Source of the DNA: an uncultured bacterium
Lineage (GTDB): Bacteria > Hydrothermota > E44-bin80
Direction of reading: 5' to 3'
NCBI GenBank assembly: GCA_964392665.1
Contig: CAYMQB010000010.1
Span: 895 to 64,894, forward strand
DNA length: 64,000 nucleotides
Under the pieces are notes generated by a model. The model made no database searches, was not told where the DNA came from, and worked only from the letters and a program-made list of their open reading frames with translations. Positions within the stretch are counted from its first letter, which is position 1, and each line of letters opens with the position of its first letter. Below are positions 1 to 64,000 of the stretch, one piece after another. The translations under genes and the position numbers were made by a program.

Positions 1-4
1 AATA

Positions 5-871
5 TTACAATTTTTCTGCGGTGGCTACCCTTTTTATTCCCCTCAGGTCAGGGATTATTCTAATATCTTTGTATGATTTTTCTTTTTCAAATAGTTGTTT
101 TACATTTTCCGCCTGATCGATGCCAATCTCCAGAGCAATGAAACTTCGAGGTTTCAAGAAATCGTTGGCTTCATGAATTATTCTTTTAATGAACTTCAAT
201 CCATCATCGCCACCGTCAAATGCTTCTCTGGGTTCCTGTTTAACAATCTCTGGAAGCTTCTCGAGCTCAGAGGATGGAATGTAAGGGGGGTTTGAGATTA
301 AGACATTTGCTTTTTCTTTGTTTTTAAAGGGTTCAAGGACTTGTCCCGTAAGTAAGAATATTTTTTCGTCTAAGTGATAATTCATGCTATTTGTTTTTGC
401 ACATTCGAAGGCGATTTCAGATATATCGGATGCATAGATTTCCATATTTTCAAAGCGTTTTGCAAAGAAGATGGAAATTGCGCCTGTCCCCGTTCCAATT
501 TCAAACAAGATGAATTTACCAGATTTATTTGCTTCAATCCATTTCTTTGTTTCAGAGACAAGAATTTCCGTTTCCTGTCTTGGGATAAAAACGCCCTTTT
601 TTGTTTCTATATCAAAACCCATAAATCCGCTTCTTCCTATTATGTACTGAACAGGTTCGTCATCCAGTCGCCTTTTTATGTAATCTCTGAATATGGAGAG
701 TTCTTTATGCGTTATTGGCTGATTGAAATTAAGATACAAAGAAACTCTTTTTAAATTAAGGGTGTGAGCAAGAAGAATTTCTGTTGTTAACCTCGGTTCA
801 TCTATAGATTTTTTCCTTAAGTAATCGGTTGTAACCTTTATGAGTTCTTTTACCGTCCACTTTTTCTGCAT
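5..871 (-). CDS. prmC: Release-factor glutamine N5-methyltransferase (PrmC/HemK)
   Basis: 288 aa; AdoMet-binding GxGxG ('FEIGTGTGAIS') and catalytic NPPY ('ISNPPYIPS'); directly downstream of prfA on the same strand. Confidence 0.85.
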   Translation of the reverse strand: MQKKWTVKELIKVTTDYLRKKSIDEPRLTTEILLAHTLNLKRVSLYLNFNQPITHKELSIFRDYIKRRLDDEPVQYIIGRSGFMGFDIETKKGVFIPRQETEILVSETKKWIEANKSGKFILFEIGTGTGAISIFFAKRFENMEIYASDISEIAFECAKTNSMNYHLDEKIFLLTGQVLEPFKNKEKANVLISNPPYIPSSELEKLPEIVKQEPREAFDGGDDGLKFIKRIIHEANDFLKPRSFIALEIGIDQAENVKQLFEKEKSYKDIRIIPDLRGIKRVATAEKL

Positions 872-972
872 AGTTTTCTAATTTGATTGCTTCTATAATA
901 GGATGGAGGTTTCGATATCACTAATTCATTCCAGGTAGGCTGAAACCTGCGACTAACTATGAAACGTTTTTT

Positions 973-2022
973 CTAACGTTTCTCGCTTGCCAGCGTGAGT
1001 TTTTCTATAATTTCATCCAGGTCTCCACCCAATATGGATTCTAACCTGTGGAGTGATAATTTGATTCTATGGTCCGTGACACGATTTTGTGGGAAATTGT
1101 ATGTTCTTATTCTCTCGCTTCTGTCCCCGGTTCCTACCTGATTTCTTCTTTTGTCGGCGATTTTCTTCTCTTCTTCTTTGGTTTTTTTATTGAGAAGTCT
1201 TGAACGAAGTACTTTCATTGCTTTGTCTCTATTCTTGTGCTGAGACCTTTCATCTTGGCAGGTTACGACCATTCCTGTAGGCAGATATGTAATCCTTATT
1301 GCCGTTGATAGTTTATTTACGTTCTGTCCACCCGGACCTGATGAATGAAAGACATCTATTTTCAAATCCTTTGGGTCAATATTTATGTCCACTTCTTGCG
1401 CCTCCGGAAGGACGGCAACCGTTGCAGTTGATGTATGAATTCTACCTCCCGATTCCGTGATCGGGACCCTTTGTACTCTGTGGACACCACTTTCGAATTT
1501 GAATTTGTTGAATGCGTCTTTGCCATGAAGTAGAAATATAACCTCTTTAAATCCACCAATACCGGTCGTGTGTGTGTTCAATATTTCTATTTTCCAGTTT
1601 TTTATATTGGCGAATTTCGTGTACATGTCAAAAAGGTCCTTAACAAAAAGCGCCGCTTCTTCACCGCCGGCTCCTGCCCTTATTTCAACAATAATATTCT
1701 TATTTTCCATTGAATCTTTCGGGTAAAGGATTTGTCTTATTAGGTTTGTTTTATCTTTGATTTCCTGATTAACCTCGTCCAATTCTGTTTTTGCGATGGT
1801 TCTCAGTTCTTCGTCTTTATCCATCTCTACGATATTTTCTGCCTCTATCTTTCTGCGTTCCAATTTTTTGAGTTGTTTATACAGAGTAACTATATCCTTA
1901 AGCTCACTCCTTTCTTTCGAAAGTGATATGAGTTTTCCCTTATTTTTCATTACTCCCTCTGATTCAAGCAGCTTTGTAATCTCATCAAATCTCTTTTTTA
2001 ATTCTTCAAGCTTGTCAATCAT
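973..2022 (-). CDS. prfA: Peptide chain release factor 1
   Basis: RF-1 family with GGQ motif ('SGPGGQNVNK'). The ORF track start is 2082, but the conserved N-terminus 'MIDKLEELKKRF' begins at an internal Met (codon 2020-2022) with AAGGA about 9 nt upstream; the longer start would overlap the upstream gene by 68 nt. Confidence 0.9.
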   Translation of the reverse strand: MIDKLEELKKRFDEITKLLESEGVMKNKGKLISLSKERSELKDIVTLYKQLKKLERRKIEAENIVEMDKDEELRTIAKTELDEVNQEIKDKTNLIRQILYPKDSMENKNIIVEIRAGAGGEEAALFVKDLFDMYTKFANIKNWKIEILNTHTTGIGGFKEVIFLLHGKDAFNKFKFESGVHRVQRVPITESGGRIHTSTATVAVLPEAQEVDINIDPKDLKIDVFHSSGPGGQNVNKLSTAIRITYLPTGMVVTCQDERSQHKNRDKAMKVLRSRLLNKKTKEEEKKIADKRRNQVGTGDRSERIRTYNFPQNRVTDHRIKLSLHRLESILGGDLDEIIEKLTLASEKR

Positions 2023-2953
2023 TTTCTTTGTCCTTGTGTTCCATATTAAGAGCCGAGCGTAACGCAGCAAATCCAACCTCAAGTTGCGCTGGTGTTGGTT
2101 CTTTTGTCGTTACATATTGAAATGCAAGTCCGGGACTTAGCAAGATTTTAAGCAATCTATTCTTTGGATGTTTTCCGGCGAATTTAATAATTTCATAAGA
2201 TGTTCCTACAAGGAAAGGGAGAAAAAGCAAATGTATGCCAAGTCTGAGTAACTTCACAGAAGGTATTCCCCACACGCCAAAAATGAATGTATCAAGAACT
2301 GCAAAGAATATGATTGCAACGATAAAAACAATGAAAATAAAGGAAGTGCCACAGCGAGGGTGTTTGGTTGAATAGCATGAACAGTTTTTTTCTGTGAGTT
2401 CTTTGCCATCTTCCCAGCAGAAGATAGATTTGTGCTCTGCTCCGTGGTACTGGAAAAGACGTTTAACATCGGGGATAAATGATATTATCAAAATGTAGAG
2501 GATAAAGAAAATAATCCTGATTAATCCTGCAAGAATATTAAAGGTCACAGGTTTTGTATCCAAACCTGTTTTACTTGCTATAAATATGGGGAGAAATAAA
2601 AAGATGAAAAGTGCCAGGATTATTGCAAGGAAAGAGATTATCCCCGAGAGGAAGCCCTCATGGCGTTTTTTTTTGTTCTTCTGCTGTTGCTCGAAAGCAA
2701 TTTCTGCTGAGTAGTTAATTGCATTGATACCTTCGTATAGCATTTCGGCAAGTGCTACTATTCCTCTTACAAGGAACAACTTAAAGAATTTGATTTTTCT
2801 TAGCATTTCGTTACGCTTATGAGAATGAAGCACAATGTTTCCGTTAGGGGCTCTGACCGCGATTGAAACCTTTTCCGGTGATATCATCATTACGCCTTCA
2901 ATTACAGCCTGTCCACCTACATTAGTTTTTTTCATAGACGCAATATACAGCAT
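2015..2953 (-). CDS. DUF1385-family membrane protein
   Basis: 312 aa. N-terminal soluble segment 'GGQAVIEGVMM' followed by several hydrophobic helices; overlaps the prfA start by 8 nt, so co-transcription is likely. Confidence 0.55.
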   Translation of the reverse strand: MLYIASMKKTNVGGQAVIEGVMMISPEKVSIAVRAPNGNIVLHSHKRNEMLRKIKFFKLFLVRGIVALAEMLYEGINAINYSAEIAFEQQQKNKKKRHEGFLSGIISFLAIILALFIFLFLPIFIASKTGLDTKPVTFNILAGLIRIIFFILYILIISFIPDVKRLFQYHGAEHKSIFCWEDGKELTEKNCSCYSTKHPRCGTSFIFIVFIVAIIFFAVLDTFIFGVWGIPSVKLLRLGIHLLFLPFLVGTSYEIIKFAGKHPKNRLLKILLSPGLAFQYVTTKEPTPAQLEVGFAALRSALNMEHKDKEND

Positions 2954-3109
2954 AATTTCATTTATGTCAACCTTTTGGTAGTTATTTCAGGTTTTTTCTG
3001 AAAACATTGCGTTACGAATGTACATAATTTAACCACAAGGTTCCTTGGTTTGTGTAAAAATTACTGGGCTATTTATTTTGCTTGACTTTTATATGAGAAT
3101 AGGTTAAAT

Positions 3110-5128
3110 TTGAAAATAGTAATGAAGAAAATAGAAAAATTCAGAAGATTACATGAGATTTCGACTGTTTTGCTAACCGAGAAAAAGCTCGATCGAGTTC
3201 TCGATGCAATTGTAAAAAATGCTGCGGAGTTTTTTGCTGCGGATGCCTGTTCTATCCTGCTTTTTGACGAGAATCGCGAATTCTTAACTATTGCAAATTC
3301 ATACAGGCTGTCAAAAGCATATGTTAAAATTGTAAGGGTTCGGTATGATGAAGAGGTTGCGGGAAAGGTTGTAAGCAAACAAAAGCCGATCATTATTCCT
3401 GACCTCGACAACTTGTTTGCATCATTTGGTGACGATCTATCTATAAAGTGGTTTAGGAAGGAAGGCTTGGTTTCCTGCGTAGATGCACCGGTAGTTGTAA
3501 ACAAGAAATCCATTGGGTGTTTGAACCTTTATTACAAGAAAAAGTTTACCTTTAGAGAGAGGGATCTGGATGTGCTAAAAGTATTTTGTGATTTTTCTGC
3601 AATAGCAATTTACAATGCGGATCTTATTAAAAGAATAAAGGATGAGCTAAAAGAAAGGGCAACACTGGAGAATGTGAGTCTTATCTTGACATCGACACTT
3701 AGATTAAGAGAAGTGCTAAAAGCATTAATATCTAGCGCTGTTGAATTGACTGGCACAACCAAAGGTAGTATACTTTTAGTAGATGAGAAAAAACGAAGGA
3801 TTGTAGAAGCGTACAATTACAATAAAAAAGGCAAGAAATTTGAATCGTATTCAAGTACAGCCAGGTTAAATAGAGGTATTTCCGGCAAGATTCTAAAGAC
3901 AAAACAGGCTATTTCAATCGATAATCTCAGCAAACTAAGGGGAGTAAATCCTACGGCGGTGAAGAAAAAACGAAAAGGCGTTCTTGTTGTTCCAGTACTT
4001 ATCGAAGGAAAGGTAATTGCAATACTGTATGTTGATTCGCTAAAGCCCAGAATTTTCACGAAAAGGGATATTAGACTGGTTTCTGCTCTTACGAATCAAG
4101 CTGGAGTGGCTATTGAGAATGCAAGATTGTATGCGCAGGTTGAGCGGAAAATAAGAGATTTGTCTATTTCCTACAGAATCAGTCAAGCTTTGATATCTAC
4201 TATCGATCTTAATGTGCTTCTGTCGAAAATTTTGGAGGAACTCAAGGAAGCATTTGGTTATTCGAATCTTGCAATACTACTCGTAGATCGCGAAAGCAAT
4301 AAACTTGTATTCAAAGCAGCAACCGGTTATCCAGAGAAGATAAAGAAGATGATGTTAACAATTGGCAAGGATGGTATCACAGGTTATGTTGCTGCGAAAG
4401 GAAGGACTTATTATTCAAAGGATGTTCTGAAGGATAAACATTATATAAAGGGAATTGCAAATGTGAAATCCGAAGTTACCATTCCCTTGAAAATCGGAAA
4501 AAAAACTACAGGAGTTCTCAATGTTGAAAGCAAAGAGTATAACGATTTCGATGAATGGGAAATTAAACTTCTGTCATCCATTGCAGCGCAGATCGCCAAT
4601 GCCATTGAAAAATCGAGACTATATGAAGAGTCCAAGATGCTTTCCTTAACCGATCCTCTTACTAATCTTCCAAATAGAAGGCACTTTGATATCGTGGTCG
4701 ATGCAGAACTCAGAAAATCCGAAAGGTATAACAGACCTTTGAGCTTATTGCTCATGGATTTTGACAATTTCAAGCAGTATAATGATAAAAACGGTCATAT
4801 TGCCGGAGATAAGGTTCTTATTGAATATGCAAAGGTTATGAAATCATATGTTCGCAACATAGACCTTATCTGCAGATATGGAGGGGATGAGTTTATTGTC
4901 GTTTTACCGGAGACAGATGAAATTTATGCCAGGGGGGTTGCGGAAAGAATTCGCAAGAAAATACACAATAAGAGCAAGAAAATGGGTATAACCCTCAGTG
5001 TTGGAATCTCTACATATCCAGTCGATGGTGAGGAGAAGACAGCACTGATTAGGGCATCTGACAAGGCTTGTTACACTGCCAAGGAAGGGGGAGGGGATTG
5101 CGTAAGAAGCGTGCTGGATCAAAAATAG
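3110..5128 (+). CDS. Diguanylate cyclase with tandem GAF sensor domains (GAF-GAF-GGDEF)
   Basis: 672 aa; C-terminal GGDEF domain with an intact 'RYGGDEFIV' active site and 'LTDPLTNLPNRRHFD' linker; N-terminal ~450 aa look like two GAF-like domains. Confidence 0.8.
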   Translation: MKIVMKKIEKFRRLHEISTVLLTEKKLDRVLDAIVKNAAEFFAADACSILLFDENREFLTIANSYRLSKAYVKIVRVRYDEEVAGKVVSKQKPIIIPDLDNLFASFGDDLSIKWFRKEGLVSCVDAPVVVNKKSIGCLNLYYKKKFTFRERDLDVLKVFCDFSAIAIYNADLIKRIKDELKERATLENVSLILTSTLRLREVLKALISSAVELTGTTKGSILLVDEKKRRIVEAYNYNKKGKKFESYSSTARLNRGISGKILKTKQAISIDNLSKLRGVNPTAVKKKRKGVLVVPVLIEGKVIAILYVDSLKPRIFTKRDIRLVSALTNQAGVAIENARLYAQVERKIRDLSISYRISQALISTIDLNVLLSKILEELKEAFGYSNLAILLVDRESNKLVFKAATGYPEKIKKMMLTIGKDGITGYVAAKGRTYYSKDVLKDKHYIKGIANVKSEVTIPLKIGKKTTGVLNVESKEYNDFDEWEIKLLSSIAAQIANAIEKSRLYEESKMLSLTDPLTNLPNRRHFDIVVDAELRKSERYNRPLSLLLMDFDNFKQYNDKNGHIAGDKVLIEYAKVMKSYVRNIDLICRYGGDEFIVVLPETDEIYARGVAERIRKKIHNKSKKMGITLSVGISTYPVDGEEKTALIRASDKACYTAKEGGGDCVRSVLDQK

Positions 5129-5553
5129 AAATAAGAAGGTTGTCGGTTTCGGATTATGAGAAAATGGTAGATGTGTGGAAACGTGCCAAGCTTCCAGTTA
5201 AGCTTCGAGGAAGGGAAAGTCGGATGTCCATTGAAAAGCAAATGCGCGAGGCACCCGACCTGTTTCTTGGTGCTTTCGAGAATGATGAACTAATAGGGAT
5301 TATAATTGGTTCATCTGAAGTGAGAAAGGGGTGGCTTAATCGCATTGCGGTTGTTCCAGAGAAAAGAGGGAGGGGGATTGCAAAGGATTTGACGGTAAAA
5401 GCTGAGAAAGCATTGAAAAATAGAGGAATAGCAATTATAGGTCTTTTGGTCGAAAAGAACAATATAGACAGCATACAACTTGCTAAGTCGCTTGGATATA
5501 AGGAACACCCGAACATACTGTATCTTACGAAGAGAGAGAACGAAGATGTATGA
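5068..5553 (+). CDS. GNAT-family N-acetyltransferase
   Basis: Acetyl-CoA binding motif 'RIAVVPEKRGRGIAKDL'. The ORF-track start overlaps the GGDEF stop by 61 nt; the true start is probably a downstream codon (TTG 5140 or ATG 5164). Confidence 0.6.
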   Translation: MLHCQGRGRGLRKKRAGSKIEIRRLSVSDYEKMVDVWKRAKLPVKLRGRESRMSIEKQMREAPDLFLGAFENDELIGIIIGSSEVRKGWLNRIAVVPEKRGRGIAKDLTVKAEKALKNRGIAIIGLLVEKNNIDSIQLAKSLGYKEHPNILYLTKRENEDV

Positions 5554-5629
5554 AAGTGGTGAAGCCTGAAATTGGGAAATTGTAAACTACAAAGTGAGAG
5601 AAAGCATTGTTCAAAAAAGAGTGTAAGAA

Positions 5630-6955
5630 ATGATAAGTAAATATTTTCATTTTGACGAGATGGGTACGAACATAAGAGTGGAGACAGTTGCGGGATTTAC
5701 TACCTTTATGGCAATGGCTTACATAATGTTTGTTCAACCAGCCGTTCTTCAGGTGGCAGGCATGAATTTCGATGCGGTTTTTGTTGCAACCTGTCTTTCC
5801 TCGTTTATTGCAACACTCATTATGGGGGTTTATGCCAATTACCCGATTGCGTTGGCACCGGGTATGGGTGAGAATTTTTTCTTTGTTTACACTGTAGTTC
5901 TTACGATGGGACTAACCTGGCAGGCTGCACTCGGCGCTGTTTTAATATCCGGCGTTGTTTTTGTTATTCTCACTTTTTTAAGAATAAGAGAAATGATAAT
6001 AAATGCTATACCAGCGTCTCTAAAGAGTGGAATTGCTGCAGGAATTGGACTCTTTGTTGCATTTATTGGGTTTGTTCAGGCAGGTATTATAGTAAAAAGC
6101 CCTGGTGGAGTTGTAGAGTTGGGAAATCTGCATTCCTCCCCGGTTACTCTCGCTATAATCGGCATATTCATAATTGCTATCTTACTATCCCTCCGAATAA
6201 AGGGAGCGATACTTATTGGAATGGTTGTAACAGCAATACTTGGAATACCATTGGGTATTATTGAATTTCAAGGTATTGCAAGCCTTCCTCCTTCTATTTC
6301 GCCAACATTTTTTAAGCTGGATTTGGCAAGTACATTCAAGTTGGGTGGTATTACGGTAATAGCTATATTTCTCTTTATGGATATGTTCGACACTATTGGA
6401 ACACTTGTTGGTGTTGGAACGGCATCAGGGCTTATGAAAGACGGGAAACTACCCAGGGCGAATAAAGCGTTACTTGCAGATGCAACAGGAACTATCTTTG
6501 GAGCGGTTCTTGGAACCTCCACTGTTACTAGTTATATAGAGAGCACGACCGGAGTTTCCTCGGGTGGTAGAACCGGATTTGCAAGTGTTATTACAGGCAT
6601 TCTTTTTCTTGTAAGCCTTTTCTTTGCACCACTTGTAAGGATGATCGGTGGGGGCGTGGAAATGAGCAATAATGTCTTTCTTTATCCTGTTACAGCACCT
6701 GCTCTTGTAATAGTAGGTAGTATGATGCTGAAATCCATAGTTAAAATTGACTGGAAGGATCCTTCCGAATACATACCGGCATTTCTTACTATAATAGGAA
6801 TGCCACTAACTTACAGCATTGCGGATGGTCTTGCGTTTGGTTTTGTCTCATATCCTATAGTAAAACTGGCAAGTGGCAAAGGAAAGCAAGTAAACTGGCT
6901 TTGTTATTTGCTTGCCGTGCTTTTCATCCTAAGGTATATTTTTCTCCCACATTAA
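5630..6955 (+). CDS. NCS2/AzgA-family purine (adenine/guanine/hypoxanthine) permease
   Basis: 441 aa polytopic membrane protein; the N-terminal 'TTFMAMAYIMFVQPAVL' region and overall topology are typical of AzgA/PbuG permeases. Confidence 0.7.
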   Translation: MISKYFHFDEMGTNIRVETVAGFTTFMAMAYIMFVQPAVLQVAGMNFDAVFVATCLSSFIATLIMGVYANYPIALAPGMGENFFFVYTVVLTMGLTWQAALGAVLISGVVFVILTFLRIREMIINAIPASLKSGIAAGIGLFVAFIGFVQAGIIVKSPGGVVELGNLHSSPVTLAIIGIFIIAILLSLRIKGAILIGMVVTAILGIPLGIIEFQGIASLPPSISPTFFKLDLASTFKLGGITVIAIFLFMDMFDTIGTLVGVGTASGLMKDGKLPRANKALLADATGTIFGAVLGTSTVTSYIESTTGVSSGGRTGFASVITGILFLVSLFFAPLVRMIGGGVEMSNNVFLYPVTAPALVIVGSMMLKSIVKIDWKDPSEYIPAFLTIIGMPLTYSIADGLAFGFVSYPIVKLASGKGKQVNWLCYLLAVLFILRYIFLPH

Positions 6956-6970
6956 ATTGATGGAAAGAAT

Positions 6971-7864
6971 ATGGTGAAGTGCAACGAGCGGGGATTCCAC
7001 CCTCGCATTATCGAAGGAAAGGACTATAGGAATCTCGCCAGCAAATTGAACTATAGGATTTGGGTAGTGGTGATATTAGTTAGCATATATCTACTTTTCA
7101 ATTTTGACCGGTTTTACGGGAACGAAAGCAAAAAAAATTTTGCGCAGGAATTGTTTTCGGAGAAGGAATACTTGAGGGCTATCGGGGAATACCAAAGGTT
7201 GATGTATTTTTCTCTCGACAGTGATTCAACTGATTTTTACAAGTTTCAAATAGGTGAATGTTATAGAAAAATGGAGAGTTACGAGTTAGCAAAAAAAAAT
7301 TACTACGAACTCATTCTTGAAGGAGTGAAAGATACATACCTTTTGCTTAGCATACAGATTGCTTATGCAAAATGCTTAATAAATACGGGTTCAGTTAAGA
7401 CAGCCCGTTCAGTACTGAATGGTATTACTGCAGAAGGTCCCCAATCTGACACTATTAATCTGCTTGTCGGTATAACGCATATCAAGGCAATGGAATGGGA
7501 AAACGCAAAAGTAGAATTTAACAAAATTCACTCTCCGATAATGAAAGAAAATGCATTTCAAATGCTGGATAGGATATCAGGAGAGAATTTTAAGTCGGAG
7601 AAAACTGCATTACTTCTTTCCACTTTCATTCCGGGAGCCGGGCAGATTTATGCAAAGAGAACACTCAAAGGAATTATATCGTTTTCGCTTAATTTTTCCC
7701 TTGGATATCTAACATACAAGGCTGGTAGGGAAGGTAGAAGGATGGATGCAATCTTGATTGTTTATTTCGGACTTCAAAGATTCTATTTTGGAAATATCGA
7801 GCAAGCGAGAAAATATTCAAGCGAATTCAATAGTTGTATACTTGACAGTATAATCGTAGAATAA
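6971..7864 (+). CDS. Hypothetical membrane protein with TPR-like repeats and a DUF5683-like 'PGAGQIY' C-terminal segment
   Basis: 297 aa; one N-terminal TM helix, a TPR-like helical region, and C-terminal 'LSTFIPGAGQIYAKRTLKG' resembling Bacteroidota DUF5683 proteins. Confidence 0.35.
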   Translation: MVKCNERGFHPRIIEGKDYRNLASKLNYRIWVVVILVSIYLLFNFDRFYGNESKKNFAQELFSEKEYLRAIGEYQRLMYFSLDSDSTDFYKFQIGECYRKMESYELAKKNYYELILEGVKDTYLLLSIQIAYAKCLINTGSVKTARSVLNGITAEGPQSDTINLLVGITHIKAMEWENAKVEFNKIHSPIMKENAFQMLDRISGENFKSEKTALLLSTFIPGAGQIYAKRTLKGIISFSLNFSLGYLTYKAGREGRRMDAILIVYFGLQRFYFGNIEQARKYSSEFNSCILDSIIVE

Positions 7865-7865
7865 G

Positions 7866-8681
7866 TTGTGCATAATGCTAATCCTCCATTATCTTGGTAA
7901 TGCATTCTTCCATACGCTTCAAACCATTTTACTATTTCTTCCTGTTGTTGCATCCTGCATCGTTATTGAAATATTTTCGACATTTGCCAATAGACGGCTT
8001 GGAAAAAAGTTTGGCTGGTGCGGAATTCTACCTTTTGCCATTGTAGGTACGCCAATACACGAATTGAGTCATGCAGTAGTTGCTTTTCTCACCGGGCACA
8101 GAATACAAGAACTTGCCCTTTTTAAACCAAATCCACTAACCGGTGAATTGGGGCACTTGAAACATTCGTGGAATGATAGAAATCCCATTCAGAAATACAT
8201 AGGCAATCCTTTAATAGCAATAGCACCATTTTTTGGAGGTTCGCTTGTTCTCTATCTTCTCACAAAACTGCTTATGCCCCAACTTATCGCAGGCAATTCG
8301 CTGTCAGCGCTTTCTTCAAATCTGCTGAAGGACTTTTCGCAATTCAGGCTCTACATCGGCGCGCTTTTTTCGGCAACAGCTTCAATGTTACGAATATTCT
8401 TTAACTGGCGAAATCTCCTGAGTATTAGATTTTACATTTATGTTTTAGTTGCTTTCGGGATAAGCTTACATCTTACACCATCGAGACAGGACTTCTTTCA
8501 CTTCTGGACATATCTTTTCGGGCTTCTCATTATGATTTTCGTTTTAAATCTTGTTTTTCCGAATTTTATCGTTTTTCTTGAAATTCACTTTGTTGGTTTC
8601 ATTTTAAAATTGCATCCTTTGCTTTCACTGGCTGCTTTTTTTAGTCTCGTTAGCGCCCTGATAACAGGTTTTCTCTTGTGA
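7866..8681 (+). CDS. Polytopic membrane protein with an HExxH zinc-metalloprotease-like motif
   Basis: 271 aa with at least 6 hydrophobic helices; 'PIHELSHAVVAF' HExxH motif next to a TM segment, DUF3267-like; starts 1 nt after the upstream stop. Confidence 0.4.
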   Translation: MCIMLILHYLGNAFFHTLQTILLFLPVVASCIVIEIFSTFANRRLGKKFGWCGILPFAIVGTPIHELSHAVVAFLTGHRIQELALFKPNPLTGELGHLKHSWNDRNPIQKYIGNPLIAIAPFFGGSLVLYLLTKLLMPQLIAGNSLSALSSNLLKDFSQFRLYIGALFSATASMLRIFFNWRNLLSIRFYIYVLVAFGISLHLTPSRQDFFHFWTYLFGLLIMIFVLNLVFPNFIVFLEIHFVGFILKLHPLLSLAAFFSLVSALITGFLL

Positions 8682-8753
8682 GCAAATGAAGATTTTTCAT
8701 TGCAGCAGATTCCTCCGAACTGCAAATTCCCAGAATGTAGTTTAACAAATTGC

Positions 8754-8782
8754 TTGACTATGTCATTTTCATATAGTATAAA
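8754..8782 (+). promoter_or_regulatory. Sigma-70-like promoter (TTGACT, 17-nt spacer, TATAAA) for the CBS-antiporter pair
   Basis: TTGACT at 8754-8759, 17-nt spacer, TATAAA at 8777-8782; strong SD AAGGAGG at 8811-8817 before the ATG at 8825. Confidence 0.35.
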
Positions 8783-8824
8783 TTTTGACGCATGGAATTT
8801 AAGGGAAGATAAGGAGGAAATTCA

Positions 8825-9082
8825 ATGCGAAACTTCGAGAAGTTAAAAGTCAAAAATGTGTGGAAAACTATTTCAAAAAAGGCAACTACTGTCCGAATGG
8901 ATGCTGATATCGATGAGGCTATGCATCACCCTATATTCGTTTATGAAAATGACTTGCTTTTGAAAATTCTCAAGAGTATGGTGGATGAAAAGGTTCAGGA
9001 ACTACCTGTTGTTAATAGCGAGAAAAAAATAATTGGAGATTTGAACTGCCTTGAAATACTGAAAGGGTTCTGGAAGTTGTAG
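8825..9082 (+). CDS. Small standalone single-CBS-domain protein
   Basis: 85 aa; 'ELPVVNSEKKIIGDLNCLEILKG' looks like a CBS motif; its stop TAG overlaps the GTG start of the downstream antiporter (TAGTG), suggesting translational coupling. Confidence 0.45.
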   Translation: MRNFEKLKVKNVWKTISKKATTVRMDADIDEAMHHPIFVYENDLLLKILKSMVDEKVQELPVVNSEKKIIGDLNCLEILKGFWKL

Positions 9083-10290
9083 TGGAAACATTTGCCTATA
9101 TTTTTTTACTCGTAGGTATTTCTACCTATCTCGGGCACCTTGCGCGGAGAGTAAAACAACCTGAGATTATAGGGGAGATTCTCGGCGGAATTATCCTCGG
9201 TCCGGTAGTTGCTATTATTGCCACTTTACTGTTTCACGAAGGACATAGCATTCACATTTTCTTATCGTCAGAATATGCAAGCACAAAACTCATATCCCTT
9301 GTCGATTTTGCTGGTATTATGATAATGTTTGGTGCCGGGCTTGAAACGGATCTGTCGGCACTATTTTCTGCTGCAAAGAATGGTTTATTTGCGGCTATAG
9401 GTGGTGTTGTTTTACCATTTGCGCTGGGTTTGTTTGTCGGTAAGTATTTCCTTCATTTGGGACTTCTCGCTTCGCTTTATTTAGGTGCGGCTGTTTCCAT
9501 CACAGCCGTTGCTCTCAGCATTGCAACTTTGATACAGCTAAAGAAACTTTCGACGAAGGTTGGAATGAGTATTGTTATTGCTGCAGTAATCGATGATATT
9601 CTAGGGGTTATGATTTTATCGGTTATAATGAATATGACCAGGGGCGAGGGGAGTTTTTCAGTCAAGCATGTCTTTATTATGTTTATAATAGCCGCAGTGT
9701 TTGTAGTTTTTAGCGTCTTACTTGGGCATTTTGGAAAGAAATGGCGAAAGCATTTTCGTTTCGGAACGATATCAACGCAAGAAAGGCTATCGTTCTTTCT
9801 GCTTTTTCTTTTTCTTTTCTCCATTGTTTCGCATTTTGCCGGTCTTCATCTTGTTATTGGAGCATTTTTGGCAGGACTAATTCTGGGCCCCTTTCTTAAA
9901 ATGCGAGAGAAAGAAAATCTAAGCAACTGGATATGGGGATTGTTTGCTCCTCTCTTCTTTGCCTGGGTGGGTTTTTCCGTTCAATTCTCCGCAGATGCGT
10001 TCGGTATGGCTTTGCTACTTATTGTTGCAGCGGCATTTATCGGAAAAATTGTAGGAGCGGGTTTGGGTGCACTTTGTTCGGGTATAAGACCGATGGAATC
10101 ACTCGCAGTGGGAATAGGTATGAATGGAAGGGCAGCTGTTGAACTTATAATAGCGGAAATTGCTTTAAGAAATGGCGTTATTGGACGGAATATTTTTTCC
10201 TCGGTAGTTTTTATGGCTATCCTTGCGGCTATTACAACTCCGTTACTGCTGAAACTAATGGCTTCCAGGATAACTACGCCTGCCCGATGA
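9082..10290 (+). CDS. CPA2-family monovalent cation:proton antiporter (Kef/NapA-like)
   Basis: 402 aa with 11-13 TM helices; N-terminal 'LGHLARRVKQPEIIGEILGGIILGP' is typical of the Na_H_Exchanger family; GTG start. Confidence 0.75.
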   Translation: METFAYIFLLVGISTYLGHLARRVKQPEIIGEILGGIILGPVVAIIATLLFHEGHSIHIFLSSEYASTKLISLVDFAGIMIMFGAGLETDLSALFSAAKNGLFAAIGGVVLPFALGLFVGKYFLHLGLLASLYLGAAVSITAVALSIATLIQLKKLSTKVGMSIVIAAVIDDILGVMILSVIMNMTRGEGSFSVKHVFIMFIIAAVFVVFSVLLGHFGKKWRKHFRFGTISTQERLSFFLLFLFLFSIVSHFAGLHLVIGAFLAGLILGPFLKMREKENLSNWIWGLFAPLFFAWVGFSVQFSADAFGMALLLIVAAAFIGKIVGAGLGALCSGIRPMESLAVGIGMNGRAAVELIIAEIALRNGVIGRNIFSSVVFMAILAAITTPLLLKLMASRITTPAR

Positions 10291-10603
10291 ACTTATCCAA
10301 TTTTAGAATACCGATTTTGCAAATTTCTTCAAGATTTGAGTCTTTTACGGTATCCTTTAGTAGCGCATTAATCTTTTCTCCAGTACCCTCATCATCCGTA
10401 AATGAAAGAATAACCTTGGTATAAGCTCTTTTCCCTTCTATCTGGCTTCTCAATCCTGCAAATATGGGAACTTCGTAAGCGAGATAACGACTCATTGATT
10501 GCGCTTCAATCACTGAAGTTTCTTCTGCGCCTAATTCCGTCAATATTGAGATAATCTCGTCGAGATACTCGGCTTTGTATAAAAAAAGTACGAGCAGATA
10601 CAT
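10274..10603 (-). CDS. P-II-like (GlnB-fold / DUF190-like) small regulatory protein
   Basis: 109 aa; the N-terminal half 'LLVLFLYKAEYLDEIISILTELGAEETSVIEAQSMSR' matches the GlnB beta-alpha-beta pattern (KIEAIIKPFKLDDVREAL...GITGMTVTEV.G.GR); last gene of a minus-strand unit beginning with a CPA antiporter. Confidence 0.4.
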   Translation of the reverse strand: MYLLVLFLYKAEYLDEIISILTELGAEETSVIEAQSMSRYLAYEVPIFAGLRSQIEGKRAYTKVILSFTDDEGTGEKINALLKDTVKDSNLEEICKIGILKLDKFIGQA

Positions 10604-10806
10604 TTTACATCTCCTTTTCCCACGGCTGTGGTCTCTATCTCTTCTCTTGTTTGTGTAAGAACCTCAACCATCTCTTTTATGATTGAGTTATTATCCTCAC
10701 CGGTAAGTTGCGGTATTATATTCTCCTTTTTCACATAATCTCCTGATAGCACTTTAGCTCCCCCTATTTCGTTTTTTGCCTGATTCTCCGGCTTTTGTGA
10801 TTGCAA
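10540..10806 (-). CDS. Hypothetical small ORF between the antiporter and the P-II-like gene
   Basis: 88-aa ORF overlapping both neighbours by 53 and 64 nt; no recognisable motif; may be shorter (internal Met at 10671) or non-coding. Confidence 0.2.
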   Translation of the reverse strand: MQSQKPENQAKNEIGGAKVLSGDYVKKENIIPQLTGEDNNSIIKEMVEVLTQTREEIETTAVGKGDVKCICSYFFYTKPSISTRLSQY

Positions 10807-11974
10807 ATTTTGTCGAAAATGGTCCTACAAGTTCGGTTACAATAGTTGTCCCGAGAGCAATGGCAACGATCTCTGCAGAGTACTGCGGAAAGTCCTTTGC
10901 TGCTATAAGGCAGAGTCCTATTGCTATCCCTGCCTGAGAAAAAAGGCCTAAGCCCGTATATTTTCTTACGACTTTGGGAGATTTCGAAATAGTAGCCCCT
11001 AAGTAAGCTCCGAGAATCTTCCCTGAAAACCTGCCAAGTAGATACCCAATAGCTACAAAACCTAGTTTAAATAGTTTTCCTAATTTCAACCTTGCTCCAG
11101 CAAGAACAAAATATATGATAAAAAATGGATAACTGAAACCTTCGATCGAGGAGAATATTTGCCTTTTATGTCTTGAGAAATTGGAAATGAAGAAACCCAT
11201 AGTCATACTTGCAAGCAAGGGAGAAAATCGCATACCCCAGAGTTTGTATTCTAACAGACCTGCGAAAAAAACCATAACTCCAAGTGAGGCTGTTAGTATC
11301 TCTGCTTTGAATCGAAGCATCTTGAAAATTTGATTGAGCAGAAAAGCAGCAAAAATACCAACCGAAATTGACACTATAAGGGAACCAAGGACGCGGAAAA
11401 TCAAAAATACAATAAAAATATGTTCAGACCCTACTATTGCGTGAACTATAGATGAGGATACTGCATAAAGTGTCAAACCCAGAGCATCGTCGAGTCCGAC
11501 ACAAGCGAGTAAAGTTAAACTCAACGGTCCCTTCGCTTTGAGTTCTTCGAGAACCAGTACGGTCACGGCAGGAGCAGTTGCCGAACCGAGTGCTGCAACG
11601 AGCAAAGACATCGGAAAAGAGAGCTTAAAAAGCAGTAAAAAGAAAAGTATGAGGAAAAATGTAAAAAGGGTTTCAAAAACGACTATTATGATTATTTTCT
11701 TCCCGAGCTTTTTGAACATACTTGTCTTCAATTCTCCGCCAATGCTGAAAGCTACTATTATGAGGGCGAACTCGATTAACCACCCTAATTTTTTATTCAT
11801 TGCTTCCGGTATTAGCTGAGAGAAAGAAACGCCGATTGCTATTCCAATAAGGATGTATCCGGTAACTGCAGGAACTTTAACTTTTGCGAGAAGTTTAGCT
11901 GCAAGAAAACCAAAAAATAGAATTGAACCAATCGTTAAAATATCATTCATTTTGCAATAGATTAATACTTTCAA
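10754..11974 (-). CDS. CPA-family cation:proton antiporter (Na+/H+ exchanger family)
   Basis: 406 aa with 11-12 TM helices; 'GYILIGIAIGVSF' and 'SIGGELK' segments are typical of Na_H_Exchanger; likely true start 'MNDILTIGSI' (11950). Confidence 0.7.
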   Translation of the reverse strand: MKVLIYCKMNDILTIGSILFFGFLAAKLLAKVKVPAVTGYILIGIAIGVSFSQLIPEAMNKKLGWLIEFALIIVAFSIGGELKTSMFKKLGKKIIIIVVFETLFTFFLILFFLLLFKLSFPMSLLVAALGSATAPAVTVLVLEELKAKGPLSLTLLACVGLDDALGLTLYAVSSSIVHAIVGSEHIFIVFLIFRVLGSLIVSISVGIFAAFLLNQIFKMLRFKAEILTASLGVMVFFAGLLEYKLWGMRFSPLLASMTMGFFISNFSRHKRQIFSSIEGFSYPFFIIYFVLAGARLKLGKLFKLGFVAIGYLLGRFSGKILGAYLGATISKSPKVVRKYTGLGLFSQAGIAIGLCLIAAKDFPQYSAEIVAIALGTTIVTELVGPFSTKFAITKAGESGKKRNRGS

Positions 11975-12140
11975 ATAGTCGAAGGAATTTATAACTACTT
12001 TCCTTTTTTGTCAAGAAGTAAATGCTCGAAACGCAGGATTAAATTACCGGAAACACATTCTTTTTGCAAGTATTTTCCCTTGACAATGCACAGAATTTGT
12101 GGTAAAGGAGCAGGAGAAAAGAAGTTGTCTGGAGGTAAGA

Positions 12141-13379
12141 TTGAAAAAAATAATGGTAATTATTTTTGCATTGATTCTTTGTAGTTCGGTTCTTTCATAC
12201 TCGCAGGTTTCCGAAATGAGTAAGGAGTATCTGATTATGCAATCGCTGAGGAATGCTTCTCTTGCACCAGTAACATACACTCTTGGTCCCGGGGACGGAA
12301 TTGTATTGAACCTCTGGGGAAACACCAATGCAACATACAAACTTTCGGTATCACAAGATGGTAGCATATTTATCCCAAAATCATCCGGAGTTACCGCTTC
12401 GGCTATTCCTTTGTCAGCATATTCAGGAATTTCATCCTCTGAAAATGTGCCTTCTCTGGGAGAAGTCTATGCAGAAGGACTAACATTAGAGGAATTGAAA
12501 AAGGAGATTGAAAACAGGGTAAGCAAATATTTTCACGGTGTAAATGTTAATGTCTCGCTAACACGTTTGAGGATGTTTTCTGTTTCCATCCTTGGAAGCG
12601 TGAGGGACCCGGGTGTTTATTCAATAACACCCCTGTATAGATTATCAAACCTGCTTGACGTTGCAGGCGGAAATACGCCAACCGGGTCATACAGAAAAAT
12701 AACAATCAAAAGTGCGGATGGTTCATCAAAAACATACGACCTTTATCAGTTTCTATATAAGGCGAATTTAGAGGAGAATCCTTATATCAAAACTGGTGAT
12801 ATTGTGATGGTTCCACAGGCTCTTATGAGTGTTAAGGTAATGGGAAGGGTTTACAAACGAGGGAACTTTGAATTAAGAGAAGGGGAAAGGTTAAAAGATT
12901 TGATTGAATTTGCAAGAGGATTCCAGAGCAGGGGTTCATTGACAAGGCAAATTAAGGTTTATAACATAAAAAGTCCGGATGAAGTGGAAGAAATCGACCC
13001 GTATAAGCTTCTTATCGAGAATGACAGTTTAAGCAACATAGAGCTCAAAACAGGTGATGTTGTGACGGTTCCAACGGAGCCTTTCACAGTAACCGTTGTA
13101 GGTCAGGTAACTTTAGGCGGAAGTTTTGAATATGAGCCAGGAGCAGATTTTAACTACTACCTTGGTCTTGCCGGTGGTTATGGAGAGCGGGCAAACGAAG
13201 GCAATGTTCGTATAACAAGATGGGATGGAACAAGACTGAAATGGAAGACCGGTGTTGAGATAAAACCTGGCGATACAATAGTTATTGGGAGAGCCGAACT
13301 TAAAGGATGGAAAGATTACTTAGAGGTTACACTGAATGCTGCCAACCTACTCTTTATTATCTGGACCGTCTCAAGGTGA
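12141..13379 (+). CDS. wza: Polysaccharide export protein (Wza/KpsD family, Poly_export + SLBB domains)
   Basis: 'LGPGDGIVLNLWGN' Poly_export motif and repeated 'TGD-V-VP' SLBB-like segments. TTG start at 12141 is proposed because GGAGG lies 5 nt upstream and it yields a clean signal peptide 'LKKIMVIIFALILCSSVLS'; the ORF-track ATG is at 12099. Confidence 0.7.
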   Translation: MKKIMVIIFALILCSSVLSYSQVSEMSKEYLIMQSLRNASLAPVTYTLGPGDGIVLNLWGNTNATYKLSVSQDGSIFIPKSSGVTASAIPLSAYSGISSSENVPSLGEVYAEGLTLEELKKEIENRVSKYFHGVNVNVSLTRLRMFSVSILGSVRDPGVYSITPLYRLSNLLDVAGGNTPTGSYRKITIKSADGSSKTYDLYQFLYKANLEENPYIKTGDIVMVPQALMSVKVMGRVYKRGNFELREGERLKDLIEFARGFQSRGSLTRQIKVYNIKSPDEVEEIDPYKLLIENDSLSNIELKTGDVVTVPTEPFTVTVVGQVTLGGSFEYEPGADFNYYLGLAGGYGERANEGNVRITRWDGTRLKWKTGVEIKPGDTIVIGRAELKGWKDYLEVTLNAANLLFIIWTVSR

Positions 13380-13436
13380 AATCGCGTTTTTGGGAAGACA
13401 AAATTAGCTGCTTTTACACACATAAATCATAATAGT

Positions 13437-14450
13437 TCAGTCCTTTGTGTAGTTCCAGTATTCTTTGATATCTCTGCCAATCAATTCCGACAGTCCTCTA
13501 TTTTCCTTAAAAAAAAGTCTTTCTAAGAATCTTCTTGTTTCAATTTTCATTTTTGGGTATGACTTATTACTTGTGAAGTTAAATTTGCAATCGAGTTTGT
13601 CCATTCTTCTCCAGAACCTATTGGGTTTTGTCTTTGATAAATTGGGAAGATGTGAACCAAATTGTTGAGTAACGAGACGTTGAGTTCGGGAAATATAGTT
13701 ATAAAATATTTGGAGTTTTATGTAGCGGGGAATCATTGTTGCATTTTTATGGGTGTCAATTTTACTTATGTCTATGCTCGTCCTTAATCCAAGAAATTTG
13801 CATATTTCATCGATGTTCTGCTGAGTATTTTTTATGAAGTCTTCGAAGATTATAAATTTCATTTGTGAATCCGGAAAATAGTTTTTGTATCTTTCTATCT
13901 GCTGTTTATAAAGACTTCTTTTTAAGAGAGTTCCAGGCATATATCGAAGTGTGTTTTCAAAATCATAAATTGCATGTCCACCACGGACCAGATGCCAATA
14001 GTTAGAATATGTTCGAGAAACTGGGTTTCTTAACATAAATATAAGCTTTACATTGGGTATCAAATTGGCTATACGAGAAGGAGCTTTTGAAGATGCCATA
14101 TAAGTCGTTGAATCTTCACCTATTAATTGCCCTTTTTTCGCTTCCCTAAAGAATGATTTATACCACTTTAGATATTCTTCGAAATTCGTTTTGTAGTCGA
14201 AAAATTGCCATTCCTTAGATGTTTGAACGAAAAAATCGAAATTTTGCTCAATGTCATCTATGTCAAAAAACATTATTTCTCTATTTGGTATAAAAATGTC
14301 TTTGTGTTGGCTTAGAATGTAGTGAAGAGAAGTTGTTCCCGCTTTCATTGCACCAACAATAATAAAGGCAGGCAACCCTTGCCCATCTTTACCAAGCCTT
14401 CTCCCGTACTTTATATTTTTTTCATTCATACAGAATAAGAATTTACACAA
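13437..14450 (-). CDS. Sulfotransferase-domain protein (PAPS-dependent)
   Basis: 337 aa; 5'-PSB P-loop-like 'FIIVGAMKAGTTSLHYIL', then 'RNPVSRTYSNYWH' (3'-PB region); sits inside a polysaccharide locus. Confidence 0.7.
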   Translation of the reverse strand: MCKFLFCMNEKNIKYGRRLGKDGQGLPAFIIVGAMKAGTTSLHYILSQHKDIFIPNREIMFFDIDDIEQNFDFFVQTSKEWQFFDYKTNFEEYLKWYKSFFREAKKGQLIGEDSTTYMASSKAPSRIANLIPNVKLIFMLRNPVSRTYSNYWHLVRGGHAIYDFENTLRYMPGTLLKRSLYKQQIERYKNYFPDSQMKFIIFEDFIKNTQQNIDEICKFLGLRTSIDISKIDTHKNATMIPRYIKLQIFYNYISRTQRLVTQQFGSHLPNLSKTKPNRFWRRMDKLDCKFNFTSNKSYPKMKIETRRFLERLFFKENRGLSELIGRDIKEYWNYTKD

Positions 14451-14522
14451 AAAAATGCTTTTGTCAAGTTCTATCTTGAAATGTAAGCATGAGCTCTATT
14501 ATACGGTTGTCGCAAAAAGGTC

Positions 14523-14551
14523 TTGACTGCATTGAGTTTATGTGTTACTAT
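14523..14551 (+). promoter_or_regulatory. Sigma-70-like promoter for the wzz-wzy-wzx-GT operon
   Basis: TTGACT at 14523-14528, 17-nt spacer, TACTAT at 14546-14551; followed by a ~170-nt leader. Confidence 0.4.
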
Positions 14552-14654
14552 TTATGCGAGTAAAAATAAGGAGAGATGCGTATAGGCTCGTAAATGTTTG
14601 TGTCATAAATGAATTGAGATTTTCGGTTAAATGTGACACATATGTTGAATCGAG

Positions 14655-14696
14655 CCCGGTTGTTTCCGGGGACCCCAAAACGGGTCTCAGTTTTTT
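14655..14696 (+). promoter_or_regulatory. Leader hairpins and intrinsic-terminator-like structure (candidate attenuator) 25 nt upstream of wzz
   Basis: Hairpin 1 is CCCGG-TTGTTT-CCGGG (14655-14670). Hairpin 2 is GACCC-CAAAAC-GGGTC (14671-14686), followed by TCAG and a T6 run (14691-14696). Hairpin 2 plus the T-run resembles a rho-independent terminator lying between the promoter and the wzz start. Confidence 0.3.
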
Positions 14697-14721
14697 ATCA
14701 AAAAGTTGAGTAGGAGAGAAA

Positions 14722-15960
14722 ATGAAAGATAAAGAAAAATTGGATTTCTGGATATTTCTTGAAACATTTTTTAAGTGGTGGAGAGTCATTGTGTTCAATG
14801 TTTTGATAATAACTCTTTTAACAGTGGTCATAAGTCTTGTGCTGCCAAAGAAGTGGGAGGCAACAACTGTCATTTTACCTCCATCGCTATCTTCGACTTC
14901 TTTGAATGTGGAAGATATAGGTTCTACTTATGCATTAAGTTCGATGGCATTATCTGCTCTGCCTGGCATTATTTCGCCTTCCGATATTGTTGCTGGTGTA
15001 TTACAAAGCGAAACAATTAAGAAGAAAATTATTGACCGTTTTAACCTTATGAAAATTTTTAAGGCAAAGAGACTGGAGACGGCATTCAAGAAAGTTGACA
15101 AAATGACGAGTATTTCGGTTACAAAAGAACAAATGGTAAAAATCAAAGTTACAACAAGCAAGCCTCAGCTTTCAGCCGACATCGCAAATGCATATGTAGA
15201 GGAAATAGATAGATTTAACAGGGATGTGTTGATGACAACAGGTAAGCAATTTAGGGTGTTTCTTGAAAAAAGGCTAAAAGAAGCTGAAGAAGAGTTAAAA
15301 ACTGCCGCAGAATCATTGAAGTCATTTCAAGAAAAAAATAAGGTATTTTCACTTGAGGTTGAAACAAAAAAGTCTATTGAGTTGCTTGGCAGTCTTCAAG
15401 GCCAGATAATTGCAAAAAAGGTGCAACTGAATGCTTTGAAAAGTTACTCATATAAAGGTAATCCTGGAATTGTGAAACTGGAGAAAGATATTTCTGCTCT
15501 GGAGAAACAGTTGAAGGAACTTGAGTACGGAAAAGAGGTAAAAGACAAGAAAAAGAGAAAGGACTTTGGTGTTGGTTTTTCTTTTCCATTGAATGAAGTT
15601 CCAGAGATTGGATTAAAACTAACAAAACTTGAGATGAATATTGAGGTGAAAAAAACAGTATATGCACTCTTGGCAGAACAGTATGAAAAAGCGAGAATTC
15701 TTGAATCAAAAGATACTCCAACAATCACGGTTCTTGACAAAGCACGGGCACCCGAGCTGCGAAATTTCCCTAAAAGAAAAAAAATGGTGGTTATCGCTTT
15801 TATACTGAGTGTATTCTATGGATTTGGACTTGCGGTTGTGTGTGAGGTTTTGGAAAGAATTAAAAGTAGCCATGACAAGTATTATAGATTTTTCTCCATC
15901 GTTGACAAATTTCTCACGGAAATAAGACCAATTTTAAGGAAGTTTAGGATAAAAAAATGA
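14722..15960 (+). CDS. wzz: Polysaccharide chain-length determinant / co-polymerase (Wzz/GumC-like, no kinase domain)
   Basis: 412 aa; N-terminal TM 'WRVIVFNVLIITLLTVVISLVL', long coiled-coil periplasmic region, C-terminal TM 'MVVIAFILSVFYGFGLAVV'. Confidence 0.65.
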   Translation: MKDKEKLDFWIFLETFFKWWRVIVFNVLIITLLTVVISLVLPKKWEATTVILPPSLSSTSLNVEDIGSTYALSSMALSALPGIISPSDIVAGVLQSETIKKKIIDRFNLMKIFKAKRLETAFKKVDKMTSISVTKEQMVKIKVTTSKPQLSADIANAYVEEIDRFNRDVLMTTGKQFRVFLEKRLKEAEEELKTAAESLKSFQEKNKVFSLEVETKKSIELLGSLQGQIIAKKVQLNALKSYSYKGNPGIVKLEKDISALEKQLKELEYGKEVKDKKKRKDFGVGFSFPLNEVPEIGLKLTKLEMNIEVKKTVYALLAEQYEKARILESKDTPTITVLDKARAPELRNFPKRKKMVVIAFILSVFYGFGLAVVCEVLERIKSSHDKYYRFFSIVDKFLTEIRPILRKFRIKK

Positions 15961-17423
15961 AACTGGCTGGATTTTGGAATTTCATTTTTCCCTTTGTCCC
16001 CGATAATAGAAAACAAGTATATTCATTTCTTATCTTCTTTATTATCTGTCTTCAGATATGTGCAATTTCACTGCTTTTTCTCGATATCTCTTTTTCTAAA
16101 TTTCTTTTTGTTGCTGGTTTTCTACCGATTCTTATTCTGCTACTTTCGTCTGCGGAGAATTTCTTTATTTTTATTGTGATATACAGTTTCTGCTTTCACC
16201 TTGATTCTTATGCTCATATCTTCAAAGGAGTTATTTCCGTGAGACTATCGTGGAAAAATCTTTATGCTTTATACGCTATTTTTCTTGTATACTGGATTTT
16301 TTCAATAATTTTACGGAAAACAAAAGTGAGAATTGGAGCTTTAGGTTGGTCAATCATTATTTATGTGAGCATTGCTGTTCTTAGTTTTACTTACGGATTA
16401 TTTAACGGATACTATTCAAGCATGGTGGCTCTACAGAGGAGCGAAATATTCCCTCAACTGATGTACCTTGGTTTTTTTGTCTTTATTACTACCAAATTGA
16501 GGCAGATAAACAGAAAAATAATATTTGATTTTTTCCTTTTCGCTTCAACATTTATCGGTCTGCAACTTATTTATGCGTTTTCTAAGAATAGTATAGCTGC
16601 TTTCACGCGGATTAACACAATTACTGTACAGATATCTTTGCTTGCTTTTCCTTATGTCCTTGGTATCTTCTACTTCACAAAAGGAATTAAGAGGAAAATT
16701 ATCTTTCTAATTGCTTTACTCCCTATATCGTTAGGTGTTCTTATTTCACTCCAGAGGAGTCTTTGGTTAGCGGTTATTGTAGTCTTTGTTGGTTCTCTTT
16801 TTATATACTTTTATAAGAAAGGATTTTCTTTTACCAAAATTGTCGGGCTATTAATTGCAGGAATAATAGGTTCTCTCGTTATGCTTACACTTGCGGTCTG
16901 GGGTTTATCAAGGATTACTTCAGGTGCGGCAGTATTGGTTTTATTAAGACGATTTATAAGCCTTTCGAACATTCAATATCTTCAAGTTGATACTTCTGGT
17001 TTTGTTAGGATGACAGAGATAAGGCAAGCGTTATCGAAAATTCATGGAATTCAATGGTTTTTCGGACGAGGAATAGGGGATACTTTCTATTCTTTTCTTA
17101 GAACAAAGACAAAGACTTATTTCGATAATAGTTATGCGTGGGTGTTGTGGAAGATGGGTATCATCGGATTAATATCATTTCTAAGTATGTTTGTTATATT
17201 CTTTCGGAGAGCACTTTTTGTCCTGAGAAAATGTACTGACAAAAACGATTTAATACATACAATGACAATTTCGTTGAATATGCTTGGAATTATGATTTGT
17301 TCCCTTGGCAATGCTTCTTTGATACAGTTCAGATACATAATTGTCTGGTCAGTTTCAATGGCAATGATGGAAATTATTTACAGAAAATATAAATATGAAA
17401 CTTCTGCTAACCTGCTCAAATGA
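15957..17423 (+). CDS. wzy: O-antigen polymerase / ligase-like polytopic membrane protein (Wzy-type)
   Basis: 488 aa with about 11-12 TM helices and a large loop; lies between wzz and wzx; start overlaps the wzz stop by 4 nt. Confidence 0.5.
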   Translation: MKLAGFWNFIFPFVPDNRKQVYSFLIFFIICLQICAISLLFLDISFSKFLFVAGFLPILILLLSSAENFFIFIVIYSFCFHLDSYAHIFKGVISVRLSWKNLYALYAIFLVYWIFSIILRKTKVRIGALGWSIIIYVSIAVLSFTYGLFNGYYSSMVALQRSEIFPQLMYLGFFVFITTKLRQINRKIIFDFFLFASTFIGLQLIYAFSKNSIAAFTRINTITVQISLLAFPYVLGIFYFTKGIKRKIIFLIALLPISLGVLISLQRSLWLAVIVVFVGSLFIYFYKKGFSFTKIVGLLIAGIIGSLVMLTLAVWGLSRITSGAAVLVLLRRFISLSNIQYLQVDTSGFVRMTEIRQALSKIHGIQWFFGRGIGDTFYSFLRTKTKTYFDNSYAWVLWKMGIIGLISFLSMFVIFFRRALFVLRKCTDKNDLIHTMTISLNMLGIMICSLGNASLIQFRYIIVWSVSMAMMEIIYRKYKYETSANLLK

Positions 17424-18432
17424 ACATCCTGGGGTAAAGACTCATCTTCTTCAACTGAAAAAAGTCTGGGGAAACAATTCTGTTTTTTATCCAGTAGAAG
17501 AACTCGTAACTTTTTATCCCGATTATCGAAAAACGAAAATAAAGGTGCCAAAAGTAAAGAGTCTTCTAAAAACAATATCAAGACTTCGTTTCTCCCGCAA
17601 ATGTTTGGATTTTGGAGATAATATCATTTTAGGAAGCTGGAAAGTTTATTATTCTGAAATCATTAAAAAATTAAATAAACTGGGTATACGACCAAGTATT
17701 TTGTGGTGTAGTACTCTTGGGCAAAGTGAAATGACCTGGAAGGCTGAACTCGAGCCGCTTAACAAGATATTTGAGCTGTTAAAAAAGGGAGCCATACGTT
17801 ACTTGCTTGTTCCAGAAAAAACATACGAGTCATTGCGATTCATCAATAATGTTGAATATCTTCCGCATCCTCTTGATTTATCTACACCTTTGAAATTCAA
17901 GGAAATCAATCTCTGGGGGAAAAATATTGACCTTTTCATGGAAGCCAGACCAGGGAAAAATGTTCTTCAGCAGTTGGCAGCACAAAAATACACGAAATCA
18001 GCTTTTCGTTTACATACTAACATAAGAAATGACACAGTTCTCAGTATTGCGCGGAAACTCAATCTTTCGTTTATTCAATATCCTTGGTTAGCGGAAAAGG
18101 AATACTATGGATTAATAAAAGCAATGGATTTAAGTTTGCAGGTAACCTGGACAGAAAGTTTTAACTATGCAGTTTGTGAGAGAATGATTCTTGGAATCCC
18201 AACGCTTGTTTCCTCTGAAATATTTCTTGTTAGCAAAGACGCTTTTCTTAAAAAATATCTTGTTGTTAAAACTCCTGATTCTCCCAGTGTAATCGCAAAA
18301 AAGATAGACTTTCTTTTTCACAATCAAAGCTTAAGAGCGGAAATTAAGCATCGGGGGAAAGAAAGAGTCAAAACTATTGGGAGAAGATATAACAGGATGG
18401 TCAGAGATCAGATAAAAATCCTTTTTAGTTAA
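17395..18432 (+). CDS. Divergent glycosyltransferase-like protein (degenerate GT4/GT1 C-terminal domain)
   Basis: 345 aa; C-terminal 'ESFNYAVCERMILGIPTLVS' aligns with the Glycos_transf_1 'EGFGLV-LEAMA-G-PVIAT' motif; N-terminal half unrecognisable. Confidence 0.3.
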   Translation: MKLLLTCSNEHPGVKTHLLQLKKVWGNNSVFYPVEELVTFYPDYRKTKIKVPKVKSLLKTISRLRFSRKCLDFGDNIILGSWKVYYSEIIKKLNKLGIRPSILWCSTLGQSEMTWKAELEPLNKIFELLKKGAIRYLLVPEKTYESLRFINNVEYLPHPLDLSTPLKFKEINLWGKNIDLFMEARPGKNVLQQLAAQKYTKSAFRLHTNIRNDTVLSIARKLNLSFIQYPWLAEKEYYGLIKAMDLSLQVTWTESFNYAVCERMILGIPTLVSSEIFLVSKDAFLKKYLVVKTPDSPSVIAKKIDFLFHNQSLRAEIKHRGKERVKTIGRRYNRMVRDQIKILFS

Positions 18433-18434
18433 TT

Positions 18435-19889
18435 ATGTATACGGAAATTAAAAAATTAGTAAAACATTCAAGCATATATTCTTTTGGGAGTTTAAGTGGA
18501 CACATTCTCTCGTTTCTTTTGTTACCGGTATATACAAGATTGCTCACGACAGAAGAGTATGGAATTCTTGCAATAATAGGAGTGTTCCGCACAATTGTTC
18601 AAAGAGTAGTAAATCTAGGGACTCAGTCTTCGGTTGTCAAAGTATATTTTGAAGTGGACAACACAGAAAAGAGGAAAGAAGTCACCTCAACTGCTTTTAT
18701 TTTCCTCACAGTTATTGCGGGTATTTTTACACTTTGGTTCTGGCTTTTCAGGGAGAAATTATCAATATTTTTGCTTGATTCACCGCATTTTAGTTTTCTA
18801 TTCTCTTTCGCTCTCATTACATCGTTCTTTTATATAATTAAAACTGTTCCTCTTTCAGTTTTTCGTGCTCAGGGACGAGCATTCACCTACACAATATTTG
18901 CTTTTCTCACGCTTGTTTTGGGACTTTTATTCAATATTATTTTTGTAATTATCTTCCGCGAAAATGTAACAGGGATACTCAAAAGCTCTTTACTCAGTCA
19001 CGTCATAGTTTTTGTACTGGTTCTCATTCCTTTTTGGAAGAACTTTGTGTTTAAGTTCAAAAAAGAATATTTGTCACGAATGTTGAGTTTTGGTTTGCCA
19101 ATAGTTCCGTCAGGCCTTGCTATCTGGATATTGACGCTACTCGACAGATATTTTCTTAAAGTCTTTGCTGATATGGAAACAGTTGGTATTTATTCACTTG
19201 GGTATAAAATAGCAACAATAATGAGTATGCTGGTTATTGTCCCATTCTCAATGGCATGGAGTCCACTTATGCTAAGATGGTATAAGCAGAAAAAGGCGAA
19301 AGAACTCTTTACTAAAACATTTAAGTATTTTTCAGTTTTTGGATTTTTCCTTGTTCTTGCAATTTCACTTTTTTCAAAAGATATTATTCATGTTATGACA
19401 ACACCAGCTTTTTTTGATGCATATAAAATTGTATATTTTATAACTCTTGCTTATCTTTTTCAGGGATTCTATATGATATTTACTACAGGGTGTACTTTCG
19501 TAAGGAAGACCTATTATTTCCCTATTGCCACAGGAGTGGCTGCCGGATTGAACACAATTTTAAACATACTGTTAATTCCAAAATATCAAATGATAGGAGC
19601 CGCAGTTGCGACTGTATTTTCCTATTTGGTTATGACTATACTTATGTATTTATTTTCTGAAAAATATTACCACATTCCGTTTGAATTCAACATTAGCCTA
19701 AAAATTTTCTTTGTTACGACAGTTCTTTATATTGCCGGATTATTCATTGGAGGCAAACTTGTGACTATTGTTGTTATTAAGCTCATGCTTCTTGTTGGTT
19801 TTTTTGTGTTTCTTTTCTTATTCAAGGTTTTTAACAATCAAGAAATTGCTTATGCAAAGGCGTTTTTGAGAAAGAGGAAAAGCGTATGA
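18435..19889 (+). CDS. wzx: Polysaccharide flippase (Wzx, MOP superfamily)
   Basis: 484 aa with 12-14 TM helices; N-terminus 'SIYSFGSLSGHILSFLLLPVYTRLLTTEEYG' is typical of Polysacc_synt/Wzx. Confidence 0.7.
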   Translation: MYTEIKKLVKHSSIYSFGSLSGHILSFLLLPVYTRLLTTEEYGILAIIGVFRTIVQRVVNLGTQSSVVKVYFEVDNTEKRKEVTSTAFIFLTVIAGIFTLWFWLFREKLSIFLLDSPHFSFLFSFALITSFFYIIKTVPLSVFRAQGRAFTYTIFAFLTLVLGLLFNIIFVIIFRENVTGILKSSLLSHVIVFVLVLIPFWKNFVFKFKKEYLSRMLSFGLPIVPSGLAIWILTLLDRYFLKVFADMETVGIYSLGYKIATIMSMLVIVPFSMAWSPLMLRWYKQKKAKELFTKTFKYFSVFGFFLVLAISLFSKDIIHVMTTPAFFDAYKIVYFITLAYLFQGFYMIFTTGCTFVRKTYYFPIATGVAAGLNTILNILLIPKYQMIGAAVATVFSYLVMTILMYLFSEKYYHIPFEFNISLKIFFVTTVLYIAGLFIGGKLVTIVVIKLMLLVGFFVFLFLFKVFNNQEIAYAKAFLRKRKSV

Positions 19890-21232
19890 AAATTTTGCAA
19901 GTCACGATAGGTTTTCCGCCCTATCAAACTGGAGGAACTGACCATCTTTCTTACTTGTTATCTTTTGGACTTGAACAAAAAGATGATGTAGAGTTATATG
20001 TTTTATCTGGAAGGTTGCCGAGAGATTACACGGCTGATATAGAGAGCGAAATATTTGAAAATATGAGAGTTCGGCGTGTTCATTCCTCACGGAGAAAATT
20101 CCTCGAAAGTAGAGTTCCTAATGTAGAAATATCAACCTATAAAAATCTCTACTACGAAGGATTGTTTGAGAAATTTATAAAAGAGCTTAAACCAGATATA
20201 GTTCACTTTCAGCATACAATAGAACTATCTACTTCACTAATACATATCGCCAAACGGTATGCCAATAAAACAATAGTTTCATTACAGGATTTTTGGTATT
20301 TTTGTCCTCGTATTCATTTGTTGAAGCTTGATGGGGCGGTTTGCAGCGGTCCCGAATTCGGATTCAATTGTTACTATTGTAGAACCAAAAATAATGTTAG
20401 TTGTCGAGGATTGCACACATATAAGAGTTCTCGTGGTAAGATTATCTCGAAAATCCCGTTACCTATAAAAACATTCCTGAAAGATAGAATTCAGAGAAAA
20501 CAGTATTATAGAACTGAAAGAGAATACGGTAAAATATTGCCTTTTATTTCCAGATATTATTATGTTATGGAAACATTAAAAAGCGCAGATTATATTCTTT
20601 CGCCATCACGGTTCTTGAAGGAATCATATGTTAAGATCGCGAAAATTAATCCTTCGTCTGTTCTGACGATTCCGCTTGGTATTGTTCCATTTAGCATTAA
20701 GAAGAAAAATTCGTTTTCAAAACCTGTTTGCTTTGGTTTTGCTGGTTCACCTTCAAAGCATAAGGGTTCACAACTCTTATTTGATGTTTTCAAGAAAATT
20801 CCTGAGGATAAGGCAAAGCTTGAAATCTGGGGGAAAGGTTGGGAAGCTTTCTCTAAAAAAGCAAGATTATCAAAAAACATCGATTTTAAGGGAGAATATA
20901 CCCATAGGAATATTGGTGAAGTTTTTTCTTCATTTGATGTATTGGTTATTCCATCTATTTGGGGAGAAACATTTTCCTTCGTTGCTCACGAAGCATTCTA
21001 TGCGAAAATGCCCGTGATAGCTTCAAATATTGGTGTTTTTCCGGATATAATCCAGGACGCGAAGAATGGTTTCCTCTTCAATGTAAACGATAGCGAATCA
21101 CTGTTAAAAAGTATTAATATAATAGTTGAGAATCCTGAGATGATAAAGAAACTGTCAAAAAACATAGAGAAGCCAAAATCTGCAGAAGAATATGTAGATG
21201 AAATTTTCAGTATGTACAAGAACATATTGTGA
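19886..21232 (+). CDS. Glycosyltransferase family 4
   Basis: 448 aa; 'MKILQVTIGFPPYQTGGTDH' N-terminal GT4 motif; C-terminal 'ETFSFVAHEAFYAKMPVIASNIG' is the E-x7-E-like Glycos_transf_1 region. Confidence 0.7.
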   Translation: MKILQVTIGFPPYQTGGTDHLSYLLSFGLEQKDDVELYVLSGRLPRDYTADIESEIFENMRVRRVHSSRRKFLESRVPNVEISTYKNLYYEGLFEKFIKELKPDIVHFQHTIELSTSLIHIAKRYANKTIVSLQDFWYFCPRIHLLKLDGAVCSGPEFGFNCYYCRTKNNVSCRGLHTYKSSRGKIISKIPLPIKTFLKDRIQRKQYYRTEREYGKILPFISRYYYVMETLKSADYILSPSRFLKESYVKIAKINPSSVLTIPLGIVPFSIKKKNSFSKPVCFGFAGSPSKHKGSQLLFDVFKKIPEDKAKLEIWGKGWEAFSKKARLSKNIDFKGEYTHRNIGEVFSSFDVLVIPSIWGETFSFVAHEAFYAKMPVIASNIGVFPDIIQDAKNGFLFNVNDSESLLKSINIIVENPEMIKKLSKNIEKPKSAEEYVDEIFSMYKNIL

Positions 21233-22104
21233 CAATGTTATCCGTAGTTGTTGTAAATTGGAATACGAGAAACATCCTCTTTAAATGTTTACAGTTGTTA
21301 GAAAAAGAAAGGGTTGATGAAATCATAGTAGTTGATAACGCTTCCTCTGATGGTAGTGTGATGATGTTAAAGGATCACTTCGAGGGAATTCATGTTATTG
21401 AGAACAAGAAGAATGTTGGTTTTGCCAAAGCAGCAAATGTGGGAATCAGATATTCCTCGGGCAACTTGATCTTGCTAATCAATTCTGATATATTTGTTAA
21501 AAAGGGTGCGATTGAGCAGATAAAGAGATTCATGGAAAACAATATGGATGTAGAAATTTCTTCTCCTTTGTTATATTCGGAAGATGGGGAGGAAATTGAA
21601 AACCACCGCCCTATTCCAAACTTGACATATATGTTGTTGAATTACTCATTTGCGTTACGACTTTTCCCTTTTTTGATTGTGTTTGTTCCAAAATACCTAC
21701 AGGGGGCTGCATTGGTTTTTAGAAAAACGTTTTTTAAGAAAGTTGGCTTGTTAGACGAAAGATTTTTCTTCTACGCAGAGGATGTGGATTTATGCCTTCG
21801 AACGAAAAAAAAAGGATTAAAAATAGGTATCATACCAACGGCAAAAGCAGTTCACCTTTGTGGTGGTAGTTCAAAAAGAGTGTCAAAAGAAAAGTACTAT
21901 CTCAAGAATATTGAATCGAATCTGCAATTGTTTGAGAAATATTATCCTAAATTAGTAAATTTCTTTATTAAAAAACTTATTATAACCCATTTTGCTATTA
22001 GAAACATTTTCAATTCCTTCATCTCACTTTCATATGTAGATGGAAAGGAGATAGAAAAAAAGATGTGTTTCTACAGACAAATAATGGATATATGCAGAAA
22101 ATAA
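21229..22104 (+). CDS. Glycosyltransferase family 2
   Basis: 291 aa; 'LSVVVVNWNT...VVDNASSDGS' GT2 signature, DxD-like 'NSDIF', 'YAEDVDLCLR'. Confidence 0.75.
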   Translation: MTMLSVVVVNWNTRNILFKCLQLLEKERVDEIIVVDNASSDGSVMMLKDHFEGIHVIENKKNVGFAKAANVGIRYSSGNLILLINSDIFVKKGAIEQIKRFMENNMDVEISSPLLYSEDGEEIENHRPIPNLTYMLLNYSFALRLFPFLIVFVPKYLQGAALVFRKTFFKKVGLLDERFFFYAEDVDLCLRTKKKGLKIGIIPTAKAVHLCGGSSKRVSKEKYYLKNIESNLQLFEKYYPKLVNFFIKKLIITHFAIRNIFNSFISLSYVDGKEIEKKMCFYRQIMDICRK

Positions 22105-23252
22105 AAGTAGCAATGGTTGATGATAGATACAGAATGTATCGAAATGATCTTGTAAAAGCATTAGATAAAACCAGTGTTTCTATAACTGTTATTTCTCCAT
22201 ATAATGATAAGGATTCCGGTATAATAAGGGGGGGTAAATGGCTTACCCCTATCTCGAAATATAAATCCTATCTTAGAGTAAGACCACTGAGAGTGTTAAG
22301 CTACTTTCTTATCAGAGAAAACAATATTTTATTAAGAGATAAATTTATTGATGAATTAAAACCGACAGTAATACATATGCAAGGAATATCCTTTCCATTG
22401 CTTGAATTATTGGTGGGGAAGGCATTTGATATTCCCAAAGTTATAACTGTGCACAATATTTTTCCTCATGAGAAGTCATTATATAATTTGTACAATTATC
22501 CTCAAGTGGTTAAAAAAGCCTATGACAAAATGGGATTTAATGCTTTTGTTGTTCATTCAGAGATACTTAGAAAGAGACTGTGTTCATTTTATCCACCAAG
22601 TTGTCAACGAATAAACGTAATTCCGCACGGATGCAATGGAGAGGTGAAAATTGTGAAAAAGAAGGAAGCGAGAAACGCACTCAATTTGTCTAAAGATATT
22701 TATCCCTTAATCCTATTTTTGGGTGGTATTCGAAGGTATAAAGGATTAAAATATCTCATAAACGCTTTACCTCATCTATTTAAAGATTATCCTAAAGGGA
22801 AACTCATAATTGCTGGAAGGCCTATGTATGAGAAATTCAGCAGATATAATATGATTATAAGGAAGATGAAGCTTGAGGATAAAATAATACTAAGAATTGG
22901 TTATATACCTGAAGAAGAGGCAAACTTTTATTTTCAGGCAGCAGATTTAACTGTTTTGCCATATACAAGATTTACCGCACAGAGCGGAGTACTTCTACGT
23001 GCATACGCTAATCAGTGTCCTGTGGTTGTAACCGATGTTGGTGCAATGGGTGAGTTGGTAAGAGAAGATTCAACAGGTATTGTTGTACCACCAGAATCAA
23101 GCAAAGCCCTCGAAGGTGGCATATTGGAGATCTTATCGGATAGAGTAATGCAGGAGAAGGTAAAACGAAATATGAAAGCCGCTGTTCAAGAGAAGTATAA
23201 CTGGGAAAAAATTGCAGAAGAGACCGTTGCACTATATAATCAAGTCCTCTAA
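22092..23252 (+). CDS. Glycosyltransferase family 4
   Basis: C-terminal 'TAQSGVLLRAYANQCPVVVTDVGAMGELV' Glycos_transf_1 motif; likely start 'MQKIKVAMV' at 22092 (ORF track 22065); contains a G7 tract at 22228-22234. Confidence 0.65.
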   Translation: MQKIKVAMVDDRYRMYRNDLVKALDKTSVSITVISPYNDKDSGIIRGGKWLTPISKYKSYLRVRPLRVLSYFLIRENNILLRDKFIDELKPTVIHMQGISFPLLELLVGKAFDIPKVITVHNIFPHEKSLYNLYNYPQVVKKAYDKMGFNAFVVHSEILRKRLCSFYPPSCQRINVIPHGCNGEVKIVKKKEARNALNLSKDIYPLILFLGGIRRYKGLKYLINALPHLFKDYPKGKLIIAGRPMYEKFSRYNMIIRKMKLEDKIILRIGYIPEEEANFYFQAADLTVLPYTRFTAQSGVLLRAYANQCPVVVTDVGAMGELVREDSTGIVVPPESSKALEGGILEILSDRVMQEKVKRNMKAAVQEKYNWEKIAEETVALYNQVL

Positions 23253-23303
23253 TATTTTGTTTCAAAGGGATTGCAAGGTTAGTGGAATATTGTTAACAAG
23301 ATC

Positions 23304-24590
23304 ATGAAAAATAATGTATTAATAATTGCATATTATTTCCCTCCTGTTGGGGGTGGGGGTGTTCAGAGAACTACTAAATTTGTAAAGTATTTACCTGAAT
23401 TTGGATGGGAGCCGGTTGTTTTAACAGTAAGAGAGGAAGTATATAAAAAGGCAGGTCGTGCTATCGATGTAACTCTACTAGATGATATTTCTCCGAATGT
23501 CCATATTGTGAGAACAAATTCGATTGACCTTGCACGGGTATCTTCCCGAATTAAGACGCAAAACGAATCGAAAATGTTTTGGATGAACTTCAAAAGTTTG
23601 CTGAACAAGAGCAGTGGTTTATTTATAAATCCTGATGCACAAATGCTATGGATACCTGTTGCTGTGAGAGAAGGGCTTAAGATTATTAAGAAATACAATA
23701 TAGGGGTTATCTATTCAACAGGTAATCCTTGGTCAGATCACATTACAGGTATGATACTTAGAAGAATAACGGGAATTCCGTTCGTGGTAGACTATAGAGA
23801 TCCATGGAATGTTAAACCGTATGTTCCGTATTCTTCAAAGATGAGGAAAAGTATTCAGTTTTTCCTTGAAACGATGGTAATGAAGAGCGCAGACCAAGTT
23901 ATTTTTGCAACTAAAGGAATGAAGAGAGATTATAGAGAAGTGTTTGCAAATGGGAGATTTGAAGTAATTCGGAATGGGTTTGATGCGAGCGATTTTACTT
24001 ACGTAAAGCCAAAAAAGTTTCCTGAATTCACTTTTCTTTACGCAGGGAACATCCCGGGATATTTTAAAAGGCCCTCCGGTTTGATCTATGCTATGGCAAA
24101 GTGGCTTGAAGAACATCCAGAGCTGAGGGAAAGGATAATGATTAATTTTTTGGGAAAGAAAGATGAAAGAATGGAGTTGATTGTAAAAGAGAATCACTTG
24201 TTGGATGTAGTTTATTTTCGTGGATACAAATCTCATAAAGAGAGCATTGCTTTTCAACTCGGAGCGGATGTGCTTTTCTTGGCACTTGAAGAAGATATTG
24301 GGAAAACAGCCATTCCAGGAAAATTATTCGAGTATCTTGCATGTGGAAAACCTATACTTGCTCTTGTCCCTCGCAAAGGAAAAGCTGCCGACATATTAAG
24401 AAAAGAAGGAAGAGAGGAGTTTATAGTGAGTCCTGGGAATGTGGAAGCCATCAAAAATGCGATTGCGACACTATATGAGAAGCATAGGAAAGCTTGCTTT
24501 CCTCACCATTCTGTCAAGCATCTTGAAGATTATACTCGAAAAAAGGCAACCGAAAAACTAAGTAAGATATTTTTCAAGTTGAAAAGATGA
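23304..24590 (+). CDS. Glycosyltransferase family 4
   Basis: 428 aa; 'IIAYYFPPVGGGGVQRT' GT4 N-terminus; C-terminal 'GKLFEYLACGKPILAL' Glycos_transf_1-like. Confidence 0.65.
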   Translation: MKNNVLIIAYYFPPVGGGGVQRTTKFVKYLPEFGWEPVVLTVREEVYKKAGRAIDVTLLDDISPNVHIVRTNSIDLARVSSRIKTQNESKMFWMNFKSLLNKSSGLFINPDAQMLWIPVAVREGLKIIKKYNIGVIYSTGNPWSDHITGMILRRITGIPFVVDYRDPWNVKPYVPYSSKMRKSIQFFLETMVMKSADQVIFATKGMKRDYREVFANGRFEVIRNGFDASDFTYVKPKKFPEFTFLYAGNIPGYFKRPSGLIYAMAKWLEEHPELRERIMINFLGKKDERMELIVKENHLLDVVYFRGYKSHKESIAFQLGADVLFLALEEDIGKTAIPGKLFEYLACGKPILALVPRKGKAADILRKEGREEFIVSPGNVEAIKNAIATLYEKHRKACFPHHSVKHLEDYTRKKATEKLSKIFFKLKR

Positions 24591-24650
24591 ACCTGTGCAA
24601 TTTTAACACAAAAATATAATGAAATCAGACTATTAAAGTGGAAAGATGCT

Positions 24651-25853
24651 GTGCTAAATAAAATTGATGAGAAGACATTGTCTCTGCAGATTTCAAAGGT
24701 TACATACAATGGCAGTGGGACAAATAAGAGTGTAGAAACCAACAAAACGGTAATTTTGCATATTATTACTAATGTTAACATTGGAGGTGCGGAAATAACT
24801 TTGCTAAGAACAATGAAGCATTTTGATAAAGGCAAATTCAATCATATTGTGCTAACGCTTCTTCCAAAAGGATATTTGCTGGAAAATTTCAAGAAAATTG
24901 GAGTCGAGGTTCATTGTCTTGGCATGAAAAGTCGCTTCGATATCTTAGCGTTATTCAGATATTTTCGTTTCTTAAGGAAAAAAAAACCCAAGATAGTTGT
25001 AGCTTACCTTTTTCATGCGCTCAGTTTTGCTGTAATAGGAAAGATATTTTATTCAAGAACCATTTTGATTCACTATAAACGTAGTATTACTTTTTCTACA
25101 ATTTTTAGAGATAAAATGGGAAAGGTTTTCAGTTTTTTTATTGACTATCTTATTGGGATTTCCAAGGGGGTTGTTGATTCCGAGCCAAGAAAATTTCAAT
25201 ACGGGTTCAATAGCTTCATTGTTTACAATGGCATTGAACTACCCTCAATTACTTCGTCGAATCAAGAAAGGACACAACATCAAATCATCATTGGAACAAT
25301 TGCCAGACTAAATCAAGCAAAGGGTTTACGTTACTTAATTGAATCTGCACGAAGAGTAAAGCTGAAAAAGCCGAGTGCCAAATTTCTTATCATCGGTGGT
25401 GGTGAACTATATAGTAGTTTAAGAGAAGCAATAGAGAGAAAAGGGCTTGAAAACTACGTAAAATTAGAGGGAGAACAAATAAATACTGAGCGCTATTTCA
25501 GATTGTTTGATATCTTTGTTCTACCATCATTATATGAGGGTCTTGGCAATGTTCTTCTTGAGGCAATGTCCTATGGAATACCGGTTATAGGAACTAATGT
25601 TAGTGGAATAAACGAAATTATTAAGAATAGTGAAAACGGACTGTTAATAGAACCGAAATCTTCCGAAGCAATAACAGAAGCAATAGTCAGACTAATTGAA
25701 AAGCCAATCTTAAGACAAAGGCTGGGACAGAGAGGTAGAAAAACTGTTGAAAGAGTTTTTACAATCGAGAGAACAGTTAATAGACTGGAATCAATATTTG
25801 CACAAATATTAGAAAAGGATTTAACCTCAAGCAAAGGAATGGGAAATGGTTAA
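24651..25853 (+). CDS. Glycosyltransferase family 4
   Basis: 'ILHIITNVNIGGAEI' and 'EGLGNVLLEAMSYGIPVIGTNVSGINEII'; contains an A9 tract at 24978-24986. Confidence 0.7.
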   Translation: MLNKIDEKTLSLQISKVTYNGSGTNKSVETNKTVILHIITNVNIGGAEITLLRTMKHFDKGKFNHIVLTLLPKGYLLENFKKIGVEVHCLGMKSRFDILALFRYFRFLRKKKPKIVVAYLFHALSFAVIGKIFYSRTILIHYKRSITFSTIFRDKMGKVFSFFIDYLIGISKGVVDSEPRKFQYGFNSFIVYNGIELPSITSSNQERTQHQIIIGTIARLNQAKGLRYLIESARRVKLKKPSAKFLIIGGGELYSSLREAIERKGLENYVKLEGEQINTERYFRLFDIFVLPSLYEGLGNVLLEAMSYGIPVIGTNVSGINEIIKNSENGLLIEPKSSEAITEAIVRLIEKPILRQRLGQRGRKTVERVFTIERTVNRLESIFAQILEKDLTSSKGMGNG

Positions 25854-26820
25854 GAGGTATTTAAATAACAGTAGAACAAGGGTTTTGGTGACAGGGGCTG
25901 CAGGTTTCATAGGTTCTCATCTCTGCGAAAAACTGTTAAAAAAAGGACACAAGGTACTAGGAATAGATTGTTTTACGGATTTTTATCCGAAGGCAATAAA
26001 GACAAGAAACTTGCAGACTTGCCTAAAAAACCCAAATTTTGAATTTCGTGAAACTGATATATTGAGTTTGACCTCTATTGATAAAGATATTGGATATATA
26101 TTTCATACTGCTGCCCAAGCGGGCGTAAGAGCAAGTTGGGGGGGGAATTTTGATATCTATACAAGAAATAATATCCTTGCTACTCAGCATCTCCTTGAAT
26201 TATCCAAAAACCATAAAAAGGTTAAGAAAATCATTTATTCTTCATCTTCATCAGTCTATGGTGATGCAAAAATATTGCCTACAAAAGAAGATACTGTGCC
26301 TAAGCCTGTTTCTCCTTATGGAGTTACAAAACTTGCTGGTGAACATCTGTGTCGCCTGTACAATAAAAACTTTGGTGTTCCCGTTGTTTGTCTCAGATAT
26401 TTTACAGTTTTTGGACCACGACAGAGACCGGATATGGCTTTTTACAAATTTATAAAATCCGCAATTAACGGTAAACCCATAATTATTTATGGGGATGGCA
26501 GACAATCGAGGGATTTTACTTATGTTTCGGATGTCGTAGCAGCAAATATTCTTGCAATGCAAAAGGACACTGAAGATACCATTTTTAATATCGGAGGAGG
26601 TAATTATGTGACAGTTAATGAGACGATAGAACTCCTTGGAAAATTGTTGAAATTACCTGTCAATGTTAAGTATAAAGAAAAAGAAAAAGGTGATGTAAGA
26701 GATACAAGTGCAGATATTAACAGGGCAAAACGAGAACTGGGGTTTAATCCAAAATACGATTTGAACTATGGTTTGGAAAAGGAATTAGAATGGATAAAAA
26801 AAATATATAACATATCCTAA
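25846..26820 (+). CDS. NAD-dependent epimerase/dehydratase (extended SDR; UDP-sugar 4-epimerase / WbpP-like)
   Basis: 324 aa; Rossmann 'VLVTGAAGFIGSHLCEKLL', catalytic 'SPYGVTKLAGE' (YxxxK); contains a G8 homopolymer at 26138-26145. Confidence 0.75.
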   Translation: MVKRYLNNSRTRVLVTGAAGFIGSHLCEKLLKKGHKVLGIDCFTDFYPKAIKTRNLQTCLKNPNFEFRETDILSLTSIDKDIGYIFHTAAQAGVRASWGGNFDIYTRNNILATQHLLELSKNHKKVKKIIYSSSSSVYGDAKILPTKEDTVPKPVSPYGVTKLAGEHLCRLYNKNFGVPVVCLRYFTVFGPRQRPDMAFYKFIKSAINGKPIIIYGDGRQSRDFTYVSDVVAANILAMQKDTEDTIFNIGGGNYVTVNETIELLGKLLKLPVNVKYKEKEKGDVRDTSADINRAKRELGFNPKYDLNYGLEKELEWIKKIYNIS

Positions 26821-26839
26821 GCTTTGAATTGTTTTCAAA

Positions 26840-28003
26840 ATGAACAAAAAAAAGATAAATGTTATTCATATAATAACTGAGTTAGCCATTGGTGGGGCAA
26901 CCGAAAATACCATAATTACTGCTTCTTCTTTGAATAGAAGAAAATTCAATACTATTATTGTCTCTGGGAAAGAAGAACAAAATGACGATCTTGTAAAACG
27001 TGTTAAGCAGGAGGAAATCCCATATTTTGTTAATAAAAACCTTTGCAGGTTAATAAATCCGGCAAGGGATTTACTATGTTTATTGACGCTTACCAAATTT
27101 ATCAGGGAACACAAAGGGATTGTTGTCCATACACATAGTTCAAAAGCAGGTATCATTGGTAGGATAGCAGCATTTTTGGCCGGGAGCACAATTATTATCC
27201 ATACAGTTCACGGGTGGAGTTTTCATCAATATTGGAAGAGATGGGAAATGTATATTTTTATTCTTTTAGAAAGATTTGTAGCACGATTTACCGATAGGAT
27301 TGTGTGCGTTACCACAATGGATATTCTTAAAGGATTAGCAAGCAATATTGGAAGAATTAATCAATATGGTGTGATTCGCAGTGGATTTGATATTAAGAAA
27401 TTCCAGGGTAACAAAGATACTACAGACAAAATGAAGAAACAATTTGATTTTCCCTTGAATCAAAGGATTGTGGGAACAGTTGGAAGATTATCACAACAAA
27501 AAGATCCTGAAACATTTGTTAACGTAGCGCACTTGGTAAGTAAGATAAGGAAAGATGTGATATTTGTTTTTGTTGGAGAAGGAGAGTTGCGGAAAAAGAC
27601 AGATAATCTGATACAACATCTCAAAATGGAGAAATATATCTATCTTCTGGGTGCACAGAAGAATGTTGAAAAGATTTTTCCACTCTTCGATGTATTTCTT
27701 CTAACATCATTATGGGAAGGTTTACCAAAAGTTATTCCACAGGCTATGGCATCGGGTATACCAATAGTTTCTACTGCAGTCGATGGTGTTAAAGAAGTGA
27801 TTAAAAATGAAACAAATGGTTATCTTTCAAAACCCGGAGATGCTGAATCTCTTGCAGAAAATGTAATTAAACTACTTAACGATAAAGAGAAATCCAGACG
27901 ATTTGTATACAACTCAAAACGCTTAATAAAACAGTTTGACTCTAAATTAATGGTAAAACAGATTGAAAGAACTTACAGTGATTTAATTAGCAAGAAAACA
28001 TAA
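26840..28003 (+). CDS. Glycosyltransferase family 4
   Basis: 387 aa; 'INVIHIITELAIGGATE' and 'EGLPKVIPQAMASGIPIVSTAVDGVKEVI'. Confidence 0.7.
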   Translation: MNKKKINVIHIITELAIGGATENTIITASSLNRRKFNTIIVSGKEEQNDDLVKRVKQEEIPYFVNKNLCRLINPARDLLCLLTLTKFIREHKGIVVHTHSSKAGIIGRIAAFLAGSTIIIHTVHGWSFHQYWKRWEMYIFILLERFVARFTDRIVCVTTMDILKGLASNIGRINQYGVIRSGFDIKKFQGNKDTTDKMKKQFDFPLNQRIVGTVGRLSQQKDPETFVNVAHLVSKIRKDVIFVFVGEGELRKKTDNLIQHLKMEKYIYLLGAQKNVEKIFPLFDVFLLTSLWEGLPKVIPQAMASGIPIVSTAVDGVKEVIKNETNGYLSKPGDAESLAENVIKLLNDKEKSRRFVYNSKRLIKQFDSKLMVKQIERTYSDLISKKT

Positions 28004-28009
28004 GCAATA

Positions 28010-28433
28010 ATGAATAAACCTATTATTCTTGTTGTTGGGGCAAGACCCAATTTTGTTAAGGCTTCTCCTCTCTTCAACGCAATGAGAGAAAGAAAGATAA
28101 ATACTATTCTAATTCATACGGGTCAACATTATGATTATGAATTGTCCAAAACATTCTTTGAGGATTTTAGCCTGGGTAAACCCGACATAAATCTTGAGGT
28201 GAGTTCTGGAAATCATGGTGAACAGACAGGTAGGACTCCGGAGTTACGATAGAAGAATGCCAGAAGAGATAAACCGTGTGCTTACAGATGCTATTGCGGA
28301 TTATTTATTTACGCCTTCGTTGAATGCGAATGAAAATCTTAAGAAAGAAGGTATTGCGGATGAACAAATCTTTTTTGTAGGGAACATTATGATAGATTCG
28401 CTGGTAAAACATCTACCGCTTATGTGGACATAA
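28010..28433 (+). pseudogene. Decayed UDP-N-acetylglucosamine 2-epimerase (wecB-like) remnant: N-terminal ~150 aa only, internally deleted and frameshifted
   Basis: Two short ORFs, 28010-28252 and 28215-28433. The first, 'ILVVGARPNFVKASPL...IHTGQHYDYELSKTFF...NLEVSSGNHGEQTG', matches the WecB N-terminus. The second, 'LRSYDRRMPEEINRVLTD', matches WecB at about residues 125-180. About 45 aa between them are missing and the whole C-terminal domain is absent; ~55% identical to the intact convergent wecB. Confidence 0.6.
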
Positions 28434-29585
28434 GTATTTAAGAATGTTCTGTGCTGTCTGACCGTCACCGTATAAAAATCGGGACATGTATTTTGGGACT
28501 GGGGATGAATGCAATGCAACCCTAACTATGTTTTTTCTATTAGTCCCCACGATAACATTATTACCACTTTTTACCGTTTCTATCCATTCAGTTTCATTTC
28601 GTAAAGTTATGCAAGGAACACCTAAGAAATATGCTTCTTTCTGTATTCCACCTGAGTCTGTCAAAATTTTTCTTGCATTTTTCTCAAGTGTTAACATATC
28701 AAAATAGCTGACTGGATCAATCAAGTGTATGTTAGCATAATTTGATGGTAAGAGATTAAAGTTCTTTAAGGTTTTTTTCGTTCTCGGGTGAACTGGAAAG
28801 ACTACAGGATAACATTTACCGATTTCAATCAAGGCATCAAGAATATTCTTTAATTTTCTTTTATTGTCAGTGTTTTCAGCCCTGTGAATAGTTACTAAAA
28901 AATATTGTTTGCTGATTCTTTTAAGTTGTTTCAAAATGTCCGATTTTTTTTCCGCAATTTTCAGACTTATCAGCGTAGCATCATACATAATATCACCAAC
29001 ATTTACAACAACTGGAAATTTGTTGTAGCACATTTGTGATGTTGAGAAAGAAGGATTAATCAGTTTTCCGTCATTTATTATGTTAGTATAACCTTCTTTC
29101 TTTAAATTCTTCACACCGTTCTCTGTGGGACAGAAAAGAATATCCGAGCAATGGTCGGTAAGTATTCGATTTATCTCTTCCGGCATTTTTCTATTATAAC
29201 TTCGTAAGCCAGCTTCTATATGTACTATTGGAATTTGTAGTTTTACAGCTGCCAAGGCACCTGCTAATGTTGAATTTGTGTCACCATATACTATTGTAAG
29301 AGCGGGTTTTTCTTTCATCAAGATTGGTTCCAGTCGTTTTATCATTTCACCTGTCTGCCAACCATGAAACCCGGAACCTACTTCAAGATTATATTCGGGT
29401 TCTGGAATATCAAGTTCGGTAAAAAAGATTTTATTCATTTCATAGTCATAATGCTGACCCGTATGAATTATAATATGATTTACTTTAGGTTTTTTATTAC
29501 TGTTCTTTTGTCCCCTAATTGCTTGCACCAAAGGAGCAAGTTTAATAAATTGAGGACGTGCACCAACAACACTTATTAGTTTCAT
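28413..29585 (-). CDS. wecB: UDP-N-acetylglucosamine (or UDP-2,3-diacetamido-2,3-dideoxy-glucuronate) 2-epimerase, WecB/WbpI family
   Basis: 390 aa full-length Epimerase_2: 'VVGARPQFIKLAPL', 'HTGQHYDYEMNKIFF', 'LRSYNRKMPEEINRILTD', 'VHPRT'; last gene of the wbpE-wbpB/D unit. Confidence 0.8.
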   Translation of the reverse strand: MKLISVVGARPQFIKLAPLVQAIRGQKNSNKKPKVNHIIIHTGQHYDYEMNKIFFTELDIPEPEYNLEVGSGFHGWQTGEMIKRLEPILMKEKPALTIVYGDTNSTLAGALAAVKLQIPIVHIEAGLRSYNRKMPEEINRILTDHCSDILFCPTENGVKNLKKEGYTNIINDGKLINPSFSTSQMCYNKFPVVVNVGDIMYDATLISLKIAEKKSDILKQLKRISKQYFLVTIHRAENTDNKRKLKNILDALIEIGKCYPVVFPVHPRTKKTLKNFNLLPSNYANIHLIDPVSYFDMLTLEKNARKILTDSGGIQKEAYFLGVPCITLRNETEWIETVKSGNNVIVGTNRKNIVRVALHSSPVPKYMSRFLYGDGQTAQNILKYLCPHKR

Positions 29586-29676
29586 ATAATTGTTATCACG
29601 CCATTCAGGTCAAGTGGATTGTTTTCCTTTTTCAACATCAAATGAGGGGTATTGTTGAAGTAAGTGTTGTGAGAGA

Positions 29677-31311
29677 CTAATTTATTTGCTTCACAACATC
29701 AGCCTTTTTTTGATATTGCCTTGAACATTTTGGGCAAGTTGCTTTGTTTTTACTGAATTTTAATTTTGTGCCGCATTCACATATCCAGCCAATGGGTTTG
29801 GCAGGGACCCCTGCGACTATGGTGTAATCGGGAACATCTTTTGTAACAACAGCACCAGCACCAATCATAGCCGACTTTCCTATAATTATCCCGCAGACGA
29901 TTGTTGCGTTTGCACCAATTGATGCACCTTGCTTAACTGAGGTTGGTATCCATTTCCCATATTTCGGATACTTTTTCTTGGGATACTTTGCACGGGGATT
30001 AATATCGTTGGTAAAAACAGCAGATGGTCCTACAAAAACATAGTCTTCAAGAGTAACTAAGTCCCAGACATCTATGTTGCATTCCAATTTAACTCCGTTA
30101 CCAAGTTTTGCCTTGGAGCCAACAAAGCAGTTATGACCAATTATGCAATTTTCTCCAATCTCTGCACCTGATTGAATTTGAGAATGATGCCATATCTTGG
30201 TCCCTCTGCCAATTGTGCAATTATCCTCCACAGAAGCAGATTTCTGAACGAAATAGGGTATTTCTGCGTGTGGATTTCGGATTACGGGTTGTGAATGCAG
30301 GATAACTTTTTCTCCAGAATTGTTGAGGGATTGTTGTGCTGCAGAAAGAATCTCAAGAACTTGAAGGCCTTCGTAACCATCAGTTATTGGGATTTCCTTG
30401 TTTTGAATACAATCCAGAAAATGTTTACATTCGAGTTTGAGAGGTTCGGAGAATTTAATGGGGATTGTTTCAGCATCAGCCTTAGAAACGACAGGGATAC
30501 GATTCTGCCACTCAATTGTATGTGGATACAAGAAGAGTTTTTCGTTGGTTAAATCATCGAAAACAGCCATTTTCTTATCACCTACTACTACAAGTTTTTG
30601 CTCCTTAAATGGATGAAGCCAGGATACAAAAATGTGGCTTTTAACACCATTAGAGAACTGCATCGAGGTTAGAGTTACATCTGCAATGTCGTGTTGCAGA
30701 TAATTGCCACCGGTGGCACTGACAGTTTCCGGAGATTCACCTAAAAGAAATAGAATTGTAGATATATCGTGTGGTGCAAAGCTCCAGAGAATGTTTTCTT
30801 CAGCTCTTATTTTCCCTATATTTAAACGATTTGAGTAAATATATTGGATTTTACCGAGTTCTCCTGAGTCAATCAGTTCTTTAAGTTTATTAATTGCAGG
30901 ATGATAACGTAAAATGTGGCCTACCATCAGAATACTTTTTTCCCCCTCTGCCAGGAATATTAGGTCTTTTGCTTCTTCAATATTTAATGCGAGGGGTTTT
31001 TCTACATAGACATTTTTATTTGCAGATAGTGCTTGCTTGGCTATTTCGTAGTGAGTTGCAGCTGGGGTAGCGATAACTATTCCTTTAATCTCAGGATCTT
31101 TTAGCACATCTTTATATGTTTCAGTAAAATGTATATCTGGATACTGAGATTTACGAGTTCTTAAGGTTGCTTTATCTGAATCACAGACAGTTTTTAAGAC
31201 ACCAAGTTCACTAAAATTGCGGACGAGATTCTTTCCCCAGCCTCCTGCCCCTACTACAGCAATATTAAGGCATTTCGGATTGCGGATTGCGGATTGCGGA
31301 TTTTTATCCAT
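29677..31311 (-). CDS. Bifunctional fusion: Gfo/Idh/MocA NAD-oxidoreductase (WbpB/GnnA-like) + hexapeptide-repeat N-acetyltransferase (WbpD/PglD-like) + C-terminal Cys4 zinc ribbon
   Basis: 544 aa. N-terminal 'LNIAVVGAGGWGKNLVRNF...YVEKPLALNIEEA' (Gfo/Idh/MocA); C-terminal left-handed beta-helix 'IGENCIIGHNCFVGSKAKLGNGVKLE...IGANATIVCGIIIGKSAMIGAGAVV'; the final 40 aa 'WICECGTKLKFSKNKATCPKCSRQY' form a CxxC...CxxC ribbon. Confidence 0.7.
   Translation of the reverse strand: MDKNPQSAIRNPKCLNIAVVGAGGWGKNLVRNFSELGVLKTVCDSDKATLRTRKSQYPDIHFTETYKDVLKDPEIKGIVIATPAATHYEIAKQALSANKNVYVEKPLALNIEEAKDLIFLAEGEKSILMVGHILRYHPAINKLKELIDSGELGKIQYIYSNRLNIGKIRAEENILWSFAPHDISTILFLLGESPETVSATGGNYLQHDIADVTLTSMQFSNGVKSHIFVSWLHPFKEQKLVVVGDKKMAVFDDLTNEKLFLYPHTIEWQNRIPVVSKADAETIPIKFSEPLKLECKHFLDCIQNKEIPITDGYEGLQVLEILSAAQQSLNNSGEKVILHSQPVIRNPHAEIPYFVQKSASVEDNCTIGRGTKIWHHSQIQSGAEIGENCIIGHNCFVGSKAKLGNGVKLECNIDVWDLVTLEDYVFVGPSAVFTNDINPRAKYPKKKYPKYGKWIPTSVKQGASIGANATIVCGIIIGKSAMIGAGAVVTKDVPDYTIVAGVPAKPIGWICECGTKLKFSKNKATCPKCSRQYQKKADVVKQIN
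31276..31300 (-). repeat. Heptanucleotide tandem repeat (CGGATTG x 3.6) within codons 5-12 of the wbpB/D fusion ORF
   Basis: Plus strand reads cGGATTGcGGATTGcGGATTGcGGA; on the coding strand this is AATCCGC x3, encoding 'PQSAIRN'; the unit length is 7, not a multiple of 3. Confidence 0.85.
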
Positions 31312-31322
31312 AAAAGCACTCC

Positions 31323-32423
31323 TTACTTTTCAAAAAATTCTCGAATTGTTATAATGACATACTCTATTTCTTCGTCTGCTAAATCAGGATGAATCGGTAA
31401 TGAGAGGACCTCTTTTGCAGCTTTTTCAGACTCTGGAAAATCACCTTCTTTGTAACCAAGATAATCAAATGCCTTTTGAAGGTGCAAAGGTATAGGATAA
31501 TGAATTGCAGTTCCTATATTCTTTTCAGTCAAATACTGTTTCAGTTCATCCCTTCTGGATGTTCTTATTGTATACTGGTGATAAACAGTTTCATTCCCAG
31601 GTGTTATATACGGAACTTCAACGCTATCTTTTAGTCCCTCATCATATTTAAGAGCAGTCTCTCGTCTTTTCTTGTTCCATTCATCTAAGTATTTTAACTT
31701 AATCCGCAAGAAGGTAGCTTGAATAGCATCAAGACGGTCATTATAGCCAAGAACATCGTGATAATACTTTTTTGACGCTCCATGCACTCGTAGAGCGCGT
31801 AATTTATTATCCAAAAATTCGTTGTTTGTTACAATCATTCCAGCATCTCCCAAAGCATTCAGATTTTTGGTGGGGAAAAAACTTATGCAAGCAGTATCAC
31901 CGAATTTTCCAATATTCTCTCCGTTATACTTTGAGCCTATTGCCTGTGCCATATCTTCTACAACTTTTAGATTGTTTTCTTTGGCAATTTTCATAATCTT
32001 GTCCATATCAGCTGCTTGCCCGTATAAATGTACAGGTAAAATTGCTTTTGTTTTCTCGGAAATAAGCGGGGTAATTTTGTCGGGACTGATGTTGAAAGTT
32101 TTAGGTTCAATATCACAGAAGATTGGCTTTGCCCCAAGCAATGCAATAACTTCGGCAGTGGCCATAAAAGTAAACGGGCTTGTTATAACTTCATCGCCAG
32201 AGTGGACGCCCAATGCTGCCAGAGACAATAGTAAAGCATCTGTCCCATTTGATACGCCAATTGCGTATTCAGTGCCAATATACGAGGCAACTTCGTGCTC
32301 AAAGTTCTTGACCTCATCTCCAAGAATAAATTGCCCGCTGTCTAATACCTTTTCAAATGCATTCATCAGTTCTTTTTTTATGGGCTTATGTTGACGCTGT
32401 AAATCTATAAACGGTACTTTCAT
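31323..32423 (-). CDS. DegT/DnrJ/EryC1/StrS-family PLP-dependent sugar aminotransferase (WbpE/GnnB-like)
   Basis: 366 aa; 'FIDLQRQHKPIKKELMNAFEKVLDSGQFILGDEV', 'AIGVSNGTDALLL'; the active-site lysine region lies in the 'SFFPTKNLNALGDAGMI' segment. Confidence 0.8.
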   Translation of the reverse strand: MKVPFIDLQRQHKPIKKELMNAFEKVLDSGQFILGDEVKNFEHEVASYIGTEYAIGVSNGTDALLLSLAALGVHSGDEVITSPFTFMATAEVIALLGAKPIFCDIEPKTFNISPDKITPLISEKTKAILPVHLYGQAADMDKIMKIAKENNLKVVEDMAQAIGSKYNGENIGKFGDTACISFFPTKNLNALGDAGMIVTNNEFLDNKLRALRVHGASKKYYHDVLGYNDRLDAIQATFLRIKLKYLDEWNKKRRETALKYDEGLKDSVEVPYITPGNETVYHQYTIRTSRRDELKQYLTEKNIGTAIHYPIPLHLQKAFDYLGYKEGDFPESEKAAKEVLSLPIHPDLADEEIEYVIITIREFFEK

Positions 32424-32638
32424 TTTTCTCCTTTTCTATTGAGTAAAAGGTATATTATTTTACATCTATGACCAAGATAGTCCACCACCACAGGATTATT
32501 TTATTCGACACCAATCCGTTTCTTATAACTTAAAAACTTTATACTGCCTAATCTCTTTTGTCAAGAACTTTGTACATGACAAGTTTATGTTGGAAGTTTC
32601 CGGAATAATTATTTCTACGCAAAATTGCAATAATATTG

Positions 32639-33379
32639 TTACTCCAGTGAGTGAATAGCGGTTAAAAATTCATTTAGGAGAGAGGGTGTCCTTTCTATGA
32701 TGCTTCCTGTCACGATAAAATCGGCGCCTGCTTCTACCTTTTTTCTCGCTTCATCTGGGGTTTTTATACCGCCACCGATAATCAAGGGTAGTGCAGTTTC
32801 CTTTTTGACTGTCCTTATAACATCTTCGGGAATACTGTATTTTGCACCACTTCCCGCATCCATATAGACCATTTTCATTCCCAAATACTTCCCAGCAAGA
32901 GCGTGTGAGGCAATCAGTTCTGTGTTGTCTCTTGGCAAAGGTTTTGTATTGCTTACGCGTTCAACACTTGTTATATTTCCGGATTCAATTATAAGGTATG
33001 CGACAGGGATTGTTTCAATGCCACAGTTTTTAACCAAAGGTGCAGCCTTTACCTGCTCTTCAATGAGGAATTGTGGGTTTCTTCCGCTTAAAAGTGACAT
33101 AAAGAAGATAGCATCCGCTTCGCCCGTTACTTGATAATGACAACCTGGGAAGATAATAACAGGTTTTGTTGTGACTTTTTTTATTTCCTCTATCAATCCA
33201 GCTAATTCAATGCTCCTGAGTGTGCTTCCTCCAACGAGAACACCGTCTATGTCAGCATCCTTCAGAAATCTAAGCACATCTTCAAAAGCCTCATCCTTTG
33301 CATTTTCGGGGTCAATAAGAGGAAGATACCCAGCCCCTCTTTCTTTCCTAACATTAATTAAATAGTCGAAAATTGACAT
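32639..33379 (-). CDS. pcrB: Geranylgeranylglyceryl-phosphate synthase family protein (GGGPS / PcrB, TIM-barrel prenyltransferase)
   Basis: 246 aa; 'DGVLVGGS' and C-terminal 'IIGGGIKTPDEARK' phosphate-binding motifs typical of GGGPS/PcrB. Confidence 0.6.
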   Translation of the reverse strand: MSIFDYLINVRKERGAGYLPLIDPENAKDEAFEDVLRFLKDADIDGVLVGGSTLRSIELAGLIEEIKKVTTKPVIIFPGCHYQVTGEADAIFFMSLLSGRNPQFLIEEQVKAAPLVKNCGIETIPVAYLIIESGNITSVERVSNTKPLPRDNTELIASHALAGKYLGMKMVYMDAGSGAKYSIPEDVIRTVKKETALPLIIGGGIKTPDEARKKVEAGADFIVTGSIIERTPSLLNEFLTAIHSLE

Positions 33380-33396
33380 ATGTTTCGGTATTGGGG

Positions 33397-35958
33397 CTAG
33401 CCTAATTTCTCAATAATGAAATTTCGTGCAATTTGCAGGGCTTCATCTATTTTCTCCATTTTCTTTCCACCCGCAGTTGCGAAATCTGCTCTGCCGCCGC
33501 CTCCACCATCTATGATTGGAGATATTTCTTTGACTATTTCGCTCGCTTTGATTTTTTCAGTAAGGTCATCGGAAACGAAGGCGACAATGACAACATTGTT
33601 ATCGTAATCACTTGCGAATAGCCCTATGCTCTTCTTATCCCAGATTTTTTTTACTTCATCTAAAAGCTTTCGAAGGCTATTGATATTTTGATGCGGGATT
33701 CTTTTTATTAACAGGTAGACACCACCTTTAATTTCTTCCGGTTTAATAGCTTTAGCATCGGTTGAACTTAGTTTCTTCTCCATCTGCTCTATCCTGTGGG
33801 TTAGTTTCTTCTCATTTTCAACCAAATGACGTAGCCTTTCCTCGATTTTCTCTTTATCTACCTTTAACAAACGAGAAATAGTTTCTTCTCTTTCTTTTAT
33901 AGCGTTTATGTATTTCAATGAATTTCTTCCCGTTATCGCTTCGATTCTCCTTACGCCGCTTGCTATCGAAGATTCGGTAAGAATCTTGAACAATCCAATC
34001 TCTCCTGTATTTTTTACATGGGTTCCACCGCAAAGCTCCATCGAGAAATCACCGATTTTTAGCACCCGAACATTATCTCCATATTTTTCGTTAAAGAGCG
34101 CTATTGCCCCCATCTTTTTTGCCTTCTTAAAATCCATTTCGAAAGATTCAACGGGAAGGTTCGATAGAATTTGCTCATTGACAACTGTTTCGACCTTTTC
34201 CAGTTCATCCTGCTTTACTTTGGAAAAATGCGTAAAGTCAAATCTAAATCTATCCGGTGCGACAAGCGAACCTTGCTGATGAATATGCTTCCCCAGAATT
34301 TCTCTCAAGGTAGCCTGAAGAAGGTGTGTTGCCGTATGATTCCTTGCAATGTCCATCCTTCTTTCTCTATCAACATTTACAGCTACCGTCATACTTTCTT
34401 TGGGTTTTCCGTGGACAATTTTACCAATGTGCAGGTTTCCATATGATGATGTTTTAGTACTAATGACTTGAATCTCCAGATCTTTACCCTGGATGGTTCC
34501 TGTATCTCCCACCTGTCCACCCATCTCAGCATAGAATGGTGTTTCTTCAAGTAATATTCCGATATTATCGTTTATTTCTTTTAATGCAATAATCTTTGTT
34601 CTGCAGGTAAGTTTTTCATAACCGGAGAATTGAGATTTGTTTGCTAACTTCTTATCAAAAAGCTTTATATCTTTGTCAAACTTCGTTTTTCCTTTTGCGC
34701 GAACCCTCTGTTTCTCCATTTCCTTTTCATAATCTCTCTCGTCTATGTTAAATCCTTCTTCCTCCGCGAGTTGACGGGACAGCTCAAGAGGAAAGCCGTA
34801 CGTATCGTATAACTTGAATGCATATTCACCAGGCAGCGTTTTGGTCTTATTTTTTCGAAGTTCGTCAATCATCTCCTTGAATATGGAAATTCCGGACTCA
34901 AGTGTGGCGAGAAATCTTTCTTCCTCTGCCTTGATGACAAGGGAAGTGTGTTGTGCTTTCCCCTCTAATTCAGGATATTCTTTTCCCATTATGTCAACAA
35001 CATTGCGAGCAAGTTTGTACAGGAAAGGTTTTTTGTATCCCAGCTTTTTTCCTTCAAGAACTGCTTTTCTGAGGATTCTTCTTATGACATATCCTCGCTC
35101 CTCGTTCGAGGGGAGGATACCTTCGGTAATTGCAAAGGTGAGTGCTCTTATGTGGTCTGCAATAATTTTTTTATTCAGTTTATCTTCACCTTTTCTTATT
35201 CCTTCTATTATGGGTGTGAAAAGGTCTGTATCGAAAATATTTTGCTTCCCTTGACACACCATAAGGGTTCTTTCCAATCCCATTCCTGTATCAATGCCTC
35301 GATTCTTAAGGGGGATATTGGTTCCGTCTTTTAGTCTTTCGAACTGCGGTAATACGATGTTCCAGATTTCGACAAATCTATCGCATTCGTTCTCAATCGT
35401 GCAACCGTTTCCTGTTTTGCCGAATTCCTCTCCAAGGTCGAAAAATATTTCCGTAGATGGTCCACAGGCACCGGTCTTCCCTGCTGGTCCCCAGAAGTTT
35501 GTTTTCTCGCTTAACCTGTATATCCTATCCAGAGGAAACCCAATATGTTTTTTCCATATATCATACGATTCTTTGTCATCTTTGAACACAGTAACGGAAA
35601 GTTTATCCAAAGGGAGCTCGAGCACATCTTTGATGAATTGCCATCCCCACTCGATTGCCTGTTTCTTGAAATAATCTCCAAATGAGAAGTTGCCCAACAT
35701 CTCGAAGAATGTTTCGTGAAATGGAGTTTGACCAACCTTTTCTAAATCACTCATTCTCAAACATTTCTGAACACTGCAAGCTCTTGTGTAAGGAAGCGGA
35801 ACATTGCCTGTCCAGTAAGGTTTAAACTGAACCATACCCGCACTGTTGAACAGAAGAGATGGATCGTCCTTAACAACAAGAGGAGCACTTTTAACAACTG
35901 AATGCTTCTTCTGTTTGAAGAATTCTAAAAAAGTCTTTCTTAATCCTTCTGCGGTCAT
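33397..35958 (-). CDS. alaS: Alanine--tRNA ligase
   Basis: 853 aa; class II core, tRNA_SAD editing domain HxxxH ('HTATHLLQ') and 'CGGTH' zinc motif, C-terminal DHHA1 'GGGGGRADFATAGG'. Confidence 0.95.
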   Translation of the reverse strand: MTAEGLRKTFLEFFKQKKHSVVKSAPLVVKDDPSLLFNSAGMVQFKPYWTGNVPLPYTRACSVQKCLRMSDLEKVGQTPFHETFFEMLGNFSFGDYFKKQAIEWGWQFIKDVLELPLDKLSVTVFKDDKESYDIWKKHIGFPLDRIYRLSEKTNFWGPAGKTGACGPSTEIFFDLGEEFGKTGNGCTIENECDRFVEIWNIVLPQFERLKDGTNIPLKNRGIDTGMGLERTLMVCQGKQNIFDTDLFTPIIEGIRKGEDKLNKKIIADHIRALTFAITEGILPSNEERGYVIRRILRKAVLEGKKLGYKKPFLYKLARNVVDIMGKEYPELEGKAQHTSLVIKAEEERFLATLESGISIFKEMIDELRKNKTKTLPGEYAFKLYDTYGFPLELSRQLAEEEGFNIDERDYEKEMEKQRVRAKGKTKFDKDIKLFDKKLANKSQFSGYEKLTCRTKIIALKEINDNIGILLEETPFYAEMGGQVGDTGTIQGKDLEIQVISTKTSSYGNLHIGKIVHGKPKESMTVAVNVDRERRMDIARNHTATHLLQATLREILGKHIHQQGSLVAPDRFRFDFTHFSKVKQDELEKVETVVNEQILSNLPVESFEMDFKKAKKMGAIALFNEKYGDNVRVLKIGDFSMELCGGTHVKNTGEIGLFKILTESSIASGVRRIEAITGRNSLKYINAIKEREETISRLLKVDKEKIEERLRHLVENEKKLTHRIEQMEKKLSSTDAKAIKPEEIKGGVYLLIKRIPHQNINSLRKLLDEVKKIWDKKSIGLFASDYDNNVVIVAFVSDDLTEKIKASEIVKEISPIIDGGGGGRADFATAGGKKMEKIDEALQIARNFIIEKLG

Positions 35959-36031
35959 TTTGTAACCTCTAAAGCTTCAAACCACAGAGCCTGTACTTCA
36001 TTTCATTCAAGAGTAAGCTCCGCACTTTCTC

Positions 36032-36334
36032 CTATTGTCCCTCTACAAGATGACTGCCTGTTTGGGGAACAGAAAAATGAACCACATCTCCATCCTTCAG
36101 TACCGTTCCGTTTTCAGGTGCTGTGCCGTTGATCGTGAATCCAAGAATACCGGGAGGGAAGCTTTTTTTAATCTCCGGATAACTTTCGAGCACGGATGCG
36201 AGTATGAAGAAAAAAAATGTATTTTTTGACACAATACATTCCTCGGTTTCTTTGTTTGTAATTAATTGAAGAGTTCTGTCGTATGTTATGATAATCTTCT
36301 GCGAATCGAAAATATCATCATTCATAGATACCAA
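36032..36334 (-). CDS. Hypothetical small protein, possibly MoaD/ThiS-like beta-grasp with a C-terminal extension
   Basis: 100 aa; 'VLKDGDVVHFSVPQTGSHLVEGQ' resembles the MoaD 'L-DGDEV-F-PPVSGG' C-terminus but continues past the expected Gly-Gly; weak assignment. Confidence 0.2.
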   Translation of the reverse strand: MVSMNDDIFDSQKIIITYDRTLQLITNKETEECIVSKNTFFFFILASVLESYPEIKKSFPPGILGFTINGTAPENGTVLKDGDVVHFSVPQTGSHLVEGQ

Positions 36335-36582
36335 TATAACCTATCGGATGAGGAATTTCAAGAAGTTTTTTAAAAAACATTAGCCACGGTTACTACACGG
36401 TAAAACACAATATCAAGGTTAAACTAATAAAACCAATCCAACCAACACCAAACCAATTTTACCACAGAGACGCAGAGAAAATACTTATTTCAAGGTTTAA
36501 ACCAATTAAACAAAACAAATAAACAGGGATTGAAAGAGAACTTAAAGAGATTTCTCAATCAGTCGGGACTGGGAAGTTTTTC

Positions 36583-36924
36583 CTACCTCTTCACAATTTT
36601 ATAGATGAGTTCACCATCCTTGAGCATTCCTAATTTCTCGCGCGCAATTTTTTCGATGGTGAAAAGATCGGTCTTCAATTTTTCGCAGTTTTTAGTGAGG
36701 GAAATTTCTTCTACGGTTAACCTATCGGCACTTTTCTCTATTCTTTTTATCTTGGTGTGAAGGGAAATGATTTTAAATAAACCGTACGAACCTCCGAGAA
36801 AAAGATATAGGAACCAGGCAACAAATCCAATTTTTATCAATCTATAAAACCAGAGTTTAAGTTTGGAAGTTTTTTTCCTTCTCCTTGGTTTTCTGTAGTA
36901 ATAATTTCTGTTAGTAAACCGCAT
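36583..36924 (-). CDS. ftsB: Septum formation initiator family protein (FtsB/DivIC-like)
   Basis: 113 aa; basic N-terminus, single TM 'IGFVAWFLYLFLGG', coiled coil ending in 'EKIAREKLGM', the typical FtsB C-terminal motif. Confidence 0.55.
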   Translation of the reverse strand: MRFTNRNYYYRKPRRRKKTSKLKLWFYRLIKIGFVAWFLYLFLGGSYGLFKIISLHTKIKRIEKSADRLTVEEISLTKNCEKLKTDLFTIEKIAREKLGMLKDGELIYKIVKR

Positions 36925-37062
36925 TATTTTTTATACTATTCATTGCGTGATTTGTCAAGAGAAAAATGTGGAGAAACTTCTTCTTAGATTCTTCCAAAGT
37001 CAATATGGAAAGGATTACTCAGAATGACAGCTTGCTCGATCTATTCGGTTTGTTTGGTTTAC

Positions 37063-38049
37063 TTACTTTGTATGGAATTCTATAATATCTCCATCCTGCA
37101 AGATTTCATCTCTATCAACTCTCATCCCTTTAAGCTTTTGGTTCCTCCATAACCTAACATATTTCAAATTGGTAATGAAATCCTTATGAATTTGAGAGGC
37201 AAGTTCTATAATTTTGGTGTTTTTCTTAAGAACGAACGGGTGAGATTTGTCGATATCCTTCTTGGGAGGCTTAGTGTAGACCCTTATTATGTTAAGGGAT
37301 TTATAGATATCGTCTTTTAGTTTTTTTATTCCCGAATTTTTTAGAGCGGATATACTGATAAATTCGAGCTGTCGGTGATATTTTTTCGATAGGAATTGAA
37401 AATTATACTGCGCAGCTTCCATGTCTTCCTTGTTACAGAGCACCAATGACTGCTTGTACATAAAATTCTCATCTGTCTGCTGTGCGTCATTCTTGAAAGT
37501 CCTTATGTGCGAGGATTCGAGAAGATTGAGCAGAATTTCGATTTGTTTGCTAACATCTTTTTTTGAAATGTCGAGTACGATTAGAAGAAGGTTGCTTGAT
37601 CTCGCAATTCCAAAAATCCAACCAGGAGCATAATCAAGTGAAACAGGAGGCATATCGACAATTTGAATCTGTATATCTTCGTAAATAAGCATTCCTATCT
37701 GCGGTTTTCTTGTTGTAAAGGGATAATTTCTAATCTCTGGTTCGGCATTTGTCAAAACACCGAGGATCTGCGATTTTCCGGAATTTGGCAATCCCAACAT
37801 CACAGCTTGAGCTGCGCCTTCCTTTGGAACATGATAAAAATCGAAGCGGGCAACACCAGATTTTTTACCCAGTTCTCTTTTTAGTTTTGCGATTTTTGAC
37901 CTTAGGTCTGCCTTGAGTTTGTCCGTGCCCTTATGTTTGGGCATAATGGAAAGTAGTTCTAAATAAATTTGTATCTTTTCCTCGGGGGTAGAGGCAAATT
38001 TCAACTCTCTTTCTTTCTCGTAATAATTTGGAGGGAGATTTGCAGGCAT
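37063..38049 (-). CDS. DRG-family (developmentally regulated GTP-binding protein-like, Obg superfamily) GTPase with C-terminal TGS domain
   Basis: 328 aa. N-terminal helix 'KIQIYLELLSIMPKHKGTDKLKADLRSKIAKLKREL' parallels the DRG N-terminus; G1 'GLPNSGKS', G2 'YPFTT', G4 'NKED'; 'IIRVYTKPPKKD...' and TGS-like 'DGDIIEFH' match DRG C-terminal regions. Confidence 0.55.
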   Translation of the reverse strand: MPANLPPNYYEKERELKFASTPEEKIQIYLELLSIMPKHKGTDKLKADLRSKIAKLKRELGKKSGVARFDFYHVPKEGAAQAVMLGLPNSGKSQILGVLTNAEPEIRNYPFTTRKPQIGMLIYEDIQIQIVDMPPVSLDYAPGWIFGIARSSNLLLIVLDISKKDVSKQIEILLNLLESSHIRTFKNDAQQTDENFMYKQSLVLCNKEDMEAAQYNFQFLSKKYHRQLEFISISALKNSGIKKLKDDIYKSLNIIRVYTKPPKKDIDKSHPFVLKKNTKIIELASQIHKDFITNLKYVRLWRNQKLKGMRVDRDEILQDGDIIEFHTK

Positions 38050-38237
38050 ATGTTTATCTTTGGTCCGGGTTAAACAATTTTATGGAATGGCAAAACTTGC
38101 GATGCATGGTTCAGCGTGTGTGGTTATAGGCAACCCAAAGGCTGCGTATAACCATGCGAAAATTCACATTTTAACATAGTTTCTAAAAGCTCAGTGTGAC
38201 ACTGGATTTTTTATGTAGTCTCACGACTGCTTCGATG

Positions 38238-39653
38238 TTATCTCAGTTTTATTACTTTTTGCGTAATTGTCCTTTCCTGCAGATTTGCTTTGATATAGTA
38301 TATACCTGGAGGAATCTTAGAACTATTCCATGCAAAGGTATATCTTCCGCGATTTAGTTCTTTTGAAACAAGGGTAGCTATTTTTCTTCCTGAGATGCCG
38401 TAGATGGAAATTTCCGCATTCACTTTTCCCAGAACACTTAAATTGACCGAGACAGAGTTTATAATCAGAGTTGGGAAAATACGAAGAGAAAAGTTCTTAT
38501 TCTGCAGATTTGTTTCAGAAACCCCACCTCCCAGAACTATGTCATTGGAGTCTCGTGGTTCTATCTTGAAGTTTCCAAAAGAATAATTTAGTGGTCCTGT
38601 TACTGTGTATACTTCGCTTATAACAGGGATATAACTGACACCCATATCATCGATTCTAACCGGCCCCGAACTATCATCCAACTCCCATTCGCCGTTACCC
38701 AGAGAGTCGTCTGTACATGTGGCAGTGACTCTTACAAGGGAACTTTCATAGTCTTCGACCGGAACAGAACCTGTTTGTAAAACTGTTGGTCCAGGAATAG
38801 AAGCTCCACTCGATAGCACTTCGGTAAGCGGCCCAGTAAGTTCGGTCATTCCGAAGTACTCGGTCACCATGCCTGTTATGCGAACACTATCTCCCCTTGC
38901 AGGTGCAGTTGAACTACCATATACATAGATACCGTGCCATGGTCCTCCAGGTTGCTCTTCTATGAAGAAATCGTTTCCATATACTCCACTCACTATACCG
39001 TAGGTTACAACAGCAGAATTTTCCCAGGGTGAAGAGGTTGCCTGTCCCTGTATTTCATATATGCTCAAAGTTTCAGGAGGTGTTCCCGAGCCGAGGTCTT
39101 CGAAATAAGCATCATCGACGTAAATCAGGGCACTGTCAGTAAAACCGCTAACATCGTATAGTCTGATCTCGACATGAGCAGTTTCTGCCAATGCCGGTGC
39201 ACCTTGTGGACCCGACAACAATTGCTGCCATTCTGTTGAATCGGAACTGTAATCACCATAGTAGCCGTTGATAAATCCACCGGTGCCGTCATACCATCGT
39301 ATGTTAACCCTCGCTCTTCCATACTGGTCGTTGTCAAAACACCAGAAAGAGAAATTGTAGTCATTAGCTGGATTGATTGGCGCAACATACTGAGTGAATC
39401 TCTGGGTTGAGGTGGACCTGAGGATTAGTTTTGCACTGAAAGTTCCAGAGTGAACAATACCGGATTCTTTTACTGCATCAAAGCCAGTTGTTTCGGTATA
39501 CCAGTATTGACATGTAGAGTCATCGACCCAATTTTCGAATCCTGGATTCAGGAGCAGATTCTGTCCCCAGGCGGTTGGTAAGGGTAACAAGAAAAAAGCA
39601 ATAATGGTCATTAAAACAGAATTTTTCATAAAACCTCCTTTTTTACAAACCAA
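38238..39653 (-). CDS. Secreted protein with an N-terminal CBM4/9-like domain, an ExeM/NucH-type OB-like domain and a T9SS C-terminal sorting domain
   Basis: Signal peptide 'MKNSVLMTIIAFFLLPLPTAWG'; 'LLNPGFENW' beta-sandwich start; 'IYEIQGQATSSPWENSAVVTYGIVSGVYGN'; C-terminal ~80 aa 'LRIFP...NLSVLGKVNAEISIYGISGRKIATL...GIYYIKANLQ...KVIKLR' matches the T9SS/FlgD-Ig-like CTD. Confidence 0.5.
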   Translation of the reverse strand: MVCKKGGFMKNSVLMTIIAFFLLPLPTAWGQNLLLNPGFENWVDDSTCQYWYTETTGFDAVKESGIVHSGTFSAKLILRSTSTQRFTQYVAPINPANDYNFSFWCFDNDQYGRARVNIRWYDGTGGFINGYYGDYSSDSTEWQQLLSGPQGAPALAETAHVEIRLYDVSGFTDSALIYVDDAYFEDLGSGTPPETLSIYEIQGQATSSPWENSAVVTYGIVSGVYGNDFFIEEQPGGPWHGIYVYGSSTAPARGDSVRITGMVTEYFGMTELTGPLTEVLSSGASIPGPTVLQTGSVPVEDYESSLVRVTATCTDDSLGNGEWELDDSSGPVRIDDMGVSYIPVISEVYTVTGPLNYSFGNFKIEPRDSNDIVLGGGVSETNLQNKNFSLRIFPTLIINSVSVNLSVLGKVNAEISIYGISGRKIATLVSKELNRGRYTFAWNSSKIPPGIYYIKANLQERTITQKVIKLR

Positions 39654-39754
39654 TTTATATTGTTTTGCTTAAGTTGTCAAGGAAAAATTTACCAAAGGGA
39701 ATAGCAGGCAAGAAAAAGGTTGACTTAAACAGAAATATGTAATAGTAGATAGTT

Positions 39755-40252
39755 ATGAGTATCAACTTGCTTGATGCGGTTGGAGATTTTCTAAGGGATT
39801 ACGATGAGGTAGTTGTTTCTGTCAGGAAACTGTGGAAGGATCTTCAATTGGACCAAAAGTTTAAAGACATTGAGATTCCAGACTTCACGGGATTCGTTGA
39901 AATGTTGAAAAATGACGAAAGGTTTGAGTTTATGGCACCAATGAATTTTGCAGAAATTTATCAGAGTCTGGGTGAAGAAAAGAAAAAAGACAGAGAACAT
40001 GAAATGGAATCCATAGGATTGTATGGCGGAGAACGTGTAAAATTGAAAGAGACCAAATTGACCGATGAATTGCTTGCAGAAATGATAGAAAAATCTGTGA
40101 ACAGGATGATGAATGCATTAAAAAATGCATGGGAAAAAAGACCCCAGAACAAAGATGCGGAGAATAGATTAATTGAGATAATGAGAAAAGCAGAGCAAGT
40201 CAAAAAGGAATTAGATGGTGTAATTCAGAAGTTAAAGAATAAAATCAGTTAG
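39755..40252 (+). CDS. Hypothetical cytoplasmic protein (charged, helical)
   Basis: 165-aa ORF with good coding appearance and no recognisable motifs. Confidence 0.3.
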   Translation: MSINLLDAVGDFLRDYDEVVVSVRKLWKDLQLDQKFKDIEIPDFTGFVEMLKNDERFEFMAPMNFAEIYQSLGEEKKKDREHEMESIGLYGGERVKLKETKLTDELLAEMIEKSVNRMMNALKNAWEKRPQNKDAENRLIEIMRKAEQVKKELDGVIQKLKNKIS

Positions 40253-40301
40253 GAAATACAAAGAGCGTTAAAAATCCGATTTTGTTAGTAACCAATATTA
40301 A

Positions 40302-41507
40302 TTACCGAACGGTTTTAGTTGATTTTACAATCTGCTTCTTGATCTTGTCAAGGAACATACAATTCACATCTTTGGCAGAGGAGAAGAAGGTTTTGAGAAT
40401 TTCCGCGTTGTAAAGATTTAATCTCATAATTATTTTTTGGTCAAGCGCAAGAATTTGATTCGTACCAGTTCCAGCGACATACAAAATGTGTTCACCATCC
40501 GGACTAAATACCAGTTTTCTTCCCTGGTTAAAACAATCGTTTATTCTTGAAAAGTTTGGGTCATACGATTGGATTTCTTTTCCATCGAGAACAATAATAG
40601 CTTTCTTGACATTTGCCTTCATAATTGTGAATGCATAGTGGAGATCATCATTTGAGAAAGCTATTGAGTTGGTGAAAACCTTAAGAGCGACAGAAACAAC
40701 TTCACCATCGTACTTGATTTTTATTTGGTTTGCAGATGGGTCATCCTGTAGAGCAATGAAGTGTTTTCCTTTATGGGAGAGAACGAAATAAGTAATTGCA
40801 TTCTTTGACTCGATTGTCGTTGTCTCGTTTCCATCGATAATGACTTTCATCTTGTTTCCATTTCGTGTCACTGCACCGTAGTGTTCGCCATCCCCTGAAA
40901 TCGAGGTGAATAATGGCATATTGCTGATGCGCTGTCTTTTTCCGTCAAAAACCAGAAAATCACCTGTTCCGTCTACAACCCAGTAAAGTAAATGATTACC
41001 GTCGATGCTGACCTTAGGTTTTGCTGAATAAGGTGATTTGTCGATTGGCTTAGCGTCTTTCATAATCTTGTTCATTTTTTCGGTTACTCTCGTCGTATAT
41101 ATAAGGCTGCCGTCATTTAGGAATTGAAGTGATTTTGGAGTGTCGTCTTCCCTTATTATAGTCTTATAGGGATATGTCGCAATTGTATTACCATCCTTAA
41201 CGACAATCTCTTTCTTCCCCAAAAGAGCGATGTATGCAAAATGATTTCCATCGGAACTCAATGAAAGAACATCTATTGCAGGATATGTTTTATCAGATTT
41301 TTCATCGTAGACTACTGCTTCTCCTTCGGTTTTCTCTTCAACATATGCAAGATGAGGGGCATAATTCGAAAACACTATTGAACATTCCTTAACATTCGTG
41401 CCCGCTGGAATTTTGTATAAAACCTCTTTTGATTCCCGGGAGCAGGAGGAAATGGAAAGGGATATTCCTAAAAGCAGAAGACAAAATAGGCAATTCTTCA
41501 TAGTCAA
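40302..41507 (-). CDS. Lipoprotein with repeated beta-propeller-like modules
   Basis: Lipobox 'LLLGISLSISSC'; repeated 'DG-H-AY/ DGNHLLY/ DGEHYGA/ DGEHILY' segments suggest a beta-propeller. Confidence 0.45.
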   Translation of the reverse strand: MTMKNCLFCLLLLGISLSISSCSRESKEVLYKIPAGTNVKECSIVFSNYAPHLAYVEEKTEGEAVVYDEKSDKTYPAIDVLSLSSDGNHFAYIALLGKKEIVVKDGNTIATYPYKTIIREDDTPKSLQFLNDGSLIYTTRVTEKMNKIMKDAKPIDKSPYSAKPKVSIDGNHLLYWVVDGTGDFLVFDGKRQRISNMPLFTSISGDGEHYGAVTRNGNKMKVIIDGNETTTIESKNAITYFVLSHKGKHFIALQDDPSANQIKIKYDGEVVSVALKVFTNSIAFSNDDLHYAFTIMKANVKKAIIVLDGKEIQSYDPNFSRINDCFNQGRKLVFSPDGEHILYVAGTGTNQILALDQKIIMRLNLYNAEILKTFFSSAKDVNCMFLDKIKKQIVKSTKTVR

Positions 41508-41575
41508 ACCTCCTGGTATAGTGTTAATTGCACCGAAATCTGTGCTCTTAAGTCATTGGTGTTGAGTTTGCTGCT

Positions 41576-42145
41576 TTAGACCTTTTTTAATGCTTCTTTT
41601 ATTAGTTCTTCTACAGTCTCTGTTTGTTTTTCCTTCAGGACTTTTTCTGTCAATTCTCTCGCCTTCATTACCTTGAAGCCGAGAGAGATGAGAGCATTTA
41701 TGGCATCTGATTTCATAGGTGAGATTTCAGCACTCGGAATTGCAGTTTTTATTTCTTCTTTTAATTCAAATAGCATCCTTTTTGCAGTTTTAGGTCCTAT
41801 TCCGTGTATGGAAGTAAGCGTAAGCATATCATCTTCAACTATTGCCCTTTCGAAACTACCTACTGTAATTTCGGAGAGTATTCCAAGGGCTGTTTTTGTT
41901 CCAATACCTTGAACTTTCACCAATTTCCTAAATAGTCCTTTTTCTTTAATCGTGGCAAATCCATAAAGGTTAAGTTCTTCATTTTTAATGGAGATAAATG
42001 TGTGCAGTTTGATCTCTTCGCCTATGGTACCTATTAACTCTGAAGTTGATATGGGGATGTTTACCTTAATGCCAATACCTCCAATTTCCACAACAACTGC
42101 AGTTGGTTTTTTTGCTGTTATTTTTCCTTTAATATAGTCAATCAT
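41576..42145 (-). CDS. ruvA: Holliday junction DNA helicase subunit RuvA
   Basis: 189 aa; 'MIDYIKGKI...VVEIGGIGIKVNIP' OB domain, twin HhH 'GIGTKTALGIL' / 'GIGPKTAKRM', C-terminal domain III. Confidence 0.9.
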   Translation of the reverse strand: MIDYIKGKITAKKPTAVVVEIGGIGIKVNIPISTSELIGTIGEEIKLHTFISIKNEELNLYGFATIKEKGLFRKLVKVQGIGTKTALGILSEITVGSFERAIVEDDMLTLTSIHGIGPKTAKRMLFELKEEIKTAIPSAEISPMKSDAINALISLGFKVMKARELTEKVLKEKQTETVEELIKEALKKV

Positions 42146-42294
42146 TTATAGCTATATTTCTACGCTTTTTGACTCTTAATGTCAAGTAAAAAGTGATAAT
42201 GCTTGGGTCAGAACCATAATAAACCTTATTGGAGTTAGCACATTTTCGTTTTTTTACTTGCTTATTGATAAGAAATTTGGTATAATTTTTTATT

Positions 42295-43683
42295 ATGCTT
42301 AAAAAAGTGGAACGAAAGGTTTTTGACTTTATCGATAGATACAAATTGATTGAAGAAGGTGACAACGTCCTCGTCGCGGTTTCAGGAGGTCCGGATTCTG
42401 TCTTCCTGTTACACCTGTTTTTTCTTCTCCAAAGGAAGTTTGGCGTCGAATTTACGGGTTGCCATATAAATCATCATCTTAGGGGCGTAGATTCGAATGG
42501 AGATGAGAAATTCGTGGTAAATATGTGTAAGAAAATGAATGTGCCATTGATCGTAAAAGATGTAGATGTTTCATTGTTTATGAAAAGGAAAAAAGTAAGC
42601 CTGGAGGAAGCAGCAAGGGAGTTAAGGCTGAAGGTTCTCGAGGAGGAAGCGAGCAAACTGAAAGCCCAAAAGATTGCTATCGGACACACATCGGACGACA
42701 ATGTTGAAACGTTTTTTCTTAATCTTCTCAGAGGAAGTGGGAAAACAGGAATACTTGGAATTGGCAAGAAAAGGGGTAGGATAATCAGACCGCTTTTGTG
42801 TTTGACCAAGCAGGAAATAGTAATATATCTTAAGGTCAAAAGATTAAACTACAGAATAGATGCATCGAACTGGGACATTCAATATAGAAGGAACTTTGTC
42901 AGAAGGGAACTCGTTCCAATGATTGAGAAGCATTTGAATAAGCAGGTTAAGAAAAACATTTTGAATCTAATCGAGATTATTTCCGATGAAGAGGAAATTG
43001 TTTTGGACGCAGTAGAAAGCGAAAAATTAATTACGAACTCGGAGAGCCCGGATGGTATTTTGATTGACAGAATTGCATTCAGGAAATGTAAAGCTGCAAT
43101 ACAGAGAAGGATTATAATAAATGTGTTTCAAGATGTATCAGGAGATTATTTGCACCTTAATTTCAGAGCGATTGAATCGTTACGAAAAGCGATTAATGGT
43201 GTAGCATCAGGTTTGAAGTTTTGCTTTTTTAAAACCAATTTTTTCTTAAGTGTAAATTCGGTTCTTGTAAGTCAAAAGGAGGTGTTTGAACCTGAAAAAC
43301 ACGTGGATGTTGAACTTAACATACCGTTAAAAACGAGATTTCGCAATCGTTGGATTATTGAGACATCGATTCTTGAAAGCGTTGACGGAGATATTAAGGA
43401 GGTAAACTGTGCCTATTTTGACCTCGACGAGGTTCATCCGCCAATCGTTTTAAGAACGAAATGTAACGGTGATAAGTTTGTACCCTTTGGTATGAAGCAA
43501 GAAAAGAAAATTAAGGACTACTTCATTGATTCGAAAATTCCATTCTGGCAGAGGATGGAAATTCCCATTGTTGTCGATAGAAGCGGCATTCTCTGGATTA
43601 CTGGTTTGCGAAGGTCAAATAGGGCAAGAATCAAAGAATCCACAAAGAGAATTCTAAAGATAGTAAAAAGAGAAATTGTATGA
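42295..43683 (+). CDS. tilS: tRNA(Ile)-lysidine synthetase
   Basis: 462 aa; PP-loop 'VLVAVSGGPDSVFLL', 'AIGHTSDDNVETFFLNLLRGSG'. Confidence 0.85.
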   Translation: MLKKVERKVFDFIDRYKLIEEGDNVLVAVSGGPDSVFLLHLFFLLQRKFGVEFTGCHINHHLRGVDSNGDEKFVVNMCKKMNVPLIVKDVDVSLFMKRKKVSLEEAARELRLKVLEEEASKLKAQKIAIGHTSDDNVETFFLNLLRGSGKTGILGIGKKRGRIIRPLLCLTKQEIVIYLKVKRLNYRIDASNWDIQYRRNFVRRELVPMIEKHLNKQVKKNILNLIEIISDEEEIVLDAVESEKLITNSESPDGILIDRIAFRKCKAAIQRRIIINVFQDVSGDYLHLNFRAIESLRKAINGVASGLKFCFFKTNFFLSVNSVLVSQKEVFEPEKHVDVELNIPLKTRFRNRWIIETSILESVDGDIKEVNCAYFDLDEVHPPIVLRTKCNGDKFVPFGMKQEKKIKDYFIDSKIPFWQRMEIPIVVDRSGILWITGLRRSNRARIKESTKRILKIVKREIV

Positions 43684-44198
43684 CGAGAAAAAAAGTGTTG
43701 TTAGGAAAAAGAGAAATTAAGAAAGGTATAAAAAGGATTGCAGGTCAACTGAATAATGATTACAATAACAAATCGCCCATACTTGTTGGAATACTTAAAG
43801 GAGCATTTGTCTTTCTCGCAGATCTGGTAAGAGAGTTAACTTTTCCAACAAAAATAGATTTTATATCTGTTTCCAGTTATGGTGATTCTACAAGGTCCAG
43901 TGGTGTTGTTAAAATAACACGGGATATTTCCATAGATATCGAAGGGGAAGATGTAATACTTATAGAGGATGTTATCGATACGGGATTAACACTTTCCTTT
44001 ATCTATGATTTTCTGAAGAGAAAGAATCCGAAGTCATTGAGGATATGTGCTTTTCTTGAGAAAAAAGTGGAGAGAGCAAAAAAATTTAAAGTTGATTACA
44101 GAGGATTCTTGATTCCAAACAAATATATTGTTGGCTACGGGCTTGATTTTAGCGAAAGATTAAGAAATCTTCCCGAAATCAATACTATGGAGTTTTAA
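43680..44198 (+). CDS. hpt: Hypoxanthine-guanine phosphoribosyltransferase
   Basis: 172 aa; PRPP-binding '[15 protein letters not shown]'; conserved tilS-hpt-ftsH order. Confidence 0.9.
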
Positions 44199-46139
44199 AT
44201 GGATAAACAGGAAAAACCAAAAAAGCAACAGCCTTCCAATACAATGTGGAAAGGTATAATGATCTGGATAAGCATAATTCTCCTCTTGATGGTTGCTATA
44301 GGAATTTTCAATACGAAAAAAAAGGGAGAAATGCAGATTTCATTCTCCAGATTCTTAAAAGAGGTAAACTCTGAAAACGTTGACAAGATCGTGATCGTGA
44401 ATTTAGATATCAAGGGAAAATTGAGAAACACATCTAGTGTAACTACAAAAGAGGGTGAAGTTTCTTTTGAAAGGTTTAAAACACACATTCCTTTCGAGGA
44501 TGCAGACCTGGCAAAAAAACTTGCCGAACGAGGAATTGAGATTGAATCTAAGGCTGAAAGCGGATGGTGGAAATACTTCTGGCCCACGCTTCCACTGATT
44601 ATATTGATTGCCATCTGGATATTCTTTTTCAGGCAGGTGCAGAGTGGACCAACGAAAGCACTTTCTTTTGGAAAAACTCGAGCAAGGATGACACTTCCTA
44701 ATAAACCAAGCGTAACTTTTAATGATGTTGCCGGAGTGGAGGAGGCAAAGGACGAACTCAGGGAAATAATAGAGTTTTTGAAAAATCCCAAGAAATTCCA
44801 GAGGTTAGGTGCCAAGATTCCGAAAGGAGTTTTACTTCTTGGCCCTCCGGGAACAGGTAAAACGCTTCTGGCAAAGGCAGTTGCAGGCGAGGCTGCGGTT
44901 CCTTTTTTCTCGCTTTCAGGCTCTGATTTTGTCGAGATGTTCGTCGGTGTTGGCGCATCGAGGGTGAGAGACCTTTTCGAAAAGAGTAAAAAATTTGCTC
45001 CAAGTATAATATTCATCGATGAAATCGATGCGGTCGGAAGATACAGAGGAGCTGGTATAGGTGGGGGACATGATGAGAGGGAACAGACTTTAAATGCTTT
45101 ACTTGCCGAAATGGATGGTTTTGAAACGAATGAGGGGGTTATTCTAATTGCCGCCACGAACAGACCAGATGTGCTGGATCCTGCACTTCTGAGACCTGGC
45201 AGATTTGACCGACGGGTTGTTGTTGATTTTCCGGATGTTCGCGGAAGGGAAGGAATATTGGAAGTTCACACAAGGAAAATTCCGCTGGATAAGGCTGTGA
45301 AACTTAATGAACTGGCAAGAGGAACACCCGGTTTCTCAGGCGCAGATATAGCCAATATGGTAAATGAGGCAGCCCTTCTTGCTGCGAAACTTAATAGACA
45401 AAAAGTTGAAATGGCTGACTTCGAAAAGGCGAAGGATAAAATCCTTATGGGTGTGGAACGAAAGAGTCTGTTGATAAGCGAAGAGGAAAAGAGGATTACA
45501 GCATATCATGAATCAGGGCATGTGCTTGTTTCTCTTATGACTCCGGGAACAGACCCGATACACAAGGTTACAATAATTCCACATGGAAGATCACTGGGAA
45601 CCACTCAGCAATTGCCAATCGATGATAGACATAATTATTCGGAGGTTTATCTAAAAGCAAAACTTGCAACACTACTCGGAGGTAGATGTGCTGAACTCCT
45701 TATTTTTGGATACAGGTCAACGGGAGCGCAGAATGATATTATGAACGCGACCGAGATTGCAAGAAATATGGTAACAAAGTGGGGGATGAGCGAAGAAGTG
45801 GGACCTTTGACATTGAGTGACAGAGAAGAGCAAATTTTTTTGGGAAGAGAGATAGCACAACATAGAGACTATTCAGACAGCACCGCCCAGGTTATAGACA
45901 GGGAAATTCGGAAGATAATTACCGGGGCGGAGGAAAATGCGTATAAAATTCTTAAAAGTAAGAAAAAAACACTTGATAAACTTGCGAATGAACTATTGGT
46001 GAAGGAAGTGCTTACAAAGGTGGAGATTGAAAAACTTCTGGATAGGAAGATGAGGAAGAATTCCAATAAGGTGAAGTCGCAGCACAGGGGGAAGACAGCA
46101 CAACAGGCAGGAAAGAAAAAGAATAGTAAGAAAAGATAG
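44199..46139 (+). CDS. ftsH: ATP-dependent zinc metalloprotease FtsH
   Basis: 646 aa; Walker A 'GPPGTGKT', Walker B '[10 protein letters not shown]', SRH '[19 protein letters not shown]', protease 'HESGH'. Confidence 0.95.
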
Positions 46140-46146
46140 AACAAAA

Positions 46147-46707
46147 ATGAACAAAGATAATGTCAAAAAACTGATAAGGGAATTTATAAGAGAAATTGGT
46201 TTAAATCCCGGAAGCAAGAGATTAAAAAAGACCCCGGAGAGGGTTGCAGTGATGATTGAACAGATATTTGCATGTAGCAGGAAAGATCCTAAGAAGGAAT
46301 TAAATGTATTTAAAACTTCAGTTAAAAATGAGATAATTCTGATTAAGGACATTCCTTTTTTCTCCTTCTGTGAGCATCATCTATTACCGTTTTTTGGAAA
46401 GGTTCATATCGCATATACACCCAGGGATGGAGTTATTGCAGGTTTCTCAAATTTTGTTTCGCTTGTGAAAGTTGTTTCAAGGAAGTTACAGCTGCAGGAG
46501 AGGTTGACGGATGATATAGTAGATTCGCTGATGGATGTTTTGAAGCCGGAAGGAGCGATGGTTGTTGTCGAGGCAAGACATCTCTGCGTGGAAATGCGAG
46601 CAGAGAAACAAGCTGAAACTTTGATTACGACATCTTCCGTGAGAGGAACGATGAAGGACGAAAATACTAAAGCAAGAATCATAGAAATGCTAAGAGTTAA
46701 TCGATAG
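46147..46707 (+). CDS. folE: GTP cyclohydrolase I
   Basis: 186 aa; 'FFSFCEHHLLPFFGKVHIAY' active-site region. Confidence 0.9.
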   Translation: MNKDNVKKLIREFIREIGLNPGSKRLKKTPERVAVMIEQIFACSRKDPKKELNVFKTSVKNEIILIKDIPFFSFCEHHLLPFFGKVHIAYTPRDGVIAGFSNFVSLVKVVSRKLQLQERLTDDIVDSLMDVLKPEGAMVVVEARHLCVEMRAEKQAETLITTSSVRGTMKDENTKARIIEMLRVNR

Positions 46708-46711
46708 TGAT

Positions 46712-47914
46712 ATGAGCGACATAAGGACATTAAGGCTGAAATCTGTTGAAGAATTGAAAAGTGAGATGGCAAAAATTGGAGTTGACACCGGATGTATCGA
46801 TTCACTTGCATTGAAAGGCAAATTCACCGTATTCAAAATATCGAACTTAAGCCCGGCGTGCTGCAATATCATCAAACAAACCGCGCTTTCGAGCGGAACC
46901 GATGCAGCTGTTAATCGAGATGTGATAACCGGTAAGAAAAAGAGTTCGTCGCTTCTTCTATTTGGAAGTCTTAAGGAGATTGAAAGGGTTGCAGAAAAAC
47001 TACAAGGTCAACCTTTCGGGCTTGGAGAAATTTCGGAAAAACTTCTCCTCAATATCAGGCAAAATGGAGAGACAAGGATTTTTAAGTTTGCACATAGGCA
47101 GATGGAACTGGGGAAGAGAGTTTACATTATGGGCGTTCTGAATGTTACAATCGATTCTTTCTCAGACGGCGGAAAGTATTTTGAAAAATCAAAGGCAGTG
47201 GAAAAAGCATTTGAGATGGTAGAAGATGGCGCGGATATTGTAGATATTGGAGGGGAATCGAGTCGACCAGGTTCGGAATCTATTTCACAGGAACGGGAGA
47301 TGGAAAGGGTAATTCCCGTTATTGACGAGCTAAAGGGAAAAATAAAGGCTGGCATCTCAGTCGATACGTGTAAAAGTGCTGTGGCATCCGAGGCTATCAA
47401 GAGTGGTGCCGAGATAGTAAACGATATAAGTGGTTTAAGATTTGATGAAAGGATGAAGGAAATAATAAAAGAAGCACAGGTGGGTATTGTAATAATGCAT
47501 ATGTTAGGAAATCCGGAGAATATGCAGGATAATCCTTACTATGAAGACACGATTCAGGAGATTTACGATTTTCTAAAAAGGAGAACAGAGTATGCTGTAG
47601 GTTTCGGAATAGAAAAGGAAAGGATTATAATCGATCCTGGAATAGGTTTTGGCAAAAGAGTTAGTGATAACTTAGAAATACTTGACAGATGTTCTGAATT
47701 TAAGTCATTGGGATTCCCCGTGCTTGTCGGTGCATCGAGGAAGTCGTTTATAGGGAAGACATTGAATCTTCCTGTTCAAGAACGACTCGAGGGAAGTCTT
47801 GCTTCCTGTGCGATTGCACTTGAGGGAGGAGTTGATATTCTGAGAGTTCATGATGTTTGTGAAACCAGGAAATTCGTTGATATGTTTGAAAGCATAAAAG
47901 GGAGAAAGTTTTAG
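46712..47914 (+). CDS. folP: Dihydropteroate synthase with a ~125-aa N-terminal extension of unknown function
   Basis: The C-terminal ~275 aa form the pterin-binding TIM barrel ('ILNVTIDSFSDGG', 'DIGGESSRPG', 'DPGIGFGK'). The N-terminal 'MSDIRTLRLKSVEEL...GQPFGLGEI' has no counterpart in canonical FolP. Confidence 0.8.
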   Translation: MSDIRTLRLKSVEELKSEMAKIGVDTGCIDSLALKGKFTVFKISNLSPACCNIIKQTALSSGTDAAVNRDVITGKKKSSSLLLFGSLKEIERVAEKLQGQPFGLGEISEKLLLNIRQNGETRIFKFAHRQMELGKRVYIMGVLNVTIDSFSDGGKYFEKSKAVEKAFEMVEDGADIVDIGGESSRPGSESISQEREMERVIPVIDELKGKIKAGISVDTCKSAVASEAIKSGAEIVNDISGLRFDERMKEIIKEAQVGIVIMHMLGNPENMQDNPYYEDTIQEIYDFLKRRTEYAVGFGIEKERIIIDPGIGFGKRVSDNLEILDRCSEFKSLGFPVLVGASRKSFIGKTLNLPVQERLEGSLASCAIALEGGVDILRVHDVCETRKFVDMFESIKGRKF

Positions 47915-48660
47915 TGCACTATATCCAGTTTAGACTGGTAGATTTCATAGATATAATTATTGTTGCTTTCATTTTCTATCAGATTCTGAAATTCGTTAAA
48001 GGAACGAGAGCAATACAGATGATTATCGGGTTAGTGTTTGTCCTGGTTTTTGCTCTTATTGCAAACATATGGCAACTGCAAGGACTCAGGTGGATTGTCG
48101 ACGGAGTTAAGACGATATGGATTATTGCATTTGTCATTGTGTTCCAGCCGGAGATTCGTAGGGCGTTGACAAATATTGGCAAGACCCGGCTTATAAGATT
48201 TTTTCTAAAAGAAACGAGTGAAAAAACCATCGATGAACTTGTTAAATCTGCCAACACTTTGAGTAAGAGGGGGCTTGGAGGACTTGTAGTGGTGAAGCGA
48301 AAGGTTGGTTTGAAAGGATATCTGGAAACAGGTAAGTCTCTTGAAGCAAAAGTTTCTTCAGACCTTATTGTGACTATATTTTCGCCGTATTCTCCACTGC
48401 ACGATGGTGCAGTCGTTGTAGAAGGAGACATTATTATTGCGGCGGGCTGTATTCTTCCTCTATCACCAAATCCATCCCTTGATGTAGCTGTGGGAACAAG
48501 ACATAGAGCTGCTCTGGGTATTACAGAGGAGAGCGATGCAGTTGTAATTCTTGTTTCTGAGGAGACGAGAGAAATATCGTTTGCTCACAAAGGTAAATTA
48601 CTCAGAGGAATGGATTCCGTTAGTTTAAAAAGGAATCTTGAAAAGGCAATGAGATATTAG
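47914..48660 (+). CDS. cdaA: Membrane-anchored diadenylate cyclase (c-di-AMP synthase CdaA/DacA)
   Basis: 248 aa; 3 N-terminal TM helices, DAC domain with 'HDGAVVV' and 'GTRHRAALGI' motifs. Confidence 0.8.
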   Translation: MHYIQFRLVDFIDIIIVAFIFYQILKFVKGTRAIQMIIGLVFVLVFALIANIWQLQGLRWIVDGVKTIWIIAFVIVFQPEIRRALTNIGKTRLIRFFLKETSEKTIDELVKSANTLSKRGLGGLVVVKRKVGLKGYLETGKSLEAKVSSDLIVTIFSPYSPLHDGAVVVEGDIIIAAGCILPLSPNPSLDVAVGTRHRAALGITEESDAVVILVSEETREISFAHKGKLLRGMDSVSLKRNLEKAMRY

Positions 48661-48827
48661 AGACGGAAGAGAGAAGAGGGAAACGGAGAAACGGCGAGAG
48701 GCGAGGAGAAAAATTGTGTATATTCATAGTGTATTTAGTAGTATATTTGTAGTGTATTTATTGTTTACAATGAATAACGGTCAGTAAATACACAGTGAAG
48801 CGAATATACGCAGAATGCAAATAACCT

Positions 48828-48899
48828 AATTGACCAATGACCAATAACAAAGTATGTCTCTGTGGTGAAATTTGTATCGAAATTACGAAATTGGAAATT
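48828..48899 (+). repeat. Copy 1 of a ~70-nt intergenic direct repeat (AATTGACCAATGACCAATAACAAAGTATGTCTCTGTGGTGAAATTTGTATCGAAATTACGAAATTGGAAATT)
   Basis: About 95% identical to copy 2 at 49096-49166; both lie in non-coding sequence upstream of the DUF2723 gene. Confidence 0.85.
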
Positions 48900-49095
48900 A
48901 TGAATATGAGATTGCTTCACAAGAAATACGAGAGAAATATTCGCAATGACGAACTGAAAGACAGAGAAGTGATAAGAGAAGAGAGAGAGGGTAGGCGCAG
49001 GCTTTAGCCTGCGAAAGAAAATATGAGATTGTTTGCATAGTTAGAGCAAAGAAGAGGAGCTCGCAATGACAGTATTCGGTAAAACCACTAATGCC

Positions 49096-49166
49096 AATTG
49101 ACCAATAACCAATAACAAAGTATGTCTCTGTGGTGAAATTGTTATCGAAATTAGGAAATTGGAAAA
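49096..49166 (+). repeat. Copy 2 of the ~70-nt intergenic direct repeat
   Basis: AATTGACCAATAACCAATAACAAAGTATGTCTCTGTGGTGAAATTGTTATCGAAATTAGGAAATTGGAAA; differs from copy 1 at about 4 positions. Confidence 0.85.
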
Positions 49167-49188
49167 ATGGAAATTAAAAACAAAACAG

Positions 49189-49241
49189 TAACTAATAACT
49201 AATGACCAATAACTAATGACCAATAACTAATGATCAATAAC
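49189..49241 (+). repeat. Tandem 14-mer array (TAACTAATGACCAA x about 3.5) sharing the ACCAATAAC core of the 70-nt repeats
   Basis: taactaa-TAACTAATGACCAA-TAACTAATGACCAA-TAACTAATGATCAA-taacc, ending 24 nt before the AAGGAG SD of the 49265 gene. Confidence 0.85.
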
Positions 49242-49264
49242 CAGGTTGTAACAGAAAAGGAGAT

Positions 49265-51787
49265 GTGATGGAAAAGAGGAAAAAAATTAAGCTTTTCGTA
49301 GGGTTGGGCGTATTCGTTATTGTTCTGCTTGTCTATCTCTTAACACTCGCACCGACTTCTTCGTTCTGGGATTGTGGTGAATTTATTGCCTGTTCATATA
49401 TACTCGGTGTACCTCATCCGCCCGGTACACCTTTGCAAATTCTGATAGGCAGAATTTTTACTTTAATTCCCATTGGCAAAGAAATTGCATTCAGAATGAA
49501 TTTATATTCGGCATTAAGTGGAGCATTGGCTGCGTTCTTTATTTATTTGGTTTTCGTCAAAGTTGTCGGACGATTCAGAAAATTGGAGACAATATGGGAA
49601 AGAGTGTTAGTTCATACTTTTGGAGCAGCGACTGCGCTGCTTGCATCTTTTACATTTTCGAACTGGGATAATTCCGTTGAGGCAGAAGTTTATTCAACAT
49701 CTTCCTTAATTATGTTCTTCTGTATTTGGTTTGCATTAGTTTGGCAGGAAAACATCGGAAAGAGGGGAAACAAAAATCTCCTCGTTGTCCTCATTTATAT
49801 AATTTTTCTCAGTATGGGGATTCATCTTTTGCCTTTACTAATCTTACCCGGATTGTTTGTGTTTATTCTAATTGTAAACCCCAAGGACTTGCTTGATTCG
49901 AAATTCTTTCTTATAATTCTTGGACTCATTGGCATTTCGGTTACGACCTACTTTTATCTTATGTTAAGAGCGCGGTTAAATCCGGGTATAAATGAAGTAG
50001 ACCCGACTACATTTAGAAAACTCTGGGACGTTTTTACAAGAAAACAGTATGGACCAATGAAGTTTTTTCCTCGAAAAACGGCAATGGAAACTGGCTATAA
50101 CGTGTTTTTTGCAGTATGGCAGCAGATACTGGTGTATGTGAAGTACTTTTCCTGGCAGTTCGTAGCATTTCCAAGAGAGGTAATGAGCATTTCCACTGCA
50201 GGTCGTTTTGGCTCTTTTTTTGTAACCTGGTTGTATGCGATCTTAGGTTTCTGGGGTTTATGGTCACATTTTAGGAGGGACAAGAAAACATTTGCATTGA
50301 TTGCACTAATATTCTTATTTACGAGTGTTGGACTGGTTTTATACCTCAATCTCAGGTTTTCGCCATCCGACCTGGATCCCAGGCACATTCCGAAAGAAGT
50401 CAGAGAAAGGGACTATTTTTACAGTACTTCGTATCTTTTCTTCGTTTTCTTCATTGGGATTGGATTATGGGAGGTCGCTACGAACTTGATAGAAGCGAGC
50501 AGAAAGAAATGGAAATCGATTGTTGCAATTGCCTGTGTCGTTCTTATCTTCGCATTTCCGGTGGTTCCTTTATTCAGCAATTTCAATTCTCATGTGAATA
50601 GACATAATAACTGGATACCAAATGATTATGGAATGAATCTTCTTATGACATGTGATGAGGGAAGCATAATTTTTACCAATGGTGACAATGATACCTTTCC
50701 TTTATGGTTTGTCCAGGAAGTCAAGAGTTACAGAAATTTCGACCCGGAGAAGAGGAAAGGCGTTGTCGTTGCCAACTTGAGCCTATTAAACACCGATTGG
50801 TATATAAGGGAACTCAAGGAGTGGGGAGTTCCTATAGGTTTTACGGATAGAGAAATACAGATGTTAAGACCTGTGAAACTTCCAAATGGTGAGATACTGT
50901 ACATAAAGGATCTTGCGATAAGAAGTATTATTGCGACAAATCAAGGCAAAAAACTATCTCCCAAGGATCTGTTTTCCCCGAGGGAAGAATTCGTGAAGAA
51001 ATATGTTAATGAAAACTACAAGGGGAGATTCAATATTTATTTTGCCGTTACAGTATCAAGGGAAAATATGAAGGGATATGAAAGGCATCTCAAGCTTGAA
51101 GCTCTTGCATACAAGATTGTGGCAGAAGAAGGAAGAGGTATGATAGATGCGGAAAAGACGGAAGATTTACTTATGAATAAATTCAGTTATAGGAGTATTT
51201 TCGATGATAGAGTTTACAAGGACGGTAATACGATAAAACTGTTCAGTAACTATGCTGCGGGATTTTTCGCACTCGGTACATACTATAAGAACGCGGATAA
51301 CTATGATAAAGCGATTGAAGTGCTTGAATTTGGAAAGAAATTTGCCATGAGGGACGTTATGCCTTTCGCATATACTCTTGCCGAAATATACAAAAATAGG
51401 AAGCAGTATGAGAAGGCTAAGCAAAACCTGATGGAGGTTACGAGGAAAATTGATTCCGGGCTCATTTTTTATATGCTTGGACAGATCGACGAAGCCCAGG
51501 GAAATGACGAGGAAGCACTGCTCAACTATATCAAGGCAAAGGAAAGTGGAAACGACAAAGTTGCAGGTTATGCAGGGCTTGTATCATACTATTTCAGGAA
51601 AGGAGATAGTATGAATGCTTCCAGATACTTAAGAGAGGCAATGGAGCAGAGAGACATATATAAATATCTTTGGACTTTCTATATGCAAAACGGTGATACT
51701 GCGGTAGCGAAATTTCTGATTAAAGATTATCTAAAGGTTCGTCCAGACGATGAAAGTGCAAAGAAACTCCTTAACCAAATGGGATAA
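49265..51787 (+). CDS. DUF2723/TMEM260-like polytopic membrane protein (putative glycosyltransferase, protein O-mannosyltransferase-like fold) with C-terminal TPR repeats
   Basis: 840 aa. N-terminus 'VYLLTLAPTSSFWDCGEFIACSYILGVPHPPGTPL' is the DUF2723 signature; about 11 TM helices in the first 420 aa; C-terminal 400 aa are helical/TPR-like ('YYKNADNYDKAIEVLEFGKK'). Confidence 0.55.
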   Translation: MMEKRKKIKLFVGLGVFVIVLLVYLLTLAPTSSFWDCGEFIACSYILGVPHPPGTPLQILIGRIFTLIPIGKEIAFRMNLYSALSGALAAFFIYLVFVKVVGRFRKLETIWERVLVHTFGAATALLASFTFSNWDNSVEAEVYSTSSLIMFFCIWFALVWQENIGKRGNKNLLVVLIYIIFLSMGIHLLPLLILPGLFVFILIVNPKDLLDSKFFLIILGLIGISVTTYFYLMLRARLNPGINEVDPTTFRKLWDVFTRKQYGPMKFFPRKTAMETGYNVFFAVWQQILVYVKYFSWQFVAFPREVMSISTAGRFGSFFVTWLYAILGFWGLWSHFRRDKKTFALIALIFLFTSVGLVLYLNLRFSPSDLDPRHIPKEVRERDYFYSTSYLFFVFFIGIGLWEVATNLIEASRKKWKSIVAIACVVLIFAFPVVPLFSNFNSHVNRHNNWIPNDYGMNLLMTCDEGSIIFTNGDNDTFPLWFVQEVKSYRNFDPEKRKGVVVANLSLLNTDWYIRELKEWGVPIGFTDREIQMLRPVKLPNGEILYIKDLAIRSIIATNQGKKLSPKDLFSPREEFVKKYVNENYKGRFNIYFAVTVSRENMKGYERHLKLEALAYKIVAEEGRGMIDAEKTEDLLMNKFSYRSIFDDRVYKDGNTIKLFSNYAAGFFALGTYYKNADNYDKAIEVLEFGKKFAMRDVMPFAYTLAEIYKNRKQYEKAKQNLMEVTRKIDSGLIFYMLGQIDEAQGNDEEALLNYIKAKESGNDKVAGYAGLVSYYFRKGDSMNASRYLREAMEQRDIYKYLWTFYMQNGDTAVAKFLIKDYLKVRPDDESAKKLLNQMG

Positions 51788-51849
51788 TTATTCAAGTTAA
51801 GTAAAACCGATCCATTGGAAGCACAACTCTTCAGTTTCCCATATATTTG

Positions 51850-51877
51850 GGAACTTTCTCACAAGAAATTCGTCTAA
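51850..51877 (+). promoter_or_regulatory. ECF-type promoter motif (GGAAC, 16-nt spacer, CGTCTAA) immediately upstream of the ECF sigma gene
   Basis: GGAAC at 51850-51854, 16-nt spacer, CGTCTAA at 51871-51877, resembling autoregulated ECF promoters (AAC...CGT). Its -10 lies only ~10 nt before the annotated ATG, implying a leaderless mRNA or a downstream start. Confidence 0.3.
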
Positions 51878-51884
51878 AGAACAG

Positions 51885-52439
51885 ATGAACAGAACTAAAG
51901 AAATACCCGACCAGGTATTGTTGTTCGAGATTGCAGAGAATAATGATGAAGATGCATTTAGATTACTATTCGATAGATACTCAGGAAGGCTTTTCAATGT
52001 TCTCTATAGAATGACACAGCATTATGAGGATTCCAATGACCTTCTGCAGGATGTTTTTATCAAGGTTTACAAAAACAAAAATAAGTGTTTTAAGATGAAG
52101 AATTTTAGGGGTTGGGTTTATACCGTAACACTGAATGTGGCAAGGGATTATCTTAGAATGCACAAGAGAAAGCAGGAAGTAGTGTTTGATGAAACAAATG
52201 GAAAAAGTCAGCAGGATGACCCCTTTAGGAGTTATGAAAACGATGAAATCAAGAGAATGATTCTTGATGCACTCAACAAGCTAAGCGACAAGTACAGAAG
52301 GGTTTTTGTGCTTCGTGACATAGAGGGTTTAAGTTACCAGGAGATATCGGAAAACCTGAGAATTAGGGAAGGCACCGTAAAATCGAGACTAAACAGGGCA
52401 AGGCTACAGATTGCCGATAGCTTGAGAAGAAAAATTTAA
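51885..52439 (+). CDS. ECF-subfamily RNA polymerase sigma-70 factor
   Basis: 184 aa; region 2 'LLQDVFIKVYKN...GWVYTVTLNVARDYLR' and region 4 HTH 'LSYQEISENLRIREGTVKSRLNRAR'. Confidence 0.8.
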   Translation: MNRTKEIPDQVLLFEIAENNDEDAFRLLFDRYSGRLFNVLYRMTQHYEDSNDLLQDVFIKVYKNKNKCFKMKNFRGWVYTVTLNVARDYLRMHKRKQEVVFDETNGKSQQDDPFRSYENDEIKRMILDALNKLSDKYRRVFVLRDIEGLSYQEISENLRIREGTVKSRLNRARLQIADSLRRKI

Positions 52440-52444
52440 AAGAG

Positions 52445-52930
52445 GTGAGTGTTATGAATTGTAGGCAAGTTAAATTACTGTATACAGCTTTTCGTGACAA
52501 AGACCTTGATAAAGATTCGGAAAGGGAAGTATTAGAACATATTAAAGGGTGCGATAGTTGTAGAATACTTTATTCGACACTTGATGTTGTAACATCTTTT
52601 GCCGGACAGTATGAGGAAATTAAACCTGCATCAAGAGTTATCGATGGAATTTTGAAAAGGATTGAAACACAAAGAGGAAAAGCAAGGTTTTTGAAACCCA
52701 GCTTTGTTATTATTTACGGTACGCTTTTGTTTTTCATTGTAATTATTTCATTGGGAATTTTTCACAGAGTTAGTGTAAAAAGACAGTTGATAGCACGGAA
52801 AAAACAGGAAGAGATGATAAAAAACAGAAATAGGTATATTATGGATTATGGGCATTTTGATAAGGGTAGAGTAGTTTACACAGTACAGGATAATGGGTAT
52901 TCTGTTAAGGTTATCGAAACGAGTTACTGA
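52445..52930 (+). CDS. Putative zinc-binding anti-sigma factor (single TM)
   Basis: 161 aa directly downstream of the ECF sigma; 'HIKGCDSCR' (Hx3Cx2C zinc-finger anti-sigma motif), TM 'FVIIYGTLLFFIVIISLGIF'. Confidence 0.5.
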   Translation: MSVMNCRQVKLLYTAFRDKDLDKDSEREVLEHIKGCDSCRILYSTLDVVTSFAGQYEEIKPASRVIDGILKRIETQRGKARFLKPSFVIIYGTLLFFIVIISLGIFHRVSVKRQLIARKKQEEMIKNRNRYIMDYGHFDKGRVVYTVQDNGYSVKVIETSY

Positions 52931-52967
52931 TGGATATGTATAATGAATAATATACCAGGAGGAACTG

Positions 52968-54116
52968 ATGAGATTCTTTGTTAGGGCAGTGGTTTTACCG
53001 GTAATTTTATCGGGGAGTTTCTTATGGGGAGATCAGCTAAATAAGTTGGGACAGGAGATAAACGCTCTGTACGAGGACATATCTCCTTCTATAGTTTCTA
53101 TTCATTACGGAGAAAAAGGGAAAAAGGACCTCGTGGGAACAGGAGTCGTGATAGATAAAATGGGCAATATGGTTACGGTTATGAGATTTTTAAGTGGCAG
53201 AGATATCTGGGTGGAGACCGCGGCAGGAGAAGAACTTCGGGCTGAACTTCGTGGCGTTGATTCTGAGACAGGGGTTGCGGTATTGAAAGTGAAAAGACCC
53301 TTGAAAGCGGTTGAGTTATGCGATTTGAATACGCTTTCGAAAGGTGATATTCTTTTTGTTGTAGGAAACTCTTTTGGTCTTATGAATGGAATATCGATTA
53401 GTCTGTACTCAGGCAGAAGAGAGAATGGAGAATATTTGCAGCTTGGCAATTCTGTTCTTCCTGGAAATAGTGGTGCAGGCGTGTTTAATGTGAATGGAGA
53501 ACTTGTAGGAATCGTGAGTTTTGCACTTAAATCAGGTTTTGATATGGGAATTTCTGAGAGCAAAAGCGTTATGAAAAAGGAGATTCGTTTAAAAATGTCC
53601 CCTGAATTGGGATTTTCAGTAGGCATGATGGGGCCAGGAGTAGTTATACCTGCTGACAGAATGATGGACCTCGCCAGGGAAATAATAGAGAAGGGAAAGG
53701 TTGAAAGAGGGTGGCTTGGTGTATTCATCAAAGAAAATGCAAAGGGTGTTGCGGTAACAGGTGTTGTTGAGGACAGCCCGGCAAAAAAATCCAGAATAAA
53801 AGAGGGAGATGTTATTACTAAGTATGGTGAAAAACAGGTTAAAGACTTAGGCAGTTTCATTGATATGGTAAAAAATACAAAACCCGGGGAAAAGGTTCAA
53901 GTTTACGTGTTGAGGAAGAAAAAGACACTAAAATTCGAAGTGAAAATAGGAGAAAGACCGTCGGAGGAAAAGAAGTTTTTCAGGCTGAAGAAATTGATAC
54001 CTCCCGTAAATATCTTTTCTGAAAACAGTGAAATGGAAAAAATTAAATTGGAAATAAGAGAACTCAAAAAACAACTGGAAGATACAAAGAAGAAGCTAAA
54101 AAAGGAAGAATTGTAG
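52968..54116 (+). CDS. HtrA/DegP-like trypsin-family serine protease with PDZ domain and C-terminal coiled coil
   Basis: Signal peptide; 'LPGNSGAGVFNVNGELVGIVS' (GNSGG-like catalytic serine), 'IHYGE' His region, PDZ 'GVAVTGVVEDSPAKKSRIKEGDVITKYGEKQV'. Confidence 0.65.
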   Translation: MRFFVRAVVLPVILSGSFLWGDQLNKLGQEINALYEDISPSIVSIHYGEKGKKDLVGTGVVIDKMGNMVTVMRFLSGRDIWVETAAGEELRAELRGVDSETGVAVLKVKRPLKAVELCDLNTLSKGDILFVVGNSFGLMNGISISLYSGRRENGEYLQLGNSVLPGNSGAGVFNVNGELVGIVSFALKSGFDMGISESKSVMKKEIRLKMSPELGFSVGMMGPGVVIPADRMMDLAREIIEKGKVERGWLGVFIKENAKGVAVTGVVEDSPAKKSRIKEGDVITKYGEKQVKDLGSFIDMVKNTKPGEKVQVYVLRKKKTLKFEVKIGERPSEEKKFFRLKKLIPPVNIFSENSEMEKIKLEIRELKKQLEDTKKKLKKEEL

Positions 54117-54188
54117 GGGATTTCCAGCACTCGGAATGACAAACTAAACTGTGTCAACTAAGCAAACTATGTAAAGAGTTGATGGAAA

Positions 54189-54228
54189 TAAAAAAAGTGA
54201 GCTGCCAGCTTGACAGCTCACTTTTTTT
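54189..54228. terminator. Bidirectional rho-independent terminator between convergent htrA-like and porV-like genes
   Basis: A-tract (54189-54196), 9-bp perfect stem AGTGAGCTG (54196-54204) / CAGCTCACT (54214-54222), 9-nt loop, T7 (54222-54228). Confidence 0.7.
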
Positions 54229-54242
54229 ATTCGTGCTATTTC

Positions 54243-55292
54243 TTAGAAGCCAAATCCAATGGAAACTCTGTGTATCAGCGATAGTCTTCCAAGGTCTTCA
54301 CCTGCGTAATCGATATTTACATGCTGGTTGCCAAACGGGAGCAGTGCACCAAAACCGAATGCAAGCCCTTCATGTCCGTTCAACTTGTCTTCGAATAAGT
54401 CAGGTTCATATTTGTAGCCACCTCTGACAGCGAACATATTGTTCCACACGTATTCCATTCCAAGACGGACAATTTCCTTGCTGTCATTTGGATGTGATGC
54501 ATCAAGCGCTATTGTCAGGATACCGGTTTCGCTCTTCAATGCATCATACGCCAAACCTATGCTGAAGTTCATCGGCAGTGGATATGGGGATGCTGAAATT
54601 TCCATTGGTTGATTTTTGCCGCTCCAATCACCTTCTTTAAGCTCGGTACCCAACTGTCCTCCTTTGAAAACCATCTCCGGTCCGAAGTTTGTCATCACGA
54701 ATGCGATTTTCAGGTTTTTAACAAAGGAAGGACTGTACAGAGTACCAAAATCGAACGCTAAGCCATTAGCTGCCATATCCCAGATGTTTTCCTGAATCCA
54801 CTTTAGATTCAAGCCGAAAGCAAACTTGTCGGTAAGCTTTTTCGAGTAATTGAATGTCGCAGCAATGCTACTGGCTCCAAAAGTTTCACCTGTTCCTTCG
54901 GGTTCATACACGGTAGTTACATCCATTTCACCCAATGAAAGAACGGTCAATCCAAAGCCAATATTACCGAGAAGTCCCATTGGTTTGACATAAGAAACGA
55001 AGTTGTTCCTTATGTCGAGAACCCACTCGACATCACTGACAAAAAATGCGTTCGTGTTTACCTGTGCTGCACAGGCAGGATTCCAATAAAGTGCTGATGG
55101 ACCATCCGCGACGGCACTGAATGCACCAGCCATTGAAGCTCCCCTGGCTCCCACACCTATCTTTAAGAATTGTGCACCTGCTGTTCCAAGTTTGGAAAAC
55201 GCTGCATAAGATAAGGATGTTATGAGGAGAACCAGAGTTACTACCAATGCAATTCTCTTTATCATTTTATACCTCCATTCTGTAAGTTTCAT
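54243..55292 (-). CDS. porV: PorV/PorQ-family outer-membrane beta-barrel protein (T9SS shuttle protein, FadL-like)
   Basis: Signal peptide; 'GTAGAQFLKIGVGARGASMAGAFSAVADGPSALYWNPA' resembles the conserved PorV N-terminal strand; C-terminal 'SIGFGF' OMP terminus; start overlaps the upstream gene stop by 1 nt. Confidence 0.5.
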   Translation of the reverse strand: MKLTEWRYKMIKRIALVVTLVLLITSLSYAAFSKLGTAGAQFLKIGVGARGASMAGAFSAVADGPSALYWNPACAAQVNTNAFFVSDVEWVLDIRNNFVSYVKPMGLLGNIGFGLTVLSLGEMDVTTVYEPEGTGETFGASSIAATFNYSKKLTDKFAFGLNLKWIQENIWDMAANGLAFDFGTLYSPSFVKNLKIAFVMTNFGPEMVFKGGQLGTELKEGDWSGKNQPMEISASPYPLPMNFSIGLAYDALKSETGILTIALDASHPNDSKEIVRLGMEYVWNNMFAVRGGYKYEPDLFEDKLNGHEGLAFGFGALLPFGNQHVNIDYAGEDLGRLSLIHRVSIGFGF

Positions 55293-58231
55293 TATCTTAT
55301 CAGAGCAAATTTTCCTGTTTTGGTTTCTTCGCTGTTTGGCATTGAGATATGATAGATGAATATGCCGCTTGCTGGTCTCTGATTATTATCTGTAAGCATA
55401 TCCCATTTTTCGCTTCCGCCCTGAATTGCACTGGAAGCAGTTGCTTCGACTTTGTGCTCTATCGTCTTGATAAGATTTCCCGCAAGGGTGTAAACTCTGA
55501 TTGTGCATTCGCTTGGTAGATTTGTGAATCTCAAAACTGCATATTCACTGCTTACTTCCCAGGGATTTCTTACAACATAAGGGTTAGGGACAACCTTTAT
55601 GTTGTCAAGATTTGCATCTCCAATTGAGAATGCCGTGGTACCAATGGTGAAAATATTACCTTCGGAAGGAACAACCTCGCCTGAGTTATATAATGTCCAG
55701 ATGTCATTGTCGCCGGGATGCTTGGACCAGTTCATTGGATATGCTTCATTCCCAATTCTGTTGAAATAGTATTTTACACCACACACATAGAAGTATGTTC
55801 TTGACGAAAGATTGTTAACACTTATGTATTGAGAATTCACCTCAGGATTGGCTAAACTTCTTGGACCGAAACTCCAATTATCTCCCCAGGTAGCTCCGAA
55901 TGGTACCATCACAGTGTTCGTAACATCCCATACAGTTGCCGTTACACTGTCGCTATTGATCTGTTTCCATCTGATTTCATAGGTTATTCCGCCTCTGAAA
56001 GCCCATAGATTCTCTATACCTGAAATTGTAAGGTTATCAGTATAAGAAGAGTCAGCTATGATCGAATCGGCGGTCATCACCATTGTTAGTGCTGCAGTAG
56101 AGTCTTCGGTAACGGTTGTAACCGTGTCACTAACAACTACAACAGTGTTGGTGATTGTCCATGTTGAATCTGCGAAGTGAATACTTATATCACCCGAATA
56201 TTCGACACCATCGAATAGAGGAGAAATGAAACTACCTGCGACGCTTAGAGCATATACGGAATCGTATTTTGTGGTCGTTGTAACCGTATCTCCACTCGTT
56301 TCGACCGTAACGGACTCTGTTGCTGCTGTGAAAGCAGGACTTAGTTCGACAAAGGCATCGATATCTGAGAGTAACAAAGAATCCGTTTGATAGTATATGT
56401 TATAGTTGTAAACGGGCAGGTAATCGGTTCCTTCTTTGACGGTCTGGAATTTTACATTATATGTATCACCGGTCACGAGCATTCCGCCTTTTGGTGTGGC
56501 GGTTGACGTGACTGCATTTGTGACACCTGCGGTCTGCGTTACGTTTGAATTGGCATTACCTATTTCGTTTCCGAAATCGCTTCTTGGAACGACGACGACT
56601 TCGTTTTTACCACTTTCGAGTGATGTGAAGGTCGTGTCTCCAAGTTCACCTGATGTGTTGTAATCGTATGCGGAAACACCGTAGTAATAGTCAAAACCGT
56701 TGTAAATTCCCACGGAATCAACGTAGGTATATTGCATACCTTCGTCTATTCCGTTTTCAGTTCCATCGGGAAGCAGTTTGATACCATCTTTCTTGTCGAA
56801 CTCCGCAATTTCGGTCCAATCACCTATTTTCCCTAACTTTCTCCACACTCTGTAACCCTGAACATCATACTCCCTGTAGATTGTGTCTCCTGCTGCCTGC
56901 ATTGCAGGATAGTATTTATCAGGTGTCTTTTCGGCGGTGTTATCCCAGCAAACCGTTACCTGTTCGTTTCCAGGAATGATTGCCGTGATCGAAGGTGGAG
57001 GAGAAGGAGGTCCGGGTGATGCCCAGTCAAGGTCGTAGAGTTGTTTTGCAGCGTCGCCTTCCTGTTTCAGATAAAGAAGTCCCCCTGTGTTTCCGTTTGA
57101 GAACATCATTGCCATAATAATTGTATCTGCTTCACCTGGTGCAAGTGTAAATGGACCGGCAGACATTGCCATTCTCTTATCGCTCGGGTCAACATCAACG
57201 CTGTCTCCAAATGGATTGTAAGATGGTGGTGTGACAGTAAAATCATAACCAGCCATAACAAGAAATCTTTCCCTGTCTATGGTTGCATCTATATCTCTTG
57301 TGAATTTCTTGAAAGCGGTTAAAGGAATTCTTTCACCGGGATAAATTAAAGTATCGGGATTTGCAGGATCCTGACCGACCTTGATCGTATCATCCGCTAT
57401 AGGTCCTTGAAGAAATCTGAAACCTATGTAGTATGGTGGTAAAGCATCCCAACCTGCTTCCTGGGTTGTCGTAAAAGTATAACCAAGACTTCTTTTTCTG
57501 TCCAGTCCGACAAGGTCATCATCTGCATTTCCAATATCAAGGTCACTTCCAAGTCCAACGTACATTTGCTTTACAGTATCCGTGCCTGTATTTTCAATAA
57601 AGTATTCGATAAACAGCATATTTTCAAGCAGCTTCTGAGTCCATGCAAATGTATGTCTTGTGACAGTAATGGGAAGTGTTACATCGTCCGGCATACACTG
57701 TTTGCTTGCTTCATGACCATTGAATAAACACCAGGTGTCTTCGTCACCCAGAAGAATTTTTTCGGTACCTGTAGAATCAAGATATGGCCATTCGTTCCAA
57801 TCAGTAGGGTTTGTACTTACATAGAGTCTGTCTTCAGGATGACTTTGGGGGTCATTGAGATGGTCTTGATTATGTGCCTCGGGTCCAGGCATAAACTCAT
57901 CTCCTGCGCCAACAGTGTTATACCCGTTAATACAAACACTATCCCCTGCACTTGTCAATCCTGCGATCCAGATACCGGCACCGTATATGTATGCATTGGC
58001 ACTACCCTTTGGCCACCAGCATCCCGAAGTCCCTGCGAGATTCTGTCCATACTGACCATAGTTTGTAATGAATGTTTCCACCTGGTTAATCTCGATTTTC
58101 TCGTTTTCATACGCTCTTGTCCCTGAAGATGTCTTTTTGTAAGAAAAAGCACCCGTAGTCAGTAGAAGAAGAAGGGAGCAAGAGAGCATCATCACCAAGA
58201 GAAACTTTCCTGCTTTTGGGCTTATCATCAT
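55292..58231 (-). CDS. Large secreted protein with T9SS C-terminal sorting domain; position immediately upstream of porV makes it a PorU-like (T9SS sortase) candidate
   Basis: 979 aa; signal peptide 'FLLVMMLSCSLLLLLTTGAFS'; CTD 'LRFTNLPSECTIRVYTLAGNLIKTI...GIFIYHISMPN...GKFALIR'. No catalytic motifs could be confirmed by eye. Confidence 0.45.
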   Translation of the reverse strand: MMISPKAGKFLLVMMLSCSLLLLLTTGAFSYKKTSSGTRAYENEKIEINQVETFITNYGQYGQNLAGTSGCWWPKGSANAYIYGAGIWIAGLTSAGDSVCINGYNTVGAGDEFMPGPEAHNQDHLNDPQSHPEDRLYVSTNPTDWNEWPYLDSTGTEKILLGDEDTWCLFNGHEASKQCMPDDVTLPITVTRHTFAWTQKLLENMLFIEYFIENTGTDTVKQMYVGLGSDLDIGNADDDLVGLDRKRSLGYTFTTTQEAGWDALPPYYIGFRFLQGPIADDTIKVGQDPANPDTLIYPGERIPLTAFKKFTRDIDATIDRERFLVMAGYDFTVTPPSYNPFGDSVDVDPSDKRMAMSAGPFTLAPGEADTIIMAMMFSNGNTGGLLYLKQEGDAAKQLYDLDWASPGPPSPPPSITAIIPGNEQVTVCWDNTAEKTPDKYYPAMQAAGDTIYREYDVQGYRVWRKLGKIGDWTEIAEFDKKDGIKLLPDGTENGIDEGMQYTYVDSVGIYNGFDYYYGVSAYDYNTSGELGDTTFTSLESGKNEVVVVPRSDFGNEIGNANSNVTQTAGVTNAVTSTATPKGGMLVTGDTYNVKFQTVKEGTDYLPVYNYNIYYQTDSLLLSDIDAFVELSPAFTAATESVTVETSGDTVTTTTKYDSVYALSVAGSFISPLFDGVEYSGDISIHFADSTWTITNTVVVVSDTVTTVTEDSTAALTMVMTADSIIADSSYTDNLTISGIENLWAFRGGITYEIRWKQINSDSVTATVWDVTNTVMVPFGATWGDNWSFGPRSLANPEVNSQYISVNNLSSRTYFYVCGVKYYFNRIGNEAYPMNWSKHPGDNDIWTLYNSGEVVPSEGNIFTIGTTAFSIGDANLDNIKVVPNPYVVRNPWEVSSEYAVLRFTNLPSECTIRVYTLAGNLIKTIEHKVEATASSAIQGGSEKWDMLTDNNQRPASGIFIYHISMPNSEETKTGKFALIR

Positions 58232-58260
58232 AGCCTCCGTTTTTGGTTTTGTGTTTTAGG

Positions 58261-61200
58261 TTAAAAGCTTACGCTGATTCCGATATGGATTTTTCTCGGG
58301 TCTCCATAGAGATACGGGTCGTTTAGCAGATCCTGATAAGCGACTTTGTAAGAATCGTACCATTCCTGTTGTGAGATTTCTCCATTGCCATCGAAATCCC
58401 TTCTATCATCGTACTTACTGTGGTTTGATGGTATCGTATTGGTAACATCTGATGGCCAGGTCGAGGAGATGTATCCGTCGAAAGTTGATAGTTTATCATT
58501 ATCGTCTGTTTTCCCGGTTTCGGGATAAACATTGACAACATTTTCCGTATTAAGCAGATTTGTTATCTCGGCAAACAGAGAATAATAGAAGTTCAAAACT
58601 TTCAGTTCCTTTGAGACCTTCAGGTCTGTTATCCAGTTCCAGGGCATACGTTCTCCATTGACTTCTCCGATTATCAACTGGGATGTGTTCCTCTTTGTAT
58701 AGGGAAGTCCACTGGAAAGACTTGACAACAAATTAATGTTTATGTTCTCCAATGGATAGATGGTGCCCATCGTAGGACCACTCTCAGCTGGAATCCTGAA
58801 ATTCGCTTGTGCCGATACAATATGCCTCTGGTCAAATTCAAGAGCATAATCAGTCTTTGGAATCGGAACAGCTTCTCCCGTGACAGGGTCAACAGGTACA
58901 TTTGCAATGTAGTCATAGTATGCCTGTGTTCCGTAAGAGCTGGTTCCTTTTGCCTGAGATAATGTATAAACAAGTTTACCTGAAAGGAATCTTGTCGCTC
59001 TTTTTGTAAGGGTGAACTCTGCACCTTTGACATTGCCGTAATCTTCTGTAACGAACTGGGTGTATGTGTTAGGCAATGCGGGAACGAATCTAACTCCGAT
59101 CAAGTCATAAAGATCTTTATAGTAAACCGTTACGAACAGCGCAGCATCAGTTCCCAGTTGTTGTGCAAGACCAATTTCATATGAAGTTGTTTGTTGCGCA
59201 CTTATGTCAGGGTTTCCTAGTCTTGTCCATCCACCTCTTGCTTTAGCAAGGTCAGTGTTGATGTTATCATAAAGGCGGATTAACCTGGGAATCTGGAAGA
59301 ACTGTCCATAAGATACATGCAATACGGTATTTTCAGTTACCGGGAATGAAACACCGAGCCTTGGGCTGAACTTGTATTTAGGATTGGCATCTTCCTTACC
59401 AACACTAATTCTGGTCGGGTCGATGTATTTCTGAGCGTTTGCATCCAGGTAGTCGCCTCTGATACCAATATTAAGGATGAATCCTGGATATTCCATTTTG
59501 TCCTGGATATACAGGGCTCCCTGAAGTGGTTCATATGTATAGTCGTCAAAATACAAACATTCAGTAAGGTCGTGACTGCTTTGTGCACTAGGGCTTGTAG
59601 CAATATATCCACCGTAATGACGCTCTGCTGTGTGCTTGATACCCTCCAACCCAACCTTCAGCTGGTGATGGTCTGTAATCTGACTTGTTATATCGAGTTT
59701 ACCATCTATATAGGAGGATAGTCTTTCGGTCCAGTTTCCACTTCCACTGTATCCAAAGGCAAAATTATTACCTGACTGACCATTTACACCCCAAGGGTAA
59801 TAGTAGTTTCCATCTGCATCTTTTGCATAGTAATCGAGACTGTCGATGTCTGCTCCGCGCTGCCCTGAACTCGTCACTTCGTCGATATCATAATACCACC
59901 AGTCTAAGAAATCGTAATCTTCCCATAGTTTCCTATCTGCTTCAACGACAATGTCCCTTGTTCCCTCCCATGTATGGGTGGTGAAGTAGGCGAGGTTTAA
60001 GGTATAAAAGGTTGATTGCGAAAGCACGTGGTTGAGTGTGAAGTGCCCTTGCTGAGCTTTTTTCAGGACTGCTGATCTCTGAAATGGTGGTTTGTACTTA
60101 TCGTCCTGTTCGCTCCACTGTGATTCGCCAGGTAGTCCAAATGTGCCACAGTATTCGCCGTACTGGGTTCGCGTTGTGAATCCACTTCCAGTGACACGAA
60201 TTTTAGGACTTATCTGGTATGATACTTTGGCATTCAGGGAATAGTAATCTCTGTCTGTATTGGACATCGGGAAGAATGTGTTTCCCTGGTCTCTTGTAAT
60301 CTGAGAAGCGAATGCATTTTGATGGTCTCTTGCCGTAACTTCTGATGAGATGAAGTAAGACAAACCTTTTATTCCTGGAATGGATCCACCAAAGTTCAAT
60401 TCACCCCTGTGAAAACCTTCGTAAAGACTTCCGCCACTTGGTCCAACCTCGTTTCCGTTGATAACATATTTTTCGCTATCATTCTTAAAAGGAAAATCTG
60501 TTGTATATCTTAAGAAACCTTCTGTTTTCTTTCCTTCTTTTGTTACGAGATTTACTATTCCACTCATTGCCTGTCCATATTCGGCATTGAAGCCACCTGT
60601 CTGGACAACCACTTCTTTTATGGCGTTCATATTGACCTGAGCGCCAGCCTGTCCAGTAATAGCATCATTGATGGACATACCATCAACCATATAGACAATT
60701 TCGTCTGCTCTTCCACCTCGTATGTGTAAACCTTCAGTTGCACCACTGGCACCACCGGCGGAATTTAGAACACCAGCTTGTTCGCTGATAACATCGTTGT
60801 AATTGTGTGTAATTCTATTTTCCATCTCCTCCGTGGTAACGAAATGTGTGGTTGATGTTACATCTTTTTTAACCATAGTTTTCTTAGCGACAACGATTAC
60901 TCCTTCAACCTTGATAACTGTTTGTGAAAGTTCGAAATCGATCGTTGTGGTAAAATCCTGGACCACTCTCACGTCGGTTTTTGTTACAGGTTTATAACCA
61001 ATCATTGTTGCCGTAAGAGAATATGTTCCTACTGGAACATTAATAACGAAGTATTTACCGCTCGTATTTGCTGCTCCTCCCATCGAGGTGCCTATGATGA
61101 CGACATTTACACCGGGAAGGACTTCGCCTGTATTTGCATCGATTATCCGTCCCATAATCTTTCCTGTAACTCCAGCAAAGACGCTTGAGATGGAGAAGAG

Positions 61201-61290
61201 CAAAAGGAGAGTAATCAAGAACGGTATCTTTATGAATCTTTTTGCTTCGTTCTTCATGGAATACTCCTTTCGTTGAATTGCATTAAGCAT
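58261..61290 (-). CDS. TonB-dependent-receptor-like outer-membrane protein (CarboxypepD_reg + plug + beta-barrel; SusC/RagA-like)
   Basis: 1009 aa; 'GKIMGRIIDANTGEVLPGVNVVI...TSGKYFVINVPVGTYSLTATMIGY' (carboxypeptidase-regulatory-like), plug 'YMVDGMSINDAITG', C-terminal 'IGISVSF' aromatic terminus. Confidence 0.55.
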   Translation of the reverse strand: MLNAIQRKEYSMKNEAKRFIKIPFLITLLLLFSISSVFAGVTGKIMGRIIDANTGEVLPGVNVVIIGTSMGGAANTSGKYFVINVPVGTYSLTATMIGYKPVTKTDVRVVQDFTTTIDFELSQTVIKVEGVIVVAKKTMVKKDVTSTTHFVTTEEMENRITHNYNDVISEQAGVLNSAGGASGATEGLHIRGGRADEIVYMVDGMSINDAITGQAGAQVNMNAIKEVVVQTGGFNAEYGQAMSGIVNLVTKEGKKTEGFLRYTTDFPFKNDSEKYVINGNEVGPSGGSLYEGFHRGELNFGGSIPGIKGLSYFISSEVTARDHQNAFASQITRDQGNTFFPMSNTDRDYYSLNAKVSYQISPKIRVTGSGFTTRTQYGEYCGTFGLPGESQWSEQDDKYKPPFQRSAVLKKAQQGHFTLNHVLSQSTFYTLNLAYFTTHTWEGTRDIVVEADRKLWEDYDFLDWWYYDIDEVTSSGQRGADIDSLDYYAKDADGNYYYPWGVNGQSGNNFAFGYSGSGNWTERLSSYIDGKLDITSQITDHHQLKVGLEGIKHTAERHYGGYIATSPSAQSSHDLTECLYFDDYTYEPLQGALYIQDKMEYPGFILNIGIRGDYLDANAQKYIDPTRISVGKEDANPKYKFSPRLGVSFPVTENTVLHVSYGQFFQIPRLIRLYDNINTDLAKARGGWTRLGNPDISAQQTTSYEIGLAQQLGTDAALFVTVYYKDLYDLIGVRFVPALPNTYTQFVTEDYGNVKGAEFTLTKRATRFLSGKLVYTLSQAKGTSSYGTQAYYDYIANVPVDPVTGEAVPIPKTDYALEFDQRHIVSAQANFRIPAESGPTMGTIYPLENININLLSSLSSGLPYTKRNTSQLIIGEVNGERMPWNWITDLKVSKELKVLNFYYSLFAEITNLLNTENVVNVYPETGKTDDNDKLSTFDGYISSTWPSDVTNTIPSNHSKYDDRRDFDGNGEISQQEWYDSYKVAYQDLLNDPYLYGDPRKIHIGISVSF

Positions 61291-64000
61291 TATCTCAGAA
61301 CCAGAAGTTTCTTTGTTGCTCTAAAATTGCCTGCACTGAGTTTGTAGAAGTAAACACCCTGCGCTACTCTCTTATTATTGTTGTCGCTGCTGTTCCAGAG
61401 CACACTTTTGTATCCTGGTTCTTCTACACCACTAACAAGTGTTTTTACAAGTCGTCCTGCTGAGTTATAGATTCTCAGGGACACGTTCGATTTTTTGGGA
61501 ATTGAATAAAGAATATTCGTTCTGTTCTTGAATGGGTTAGGTCTATTCTGAGAAAGGGCAAAAACCTTTGGCATATTTGGTGTTTCCTTATCTTCGGATG
61601 TAATCTTGATTGCCGCACCAAACCATGTCAAAACATTACCCATAACTGTTATTTGGTCCGATTTCGGTAGCGATACATACATAAATGGTAAGAAAACGAC
61701 CTTGTTGCTTGTATCTTCCCATCTGACTCCTCGAACCGTGGTTGCTCCAGCGTCTGTGAAAATAGCAATTGCACTGGGTTCAATACCAATTTCATCATTC
61801 CAGTTTGTTAGAGGAAATGTTTCTTCTGCCACAATACCGTCTGAAATCGGATCGCCTGTGATTCCATAGACTGAATCATAACAGACATCGTTGTAAATGT
61901 AATTTACCTTAAGTACATCGTAAGGAAAATCACCGGAAGCATAGGCGACGTTTGCCCAACCGTCCCATAATCCGAGGATTTCATCCGAATTAAAGAAGAT
62001 ATTTCCACCCTTTGACATATAATCGTAGAGCACATTTCCAGCACTTGTTTTTGTAAGAATTGTTCCATAACCATAATCGCCATTCCAGATTATTGCGTTG
62101 TAGTTAGGAAATACGGTTGAATCCGGTGTTCCGTATACTATGGGGTCATAGACATCGTATCCACCTGTAATACCAAGTGAATCGAGGACATCCTGGTAAT
62201 CGAGTAACGCATCTCCTGATTCGTTTACATAGAGGACGTTTGCTGTTGGAACCAGAAACCAGAATTCATAGGTAGGCGATGATGAAACTTGGTTGTCCGA
62301 GTCCAATGCCTCAACATGATAAACAATGTCGGTTTGGCTAGGATAAACGGGAATGTTTGCCGAATAGTCAACGCCACTTTTTGTGGATGTCATCGGAATC
62401 GTATCAGGAACTCCATTTGCAACAACAATAAGATCAACCGAAAGTAGTGAATCTGCAAAGTTTGTAACTGTTACGGTCACAGGATAAGGTCCTGATGTTG
62501 TGGTTGTGCAGTACTGCTTGAGTCCCAATATGGCTGCGGACGGTGTATTATCAAACCAGTCGAGAATTCTACCTATTAGTTCCTGCTGTTGCTGTATCTC
62601 AGGAGTGTATGGAACTGCATAATCTTCTATGTAAGCAAATGGGAAATACAGCCAAACTACCTTATATAAACCTGGCTGTTCGTATCTGAAAGCACTGCAG
62701 TATCCCCATTCATCGTATAGAATCCCGCGCCATTGTGTTGTATCTGCTGGTTCATCGAATTTTCCAGCGTAATTGTATCCGGGACCGACAAAGTAATAGG
62801 GAAAGCTTGTTATGGGCCAGTCTTCATTGAAGACTGCAGTAATCTGGTCATTCGTTCTCCCATAATAAACAGATATGGAGTCAGATGCATAGTCATCCGT
62901 TCCTCCGAGGATGCCGAAGTAATCATAAAGAAATTCACCGGACTCCGTTGTGTAGTCTCCCCAATCGTATCCGAATTCTCCTGCAGGTATATCCATACCT
63001 GAAACAAGCAGATTACCACCACCATCGAGAAAATCCTCTATCATTGACTGAGCATCGTAAAATGATGCCCCTGAATATTCCCAGGAATTCCAGATAATTA
63101 CATTGTATCCTGCGTTGAGAACGGAATTATCCGGGGCTCCGTCTGATGGAATATCCCACCAATCTGCAGTTGGAATAACATCCGTAATAACGTCATATGA
63201 GTAACCTCCACCGTAGTAATCGTCATTAACGAAGAGGATATCCCCTGTCTTTTCTTTTACAGTATAGGATACGGGAATCATTGCAGGAAGGTTTTCCAAG
63301 CCCTGCATATCGAAGCAATTAATATAGTAATCCATTGTTTGCCCAGCATTTATTCCGGGTAGTATCGCCTTCCATACACCACTTGCGGGGTCACCGGAGA
63401 TAAGGGTCATAGAAAGGGTGTCATATGCTCCTCCATCGATACTATAAAATAGGTTTCCTGCTACAACTCCTGTGGAGTCCAGCGGAATACCTAAATCGGA
63501 AAAAGTTGCTGTTACTTCTCTTCCCGTAGTTAAATAAGTATTTGCTAATTTCTCGTATGCATCTATTGACGGGGGTGGGTTTTCATACATCCTTACCAGT
63601 GCCCTGACATAAACATGGTGCCAGGATGAATACCATCCGAACGGACCTGTTCCACCGGAAGTACGCTGCATTATCGTATGATAAGGTGGCGAAACACTTG
63701 CGTCTATGATTGGACTGGAAACTCCGTCATCCATTATGTATGCAGCATAGAAAACATTTTTTGCAACATCCGGCATCGATGTAATATCCAGAGTATCCCA
63801 GCCATCCGGTGCGGTTGCCGAAACCTCAGGGTGCAGATATGTTTCTATAGGACTGGGACCTGCATTTGCCCCGCCATGATATTCCTCGTAGTCGGTTTCA
63901 AAATTAATGGTGTCCGCCGGGTCCGAAACATAGTATGTGACTGCACCGCCAGTGGCAAAGTAGTAGTATACCTGTAGTAGTGTACATGCAGATGGTGATT
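61290..64000 (-). CDS. Large secreted protein with T9SS C-terminal sorting domain (5'-partial; ORF stays open in frame to the window edge)
   Basis: At least 900 aa. Internal duplicated alpha/beta modules ('YNVIIWNSWEYSG...' / 'YNAIIWNGDYGYG...'); CTD 'RIYNSAGRLVKTLVSG...GVYFYKLSAGNFRATKKLLVLR'. The frame upstream of Met 63776 has no stop through 64000, so the listed Met is not the true start. Confidence 0.5.
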   Translation of the reverse strand, partial: SPSACTLLQVYYYFATGGAVTYYVSDPADTINFETDYEEYHGGANAGPSPIETYLHPEVSATAPDGWDTLDITSMPDVAKNVFYAAYIMDDGVSSPIIDASVSPPYHTIMQRTSGGTGPFGWYSSWHHVYVRALVRMYENPPPSIDAYEKLANTYLTTGREVTATFSDLGIPLDSTGVVAGNLFYSIDGGAYDTLSMTLISGDPASGVWKAILPGINAGQTMDYYINCFDMQGLENLPAMIPVSYTVKEKTGDILFVNDDYYGGGYSYDVITDVIPTADWWDIPSDGAPDNSVLNAGYNVIIWNSWEYSGASFYDAQSMIEDFLDGGGNLLVSGMDIPAGEFGYDWGDYTTESGEFLYDYFGILGGTDDYASDSISVYYGRTNDQITAVFNEDWPITSFPYYFVGPGYNYAGKFDEPADTTQWRGILYDEWGYCSAFRYEQPGLYKVVWLYFPFAYIEDYAVPYTPEIQQQQELIGRILDWFDNTPSAAILGLKQYCTTTTSGPYPVTVTVTNFADSLLSVDLIVVANGVPDTIPMTSTKSGVDYSANIPVYPSQTDIVYHVEALDSDNQVSSSPTYEFWFLVPTANVLYVNESGDALLDYQDVLDSLGITGGYDVYDPIVYGTPDSTVFPNYNAIIWNGDYGYGTILTKTSAGNVLYDYMSKGGNIFFNSDEILGLWDGWANVAYASGDFPYDVLKVNYIYNDVCYDSVYGITGDPISDGIVAEETFPLTNWNDEIGIEPSAIAIFTDAGATTVRGVRWEDTSNKVVFLPFMYVSLPKSDQITVMGNVLTWFGAAIKITSEDKETPNMPKVFALSQNRPNPFKNRTNILYSIPKKSNVSLRIYNSAGRLVKTLVSGVEEPGYKSVLWNSSDNNNKRVAQGVYFYKLSAGNFRATKKLLVLR

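What the first reader, a model, noticed from the sequence alone, without database searches (positions are those of the whole stretch)
32639..33379. Archaeal-type (G1P-specific) prenylglyceryl-phosphate synthase GGGPS/PcrB next to alaS
The 246-aa TIM-barrel protein carries the 'VGGS' and 'GGGIKT' phosphate-binding motifs of the GGGPS/PcrB family, the enzyme that makes the first ether bond of archaeal membrane lipids. Bacterial members occur in Bacillales as PcrB (heptaprenyl) and in the FCB group as group-II GGGPS, where they are linked to bacterial ether lipids and the 'lipid divide' debate. Its presence, together with the DRG GTPase, supports an FCB or candidate-phylum origin. Whether a G1P dehydrogenase (EgsA/AraM) and a UbiA-type DGGGP synthase exist elsewhere determines whether archaeal-like diether lipids are made.
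Basis: partly seen in the sequence, partly recalled or inferred. Interest (0 to 1): 0.5.

Follow-up and report, generated by a model that had tools for sequence, protein, structure and literature searches.

The report
Bacterial group II GGGP synthase gene
This gene encodes the enzyme that makes the first ether bond of archaeal-type membrane lipids, in an uncultured bacterium (relatives labelled WOR-3 or Cloacimonadota); such bacterial copies are already well described, so it is a solid but ordinary find.

Summary
Window 32639..33379 (-) is an intact 246-aa ORF, 17 nt downstream of alaS, carrying the quoted motifs. It is a full-length PcrB/GGGPS family member (PF01884, 7.8e-44) and passes NCBIfam's curated cut-offs for GGGP synthase. 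Sequence, NJ tree and predicted structure (pLDDT 92; TM 0.91 to Flavobacterium johnsoniae GGGPS 4jej) place it in bacterial group II. It is far from PcrB, group I enzymes and TrpA/HisF barrels.

Mg-binding Asp, phosphate loops, both Tyr and the C20 limiter are conserved. Two deviations: Asp replaces the reportedly strictly conserved catalytic Glu (clade-wide; 34 of 97 bacterial loci, 0 of 21 archaeal), and Arg sits at the hexamer anchor, predicting a dimer. dN/dS is 0.1-0.2.

No DGGGPS (UbiA), G1P dehydrogenase, geranylgeranyl reductase, polyprenyl synthase or CarS match lies in the 64-kb window, and no DGGGPS lies within 10 kb in clade relatives. Genome-wide presence could not be tested.

Instead, alaS-GGGPS is a conserved pair bordering envelope-polysaccharide genes. 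A sister clade has alaS-GGR-GGGPS, and many other lineages have alaS-GGGPS-gmhA.

[quoted passage not shown] This is a new member of a known kind; interest is low to moderate.

The parts
32639..33379 (-). GGGPS gene (246 aa), group II bacterial-type geranylgeranylglyceryl phosphate synthase. Key residues: D23 (Mg/diphosphate), S52, V84 (chain-length limiter position), Y128, R141 (hexamer 'aromatic anchor' position), Y172, D174 (position of the catalytic Glu), G176-S177-G178, G202-G203-G204, T224-G225.
33380..33396 (-). 17-nt alaS-GGGPS spacer with no terminator-like or promoter-like site. This suggests co-transcription with alaS (inferred).
   Evidence: The same tight alaS-GGGPS pairing occurs in relatives.
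33397..35958 (-). alaS (alanyl-tRNA synthetase, 853 aa), the conserved upstream neighbour and probable operon partner. No functional link to lipid synthesis is implied.
32424..32638 (-). 215-nt spacer between GGGPS and the downstream sugar-aminotransferase gene. It holds one sigma-70-like match (TTGACA-17-TAAAGT, 32564..32536). The number of such matches in the scanned region (31200-37200) is not above the shuffle expectation, so this is weak evidence for a separate promoter.

Best explanation
The gene encodes a soluble (beta-alpha)8-barrel prenyltransferase of GGGPS group II, bacterial branch.

By homology to the characterised F. johnsoniae, M. thermautotrophicus and Ca. Cloacimonetes enzymes, the reaction runs as follows. 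The enzyme binds geranylgeranyl diphosphate (C20) through a Mg2+ held by Asp23. It binds sn-glycerol-1-phosphate through the standard phosphate-binding loops (GSG 176-178, GGG 202-204, TG 224-225). Tyr128, Tyr172 and an acidic residue (here Asp174 instead of Glu) position and polarise the C3 hydroxyl, and the geranylgeranyl group is transferred to it. The product is geranylgeranylglyceryl phosphate, the first ether bond of archaeal-type lipids.

It is probably a homodimer, because Arg sits at the hexamer anchor position. It is probably expressed constitutively as the second gene of an alaS operon.

Shown here: family and group membership, fold, conservation of the Asp, Tyr and phosphate-loop ligand-binding residues (the catalytic Glu is replaced by Asp), purifying selection and conserved synteny.

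Inferred: substrates, stereochemistry, oligomeric state and co-transcription.

Not established: what happens to GGGP afterwards. The published model is a second prenylation by a UbiA-type DGGGPS encoded elsewhere, then saturation and head-group addition by bacterial enzymes, giving a mixed membrane. No partner enzyme was found in the window.
For: - Family: PF01884 full-length, 7.8e-44. NF003198 and TIGR01769 score above their curated cut-offs, while the PcrB equivalog NF003197 scores 27.7 bits against a cut-off of 260 and the group I TIGR04146 scores 39.5 against 320.
- PDB by sequence: 4jej 7e-53, 4mm1 7e-51, 6jo3 and 6nke, against group I 2f6u at 6e-9.
- Tree: an NJ tree rooted on PcrB puts the query inside the bacterial group II clade with 4jej and the FCB-type sequences.
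- Structure: AF2 model with pLDDT 92.2. Foldseek gives 4jej TM 0.91 and rmsd 1.6 A, PcrB/AfGGGPS/MoeO5 TM 0.71-0.80, and TrpA 0.57.
- Residues: D23, S52, V84 (= Mt V86), Y128, Y172, GSG, GGG and T224 are conserved. Their roles are taken from PMC9385802.
- Dimer prediction: Arg at the anchor position as in the dimeric Flavobacteriales enzymes (PMC7888582).
- Selection: dN/dS 0.1-0.2 and intact ORFs in all relatives.
- Synteny: alaS-GGGPS conserved from 86% down to about 45% identity. A sister clade has a geranylgeranyl reductase family gene (TIGR02032, 214 bits against a cut-off of 158.8) between alaS and a GGGPS that also carries Asp. This ties the Asp-type enzymes to isoprenoid lipid chemistry.
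- Literature: a Cloacimonetes GGGPS makes GGGP in vitro and, together with its DGGGPS, makes archaeol-PG in E. coli (PMC7852524).
Against: - No enzyme with Asp at the catalytic Glu position has been characterised, to my knowledge. All 21 archaeal loci and all 4 bacterial loci where GGGPS sits next to a DGGGPS carry Glu.
- No UbiA/DGGGPS, G1P dehydrogenase, polyprenyl synthase, GGR or CarS was detected among the window's ORFs. No DGGGPS-like ORF lies within 10 kb in clade relatives. This differs from the Black Sea Cloacimonetes, where the two genes are co-localised.
- The source of G1P is unknown.
- No lipid data exist for this lineage.
Confidence: 0.8

Rival explanations
1. Same enzyme and reaction, but a different fate for the product. 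GGGP is not turned into bilayer-forming archaeol. It stays a mono-ether that is dephosphorylated or decorated, as B. subtilis does with heptaprenylglyceryl phosphate. Alternatively it serves as a lipid anchor or acceptor for an envelope glycoconjugate.
For: - No DGGGPS near the gene in this clade.
- GGGPS always borders sugar-nucleotide or polysaccharide genes. In the window it is followed by a DegT aminotransferase, a sugar dehydrogenase-acetyltransferase fusion, WecB and many glycosyltransferases.
- In other lineages a gmhA-like gene follows directly in 34 of 60 assessable loci. In L078 and L044 a WcaJ-type polyprenyl glycosylphosphotransferase comes next.
- Bacillales provide a precedent for a non-membrane mono-ether fate (PMC9179154).
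- The function of bacterial GGGPS products is described as unknown (PMC7888582).
Against: - The downstream genes vary in content and orientation between relatives (the next gene is on the opposite strand). Only alaS is constantly linked.
- gmhA is an ordinary LPS-core gene, so adjacency may be positional only.
- All 12 surveyed FCB-group phyla have both GGGPS and DGGGPS somewhere in the genome (PMC6431249).
- The sister clade links GGGPS to a digeranylgeranylglycerophospholipid-reductase-like gene.
Confidence: 0.15
2. It is a PcrB-type enzyme that uses heptaprenyl diphosphate (C35), as in Bacillales.
For: The Pfam family is shared, and NCBI's subfamily name covers both activities.
Against: - The PcrB equivalog NF003197 scores 27.7 bits against a cut-off of 260.
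- PcrB structures do not appear at E <= 0.001 in the sequence search and align at only 17-20% identity with TM 0.72-0.80.
- In the tree the query is on the other side of the deep group I / group II split.
- The limiter position carries Val, as in the C20-specific M. thermautotrophicus enzyme (PMC9385802).
Confidence: 0.02
3. It acts in the reverse or catabolic direction on archaeal lipids taken up from the environment. This possibility was raised for FCB bacteria that lack G1P dehydrogenase.
For: The idea is suggested in PMC6431249. No G1PDH is present in the window.
Against: - The gene is paired with a housekeeping gene (alaS) and not with catabolic or transport genes.
- The Cloacimonetes homolog works in the synthetic direction in vitro and in E. 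coli (PMC7852524).
- E. coli makes G1P-based archaeal lipids without araM or egsA (PMC7852524).
Confidence: 0.02
4. It is an unrelated phosphate-binding TIM barrel (TrpA, HisF, ThiE or NanE-like) that merely shares the GGG/VGGS loops.
For: Weak hits to His_biosynth, Trp_syntA and NanE, restricted to residues about 170-245.
Against: - Those hits cover only the C-terminal phosphate-binding quarter, and most fall below their cut-offs.
- PF01884 and the GGGPS structures match end to end.
Confidence: 0.01

Closest known systems
Flavobacterium johnsoniae GGGPS (PDB 4jej), group II bacterial branch
   Same: Best sequence match (E = 7e-53) and best structural match (TM 0.91, rmsd 1.6 A, 40% identity). 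It shares the Mg-binding Asp, both Tyr residues, the phosphate loops, a small aliphatic limiter (Fj I90, query V84) and Arg at the hexamer anchor position, and 4jej is a dimer (PMC7888582).
   Different: The query has Asp174 where 4jej has Glu180. The genomic setting differs: here the gene is in an alaS operon.
Ca. Cloacimonetes NIOZ-UU GGGPS/DGGGPS system (Villanueva et al. 2021, PMC7852524)
   Same: A bacterial group II GGGPS in an FCB-type uncultured lineage. The nearest named homolog of the query (72% identity) is labelled Cloacimonadota. G1P dehydrogenase and CarS are not detected, as in those MAGs. The expected chemistry is the same.
   Different: In those MAGs GGGPS is co-localised with DGGGPS, and a polyprenyl synthase lies on the same scaffold. 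Here the flanks are alaS and polysaccharide genes, with no UbiA in 64 kb. I could not retrieve the NIOZ sequence, so direct identity and its Glu/Asp state are unknown.
Methanothermobacter thermautotrophicus GGGPS (PDB 4mm1), group II archaeal branch
   Same: E = 7e-51, TM about 0.9. D25/S54/V86 correspond to D23/S52/V84.
   Different: The archaeal enzyme is a hexamer that depends on Trp141, where the query has Arg141. It has Glu, not Asp, at the catalytic acid position.
Bacillus subtilis PcrB (PDB 3vzx/1viz), group I bacterial branch
   Same: Same Pfam family, same fold and the same G1P acceptor.
   Different: Only 17-20% identity. PcrB uses a C35 donor with a different limiter arrangement on helix alpha-4a, and its product is dephosphorylated and acetylated (PMC9385802, PMC9179154).

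Membership tests
GGGPS/PcrB family (PF01884) | Full-length match to the family profile above the curated threshold | tested here: met
   PF01884 scores 150.3 bits (cut-off 23.9) over residues 10-235, matching profile positions 3-219 of 226. TIGR01768 GGGP-family scores 176.6 bits against a cut-off of 113.25.
GGGPS/PcrB family (PF01884) | (beta-alpha)8 barrel with an extra N-terminal helix alpha-0 | tested here: met
   AF2 model: pLDDT 92.2, helix 3-14 precedes the first strand 17-22, and the eight strands are present. The top 48 Foldseek PDB hits are all GGGPS, PcrB or MoeO5 structures.
GGGPS/PcrB family (PF01884) | Essential Asp that holds the Mg2+-diphosphate (Af D13 / Mt D25) | tested here: met
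   D23 aligns with Mt D25 and is invariant in 120 of 120 homologs.
GGGPS/PcrB family (PF01884) | Standard phosphate-binding motif in loops beta-alpha 6, 7 and 8 | tested here: met
   G176-S177-G178, G202-G203-G204 and T224-G225 are invariant or nearly invariant.
GGGPS/PcrB family (PF01884) | Tyr/Tyr/Glu triad for G1P stereoselectivity and catalysis (Fj Y134/Y178/E180; Af Y124/Y165/E167) | tested here: inconclusive
   Y128 and Y172 are present. The Glu position is Asp174. An acidic residue is kept, but Asp has not been tested biochemically as far as I know. Asp occurs in 55 of 123 aligned sequences (120 homologs plus the query and two PDB references) and in 34 of 97 bacterial loci, but in none of 21 archaeal loci. 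The Glu is therefore not strictly conserved in the family as sampled here.
GGGPS group II (versus group I / PcrB) | Closer in sequence, tree and structure to group II than to group I | tested here: met
   Group II PDB entries score 1e-42 to 7e-53 against 6e-9 for group I 2f6u. HMM scores agree, as do the NJ tree and TM scores of 0.87-0.91 against 0.71-0.80.
GGGPS group II (versus group I / PcrB) | Thr in loop beta-alpha 8 in place of Af N216 | tested here: met
   The motif is V223-T224-G225, and T224 is conserved in at least 90% of sequences. The feature is taken from PMC9385802.
GGGPS group II (versus group I / PcrB) | C20 limiter: a small aliphatic residue on helix alpha-3' (Mt V86 / Fj I90) | tested here: met
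   V84 aligns with Mt V86. The link from this residue to chain length is by analogy only.
Hexameric group II GGGPS | Aromatic (W/Y/F/H) anchor in the ring interface | tested here: not met
   R141 aligns with Mt W141 and Fj R147. Twenty-one of the 24 closest relatives also have Arg, while most other FCB-type homologs have Phe or Tyr. By analogy to Flavobacteriales this predicts a dimer (PMC7888582).
GGGPS (enzyme activity) | Forms GGGP from GGPP and G1P | not testable with these tools
   Requires an enzyme assay.
Complete archaeal-type diether lipid pathway in a bacterium (Villanueva-type) | UbiA-type DGGGPS in the same genome (co-localised in Black Sea Cloacimonetes) | tested here: inconclusive
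   A DGGGPS HMM finds nothing in the 64-kb window or in the bacterial loci L001-L005 and L029-L040, although it finds the gene next to GGGPS in 13 archaeal loci and in 4 of 80 metagenome loci. Co-localisation is therefore not met. Presence elsewhere in the genome could not be searched.
Complete archaeal-type diether lipid pathway in a bacterium (Villanueva-type) | G1P dehydrogenase (EgsA/AraM), GGPP synthase, geranylgeranyl reductase | tested here: inconclusive
   Pfam scans of the window's ORFs found none of them. A GGR family gene sits between alaS and GGGPS in the sister clade. The whole genome was not available.

The most novel reading that the evidence does not exclude
In this lineage, GGGPS has been uncoupled from DGGGPS. 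It sits in an alaS operon at the edge of the envelope-polysaccharide locus and carries Asp in place of the catalytic Glu. Its product could be a mono-ether isoprenoid glycerol lipid that is glycosylated or otherwise used in the cell envelope, not converted into bilayer-forming archaeol. That would give a function to the widespread and so far unexplained bacterial GGGPS genes, and to the alaS-GGGPS-gmhA neighbourhood seen in many FCB-type lineages.
Probability: 0.1. Interest if true: 0.6.

Novelty: new member of a known kind. Interest (0 to 1): 0.3.

Why it matters
Bacterial GGGPS genes bear on the 'lipid divide' debate: whether some bacteria carry mixed archaeal and bacterial membranes, and whether such membranes are ancient. 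This gene adds one more uncultured lineage, labelled WOR-3 or Cloacimonadota, to the published list. It does not change the picture.

Three side observations are modestly useful:
- The catalytic Glu, described as strictly conserved, is Asp in about a third of bacterial group II sequences and in none of the archaeal ones sampled.
- This clade lacks the GGGPS-DGGGPS co-localisation that anchored the Cloacimonetes argument.
- alaS-GGGPS, often followed by gmhA or polysaccharide genes, is a deeply conserved neighbourhood that the papers I read do not mention. It could guide experiments on what bacterial GGGP is used for.

Tried and rejected
- Unrelated TIM-barrel family (TrpA, HisF, ThiE, NanE): rejected. 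Those matches cover only the C-terminal phosphate-binding part, and TrpA aligns at TM 0.57.
- PcrB / C35 enzyme: rejected.
- Pseudogene or decaying gene: rejected. The ORF is intact in all relatives and dN/dS is 0.1-0.2.
- Partner enzymes in the window: Pfam scans of 47 of the 51 called ORFs, plus a local DGGGPS HMM over all ORFs of 100 aa or more, found no UbiA, Fe-ADH-type G1PDH, polyprenyl synthase, GGR or CarS. The three largest ORFs (55292-63776) were not scanned with Pfam.
- DGGGPS elsewhere in the same genome: I obtained a bacterial DGGGPS from metagenome locus L055 (6m31 at E = 5e-50) and searched with it. None of the 120 listed hits lies on a contig of the size that carries the clade's GGGPS, and the hits cannot be tied to a genome. 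No conclusion.
- Retrieving the NIOZ-UU3 GGGPS and DGGGPS sequences from the paper's supplement: the relevant sheets were cut when stored.
- Genome-contig scan for close relatives: it returned only homologs of 49% identity or less, because the peptide patterns must match exactly.
- Asp-type versus Glu-type enzymes as distinct genomic contexts: no clean split. AlaRS is adjacent in 20 of 31 Asp-type loci against 18 of 51 Glu-type. gmhA is adjacent in 5 of 28 against 30 of 49.
- Rfam and tRNA scans of the window: nothing found.
- Promoter and terminator scan around the gene: counts are not above the shuffle expectation.
- Literature on cultured WOR-3 lipids: nothing found.

Full report
**Observation**

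Window 32639..33379 (minus strand) is an ATG-initiated ORF of 246 aa. It contains 'VGGS' from residue 49 and 'GGGIKT' from residue 202. alaS (853 aa) ends 17 nt upstream on the same strand. The two short plus-strand ORFs inside the gene (70 and 64 aa) are not supported by anything else.

**Family and group**

- The protein matches Pfam PF01884 (PcrB family) end to end, at 7.8e-44. Hits to His_biosynth, Trp_syntA, NanE and ThiG are confined to residues about 170-245, the phosphate-binding quarter that many TIM barrels share.
- In NCBIfam it passes the curated cut-offs of NF003198 (286.9 against 247), TIGR01769 'GGGP' (204.8 against 161.55) and TIGR01768. It fails the PcrB equivalog NF003197 (27.7 against 260) and the A. 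fulgidus-type group I model TIGR04146 (39.5 against 320).
- Among solved structures the best matches are group II enzymes: F. johnsoniae 4jej (7e-53), M. thermautotrophicus 4mm1 (7e-51) and the Thermoplasma enzymes 6jo3 and 6nke. Group I 2f6u scores only 6e-9, and PcrB is absent at E <= 0.001.
- I built an NJ tree of the query, 40 database homologs, 17 genome loci, 4jej and 4mm1. It is rooted on two PcrB sequences whose identity I verified against the PDB. The query falls inside the bacterial group II clade, in a subclade with MAG proteins labelled Cloacimonadota and WOR-3.
- An AlphaFold2 model built on a 41-sequence alignment has pLDDT 92.2 and pTM 0.91. Foldseek ranks 4jej first (TM 0.91, rmsd 1.6 A), then the M. 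thermautotrophicus and Thermoplasma enzymes. PcrB, AfGGGPS and MoeO5 follow at TM 0.71-0.80, and TrpA at 0.57.
- The refutation condition 'clusters with unrelated TIM-barrel families' is therefore not met.

**Active-site anatomy**

Residue roles are taken from the review PMC9385802 and from PMC7888582. I mapped them through an alignment with 4jej and 4mm1.

- Conserved: D23 (Mg2+-diphosphate; Mt D25), S52 (Mt S54), V84 at the group II chain-length limiter (Mt V86, Fj I90), Y128 and Y172. The phosphate loops G176-S177-G178 and G202-G203-G204 are also conserved, as is T224, the Thr typical of group II.
- First deviation: the acidic residue proposed to polarise the G1P C3 hydroxyl is Asp174, not Glu. 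The review calls this Glu strictly conserved. In my samples Asp is found in the query's whole subclade, in 55 of 123 aligned sequences (120 homologs plus the query and two PDB references) and in 34 of 97 bacterial loci. It is found in none of 21 archaeal loci, and in none of the four bacterial loci where GGGPS sits next to a DGGGPS. Two Asp-type genes (L038, L039) lie directly after a geranylgeranyl reductase family gene. Asp-type enzymes therefore still sit in an isoprenoid-lipid context.
- Second deviation: the hexamer 'aromatic anchor' (Mt W141) is Arg141, as in the dimeric Flavobacteriales and Thermoplasmatales enzymes. Twenty-one of the 24 closest relatives share Arg, whereas most other FCB-type homologs have Phe or Tyr. 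I infer a dimer.
- In passing: the triad numbers Y134/Y178/E180 that the review assigns to MtGGGPS fit the 4jej (Fj) numbering in my alignment, not 4mm1.

**Is the gene functional?**

Orthologs at 86, 72, 69 and 65% identity are all intact. dN/dS is 0.20 and 0.10 for the two pairs in which dS is not saturated.

**Organism**

- The identical protein and the identical alaS product occur in public assemblies (P0001, P0130). JGI contig Ga0315538_1000212 shows the same gene order.
- Named relatives of GGGPS are a Cloacimonadota MAG (72%) and a WOR-3 MAG (71%). At about 50% come Latescibacteria, Ignavibacteriales, Marinimicrobia, KSB1 and Poribacteria.
- Named relatives of AlaRS are mostly WOR-3, with one TA06.
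- NCBI places Cloacimonadota inside the FCB group. WOR-3 (now Caldifarciminota) is placed outside that node.
- A T9SS type A sorting-domain protein lies 5 kb away, and a weak, below-cut-off PorV/FadL-like hit lies at 54243-55292.
The phylum cannot be fixed from these labels.

**Surroundings and partners**

- I scanned 47 of the 51 called ORFs of the window against Pfam. I also ran a DGGGPS HMM, built from archaeal loci, over all ORFs of 100 aa or more. No UbiA/DGGGPS, G1P dehydrogenase, polyprenyl synthase, GGR or CarS match was found.
- Downstream of GGGPS on the same strand, after a 215-nt spacer, lie three genes. They are a DegT-type sugar aminotransferase, a fusion of a GFO/IDH/MocA sugar dehydrogenase-like domain with a hexapeptide acetyltransferase, and WecB (TIGR00236, 343.7 bits against a cut-off of 210). 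I read these as a pathway for an acetamido sugar nucleotide; that is an inference.
- Beyond them lies a polysaccharide locus of about 16 kb with Wzx-, Wzy- and Wzz-like genes, glycosyltransferases and an export protein.
- Upstream of alaS lie a conserved 100-aa ORF with no family, DivIC, and a DRG/Rbg-like GTPase.

**Comparative context**

- In the query's clade (65-86% identity; L029-L037, L040, L041) the order is constant: RuvA ... DRG-like GTPase - DivIC - small ORF - alaS - GGGPS. What follows is always polysaccharide-related but differs in content and even in strand.
- A sister clade (about 54% identity) has alaS - GGR - GGGPS, followed by NTP-transferase, epimerase, GmhA-like and GHMP-kinase genes in L038 (the shorter L039 lacks the GmhA-like gene).
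- In 80 metagenome loci with homologs of 40-51% identity, AlaRS is the immediate upstream neighbour in 24 of 65 assessable loci.
- In the same set a GmhA-like SIS protein follows within 1.2 kb, often overlapping, in 34 of 60 assessable loci. It scores 190-216 bits on TIGR00441, whose cut-off is 209.
- In L078 and L044 the next gene after that is a WcaJ-type polyprenyl glycosylphosphotransferase.
- A DGGGPS-like ORF sits next to GGGPS in only 4 of the 80 loci: L055, L047, L089 and L104. In two of them a GGR lies in between. The L055 ORF matches M. jannaschii DGGGPS 6m31 at 5e-50.
- Co-localisation with DGGGPS, the feature that anchored the Cloacimonetes case, is therefore the exception. It does not apply here.

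**What is known**

- Villanueva et al. (PMC7852524) showed that Ca. Cloacimonetes and many FCB-group and related phyla encode GGGPS and DGGGPS, co-localised only in Cloacimonetes. The genes are transcribed in situ. The purified GGGPS makes GGGP with G1P and also with G3P. Both enzymes together give archaeol-PG in E. coli. egsA/araM and carS are missing.
- Coleman et al. (PMC6431249) found GGGPS and DGGGPS in all 12 FCB-group phyla they surveyed, and G1PDH only in Fibrobacteres and Cloacimonetes.
- Group II bacterial GGGPS enzymology and structure are established (4jej; PMC9385802, PMC7888582).
- The present gene is thus a new member of a known kind.

**Mechanism and uncertainty**

I commit to a Mg2+-dependent transfer of the C20 geranylgeranyl group from GGPP to the C3-OH of glycerol-1-phosphate, carried out by a dimeric group II GGGPS that is expressed together with alaS (confidence about 0.8). 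Substrates, stereochemistry, oligomeric state and co-transcription are all inferred.

The fate of GGGP is open. The published diether route needs a DGGGPS that I could not look for genome-wide. My search with the L055 DGGGPS returned bacterial homologs, but none could be tied to this lineage.

The recurring position beside gmhA and polysaccharide genes, together with the lack of a linked DGGGPS, leaves room for a mono-ether or glycolipid role. I rate that at about 0.1-0.15.

**Verdict**

The finding is real and correctly interpreted, but it matches a published phenomenon. Interest is 0.3. The Asp-for-Glu clade and the alaS-GGGPS-(gmhA/polysaccharide) neighbourhood are the only parts that go beyond what I found in the literature.

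Noticed in passing
window 37063-38049 (-): A 328-aa GTPase with MMR_HSR1 + C-terminal TGS domains. Its best solved relatives are yeast Rbg1/Rbg2 (DRG family, E = 6e-23) and the TGS domain of human DRG1. It reaches no NCBIfam cut-off (best is Obg at 83 bits against 406). DRG is normally an archaeal/eukaryotic GTPase (my own knowledge). The gene is conserved in synteny in all clade relatives.
   Followed up: partly
loci L042-L121, also L001 and L004: A widespread alaS-GGGPS-gmhA-like neighbourhood in FCB-type metagenome contigs. AlaRS is adjacent in 24 of 65 assessable loci, and a GmhA-like SIS protein follows in 34 of 60. In L078 and L044 a WcaJ-type polyprenyl glycosylphosphotransferase comes next. 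The papers I read do not mention this.
   Followed up: partly
L038:6811-7986 and L039:59-1228: In a sister clade (about 54% identity) a geranylgeranyl reductase family gene (TIGR02032, 214 bits against a cut-off of 158.8) lies between alaS and GGGPS in L038, and a GGR-like gene likewise precedes GGGPS in L039. L038's best match is digeranylgeranylglycerophospholipid reductase. In L038 GDP-heptose-type genes follow: NTP-transferase, epimerase, GmhA-like and GHMP kinase.
   Followed up: partly
residue 174 of the GGGPS (window about 32858-32860): The catalytic Glu, described as strictly conserved in PMC9385802, is Asp in 34 of 97 bacterial loci and in 0 of 21 archaeal loci sampled. The triad numbers Y134/Y178/E180 that the review gives for MtGGGPS fit the 4jej (F. 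johnsoniae) numbering instead.
   Followed up: yes
window 28413-32423 (-): Three genes directly downstream of GGGPS: a DegT-type aminotransferase, a 544-aa fusion of a GFO/IDH/MocA sugar dehydrogenase-like domain with a hexapeptide acetyltransferase, and WecB. Together they look like a pathway for an acetamido (possibly 2,3-diacetamido) sugar nucleotide. The same genes follow GGGPS in the 86% relative L029.
   Followed up: partly
window 28010-28252 (+): An 80-aa ORF resembling the N-terminus of a UDP-GlcNAc 2-epimerase, next to the intact wecB on the other strand. In the identical JGI contig the matching region holds two called gene fragments (72 and 80 aa) with Epimerase_2 hits. This is probably a remnant of a second epimerase gene.
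   Followed up: no
window 36032-36334 (-): A 100-aa ORF between DivIC and alaS with no Pfam or NCBIfam match. An ORF of 96-100 aa occupies the same position in L029, L040 and L041.
   Followed up: no
window 12099-28003: A large envelope-polysaccharide locus: Poly_export/SLBB protein, sulfotransferase, Wzz-like, Wzy-like, Wzx flippase, at least seven glycosyltransferases and an NAD-dependent epimerase/dehydratase.
   Followed up: no
window 38238-39653 (-), 54243-55292 (-), 55292-63776 (-): A protein with a T9SS type A sorting domain, a FadL/PorV-like outer-membrane protein, and three very large ORFs (979, 1009 and 828 aa) that I did not annotate.
   Followed up: no
window 3110-5128 (+) and 47914-48660 (+): Second-messenger enzymes: a triple-GAF GGDEF diguanylate cyclase and a CdaA-type diadenylate cyclase.
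   Followed up: no

Follow-up and report, generated by a model that had tools for sequence, protein, structure and literature searches.

The spacer between cdaA and the DUF2723 gene occupies positions 48661-49264 of the window, by which we mean the whole 64-kb stretch of DNA that was analysed, and lies within a chromosomal housekeeping operon (ftsH-folE-folP-cdaA-DUF2723) whose gene order was kept in relatives. The first-pass annotation had described this spacer as unusually long and packed with nested repeats. Both descriptions were borne out: no other co-directional gene pair in the window was separated by so long a gap, and the 70-nt unit, the 14-mer tandem, the hairpin and the GA tracts were all recovered. 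Among relatives the spacer was hypervariable in length and content. With gene order conserved, its length in different relatives was 604, 223, 255, 97, 77, 495, 29 (L013/L016) and 288 nt, and L007 and L008 encoded an identical DUF2723 protein, yet their spacers were common only over the last ~18 nt. Genes for an ECF sigma factor, an anti-sigma factor and HtrA were found in the neighbourhood of the DUF2723 gene. Samples that contain this strain are SRR8557363, SRR8556609 and SRR8556479.

Directly 3' of the cdaA stop codon, a first GA-rich tract could be read from the sequence (48661-48713, plus strand). Similar tracts followed cdaA in L007 and L017, and a counterpart in L028 (88% identity, 33 nt) followed an unrelated gene. 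The second GA-rich tract (48955-48990, plus strand) was homologous to the L005 tract that precedes the hairpin of that locus. After the first tract came an AT-rich imperfect inverted repeat (48715-48812, no strand assigned) with tandem and complementary arms (inverted pairs I1-I3). It contained an 11-12-nt tandem GTAGTRTATTT at 48718-48760, detected as an array by TRF, and complementary arms of 11-15 nt, and it folded better than expected (z = -3.65). The arms at 48715-25 and 48802-12 (11 nt) were 91% complementary, and the target duplication by which a MITE would be recognised was not identified beside them. Three copies of GTGTATTTA had been reported here; two were exact (48729 and 48752), the third was the variant GTATATTTG, and the inverted partner was present at 48784-48793. 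The module was 90% identical over 62 nt to the opposite strand of the non-orthologous acn-smpB spacer in L017/L018, and its 3' half was 76% identical to L028 4147-4233.

The 70-nt unit A was present twice on the plus strand, at 48828-48897 and 49096-49165, with the copies 94% identical (blastn E = 1.6e-25). It comprised TGACCAA heptamers, the core GTCTCTGTGGTGAAAT and CGAAATTA octamer repeats. The CTCTGTGGTGAAAT core of unit A was found in further intergenic regions of the window and of relatives in either orientation, and copies of the core lay at 36453-36477 (minus strand) of the window and at L017 16442-16522. Compared with L005, unit A copy 2 together with 49166-49240 was extra sequence bounded by the direct repeat CAATAAC; target duplication and microhomology deletion are both compatible with the extra segment (49117-49240). 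The linker upstream of copy 2 (49071-49095, plus strand) was common only to the closest relative (L005/L006). A promoter within unit A (TTGACC-N17-TATGTC, also in L005) was considered and set aside as weak, its -10 lacking the final T of the genome's evident promoters and a plus-strand scan being empty.

Downstream of unit A copy 2, a heptamer/14-mer tandem TAACTAATGACCAA occupied 49189-49243 of the plus strand and ended 12 nt upstream of the AAAAGGAG ribosome-binding site (49255-49262). TRF placed the 14-mer array at 49194-49241, with 3.4 copies and 97% matches. The heptamer run was 82-84% identical to a run in L028 that likewise abutted a ribosome-binding site. The tandem unit beside the ribosome-binding site was AGACYRR in L005, ACTAAAYAA in L007 and GCACAAGA in L008, and L013 had none. 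A 9-mer had been said to recur at least 8 times in the spacer, which overstated the count: ACCAATAAC occurred exactly 5 times, ACCAATRA 6 times, and GACCAATRAC with up to one mismatch 7 times in the region.

Hairpin H (GGTAGGCGCAGGCTTTAGCCTGCG; 48990-49013, plus strand) is a second dispersed, REP-like module. The perfect hairpin GCAGGC-TTTA-GCCTGC annotated at 48997-49012 was present, and its stem was in fact 7 bp long (CGCAGGC/GCCTGCG) and preceded by a GGTAG head. H, made up of G-GTAG-GC and a perfect 7-bp stem, measured 23-24 nt in total, and the GTAG head was retained in nearly all copies. With a GGTAGNC head it was found in L005, L008, L017, L028, three times in L135, and in three IMG/VR contigs, and a degenerate copy lay at 934-953 of the window. 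The REPs of E. coli are 30-40-nt imperfect palindromes with a conserved GTAG 5' of the foot (Ton-Hoang et al. 2012, PMC3333891). H resembled them in carrying its GTAG head 5' of a G+C palindrome, but differed in its length (23 nt) and perfect stem.

Units B (48908-48950) and B' (49025-49070), both read on the minus strand, were SRM-like hairpin repeats. They had been annotated as one ~55-nt unit present twice. The ends were indeed shared, over 15 nt at 48903/49020 (93%) and 10 nt at 48941/49061 (100%), but the inner 25-29 nt were unrelated. Unit B read GTCATTGCGAA...GAAGCAATCTC around an AT-rich centre without a stable stem; its fold was no better than that of shuffled sequences, and it was without the G+C inner stem of canonical copies. 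In unit B' the closing ATTG/CAAT stem and an inner GAGC/GCTC stem were kept. Unit B was 88-89% identical to copies in L007 and L049, and unit B' lay within a 141-nt stretch that was 93.6% identical to L005. The family to which they belong had the form GAGATTGCTTCG-[variable, covarying stem]-CTCGCAATGAC and was found in at least 120 metagenome contigs with a GC content of 27-68%, none of which, among the contigs listed, carried cdaA or DUF2723. In 724 kb, 323 copies were counted, many of them arranged as inverted doublets, with up to 21 on one metagenome contig. Three copies lay in the window, at 48908-48950, 49025-70 and 36986-37030, and B and B' had the same orientation and formed no inverted doublet.

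A family profile searched with nhmmer matched the unit ends only as separate weak local hits (E 1 to 9), and a position weight matrix for the paired termini was used instead and compared with 200 simulated windows. The highest simulated score was 25.6 bits; unit B scored 37.2 bits, and unit B' scored 25.9 bits, about equal to that maximum and above the 95th percentile of 18.1, in a test that was partly circular in that the family had been gathered with a pattern derived from the window. In the favoured reading, units B and B' are copies of this very widespread hairpin repeat, which on the minus strand reads GTC-ATTGC...GCAAT-C.

Similar hairpins, the NTS/SRM repeats, serve, in single-stranded DNA form, as recognition and cleavage sites of Ssn, small GIY-YIG nucleases (Chenal et al. 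2025, PMC11893778). An SRM/NTS is a 20-50-nt hairpin-forming inverted repeat with GTC at its 5' side and C directly 3'; many dispersed copies occur per genome, and copies flank the cognate single-domain GIY-YIG (cd10448-type) gene (PMC11893778). We found that the unit B family was associated with GIY-YIG genes. At 10 to 11 of the 120 loci listed, genes of ~95 aa (PF01541) lay exactly between inverted family copies; the GIY-YIG proteins of L027 and L053 are examples flanked by hairpins of the unit B type. When the search was begun from the protein, complementary flanks were found in 22 of 27 close GIY-YIG homologues versus none of 11 distant ones, and some homologues were flanked by the canonical Neisseria-type NTS GTCATTCCCGCGAAGGCGGGAATCC; the GIY-YIG assignment rests on the Pfam PF01541 match and on homology to NTS-flanked proteins. 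Since the family brackets ~95-aa GIY-YIG genes as an inverted pair, we regard it as the counterpart of the NTS/SRM hairpins.

The likeness extended to layout. In units B and B', as in NTS, a conserved GTC preceded and a C followed an ATTxC...GxAAT palindrome whose centre was variable, and the family was multi-copy and intergenic, with inverted pairs around a GIY-YIG gene as in NTS-ssnA-NTS. By an architecture regex, the minus strand of unit B had GTC 5' of the palindrome and C 3' (GTCATTGC...GCAATC), and unit B' had one mismatch in its 3' half (ACAATC). The differences lay in the family's ATTGC/GCAAT palindrome, which was followed by an internal loop and a freely varying distal stem, and in the AT-rich centres of the window copies. 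The published SRM pattern, HGTCWYN(0-2)YYVSBRHN(0-5)WNVSBRGN(0-2)RNCYNB (PMC11893778), matched nowhere in the 64-kb window and none of 276 family copies, while the NTS positive control was matched. Neither the 64-kb window nor any clade locus examined contained a GIY-YIG/Ssn gene, so a cognate nuclease in this genome is putative. A fossil GIY-YIG gene in unit A was looked for and rejected, the best tblastn match (E = 0.024 in a 700-nt search space) having stop codons and the wrong register.

The modules were dispersed. Like the unit A core, the AT-rich inverted repeat, the GA tract and the heptamer repeats turned up in either orientation between other genes of the window and of relatives. The L017/L018 acn-smpB spacer contained the AT-rich module (90%), the unit A core, CGAAAT repeats and unit B, all on the opposite strand. 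An L028 spacer upstream of an unrelated gene contained a GA tract, the 3' half of the AT-rich module and a heptamer run, and module copies lay in other spacers of the window at 882-953, 36453-36477, 36986-37030 and 54117-54149. Between genomes the modules were 88-96% identical, with four-fold sites 31-51% identical (saturated); for the closest relative, a recombination tract accounts for this. A recent, clean 58-nt indel inside a unit B copy distinguished L017 from L018, whose flanking sequences were otherwise identical. The first-pass annotation had allowed for repeats found nowhere else, which would point to neutral duplication, and for a decayed MITE- or REP-like element. Copies did recur at other loci, and such recurrence, at further window positions as well as in relatives and numerous metagenome contigs, supported the REP/MITE-like reading. 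Decay is doubtful, since the modules were conserved far above synonymous sites. Module identity above that of synonymous sites could reflect functional selection rather than mobility or recombination.

Together, these results suggested, with a probability of roughly two in three, that small DNA repeat modules, scattered between genes across this probably Cloacimonadota-like lineage, have clustered in the spacer to form a BIME-like mosaic. Besides hairpin H and units B and B', it contains modules specific to the lineage, namely the AT-rich inverted repeat, the CTCTGTGGTGAAAT unit and the GA tracts. The mosaic most likely arose as modules were inserted or copied into the spacer and some were then duplicated locally (A/A', B/B'), as slippage expanded the heptamers and the 14-mer, and as modules were lost by deletion between short direct repeats (CAATAAC, for example) or exchanged with relatives by recombination. 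Its modules would function as DNA, and the B copies may have been made, or may be maintained, by an Ssn-type nuclease whose putative target is the single-stranded GTCATTGC...GCAATCTC hairpin. The spacer itself would simply be transcribed through within the ftsH-folE-folP-cdaA-DUF2723 operon, without a dedicated function.

A mosaic of this kind has parallels in other bacteria. Pneumococcal BOX and Neisseria Correia/dRS3 elements are composite intergenic elements in which a small set of short modules recurs in variable number and order. The spacer was likewise modular and intergenic, but defined terminal inverted repeats accompanied by a target duplication were not found in it, and we know of no sequence relationship between those elements and its modules. 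As in REP/BIME-RAYT systems, short palindromic modules and linkers stood in varying combinations between co-directional genes, with content that varied between strains. In contrast to those systems, no REP/iREP pair was present in the window, where H was single and B and B' were co-oriented, and the nuclease linked to unit B was a GIY-YIG enzyme, not Y1.

Readings at the RNA level were weighed against this mosaic. Rfam 15 gave no match in the whole window at the gathering threshold; permissive searches of the spacer region gave only chance-level eukaryotic snoRNA and miRNA matches far below threshold, and 20 canonical unit B family loci gave none apart from one tRNA. The earlier suggestion of tandem small-RNA genes was unsupported, since Rfam had no match, unit A was no better folded than its shuffles (z = +0.15 and +0.9), and unit A was absent from the equivalent spacer of the closest relative. 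An improbable alternative is that a cis-acting RNA (a 5' leader, a processing or stability element, or an sRNA), with a candidate core of H, B' and the linker at 48982-49121, controls DUF2723-ECF sigma-anti-sigma-HtrA. The bin 49000-49100 was 96% identical to L005, the highest of all 100-nt bins in a 9-kb alignment (coding 58-93%, other spacers 48-60%), and once in L008 and twice in L140 only a few nt separated H from a downstream ribosome-binding site and ATG. The AT-rich hairpin noted above and the minus strand of the whole spacer (z = -2.2) were also in its favour, but the plus strand (z = -0.69) and units A and B (z about 0) were not, and a scan of the spacer detected neither a plus-strand promoter-like site nor a terminator-like site. 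H or B was missing in strains with an identical downstream protein, the whole spacer was reduced to 29 nt in L013/L016, and the same modules were antisense to the neighbouring genes in L017. Moreover, the identity to L005 formed a tract from about 48982 to about 49390 that continued into the first 40 codons of the gene, where synonymous-site identity was 0.83 versus 0.56; other pairs were not raised. This pair-specific rise argues for a recombination tract rather than selection.

That tract also favours a neighbouring reading, in which the spacer is a DNA-level hotspot of recombination or ssDNA processing, where Ssn-cut hairpins bias the uptake and exchange of flanking genes, as for NTS/dRS3 in Neisseria. 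The entire spacer had been replaced between L007 and L008, independent Logan assemblies with an identical cdaA all ended within the spacer (at 48709 or 48766), and NTS/SsnA modulates natural transformation in N. meningitidis (PMC11893778). A single recombination tract is an anecdote, however, the contig breaks may be trivial (low coverage, strain mixtures), and an ssn gene was absent from the window and the clade loci; we judged a hotspot as unlikely as a regulatory RNA. Far less probable still is the earlier reading of the direct repeats as an iteron or transcription-factor binding-site array. Iterons are direct repeats of 17-22 bp that stand at regular intervals next to a rep gene or an origin. 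The spacer shared with them short direct repeats in tandem, with the 14-mer (x3.4) just upstream of a gene and an ACCAAT-type motif confined to the spacer region on the plus strand. Its unit, however, was 14 nt long, stood in a housekeeping operon of conserved order with no replication or initiator gene and no plasmid or origin context, and differed in every relative next to the ribosome-binding site, and GACCAATRAC with one mismatch was only weakly enriched across the window (12 matches versus 7.0 expected). An origin of replication was likewise set aside, there being no dnaA context.

Returning to the mosaic, we consider it possible, though on balance doubtful, that GTCATTGCGAG-[stem]-GAAGCAATCTC represents a distinct and very widespread Ssn/SRM specificity class missed by the published pattern, and that its derived AT-rich version here travels with hairpin H, the AT-rich inverted repeat and the CTCTGTGGTGAAAT unit as a recombination-prone mosaic moving between loci and species. 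If this is true, Ssn-type ssDNA-nuclease biology would reach into uncultivated FCB-group bacteria, and the 88-96% identity of modules despite saturated synonymous sites would have an explanation. A large sequence class of the recently described Ssn/SRM system appears to escape the published search pattern, and if cognate nucleases cut GTCATTGC-type hairpins, they would offer a new specificity for the site-specific ssDNA nucleases proposed as tools. Such hairpins and other modules cluster into hypervariable spacers in a little-studied phylum.

For annotation, the spacer should not be labelled an sRNA gene, a riboswitch or an origin, nor should its ORFs be labelled genes, for example MRLL...RND, which is one reading frame of a repeat. 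The spacer had been described as free of ORFs longer than 30 codons, which was incorrect: ORFs of 56, 60, 51 and 46 aa were present. They had no significant Pfam match and none was kept in relatives, and no conserved ORF spanned the spacer. A leader peptide or upstream ORF from ATG 48906 (MRLLHKKYERNIRNDEL; MRLLQKKYEENTHNDEL in L007) was rejected, as its length and end differed in every relative, its ribosome-binding site was unconserved, and its seemingly conserved residues were one frame of the repeat ends. Literature searches with the raw repeat sequences or the translated repeat peptides returned only primers and noise. The DUF2723 gene itself most likely starts at ATG 49268, with GGAG at 49259-49262, and not at GTG 49265, as judged from its sequence and the starts in relatives.

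The spacer lay between cdaA (47914-48660; Pfam DAC and CdaA_N) and a DUF2723/TMEM260-like TPR gene (start most likely ATG 49268, with GGAG at 49259-49262), within a co-directional block of ftsH, folE, folP, cdaA, the spacer, DUF2723, ECF sigma, anti-sigma, and HtrA genes. Its G+C content was 35%, versus 38% for the window. We found this spacer to be a mosaic, BIME-like in kind, made of repeat modules that are dispersed elsewhere, two SRM-like hairpins (units B and B') among them. The repeats reported in the first-pass annotation were largely real. The 70-nt unit A was recovered at 48828-48897 and 49096-49165 (94% identical, blastn E = 1.6e-25), the 14-mer tandem at 49194-49241 (3.4 copies, 97%), and the G+C hairpin and GA tracts were present as claimed. 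The proposed 55-nt unit failed as a full repeat and held only at its ends, where 15 nt (5') and 10 nt (3') were common to the copies. Exact copies of ACCAATAAC numbered five instead of at least eight, and those of GTGTATTTA two instead of three. The spacer was also said to have no ORF above 30 codons; ORFs of 46-60 aa exist in it, none with a significant Pfam match. Elsewhere in the window, the long gaps between called ORFs at 28004-28412 and 10291-10753 looked coding-like by eye, and may be frameshifted or unlisted genes.

The cdaA-DUF2723 gene order was kept in relatives, with highly variable spacer length: 604 nt in the window, 223 nt in L005 (DUF2723 90% identical to that of the window), 255 nt in L007 (72%), 97 nt in L008 (protein identical to that of L007), 77 nt in L009 (72%), 495 nt in L011 (69%), 29 nt in L013/L016 (70%), and 288 nt in L017/L018 (71%). 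One homologue of 71% identity carries the source name Candidatus Cloacimonadota, which serves as a label only. Module content was likewise a mosaic. L005 had AGACYRR heptamers, a GA tract, hairpin H, unit B', and the linker; L007 had GCTGTA-type repeats, unit B, and four ACTAAAYAA; L008 had solely GCACAAGA repeats and H; and L017 had a GA tract, GCTGTAAAC repeats, H, and a unit B with an inserted hairpin. Because length and module content vary in this way, the spacer is dispensable and fast-changing. Given the 29-nt spacer of L013/L016, cdaA and DUF2723 are probably co-transcribed there. Three independent Logan assemblies with identical CdaA (L001-L003) all ended within the spacer, at 48709 or 48766, consistent with strain-level heterogeneity; low coverage could also account for this. 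The L011 spacer (9506-10000) carried a different repeat set, with CCCCGTTAG/AACGGGG pairs, a TTGTATATTG run, and a G+C hairpin, and these repeats recurred twice more on that contig (785-871 and 14048-14075).

Module copies at other loci and in other genomes supported the earlier suggestion of a REP/MITE-like element. In the acn-smpB spacer of L017/L018, several modules were found, all on the opposite strand: the AT-rich module, with 90% identity over 62 nt; repeats of the ACCAAT type; CTCTGTGTCTCTGTGGTGAAAT, which is the core of unit A; and CGAAATCACGAAAATGGAAATTACGAAA, after which came a unit B whose centre forms a G+C hairpin. Three modules were shared with a spacer 5' to an unrelated gene at locus L028, namely a GA tract immediately 3' to the stop codon, the TTGTTTACAA...AAATACAC...GCGAATTTACG part, and a run of heptamers that stops at the ribosome-binding site. 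Within the window, degenerate copies occurred at 882-902, 934-953 (H-like), 36453-36477 (unit A core on the minus strand, with ACCAA repeats on either side), 36986-37030 (unit B type, with 83% identity to an L028 copy), and 54117-54149; the unit-B-type hairpins among these copies had stems of ATTCT/AGAAT or ATTTCC/GGAAT. At L028 12951-14307, a 451-aa open frame ran uninterrupted by stop codons across two unit-B copies, a hairpin H, and one inverted copy, and its C-terminus resembled T9SS-sorted proteins from other loci; either repeats may have inserted in frame into a coding gene, or the gene may have been called from too early a start.

Metagenomes were scanned with TATGAGATTGCTTC-N(20-50)-CAATGAC, giving at least 120 matches against a rough chance expectation of about 14. 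Among the 120 matches listed, the consensus was GAGATTGC(TTCG or CACG)-[variable G+C hairpin]-CTCGCAATGAC, contig G+C ranged from 27 to 68%, and none lay near cdaA or DUF2723. A relaxed pattern gave 323 copies (276 distinct) in 724 kb, up to 21 per contig and many as inverted doublets about 10-25 nt apart. The closing ATTGC/GCAAT helix was invariant, with compensatory changes at four inner pairs, and no Rfam family corresponded to these copies. Paired-terminus PWMs trained on family copies with G+C-rich centres scored unit B at 37.2 bits and unit B' at 25.9 bits, versus a best score per second-order-Markov simulated window (n = 200) of mean 12.4, 95th percentile 18.1, and maximum 25.6, a test that is partly circular in that the family was retrieved with a window-derived pattern.

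Clustering of ORFs over the 120 listed loci placed proteins of about 95 aa with a GIY-YIG domain at the top, and in 10-11 of the 120 the gene sat exactly between an inverted hairpin pair. The layout was GTCATTGCGAG-[stem]-GAAGCAATCTC, 5-25 nt, then ATG...TTATGA joined to GATTGCTTCG-[stem]-CTCGCAATGAC, the stop codon falling within TATGAGATTGC. Loci bracketed by inverted GTCATTGCGAG...GCAATCTC hairpins included L027 (6415-6804), L053 (2232-2621), L034 (4095-4530), L095 (858-1240), and L105 (1520-1905), among others. A protein-first search recovered 46 homologues in IMG/VR contigs, several flanked by GTCATTCCCGCGAAGGCGGGAATCC; complementary flanks exceeded the 95th percentile of mismatched-flank controls in 22 of 27 close homologues and 0 of 11 distant ones. 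No GIY-YIG gene was found in the window or clade loci. The Ssn family consists of single-domain GIY-YIG proteins of about 94 aa, site-specific single-strand DNA nucleases whose genes lie between NTS/SRM hairpins, of which a genome can contain up to hundreds of copies (Chenal et al. 2025, PMC11893778). Natural transformation in N. meningitidis is modulated by NTS and SsnA, and those authors liken their system to REP/BIME with RAYT transposases (PMC11893778). The bracketed arrangement found here equals the published NTS-ssnA-NTS layout. However, the published SRM search pattern, which matched the NTS control, had no match in the window and matched 0 of the 276 copies of unit B type. Judged by sequence, unit B is thus an element of the known NTS/SRM kind, with the layout GTC + ATTxC...GxAAT + C in common, and its sequence class falls outside the published pattern.

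The first-pass annotation had also offered small RNA genes and an iteron or transcription-factor site array, and neither gained support. The short tandem unit adjoining the ribosome-binding site differed in sequence in every relative, which argues against iterons. For an RNA, Rfam gave no match at gathering thresholds anywhere in the window; the spacer region gave only eukaryotic matches at chance level. The AT-rich inverted repeat (48715-48812) was the sole clearly structured part among those folded (z = -3.65); the spacer plus strand (z = -0.69) folded no better than shuffles, and values were +0.15 and +0.9 for the unit A copies and -0.07 for unit B. Scanning the spacer revealed no promoter-like site on the plus strand and no terminator-like site. 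Module orientation relative to adjacent genes was inconstant, which speaks against the modules as such acting as promoters, terminators, or leaders.

Identity of the window at four-fold degenerate sites was 51-52% to L005 and 31-41% (saturation) to L007/L017. Modules were nonetheless 88-94% identical between genomes, non-orthologous loci included; for modules other than the core shared with L005, such likeness across loci and species requires mobility, exchange, or constraint. Bin 49000-49100 was 96% identical to L005, the top of the 9-kb alignment, within a tract of about 400 nt (window 48982-49390, L005 2839-3120) whose spacer core was 94-96% identical. Identical codons in this pair reached 0.83 over DUF2723 codons 1-40 versus 0.56 in the rest, and twenty other pairings showed no general rise at the gene start. 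Because the rise is limited to this pair, the shared core is best explained, from the alignments, by recent recombination over about 400 nt and not by general selection on a leader. Relative to L005, the window appears to have retained a GA2-H-B'-linker core and carries two extra blocks. One, from 48661 to about 48950 (GA1, AT-rich module, unit A, unit B), is a composite resembling those of L017 and L028. The other, at about 49117-49240 (unit A' core and heptamer/14-mer run, with the direct repeat CAATAAC at its borders), could stem from an insertion that duplicated its target or from loss in L005 by microhomology deletion; both fit. One sign of ongoing change was a clean 58-nt indel between L017 (16640-16900) and L018 (16640-16960), lying inside the inner hairpin of one copy of unit B, with flanks otherwise identical in the two contigs. 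The extra piece has small hairpins of its own, suggesting that a still smaller element inserted there in nested fashion.

Hairpin H (GGTAGNCGCAGGCTTTAGCCTGCG) recurred with a GTAG head at several loci: L005, L008, L017, L028 (adjoining unit B), L135 (three within 1.7 kb), and three IMG/VR contigs. A GTAG head 5' to a palindrome is a REP hallmark (PMC3333891); H has this head in common with those REPs, but is shorter and has a perfect stem. Copies of H also lay 5-15 nt 5' to a ribosome-binding site and ATG at L140 8554-8600 and 10160-10200 (viral-contig genes) and at L008 736-780, and H may serve secondarily there as a hairpin for 5' stabilisation or processing.

Follow-up and report, generated by a model that had tools for sequence, protein, structure and literature searches.

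A conserved triad of TonB-dependent receptor, large CTD-bearing surface protein and PorV/PorQ-family barrel as a possible Sus/Rag-like uptake module

Introduction

What does a TonB-dependent receptor do in an operon whose other products are connected to type IX secretion (T9SS)? The question is raised by four genes at the end of the 64,000-nucleotide stretch of DNA analyzed here (the window), for which a sequence-only reading had suggested a T9SS-associated operon including a dedicated cargo-associated transporter. What is understood of TonB-dependent polymer uptake comes mainly from the SusCD/RagAB paradigm, a paradigm limited to the classical Bacteroidota. The core of the operon, a triad of receptor, large surface protein and PorV/PorQ-family barrel, is widely conserved, and no published description of it was found in the literature on T9SS, on the PorV/PorQ family and on FCB-group candidate phyla.

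Operon organization and window surroundings

The four genes are encoded on the minus strand at positions 54243-55292 (349 aa), 55292-58231 (979 aa), 58261-61290 (1009 aa) and from 61290 to the window edge, with the last frame staying open over at least 902 aa. At both junctions, 61290 and 55292, the motif GATAATG creates a 1-nt stop/start overlap (TAATG), while the gap between the receptor gene and the gene of the 979-aa protein comprises 29 nt and GGAGG precedes the ATG; the arrangement and the overlaps are thus present as originally described. Full-length homologues are numerous for each of the four genes, showing that these are real genes and not chance open reading frames, and a Sec signal peptide is present in each of the four products. 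The four outer-membrane genes are co-transcribed, and their stop/start overlaps, as read from the sequence, indicate co-translation. The proposed link of the locus to T9SS holds, as it is apparent from a type A C-terminal domain (CTD) in gene 1, a CTD-like tail in the 979-aa protein and a PorV/PorQ-family barrel scoring above the curated cutoff. Scans of the window for tRNA genes and Rfam families yielded no matches.

The operon is convergent with a module of ECF sigma factor, zf-HC2 anti-sigma factor and HtrA, and a bidirectional intrinsic terminator at 54187..54231, an A7-stem-loop-T7 hairpin of -23.1 kcal/mol (z = -7.6), is common to the operon and the convergent HtrA gene; both the module and the strong terminator had been recognized from the sequence. 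A functional link to the ECF/anti-sigma/HtrA module was considered and rejected: only L001, L002, L008 and L011, the closest relatives with 70-89% identity, share the adjacency; moreover, the receptor does not contain an STN signaling domain. The adjacency is therefore probably not a functional link. A third CTD protein, anticipated at 38238-39653, was recovered with a Por_Secre_tail match of 28.4 bits and a CBM_4_9 domain. Wbp-like sugar genes are also found in the window. None of the T9SS core genes (SprA/Sov, PorK/L/M/N = GldK/L/M/N, PorU) is encoded among the 30 window ORFs scanned at positions 5-54116, which cover this part of the window except for about 13 ORFs, most of them in the intervals 25.8-29.6 kb and 41.6-48.7 kb. 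No SprA-sized ORF is present in the first 86 of 91 retrieved loci, in which the longest open frames encode 1364 and 1377 aa.

Gene 1 encodes a double GATase1/ThuA-like protein

Gene 1 (61290..64000, minus strand) stands at the 'accessory' position, which varies between cassettes, and is cut off by the window edge. Its complete length of 1006 aa including a Sec signal peptide was obtained from the near-identical metagenome protein P0077, and a near-identical 6.3-kb JGI contig (L089) was reached through this gene. The protein is composed of the Sec signal peptide, an N-terminal beta domain, a first module, an Ig-like domain, a second module and a T9SS type A CTD. The CTD (61293..61541, minus strand) matches TIGR04183 with 40.7 bits (cutoff 23) and Por_Secre_tail PF18962 with 32.6 bits (cutoff 27), so that the earlier description as a CTD protein of at least 900 aa stands, with the size now extended. 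Within the gene 1 family, the CTD is the region of lowest conservation. The two modules, located on the minus strand at 62541..63245 (containing NVIIWN) and 61611..62240 (containing NAIIWN), share 28% identity over 200 aa (E = 3e-7), which bears out the suspected duplication, and they structurally match the class I GATase-like/ThuA-like fold, as had been guessed. Relatives of approximately 680 aa in TA06/WOR-3 MAGs cover 53-56% of the query, i.e., about half, which at the sequence level is consistent with a single module in these proteins.

The receptor has the features of a TonB-dependent transporter

The 1009-aa protein (58261..61290, minus strand) contains a signal peptide, a CarboxypepD_reg domain, a TonB box, a plug and a large barrel. 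The matches to PF13715/PF13620, PF07715 (43.3 bits) and PF00593 (85.8 bits) all exceed the Pfam cutoffs, in agreement with the CarboxypepD_reg-plug-barrel identity assigned before. The TonB-box-like motif EGVIVVA (60886..60906, minus strand) follows the CarboxypepD_reg domain and precedes the plug, and the corresponding xVxVxA pattern upstream of the plug is kept across the aligned cassette receptors (n = 64). With an intact plug domain, a 22-strand-type barrel and a TonB box the protein possesses all features expected of a TonB-dependent transporter. An STN domain is absent from its Pfam matches and TIGR04056 (SusC/RagA) is absent from its NCBIfam matches at E <= 0.01.

The 979-aa protein is an all-beta protein distinct from PorU and PorZ

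The 979-aa protein (55292..58231, minus strand) is a candidate surface protein in which the signal peptide is followed by a beta-supersandwich, then by an FN3-like domain and a beta region with long strands that is variable, and finally by a CTD. It matches no Pfam family at E <= 0.01, and the profile of its family, which comprises 2621 clusters (50% identity, E <= 1e-30), retrieved no significant match among PDB sequences (best E = 0.046). A search of public assemblies for exactly this window sequence gave no record. The AF2 model is all-beta with a pLDDT of 83.6. Its N-terminal domain (57032..58105, minus strand; residues ~43-400) adopts in this model a beta-supersandwich with a galactose-mutarotase/glucoamylase-N-like fold, which by fold comparison is of the glucoamylase/GH94 type. 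Invariant aromatics and an acidic DxDxG...D cluster are found in this domain, and no His, Ser, Cys or Glu is invariant in it. The family of the big protein has many invariant aromatic residues in all and no invariant ones of a catalytic type. The modeled fold is a supersandwich of the carbohydrate-binding type. Supersandwich folds are known in non-sugar contexts as well, such as in the P1 domain of YidC.

The CTD (55295..55600, minus strand; residues ~878-979) matches the C-terminus of PorZ with 29.5 bits. Among 37 members of the big-protein family, 25 match the PorZ tail, 22 the PorU tail and 18 TIGR04183. Opposite to the situation in gene 1, the CTD is the best-conserved region of this family with 53% mean pairwise identity, and the C-terminal Lys is invariant and present in the window copy. 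The window copy has no TIGR04183 match at E <= 0.01; judged by TIGR04183/PF18962, gene 1 therefore carries a type A CTD, while the 979-aa protein does so at family level only. A tail of the T9SS CTD type is present in both proteins.

Due to its position the 979-aa protein had been regarded as a PorU candidate, and this assignment has to be abandoned. No Peptidase_C25 or PorU (NF033707) match exists outside the last ~100 residues, the window copy gives no PorU match, the family members match the PorU model at positions ~1000-1080 only, i.e., in the CTD part, and the all-beta model contains no caspase-like domain. Separate genes with Propeptide_C25, Peptidase_C25 and CTD are encoded near four homologous cassettes (L003/L019, L004, L042, L048). 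PorZ (NF052228) was rejected likewise, as only model positions 669-757 are matched, with 29.5 bits versus a cutoff of 260, the N-terminal part folds as a supersandwich of the GH type, and the comparison of the PorZ structure 5m11 with the model resulted in TM-scores of only 0.10-0.13.

The barrel belongs to the PorV/PorQ family

The last gene of the operon (54243..55292, minus strand) encodes a FadL-like barrel of 349 aa, which is a candidate anchor for the 979-aa protein. Its residues 37-349 match NF033709 over model positions 1-326 of 326 with 198.4 bits (cutoff 90), placing it in the PorV/PorQ family. It stays below every equivalog cutoff, i.e., for PorQ NF033711 (84.7 bits, cutoff 220), PorV2 (64.8 bits, cutoff 325) and PorV NF033710 (62 bits, cutoff 250), and is neither PorV proper nor PorQ proper. 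The initial assignment as PorV-like was therefore right about the family, and the naming of PorV itself was too narrow, as PorQ scores higher; this order of scores is also seen in the three other cassette barrels tested (L003, L004, L007). The PDB sequence match ranking first is F. johnsoniae PorV (6h3i_F), and Pfam matches to Toluene_X and UPF0164 are borderline.

Conservation of the triad and its genomic neighborhood

In GTDB species genomes, the receptor is encoded directly upstream of the big protein in 60 of 65 loci and the barrel directly downstream in 59 of 64, and the order receptor, big protein, barrel is complete in 53 of 55 informative loci. The carriers are mostly WOR-3 and some Cloacimonadota-labeled and Stahlbacteria MAGs; three Ignavibacteria/Kapabacteria-type loci with the triad were retrieved separately. 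It would be conceivable that this order merely reflects inherited synteny, with an ordinary TonB receptor among T9SS cargo genes beside a generic FadL-like channel, as might be suggested by the borderline Toluene_X and UPF0164 matches. This is highly improbable: gene order and strand persist down to 27-30% identity across several phylum-level lineages of the FCB group, the stop/start overlaps point to co-translation, and the barrel is well past the cutoff of the PorV/PorQ family.

Among the best 80 loci at least ten genomes possess two copies of the triad, and four loci contain tandem second cassettes (L009, L013, L067, L086). A multi-copy triad fits a substrate-specific locus better than a single-copy machinery. 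The cassette flanks are variable and contain many secreted peptidases. Downstream neighbors in 42 loci include Peptidase_C11 (18), amidohydrolases (4), InhA-like (4) and C39-like (3) proteins, with ten downstream neighbors carrying a Por_Secre_tail CTD, and upstream neighbors carry a T9SS CTD in 18 of 57 loci; BNR proteins are also among the flanking CTD proteins. SusD domains are absent from the genes adjoining the receptor, and a lipoprotein family of ~350 aa upstream of WOR-3 cassettes has neither a Pfam nor a PDB match.

Proposed function

Based on gene order and analogy, the triad may be a Sus/Rag-like uptake module, the surface component of which is exported by T9SS and retained by a PorQ-like barrel of its own; we advance this tentatively, with a chance that we place slightly below even. 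The suggestion of a dedicated cargo-associated transporter would thereby have been right in direction. The most likely role of the module is nutrient capture, and the PorQ/PorV-like barrel probably anchors the 979-aa protein. PorA, PorU and PorZ retain their CTDs (PMC11285876), and PorU and PorZ are anchored via PorV and PorQ (PMC12365241). In analogy, the 979-aa protein would be exported by T9SS and its uncleaved CTD would dock on the cognate PorQ-like barrel, as PorZ does on PorQ and PorU on PorV, thereby keeping the non-catalytic supersandwich/FN3 binding protein at the cell surface beside the transporter. There it might bind a macromolecular substrate, peptide or glycan, and hand it over to the TonB-energized barrel. 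The variable flanking CTD proteins would process the substrate extracellularly; this may be done here by the double GATase1/ThuA-like protein and elsewhere by C11, InhA-like or C39-like peptidases, amidohydrolases or BNR proteins.

A different function is suggested by the similarities to the attachment complex. The big protein and the barrel could be this lineage's functional counterpart of the PorZ-PorQ half of the T9SS attachment complex, or of PorV itself, with the receptor being co-opted into a machinery for secretion or envelope biogenesis. The CTD matches PorZ and PorU tails best, and the top equivalog of the barrel is PorQ. The C25 PorU-like genes of L003/L019, L004, L042 and L048 are located within 10 kb of the triad and no other PorV-family barrel adjoins them; in two Kapabacteria-type loci, L087 and L091, genes for a GWxTD protein, an LpxL-like lipid A acyltransferase and a heptosyltransferase come after the triad. 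These PorU-like and LPS genes fit a secretion or envelope-biogenesis role instead of uptake, and the Wbp-like sugar genes of the window can be read in the same way. However, beyond the CTD the big protein and PorZ have no fold in common, as seen from the low TM-scores, the PorU linkage is restricted to ~5% of the loci, and the module occurs in several copies and in tandem, beside enzyme genes that vary. Furthermore, the conserved TonB box and plug imply TonB-energized transport, a process that plays no part in the attachment complex as it is known. We thus regard this explanation as rather unlikely.

The receptor might also work outward and, similar to Oar, export the adjacent CTD proteins to the PorQ-like barrel, forming a self-contained TonB-powered export and anchoring unit. 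Protein secretion that depends on such transporters has a published precedent (PMC6434023); Oar is needed for the secretion of PopC in Myxococcus. The receptor has the Oar-type architecture of CarboxypepD_reg, plug and large barrel and is always flanked by secreted-type proteins; PF25183 (OMP_b-brl_4) matches the receptors of L003 and L006 and, in two other loci, an additional receptor arranged in tandem and encoded downstream of the barrel. Against this, the CTDs belong to the standard type A signals of T9SS, which in all cases studied are exported by SprA/Sov, the PorU-like sortases in sister genomes imply a conventional T9SS, and a folded passenger of ~100 kDa is without precedent for a 22-strand barrel. 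An outward-working receptor is improbable, and we give marginally less credit to the specific form in which the triad is a self-contained TonB-energized route by which the large CTD protein is exported through the receptor, or with its aid, and passed on to the barrel. If true, it would constitute a minimal substitute for the SprA-based translocon of T9SS, some carriers might lack SprA or GldKLMN, and TonB/ExbBD-powered transport would possibly be connected in evolution with GldLM-powered type IX secretion.

As an uptake module, the triad suggests a candidate partner for the CarboxypepD_reg-type receptors of WOR-3, Cloacimonadota-like, Stahlbacteria, Ignavibacteria and Kapabacteria, and a different solution to surface capture, in which T9SS delivers the partner and a PorQ-like barrel, in place of a lipid anchor, pins it. 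If this is true, PorV/PorQ-family barrels would act beyond the secretion machinery as permanent anchors of nutrient-capture proteins, a function would be assigned to >2600 sequence clusters now annotated as hypothetical, and a simple genomic marker of polymer-uptake loci in uncultivated degraders would become available.

Comparison with known systems

As in SusC/SusD and RagA/RagB, a large CarboxypepD_reg-plug-barrel TonB-dependent transporter is encoded beside a surface-exposed, non-catalytic partner, which is a candidate here, several loci occur per genome and variable secreted hydrolases flank them, here often peptidases. The peptidase-rich flanks recall the Rag peptide importer together with the T9SS-secreted gingipains. 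In contrast to SusC/RagA, the receptor of the module has no TIGR04056 match, and while SusD/RagB are alpha-helical lipoproteins, the partner here is an all-beta protein of ~1000 aa with a T9SS CTD and no SusD similarity. The third conserved gene, encoding the PorV/PorQ-family barrel, has no counterpart in Sus/Rag loci.

The encoding of a CTD protein beside a PorV/PorQ-family 14-strand-type barrel is shared with PorQ-PorZ and PorV-PorU of P. gingivalis, and the CTD is nearest to the PorZ and PorU tails, which stay uncleaved and mediate anchoring to the barrel. However, the passenger has neither the beta-propellers of PorZ nor the C25 peptidase domain of PorU, the barrel is under the equivalog cutoffs, and the pair is multi-copy and always coupled to a TonB-dependent receptor. 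The SprB-SprF system, with a type B CTD cargo and a PorP/SprF-like carrier, resembles the module in that the gene of a surface protein exported by T9SS adjoins that of a dedicated outer-membrane carrier, to which the protein stays bound, as is proposed here, although the CTD of the module is type A-like and its barrel belongs to the PorV/PorQ and not to the PorP/SprF family. In BamG-BamH of the Bacteroidota BAM a FadL-fold barrel holds a large surface-exposed protein and is not a lipid channel (PMC12578637), as is proposed here; BamH is, however, a lipoprotein, the complex serves outer-membrane protein assembly and the Bam models are unmatched in the module. Oar of Myxococcus xanthus shares the receptor architecture and the genetic association with secreted proteins, but no linkage of Oar with a PorV-like barrel or with T9SS CTD proteins is known.

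Organization of the operon and neighboring genes

The operon consists of four consecutive genes on the minus strand: gene 1 (from 61290 to the window edge, with the frame open and at least 902 aa in the window) encodes a double GATase1/ThuA-like protein with a T9SS-type C-terminal domain (CTD), gene 2 (58261-61290; 1009 aa) a TonB-dependent receptor, gene 3 (55292-58231; 979 aa) a surface-protein candidate and gene 4 (54243-55292; 349 aa) a PorV/PorQ-family barrel. The four minus-strand genes with 1-nt stop/start overlaps described in the sequence-only reading were confirmed from the ORFs and from the GATAATG at both junctions (61290 and 55292), where each stop codon shares its last base with the following ATG; genes 2 and 3 are separated by 29 nt including GGAGG. 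Full-length gene 1 has 1006 aa and an N-terminal Sec signal peptide, as read from the near-identical metagenome protein P0077. The operon probably starts just beyond the window edge, since in L089, a near-identical 6.3-kb JGI contig, the gene-1 homologue is preceded by a 214-nt gap holding TTGACA-17 nt-TAGACT. A hairpin (-23.1 kcal/mol, z = -7.6) with A and T runs on its flanks separates the operon from the convergent HtrA gene. The ECF sigma, zf-HC2 anti-sigma and HtrA genes are present, as had been read, and this neighborhood is kept in the closest relatives only.

The third CTD protein was likewise found (38238-39653, minus strand; 471 aa). It carries a Por_Secre_tail and a CBM_4_9-like domain, the latter at 23.8 bits just under the Pfam cutoff of 25.9, and is a candidate stand-alone T9SS cargo with no link to the operon. 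Two genes for TMEM260-like glycosyltransferases of GT-C type flank the operon, one on either side: that in the window (49265-51787, plus strand) encodes TPR repeats as well, and the other is in L089 (1064-2866). Locus L001 (2042-3742), which is 89% identical, shows the same bracketing. PMT_2/TPR proteins also occur near the homologous genes of locus L004. A large surface-polysaccharide cluster (12099-28003) comprises a Wza-like exporter, a sulfotransferase, Wzz, a Wzy-like protein, a flippase and five glycosyltransferases. A fused GFO_IDH_MocA oxidoreductase and hexapeptide acetyltransferase (WbpB/WbpD-like) adjoins a DegT/WbpE-like aminotransferase (29677-32423, minus strand). The Wbp pathway uses enzymes of these types, and a paper on P. 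gingivalis ties that pathway to the linking sugar of T9SS cargo (PMC7468200). In this genome, the two genes might provide the sugar by which cleaved CTD cargo is anchored. Pfam gave nothing significant for three ORFs of 297, 271 and 401 aa (6971-8681 and 40302-41507); for the longest, the sole match was to PROPPIN, below threshold. No T9SS core gene turned up in a scan of 30 ORFs of the window (positions 5-54116), a set that omits about 13 of the ORFs listed, most of them at 25.8-29.6 kb and 41.6-48.7 kb.

The 979-aa protein and the adjacent barrel

The 979-aa protein has no Pfam match, and its sole NCBIfam match covers the last ~90 positions of the PorZ model. Its structure model, built with 37 homologues (mean pLDDT 83.6), is nearly all beta and comprises, besides the signal peptide, an FN3-like domain, a stretch of very long strands with poor conservation and a CTD sandwich. 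An (alpha/alpha)6 catalytic domain was not found in the model, and the family alignment has no invariant His, Ser, Cys or Glu; Trp, Tyr and Phe are frequent among its invariant columns, which also include a DxDxG...D acidic cluster. By these features the protein resembles a binding or scaffold protein more than an enzyme. The family comprises 2621 clusters at 50% identity (exhaustive profile search, E <= 1e-30), and the matches listed are named only as 'hypothetical', 'FlgD Ig-like', 'fibronectin type III' or 'T9SS type A sorting domain' proteins.

Some T9SS proteins, PorZ and PorU included, keep their CTD (PMC11285876); these two are attached to the outer membrane through their binding to PorQ and PorV (PMC12365241). 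Of 37 members of the 979-aa family, 25 have a CTD that matches the PorZ tail, 22 one that matches the PorU tail and 18 one that matches the generic type A model. The CTD is also the most conserved region of the family, with a mean pairwise identity of 53% (N-domain 45%, middle region 30%), opposite to the gene-1 family, in which the CTD is the least conserved region. Together, the tail matches and the CTD conservation point to a stably anchored protein and not to a transient secretion signal. Gene 4 matches the PorV/PorQ family model with 198 bits (cutoff 90) and scores higher against the PorQ equivalog (84.7 bits) than against PorV (62 bits), both far under the equivalog cutoffs; by sequence match, its closest solved structure is F. 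johnsoniae PorV. The ranking of PorQ over PorV, together with the CTD evidence, supports a cognate pair of PorQ/PorZ style.

The sequence-only reading had proposed a T9SS-linked PorU/PorV operon with the 979-aa protein as a PorU candidate. The T9SS link holds, given the CTD matches and a barrel that matches the PorV/PorQ family and not generic FadL models only. The PorU/PorV assignment does not, as the barrel falls under the equivalog cutoffs and C25 proteins (Propeptide_C25, Peptidase_C25 and CTD) are encoded by separate genes close to the homologous genes in L003/L019, L004, L042 and L048. PorU was the top-scoring model for those of L003 and L004, the two scanned with NCBIfam. The 979-aa protein is thus not in the PorU role, and this candidate was rejected.

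Conservation of the triad in related loci

A scan of GTDB species genomes revealed 412 relatives of the 979-aa protein, from which 79 distinct loci were retrieved, mostly from WOR-3 and otherwise from MAGs labelled Cloacimonadota, Stahlbacteria, Edwardsbacteria and Latescibacterota. Where the flanks sufficed, the receptor lies directly upstream of the 979-aa homologue in 60/65 of these loci, the PorV-like barrel directly downstream in 59/64, and both are in place in 53 of 55. The triad also surrounds distant relatives of 1300-1550 aa in Ignavibacteria and Kapabacteria/Chlorobi-labelled MAGs, the barrel of which is 31% identical to gene 4 (E = 3e-45). Pure synteny without function is unlikely as an explanation of the gene order, because the order is still kept at 27-30% identity. 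The N-terminal module of the 979-aa family is in use outside the triad too, as a 1429-aa Latescibacteria relative with a dockerin domain stands alone, with neither receptor nor barrel (L088, 8001-12290). The triad is likewise absent from L005/L037.

At least 10 genomes occur twice among the best 80 loci, and four loci contain a tandem second cassette. The gene upstream of the triad has a T9SS CTD in 18/57 loci. In most WOR-3 loci (L036:5045-6112 and ~30 others), the position directly upstream of the receptor, held by gene 1 in the window, is occupied by a family of ~350-aa proteins. These have an invariant lipobox (GCG) cysteine, match nothing in Pfam or the PDB and may act as lipoprotein partners to the transporter. 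Downstream (n = 42 loci), C11 peptidases (18), amidohydrolases (4), InhA-like (4) and C39-like proteins (3) were found, and the downstream gene carries a Por_Secre_tail CTD in 10 of the 42.

In two Kapabacteria/Chlorobi-labelled MAGs (L087, 13421-15734; L091, 13252-16587) genes for a GWxTD-domain protein and a lipid A acyltransferase-like protein come after the triad on its strand, joined in L091 by one for a family 9 (heptosyltransferase-like) glycosyltransferase; this hints at a link to LPS or envelope biogenesis. These adjoining LPS genes and the occasional PorU linkage would fit a triad that belongs, in a PorQ/PorZ-like role, to the machinery for secretion or attachment. This reading is rather improbable, with the copy number, the TonB box and a passenger of unrelated fold all against it.

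A candidate anchored uptake module

Gene 2 encodes CarboxypepD_reg, Plug and TonB barrel domains and matches no SusC/RagA model in NCBIfam. Its TonB-box-like motif, EGVIVVA, follows the pattern xVxVxA that is kept across 64 aligned cassette receptors. Such a receptor might transport outward, in analogy to Oar with PopC, for which there is precedent (PMC6434023), but we consider this improbable. The explanation we tentatively prefer, building on gene content, order, folds and conservation, is an uptake module in which the T9SS would deliver the 979-aa protein as surface binding component, the PorQ-like barrel would anchor it via its retained CTD, and the anchored binder would pass a substrate to the TonB-dependent transporter within a putative complex. 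The flanking CTD proteins would act as enzymes processing this substrate outside the cell. In the literature covered, which is incomplete, no published description of the triad was found; it constitutes a widespread, uncharacterised and testable module. The triad resembles polysaccharide or peptide utilisation loci in its invariant coupling to a TonB-box receptor, its multiple copies and its peptidase-rich variable neighbors, and the description that suits it best is a TonB-dependent uptake locus with anchoring of the PorQ/PorZ type.
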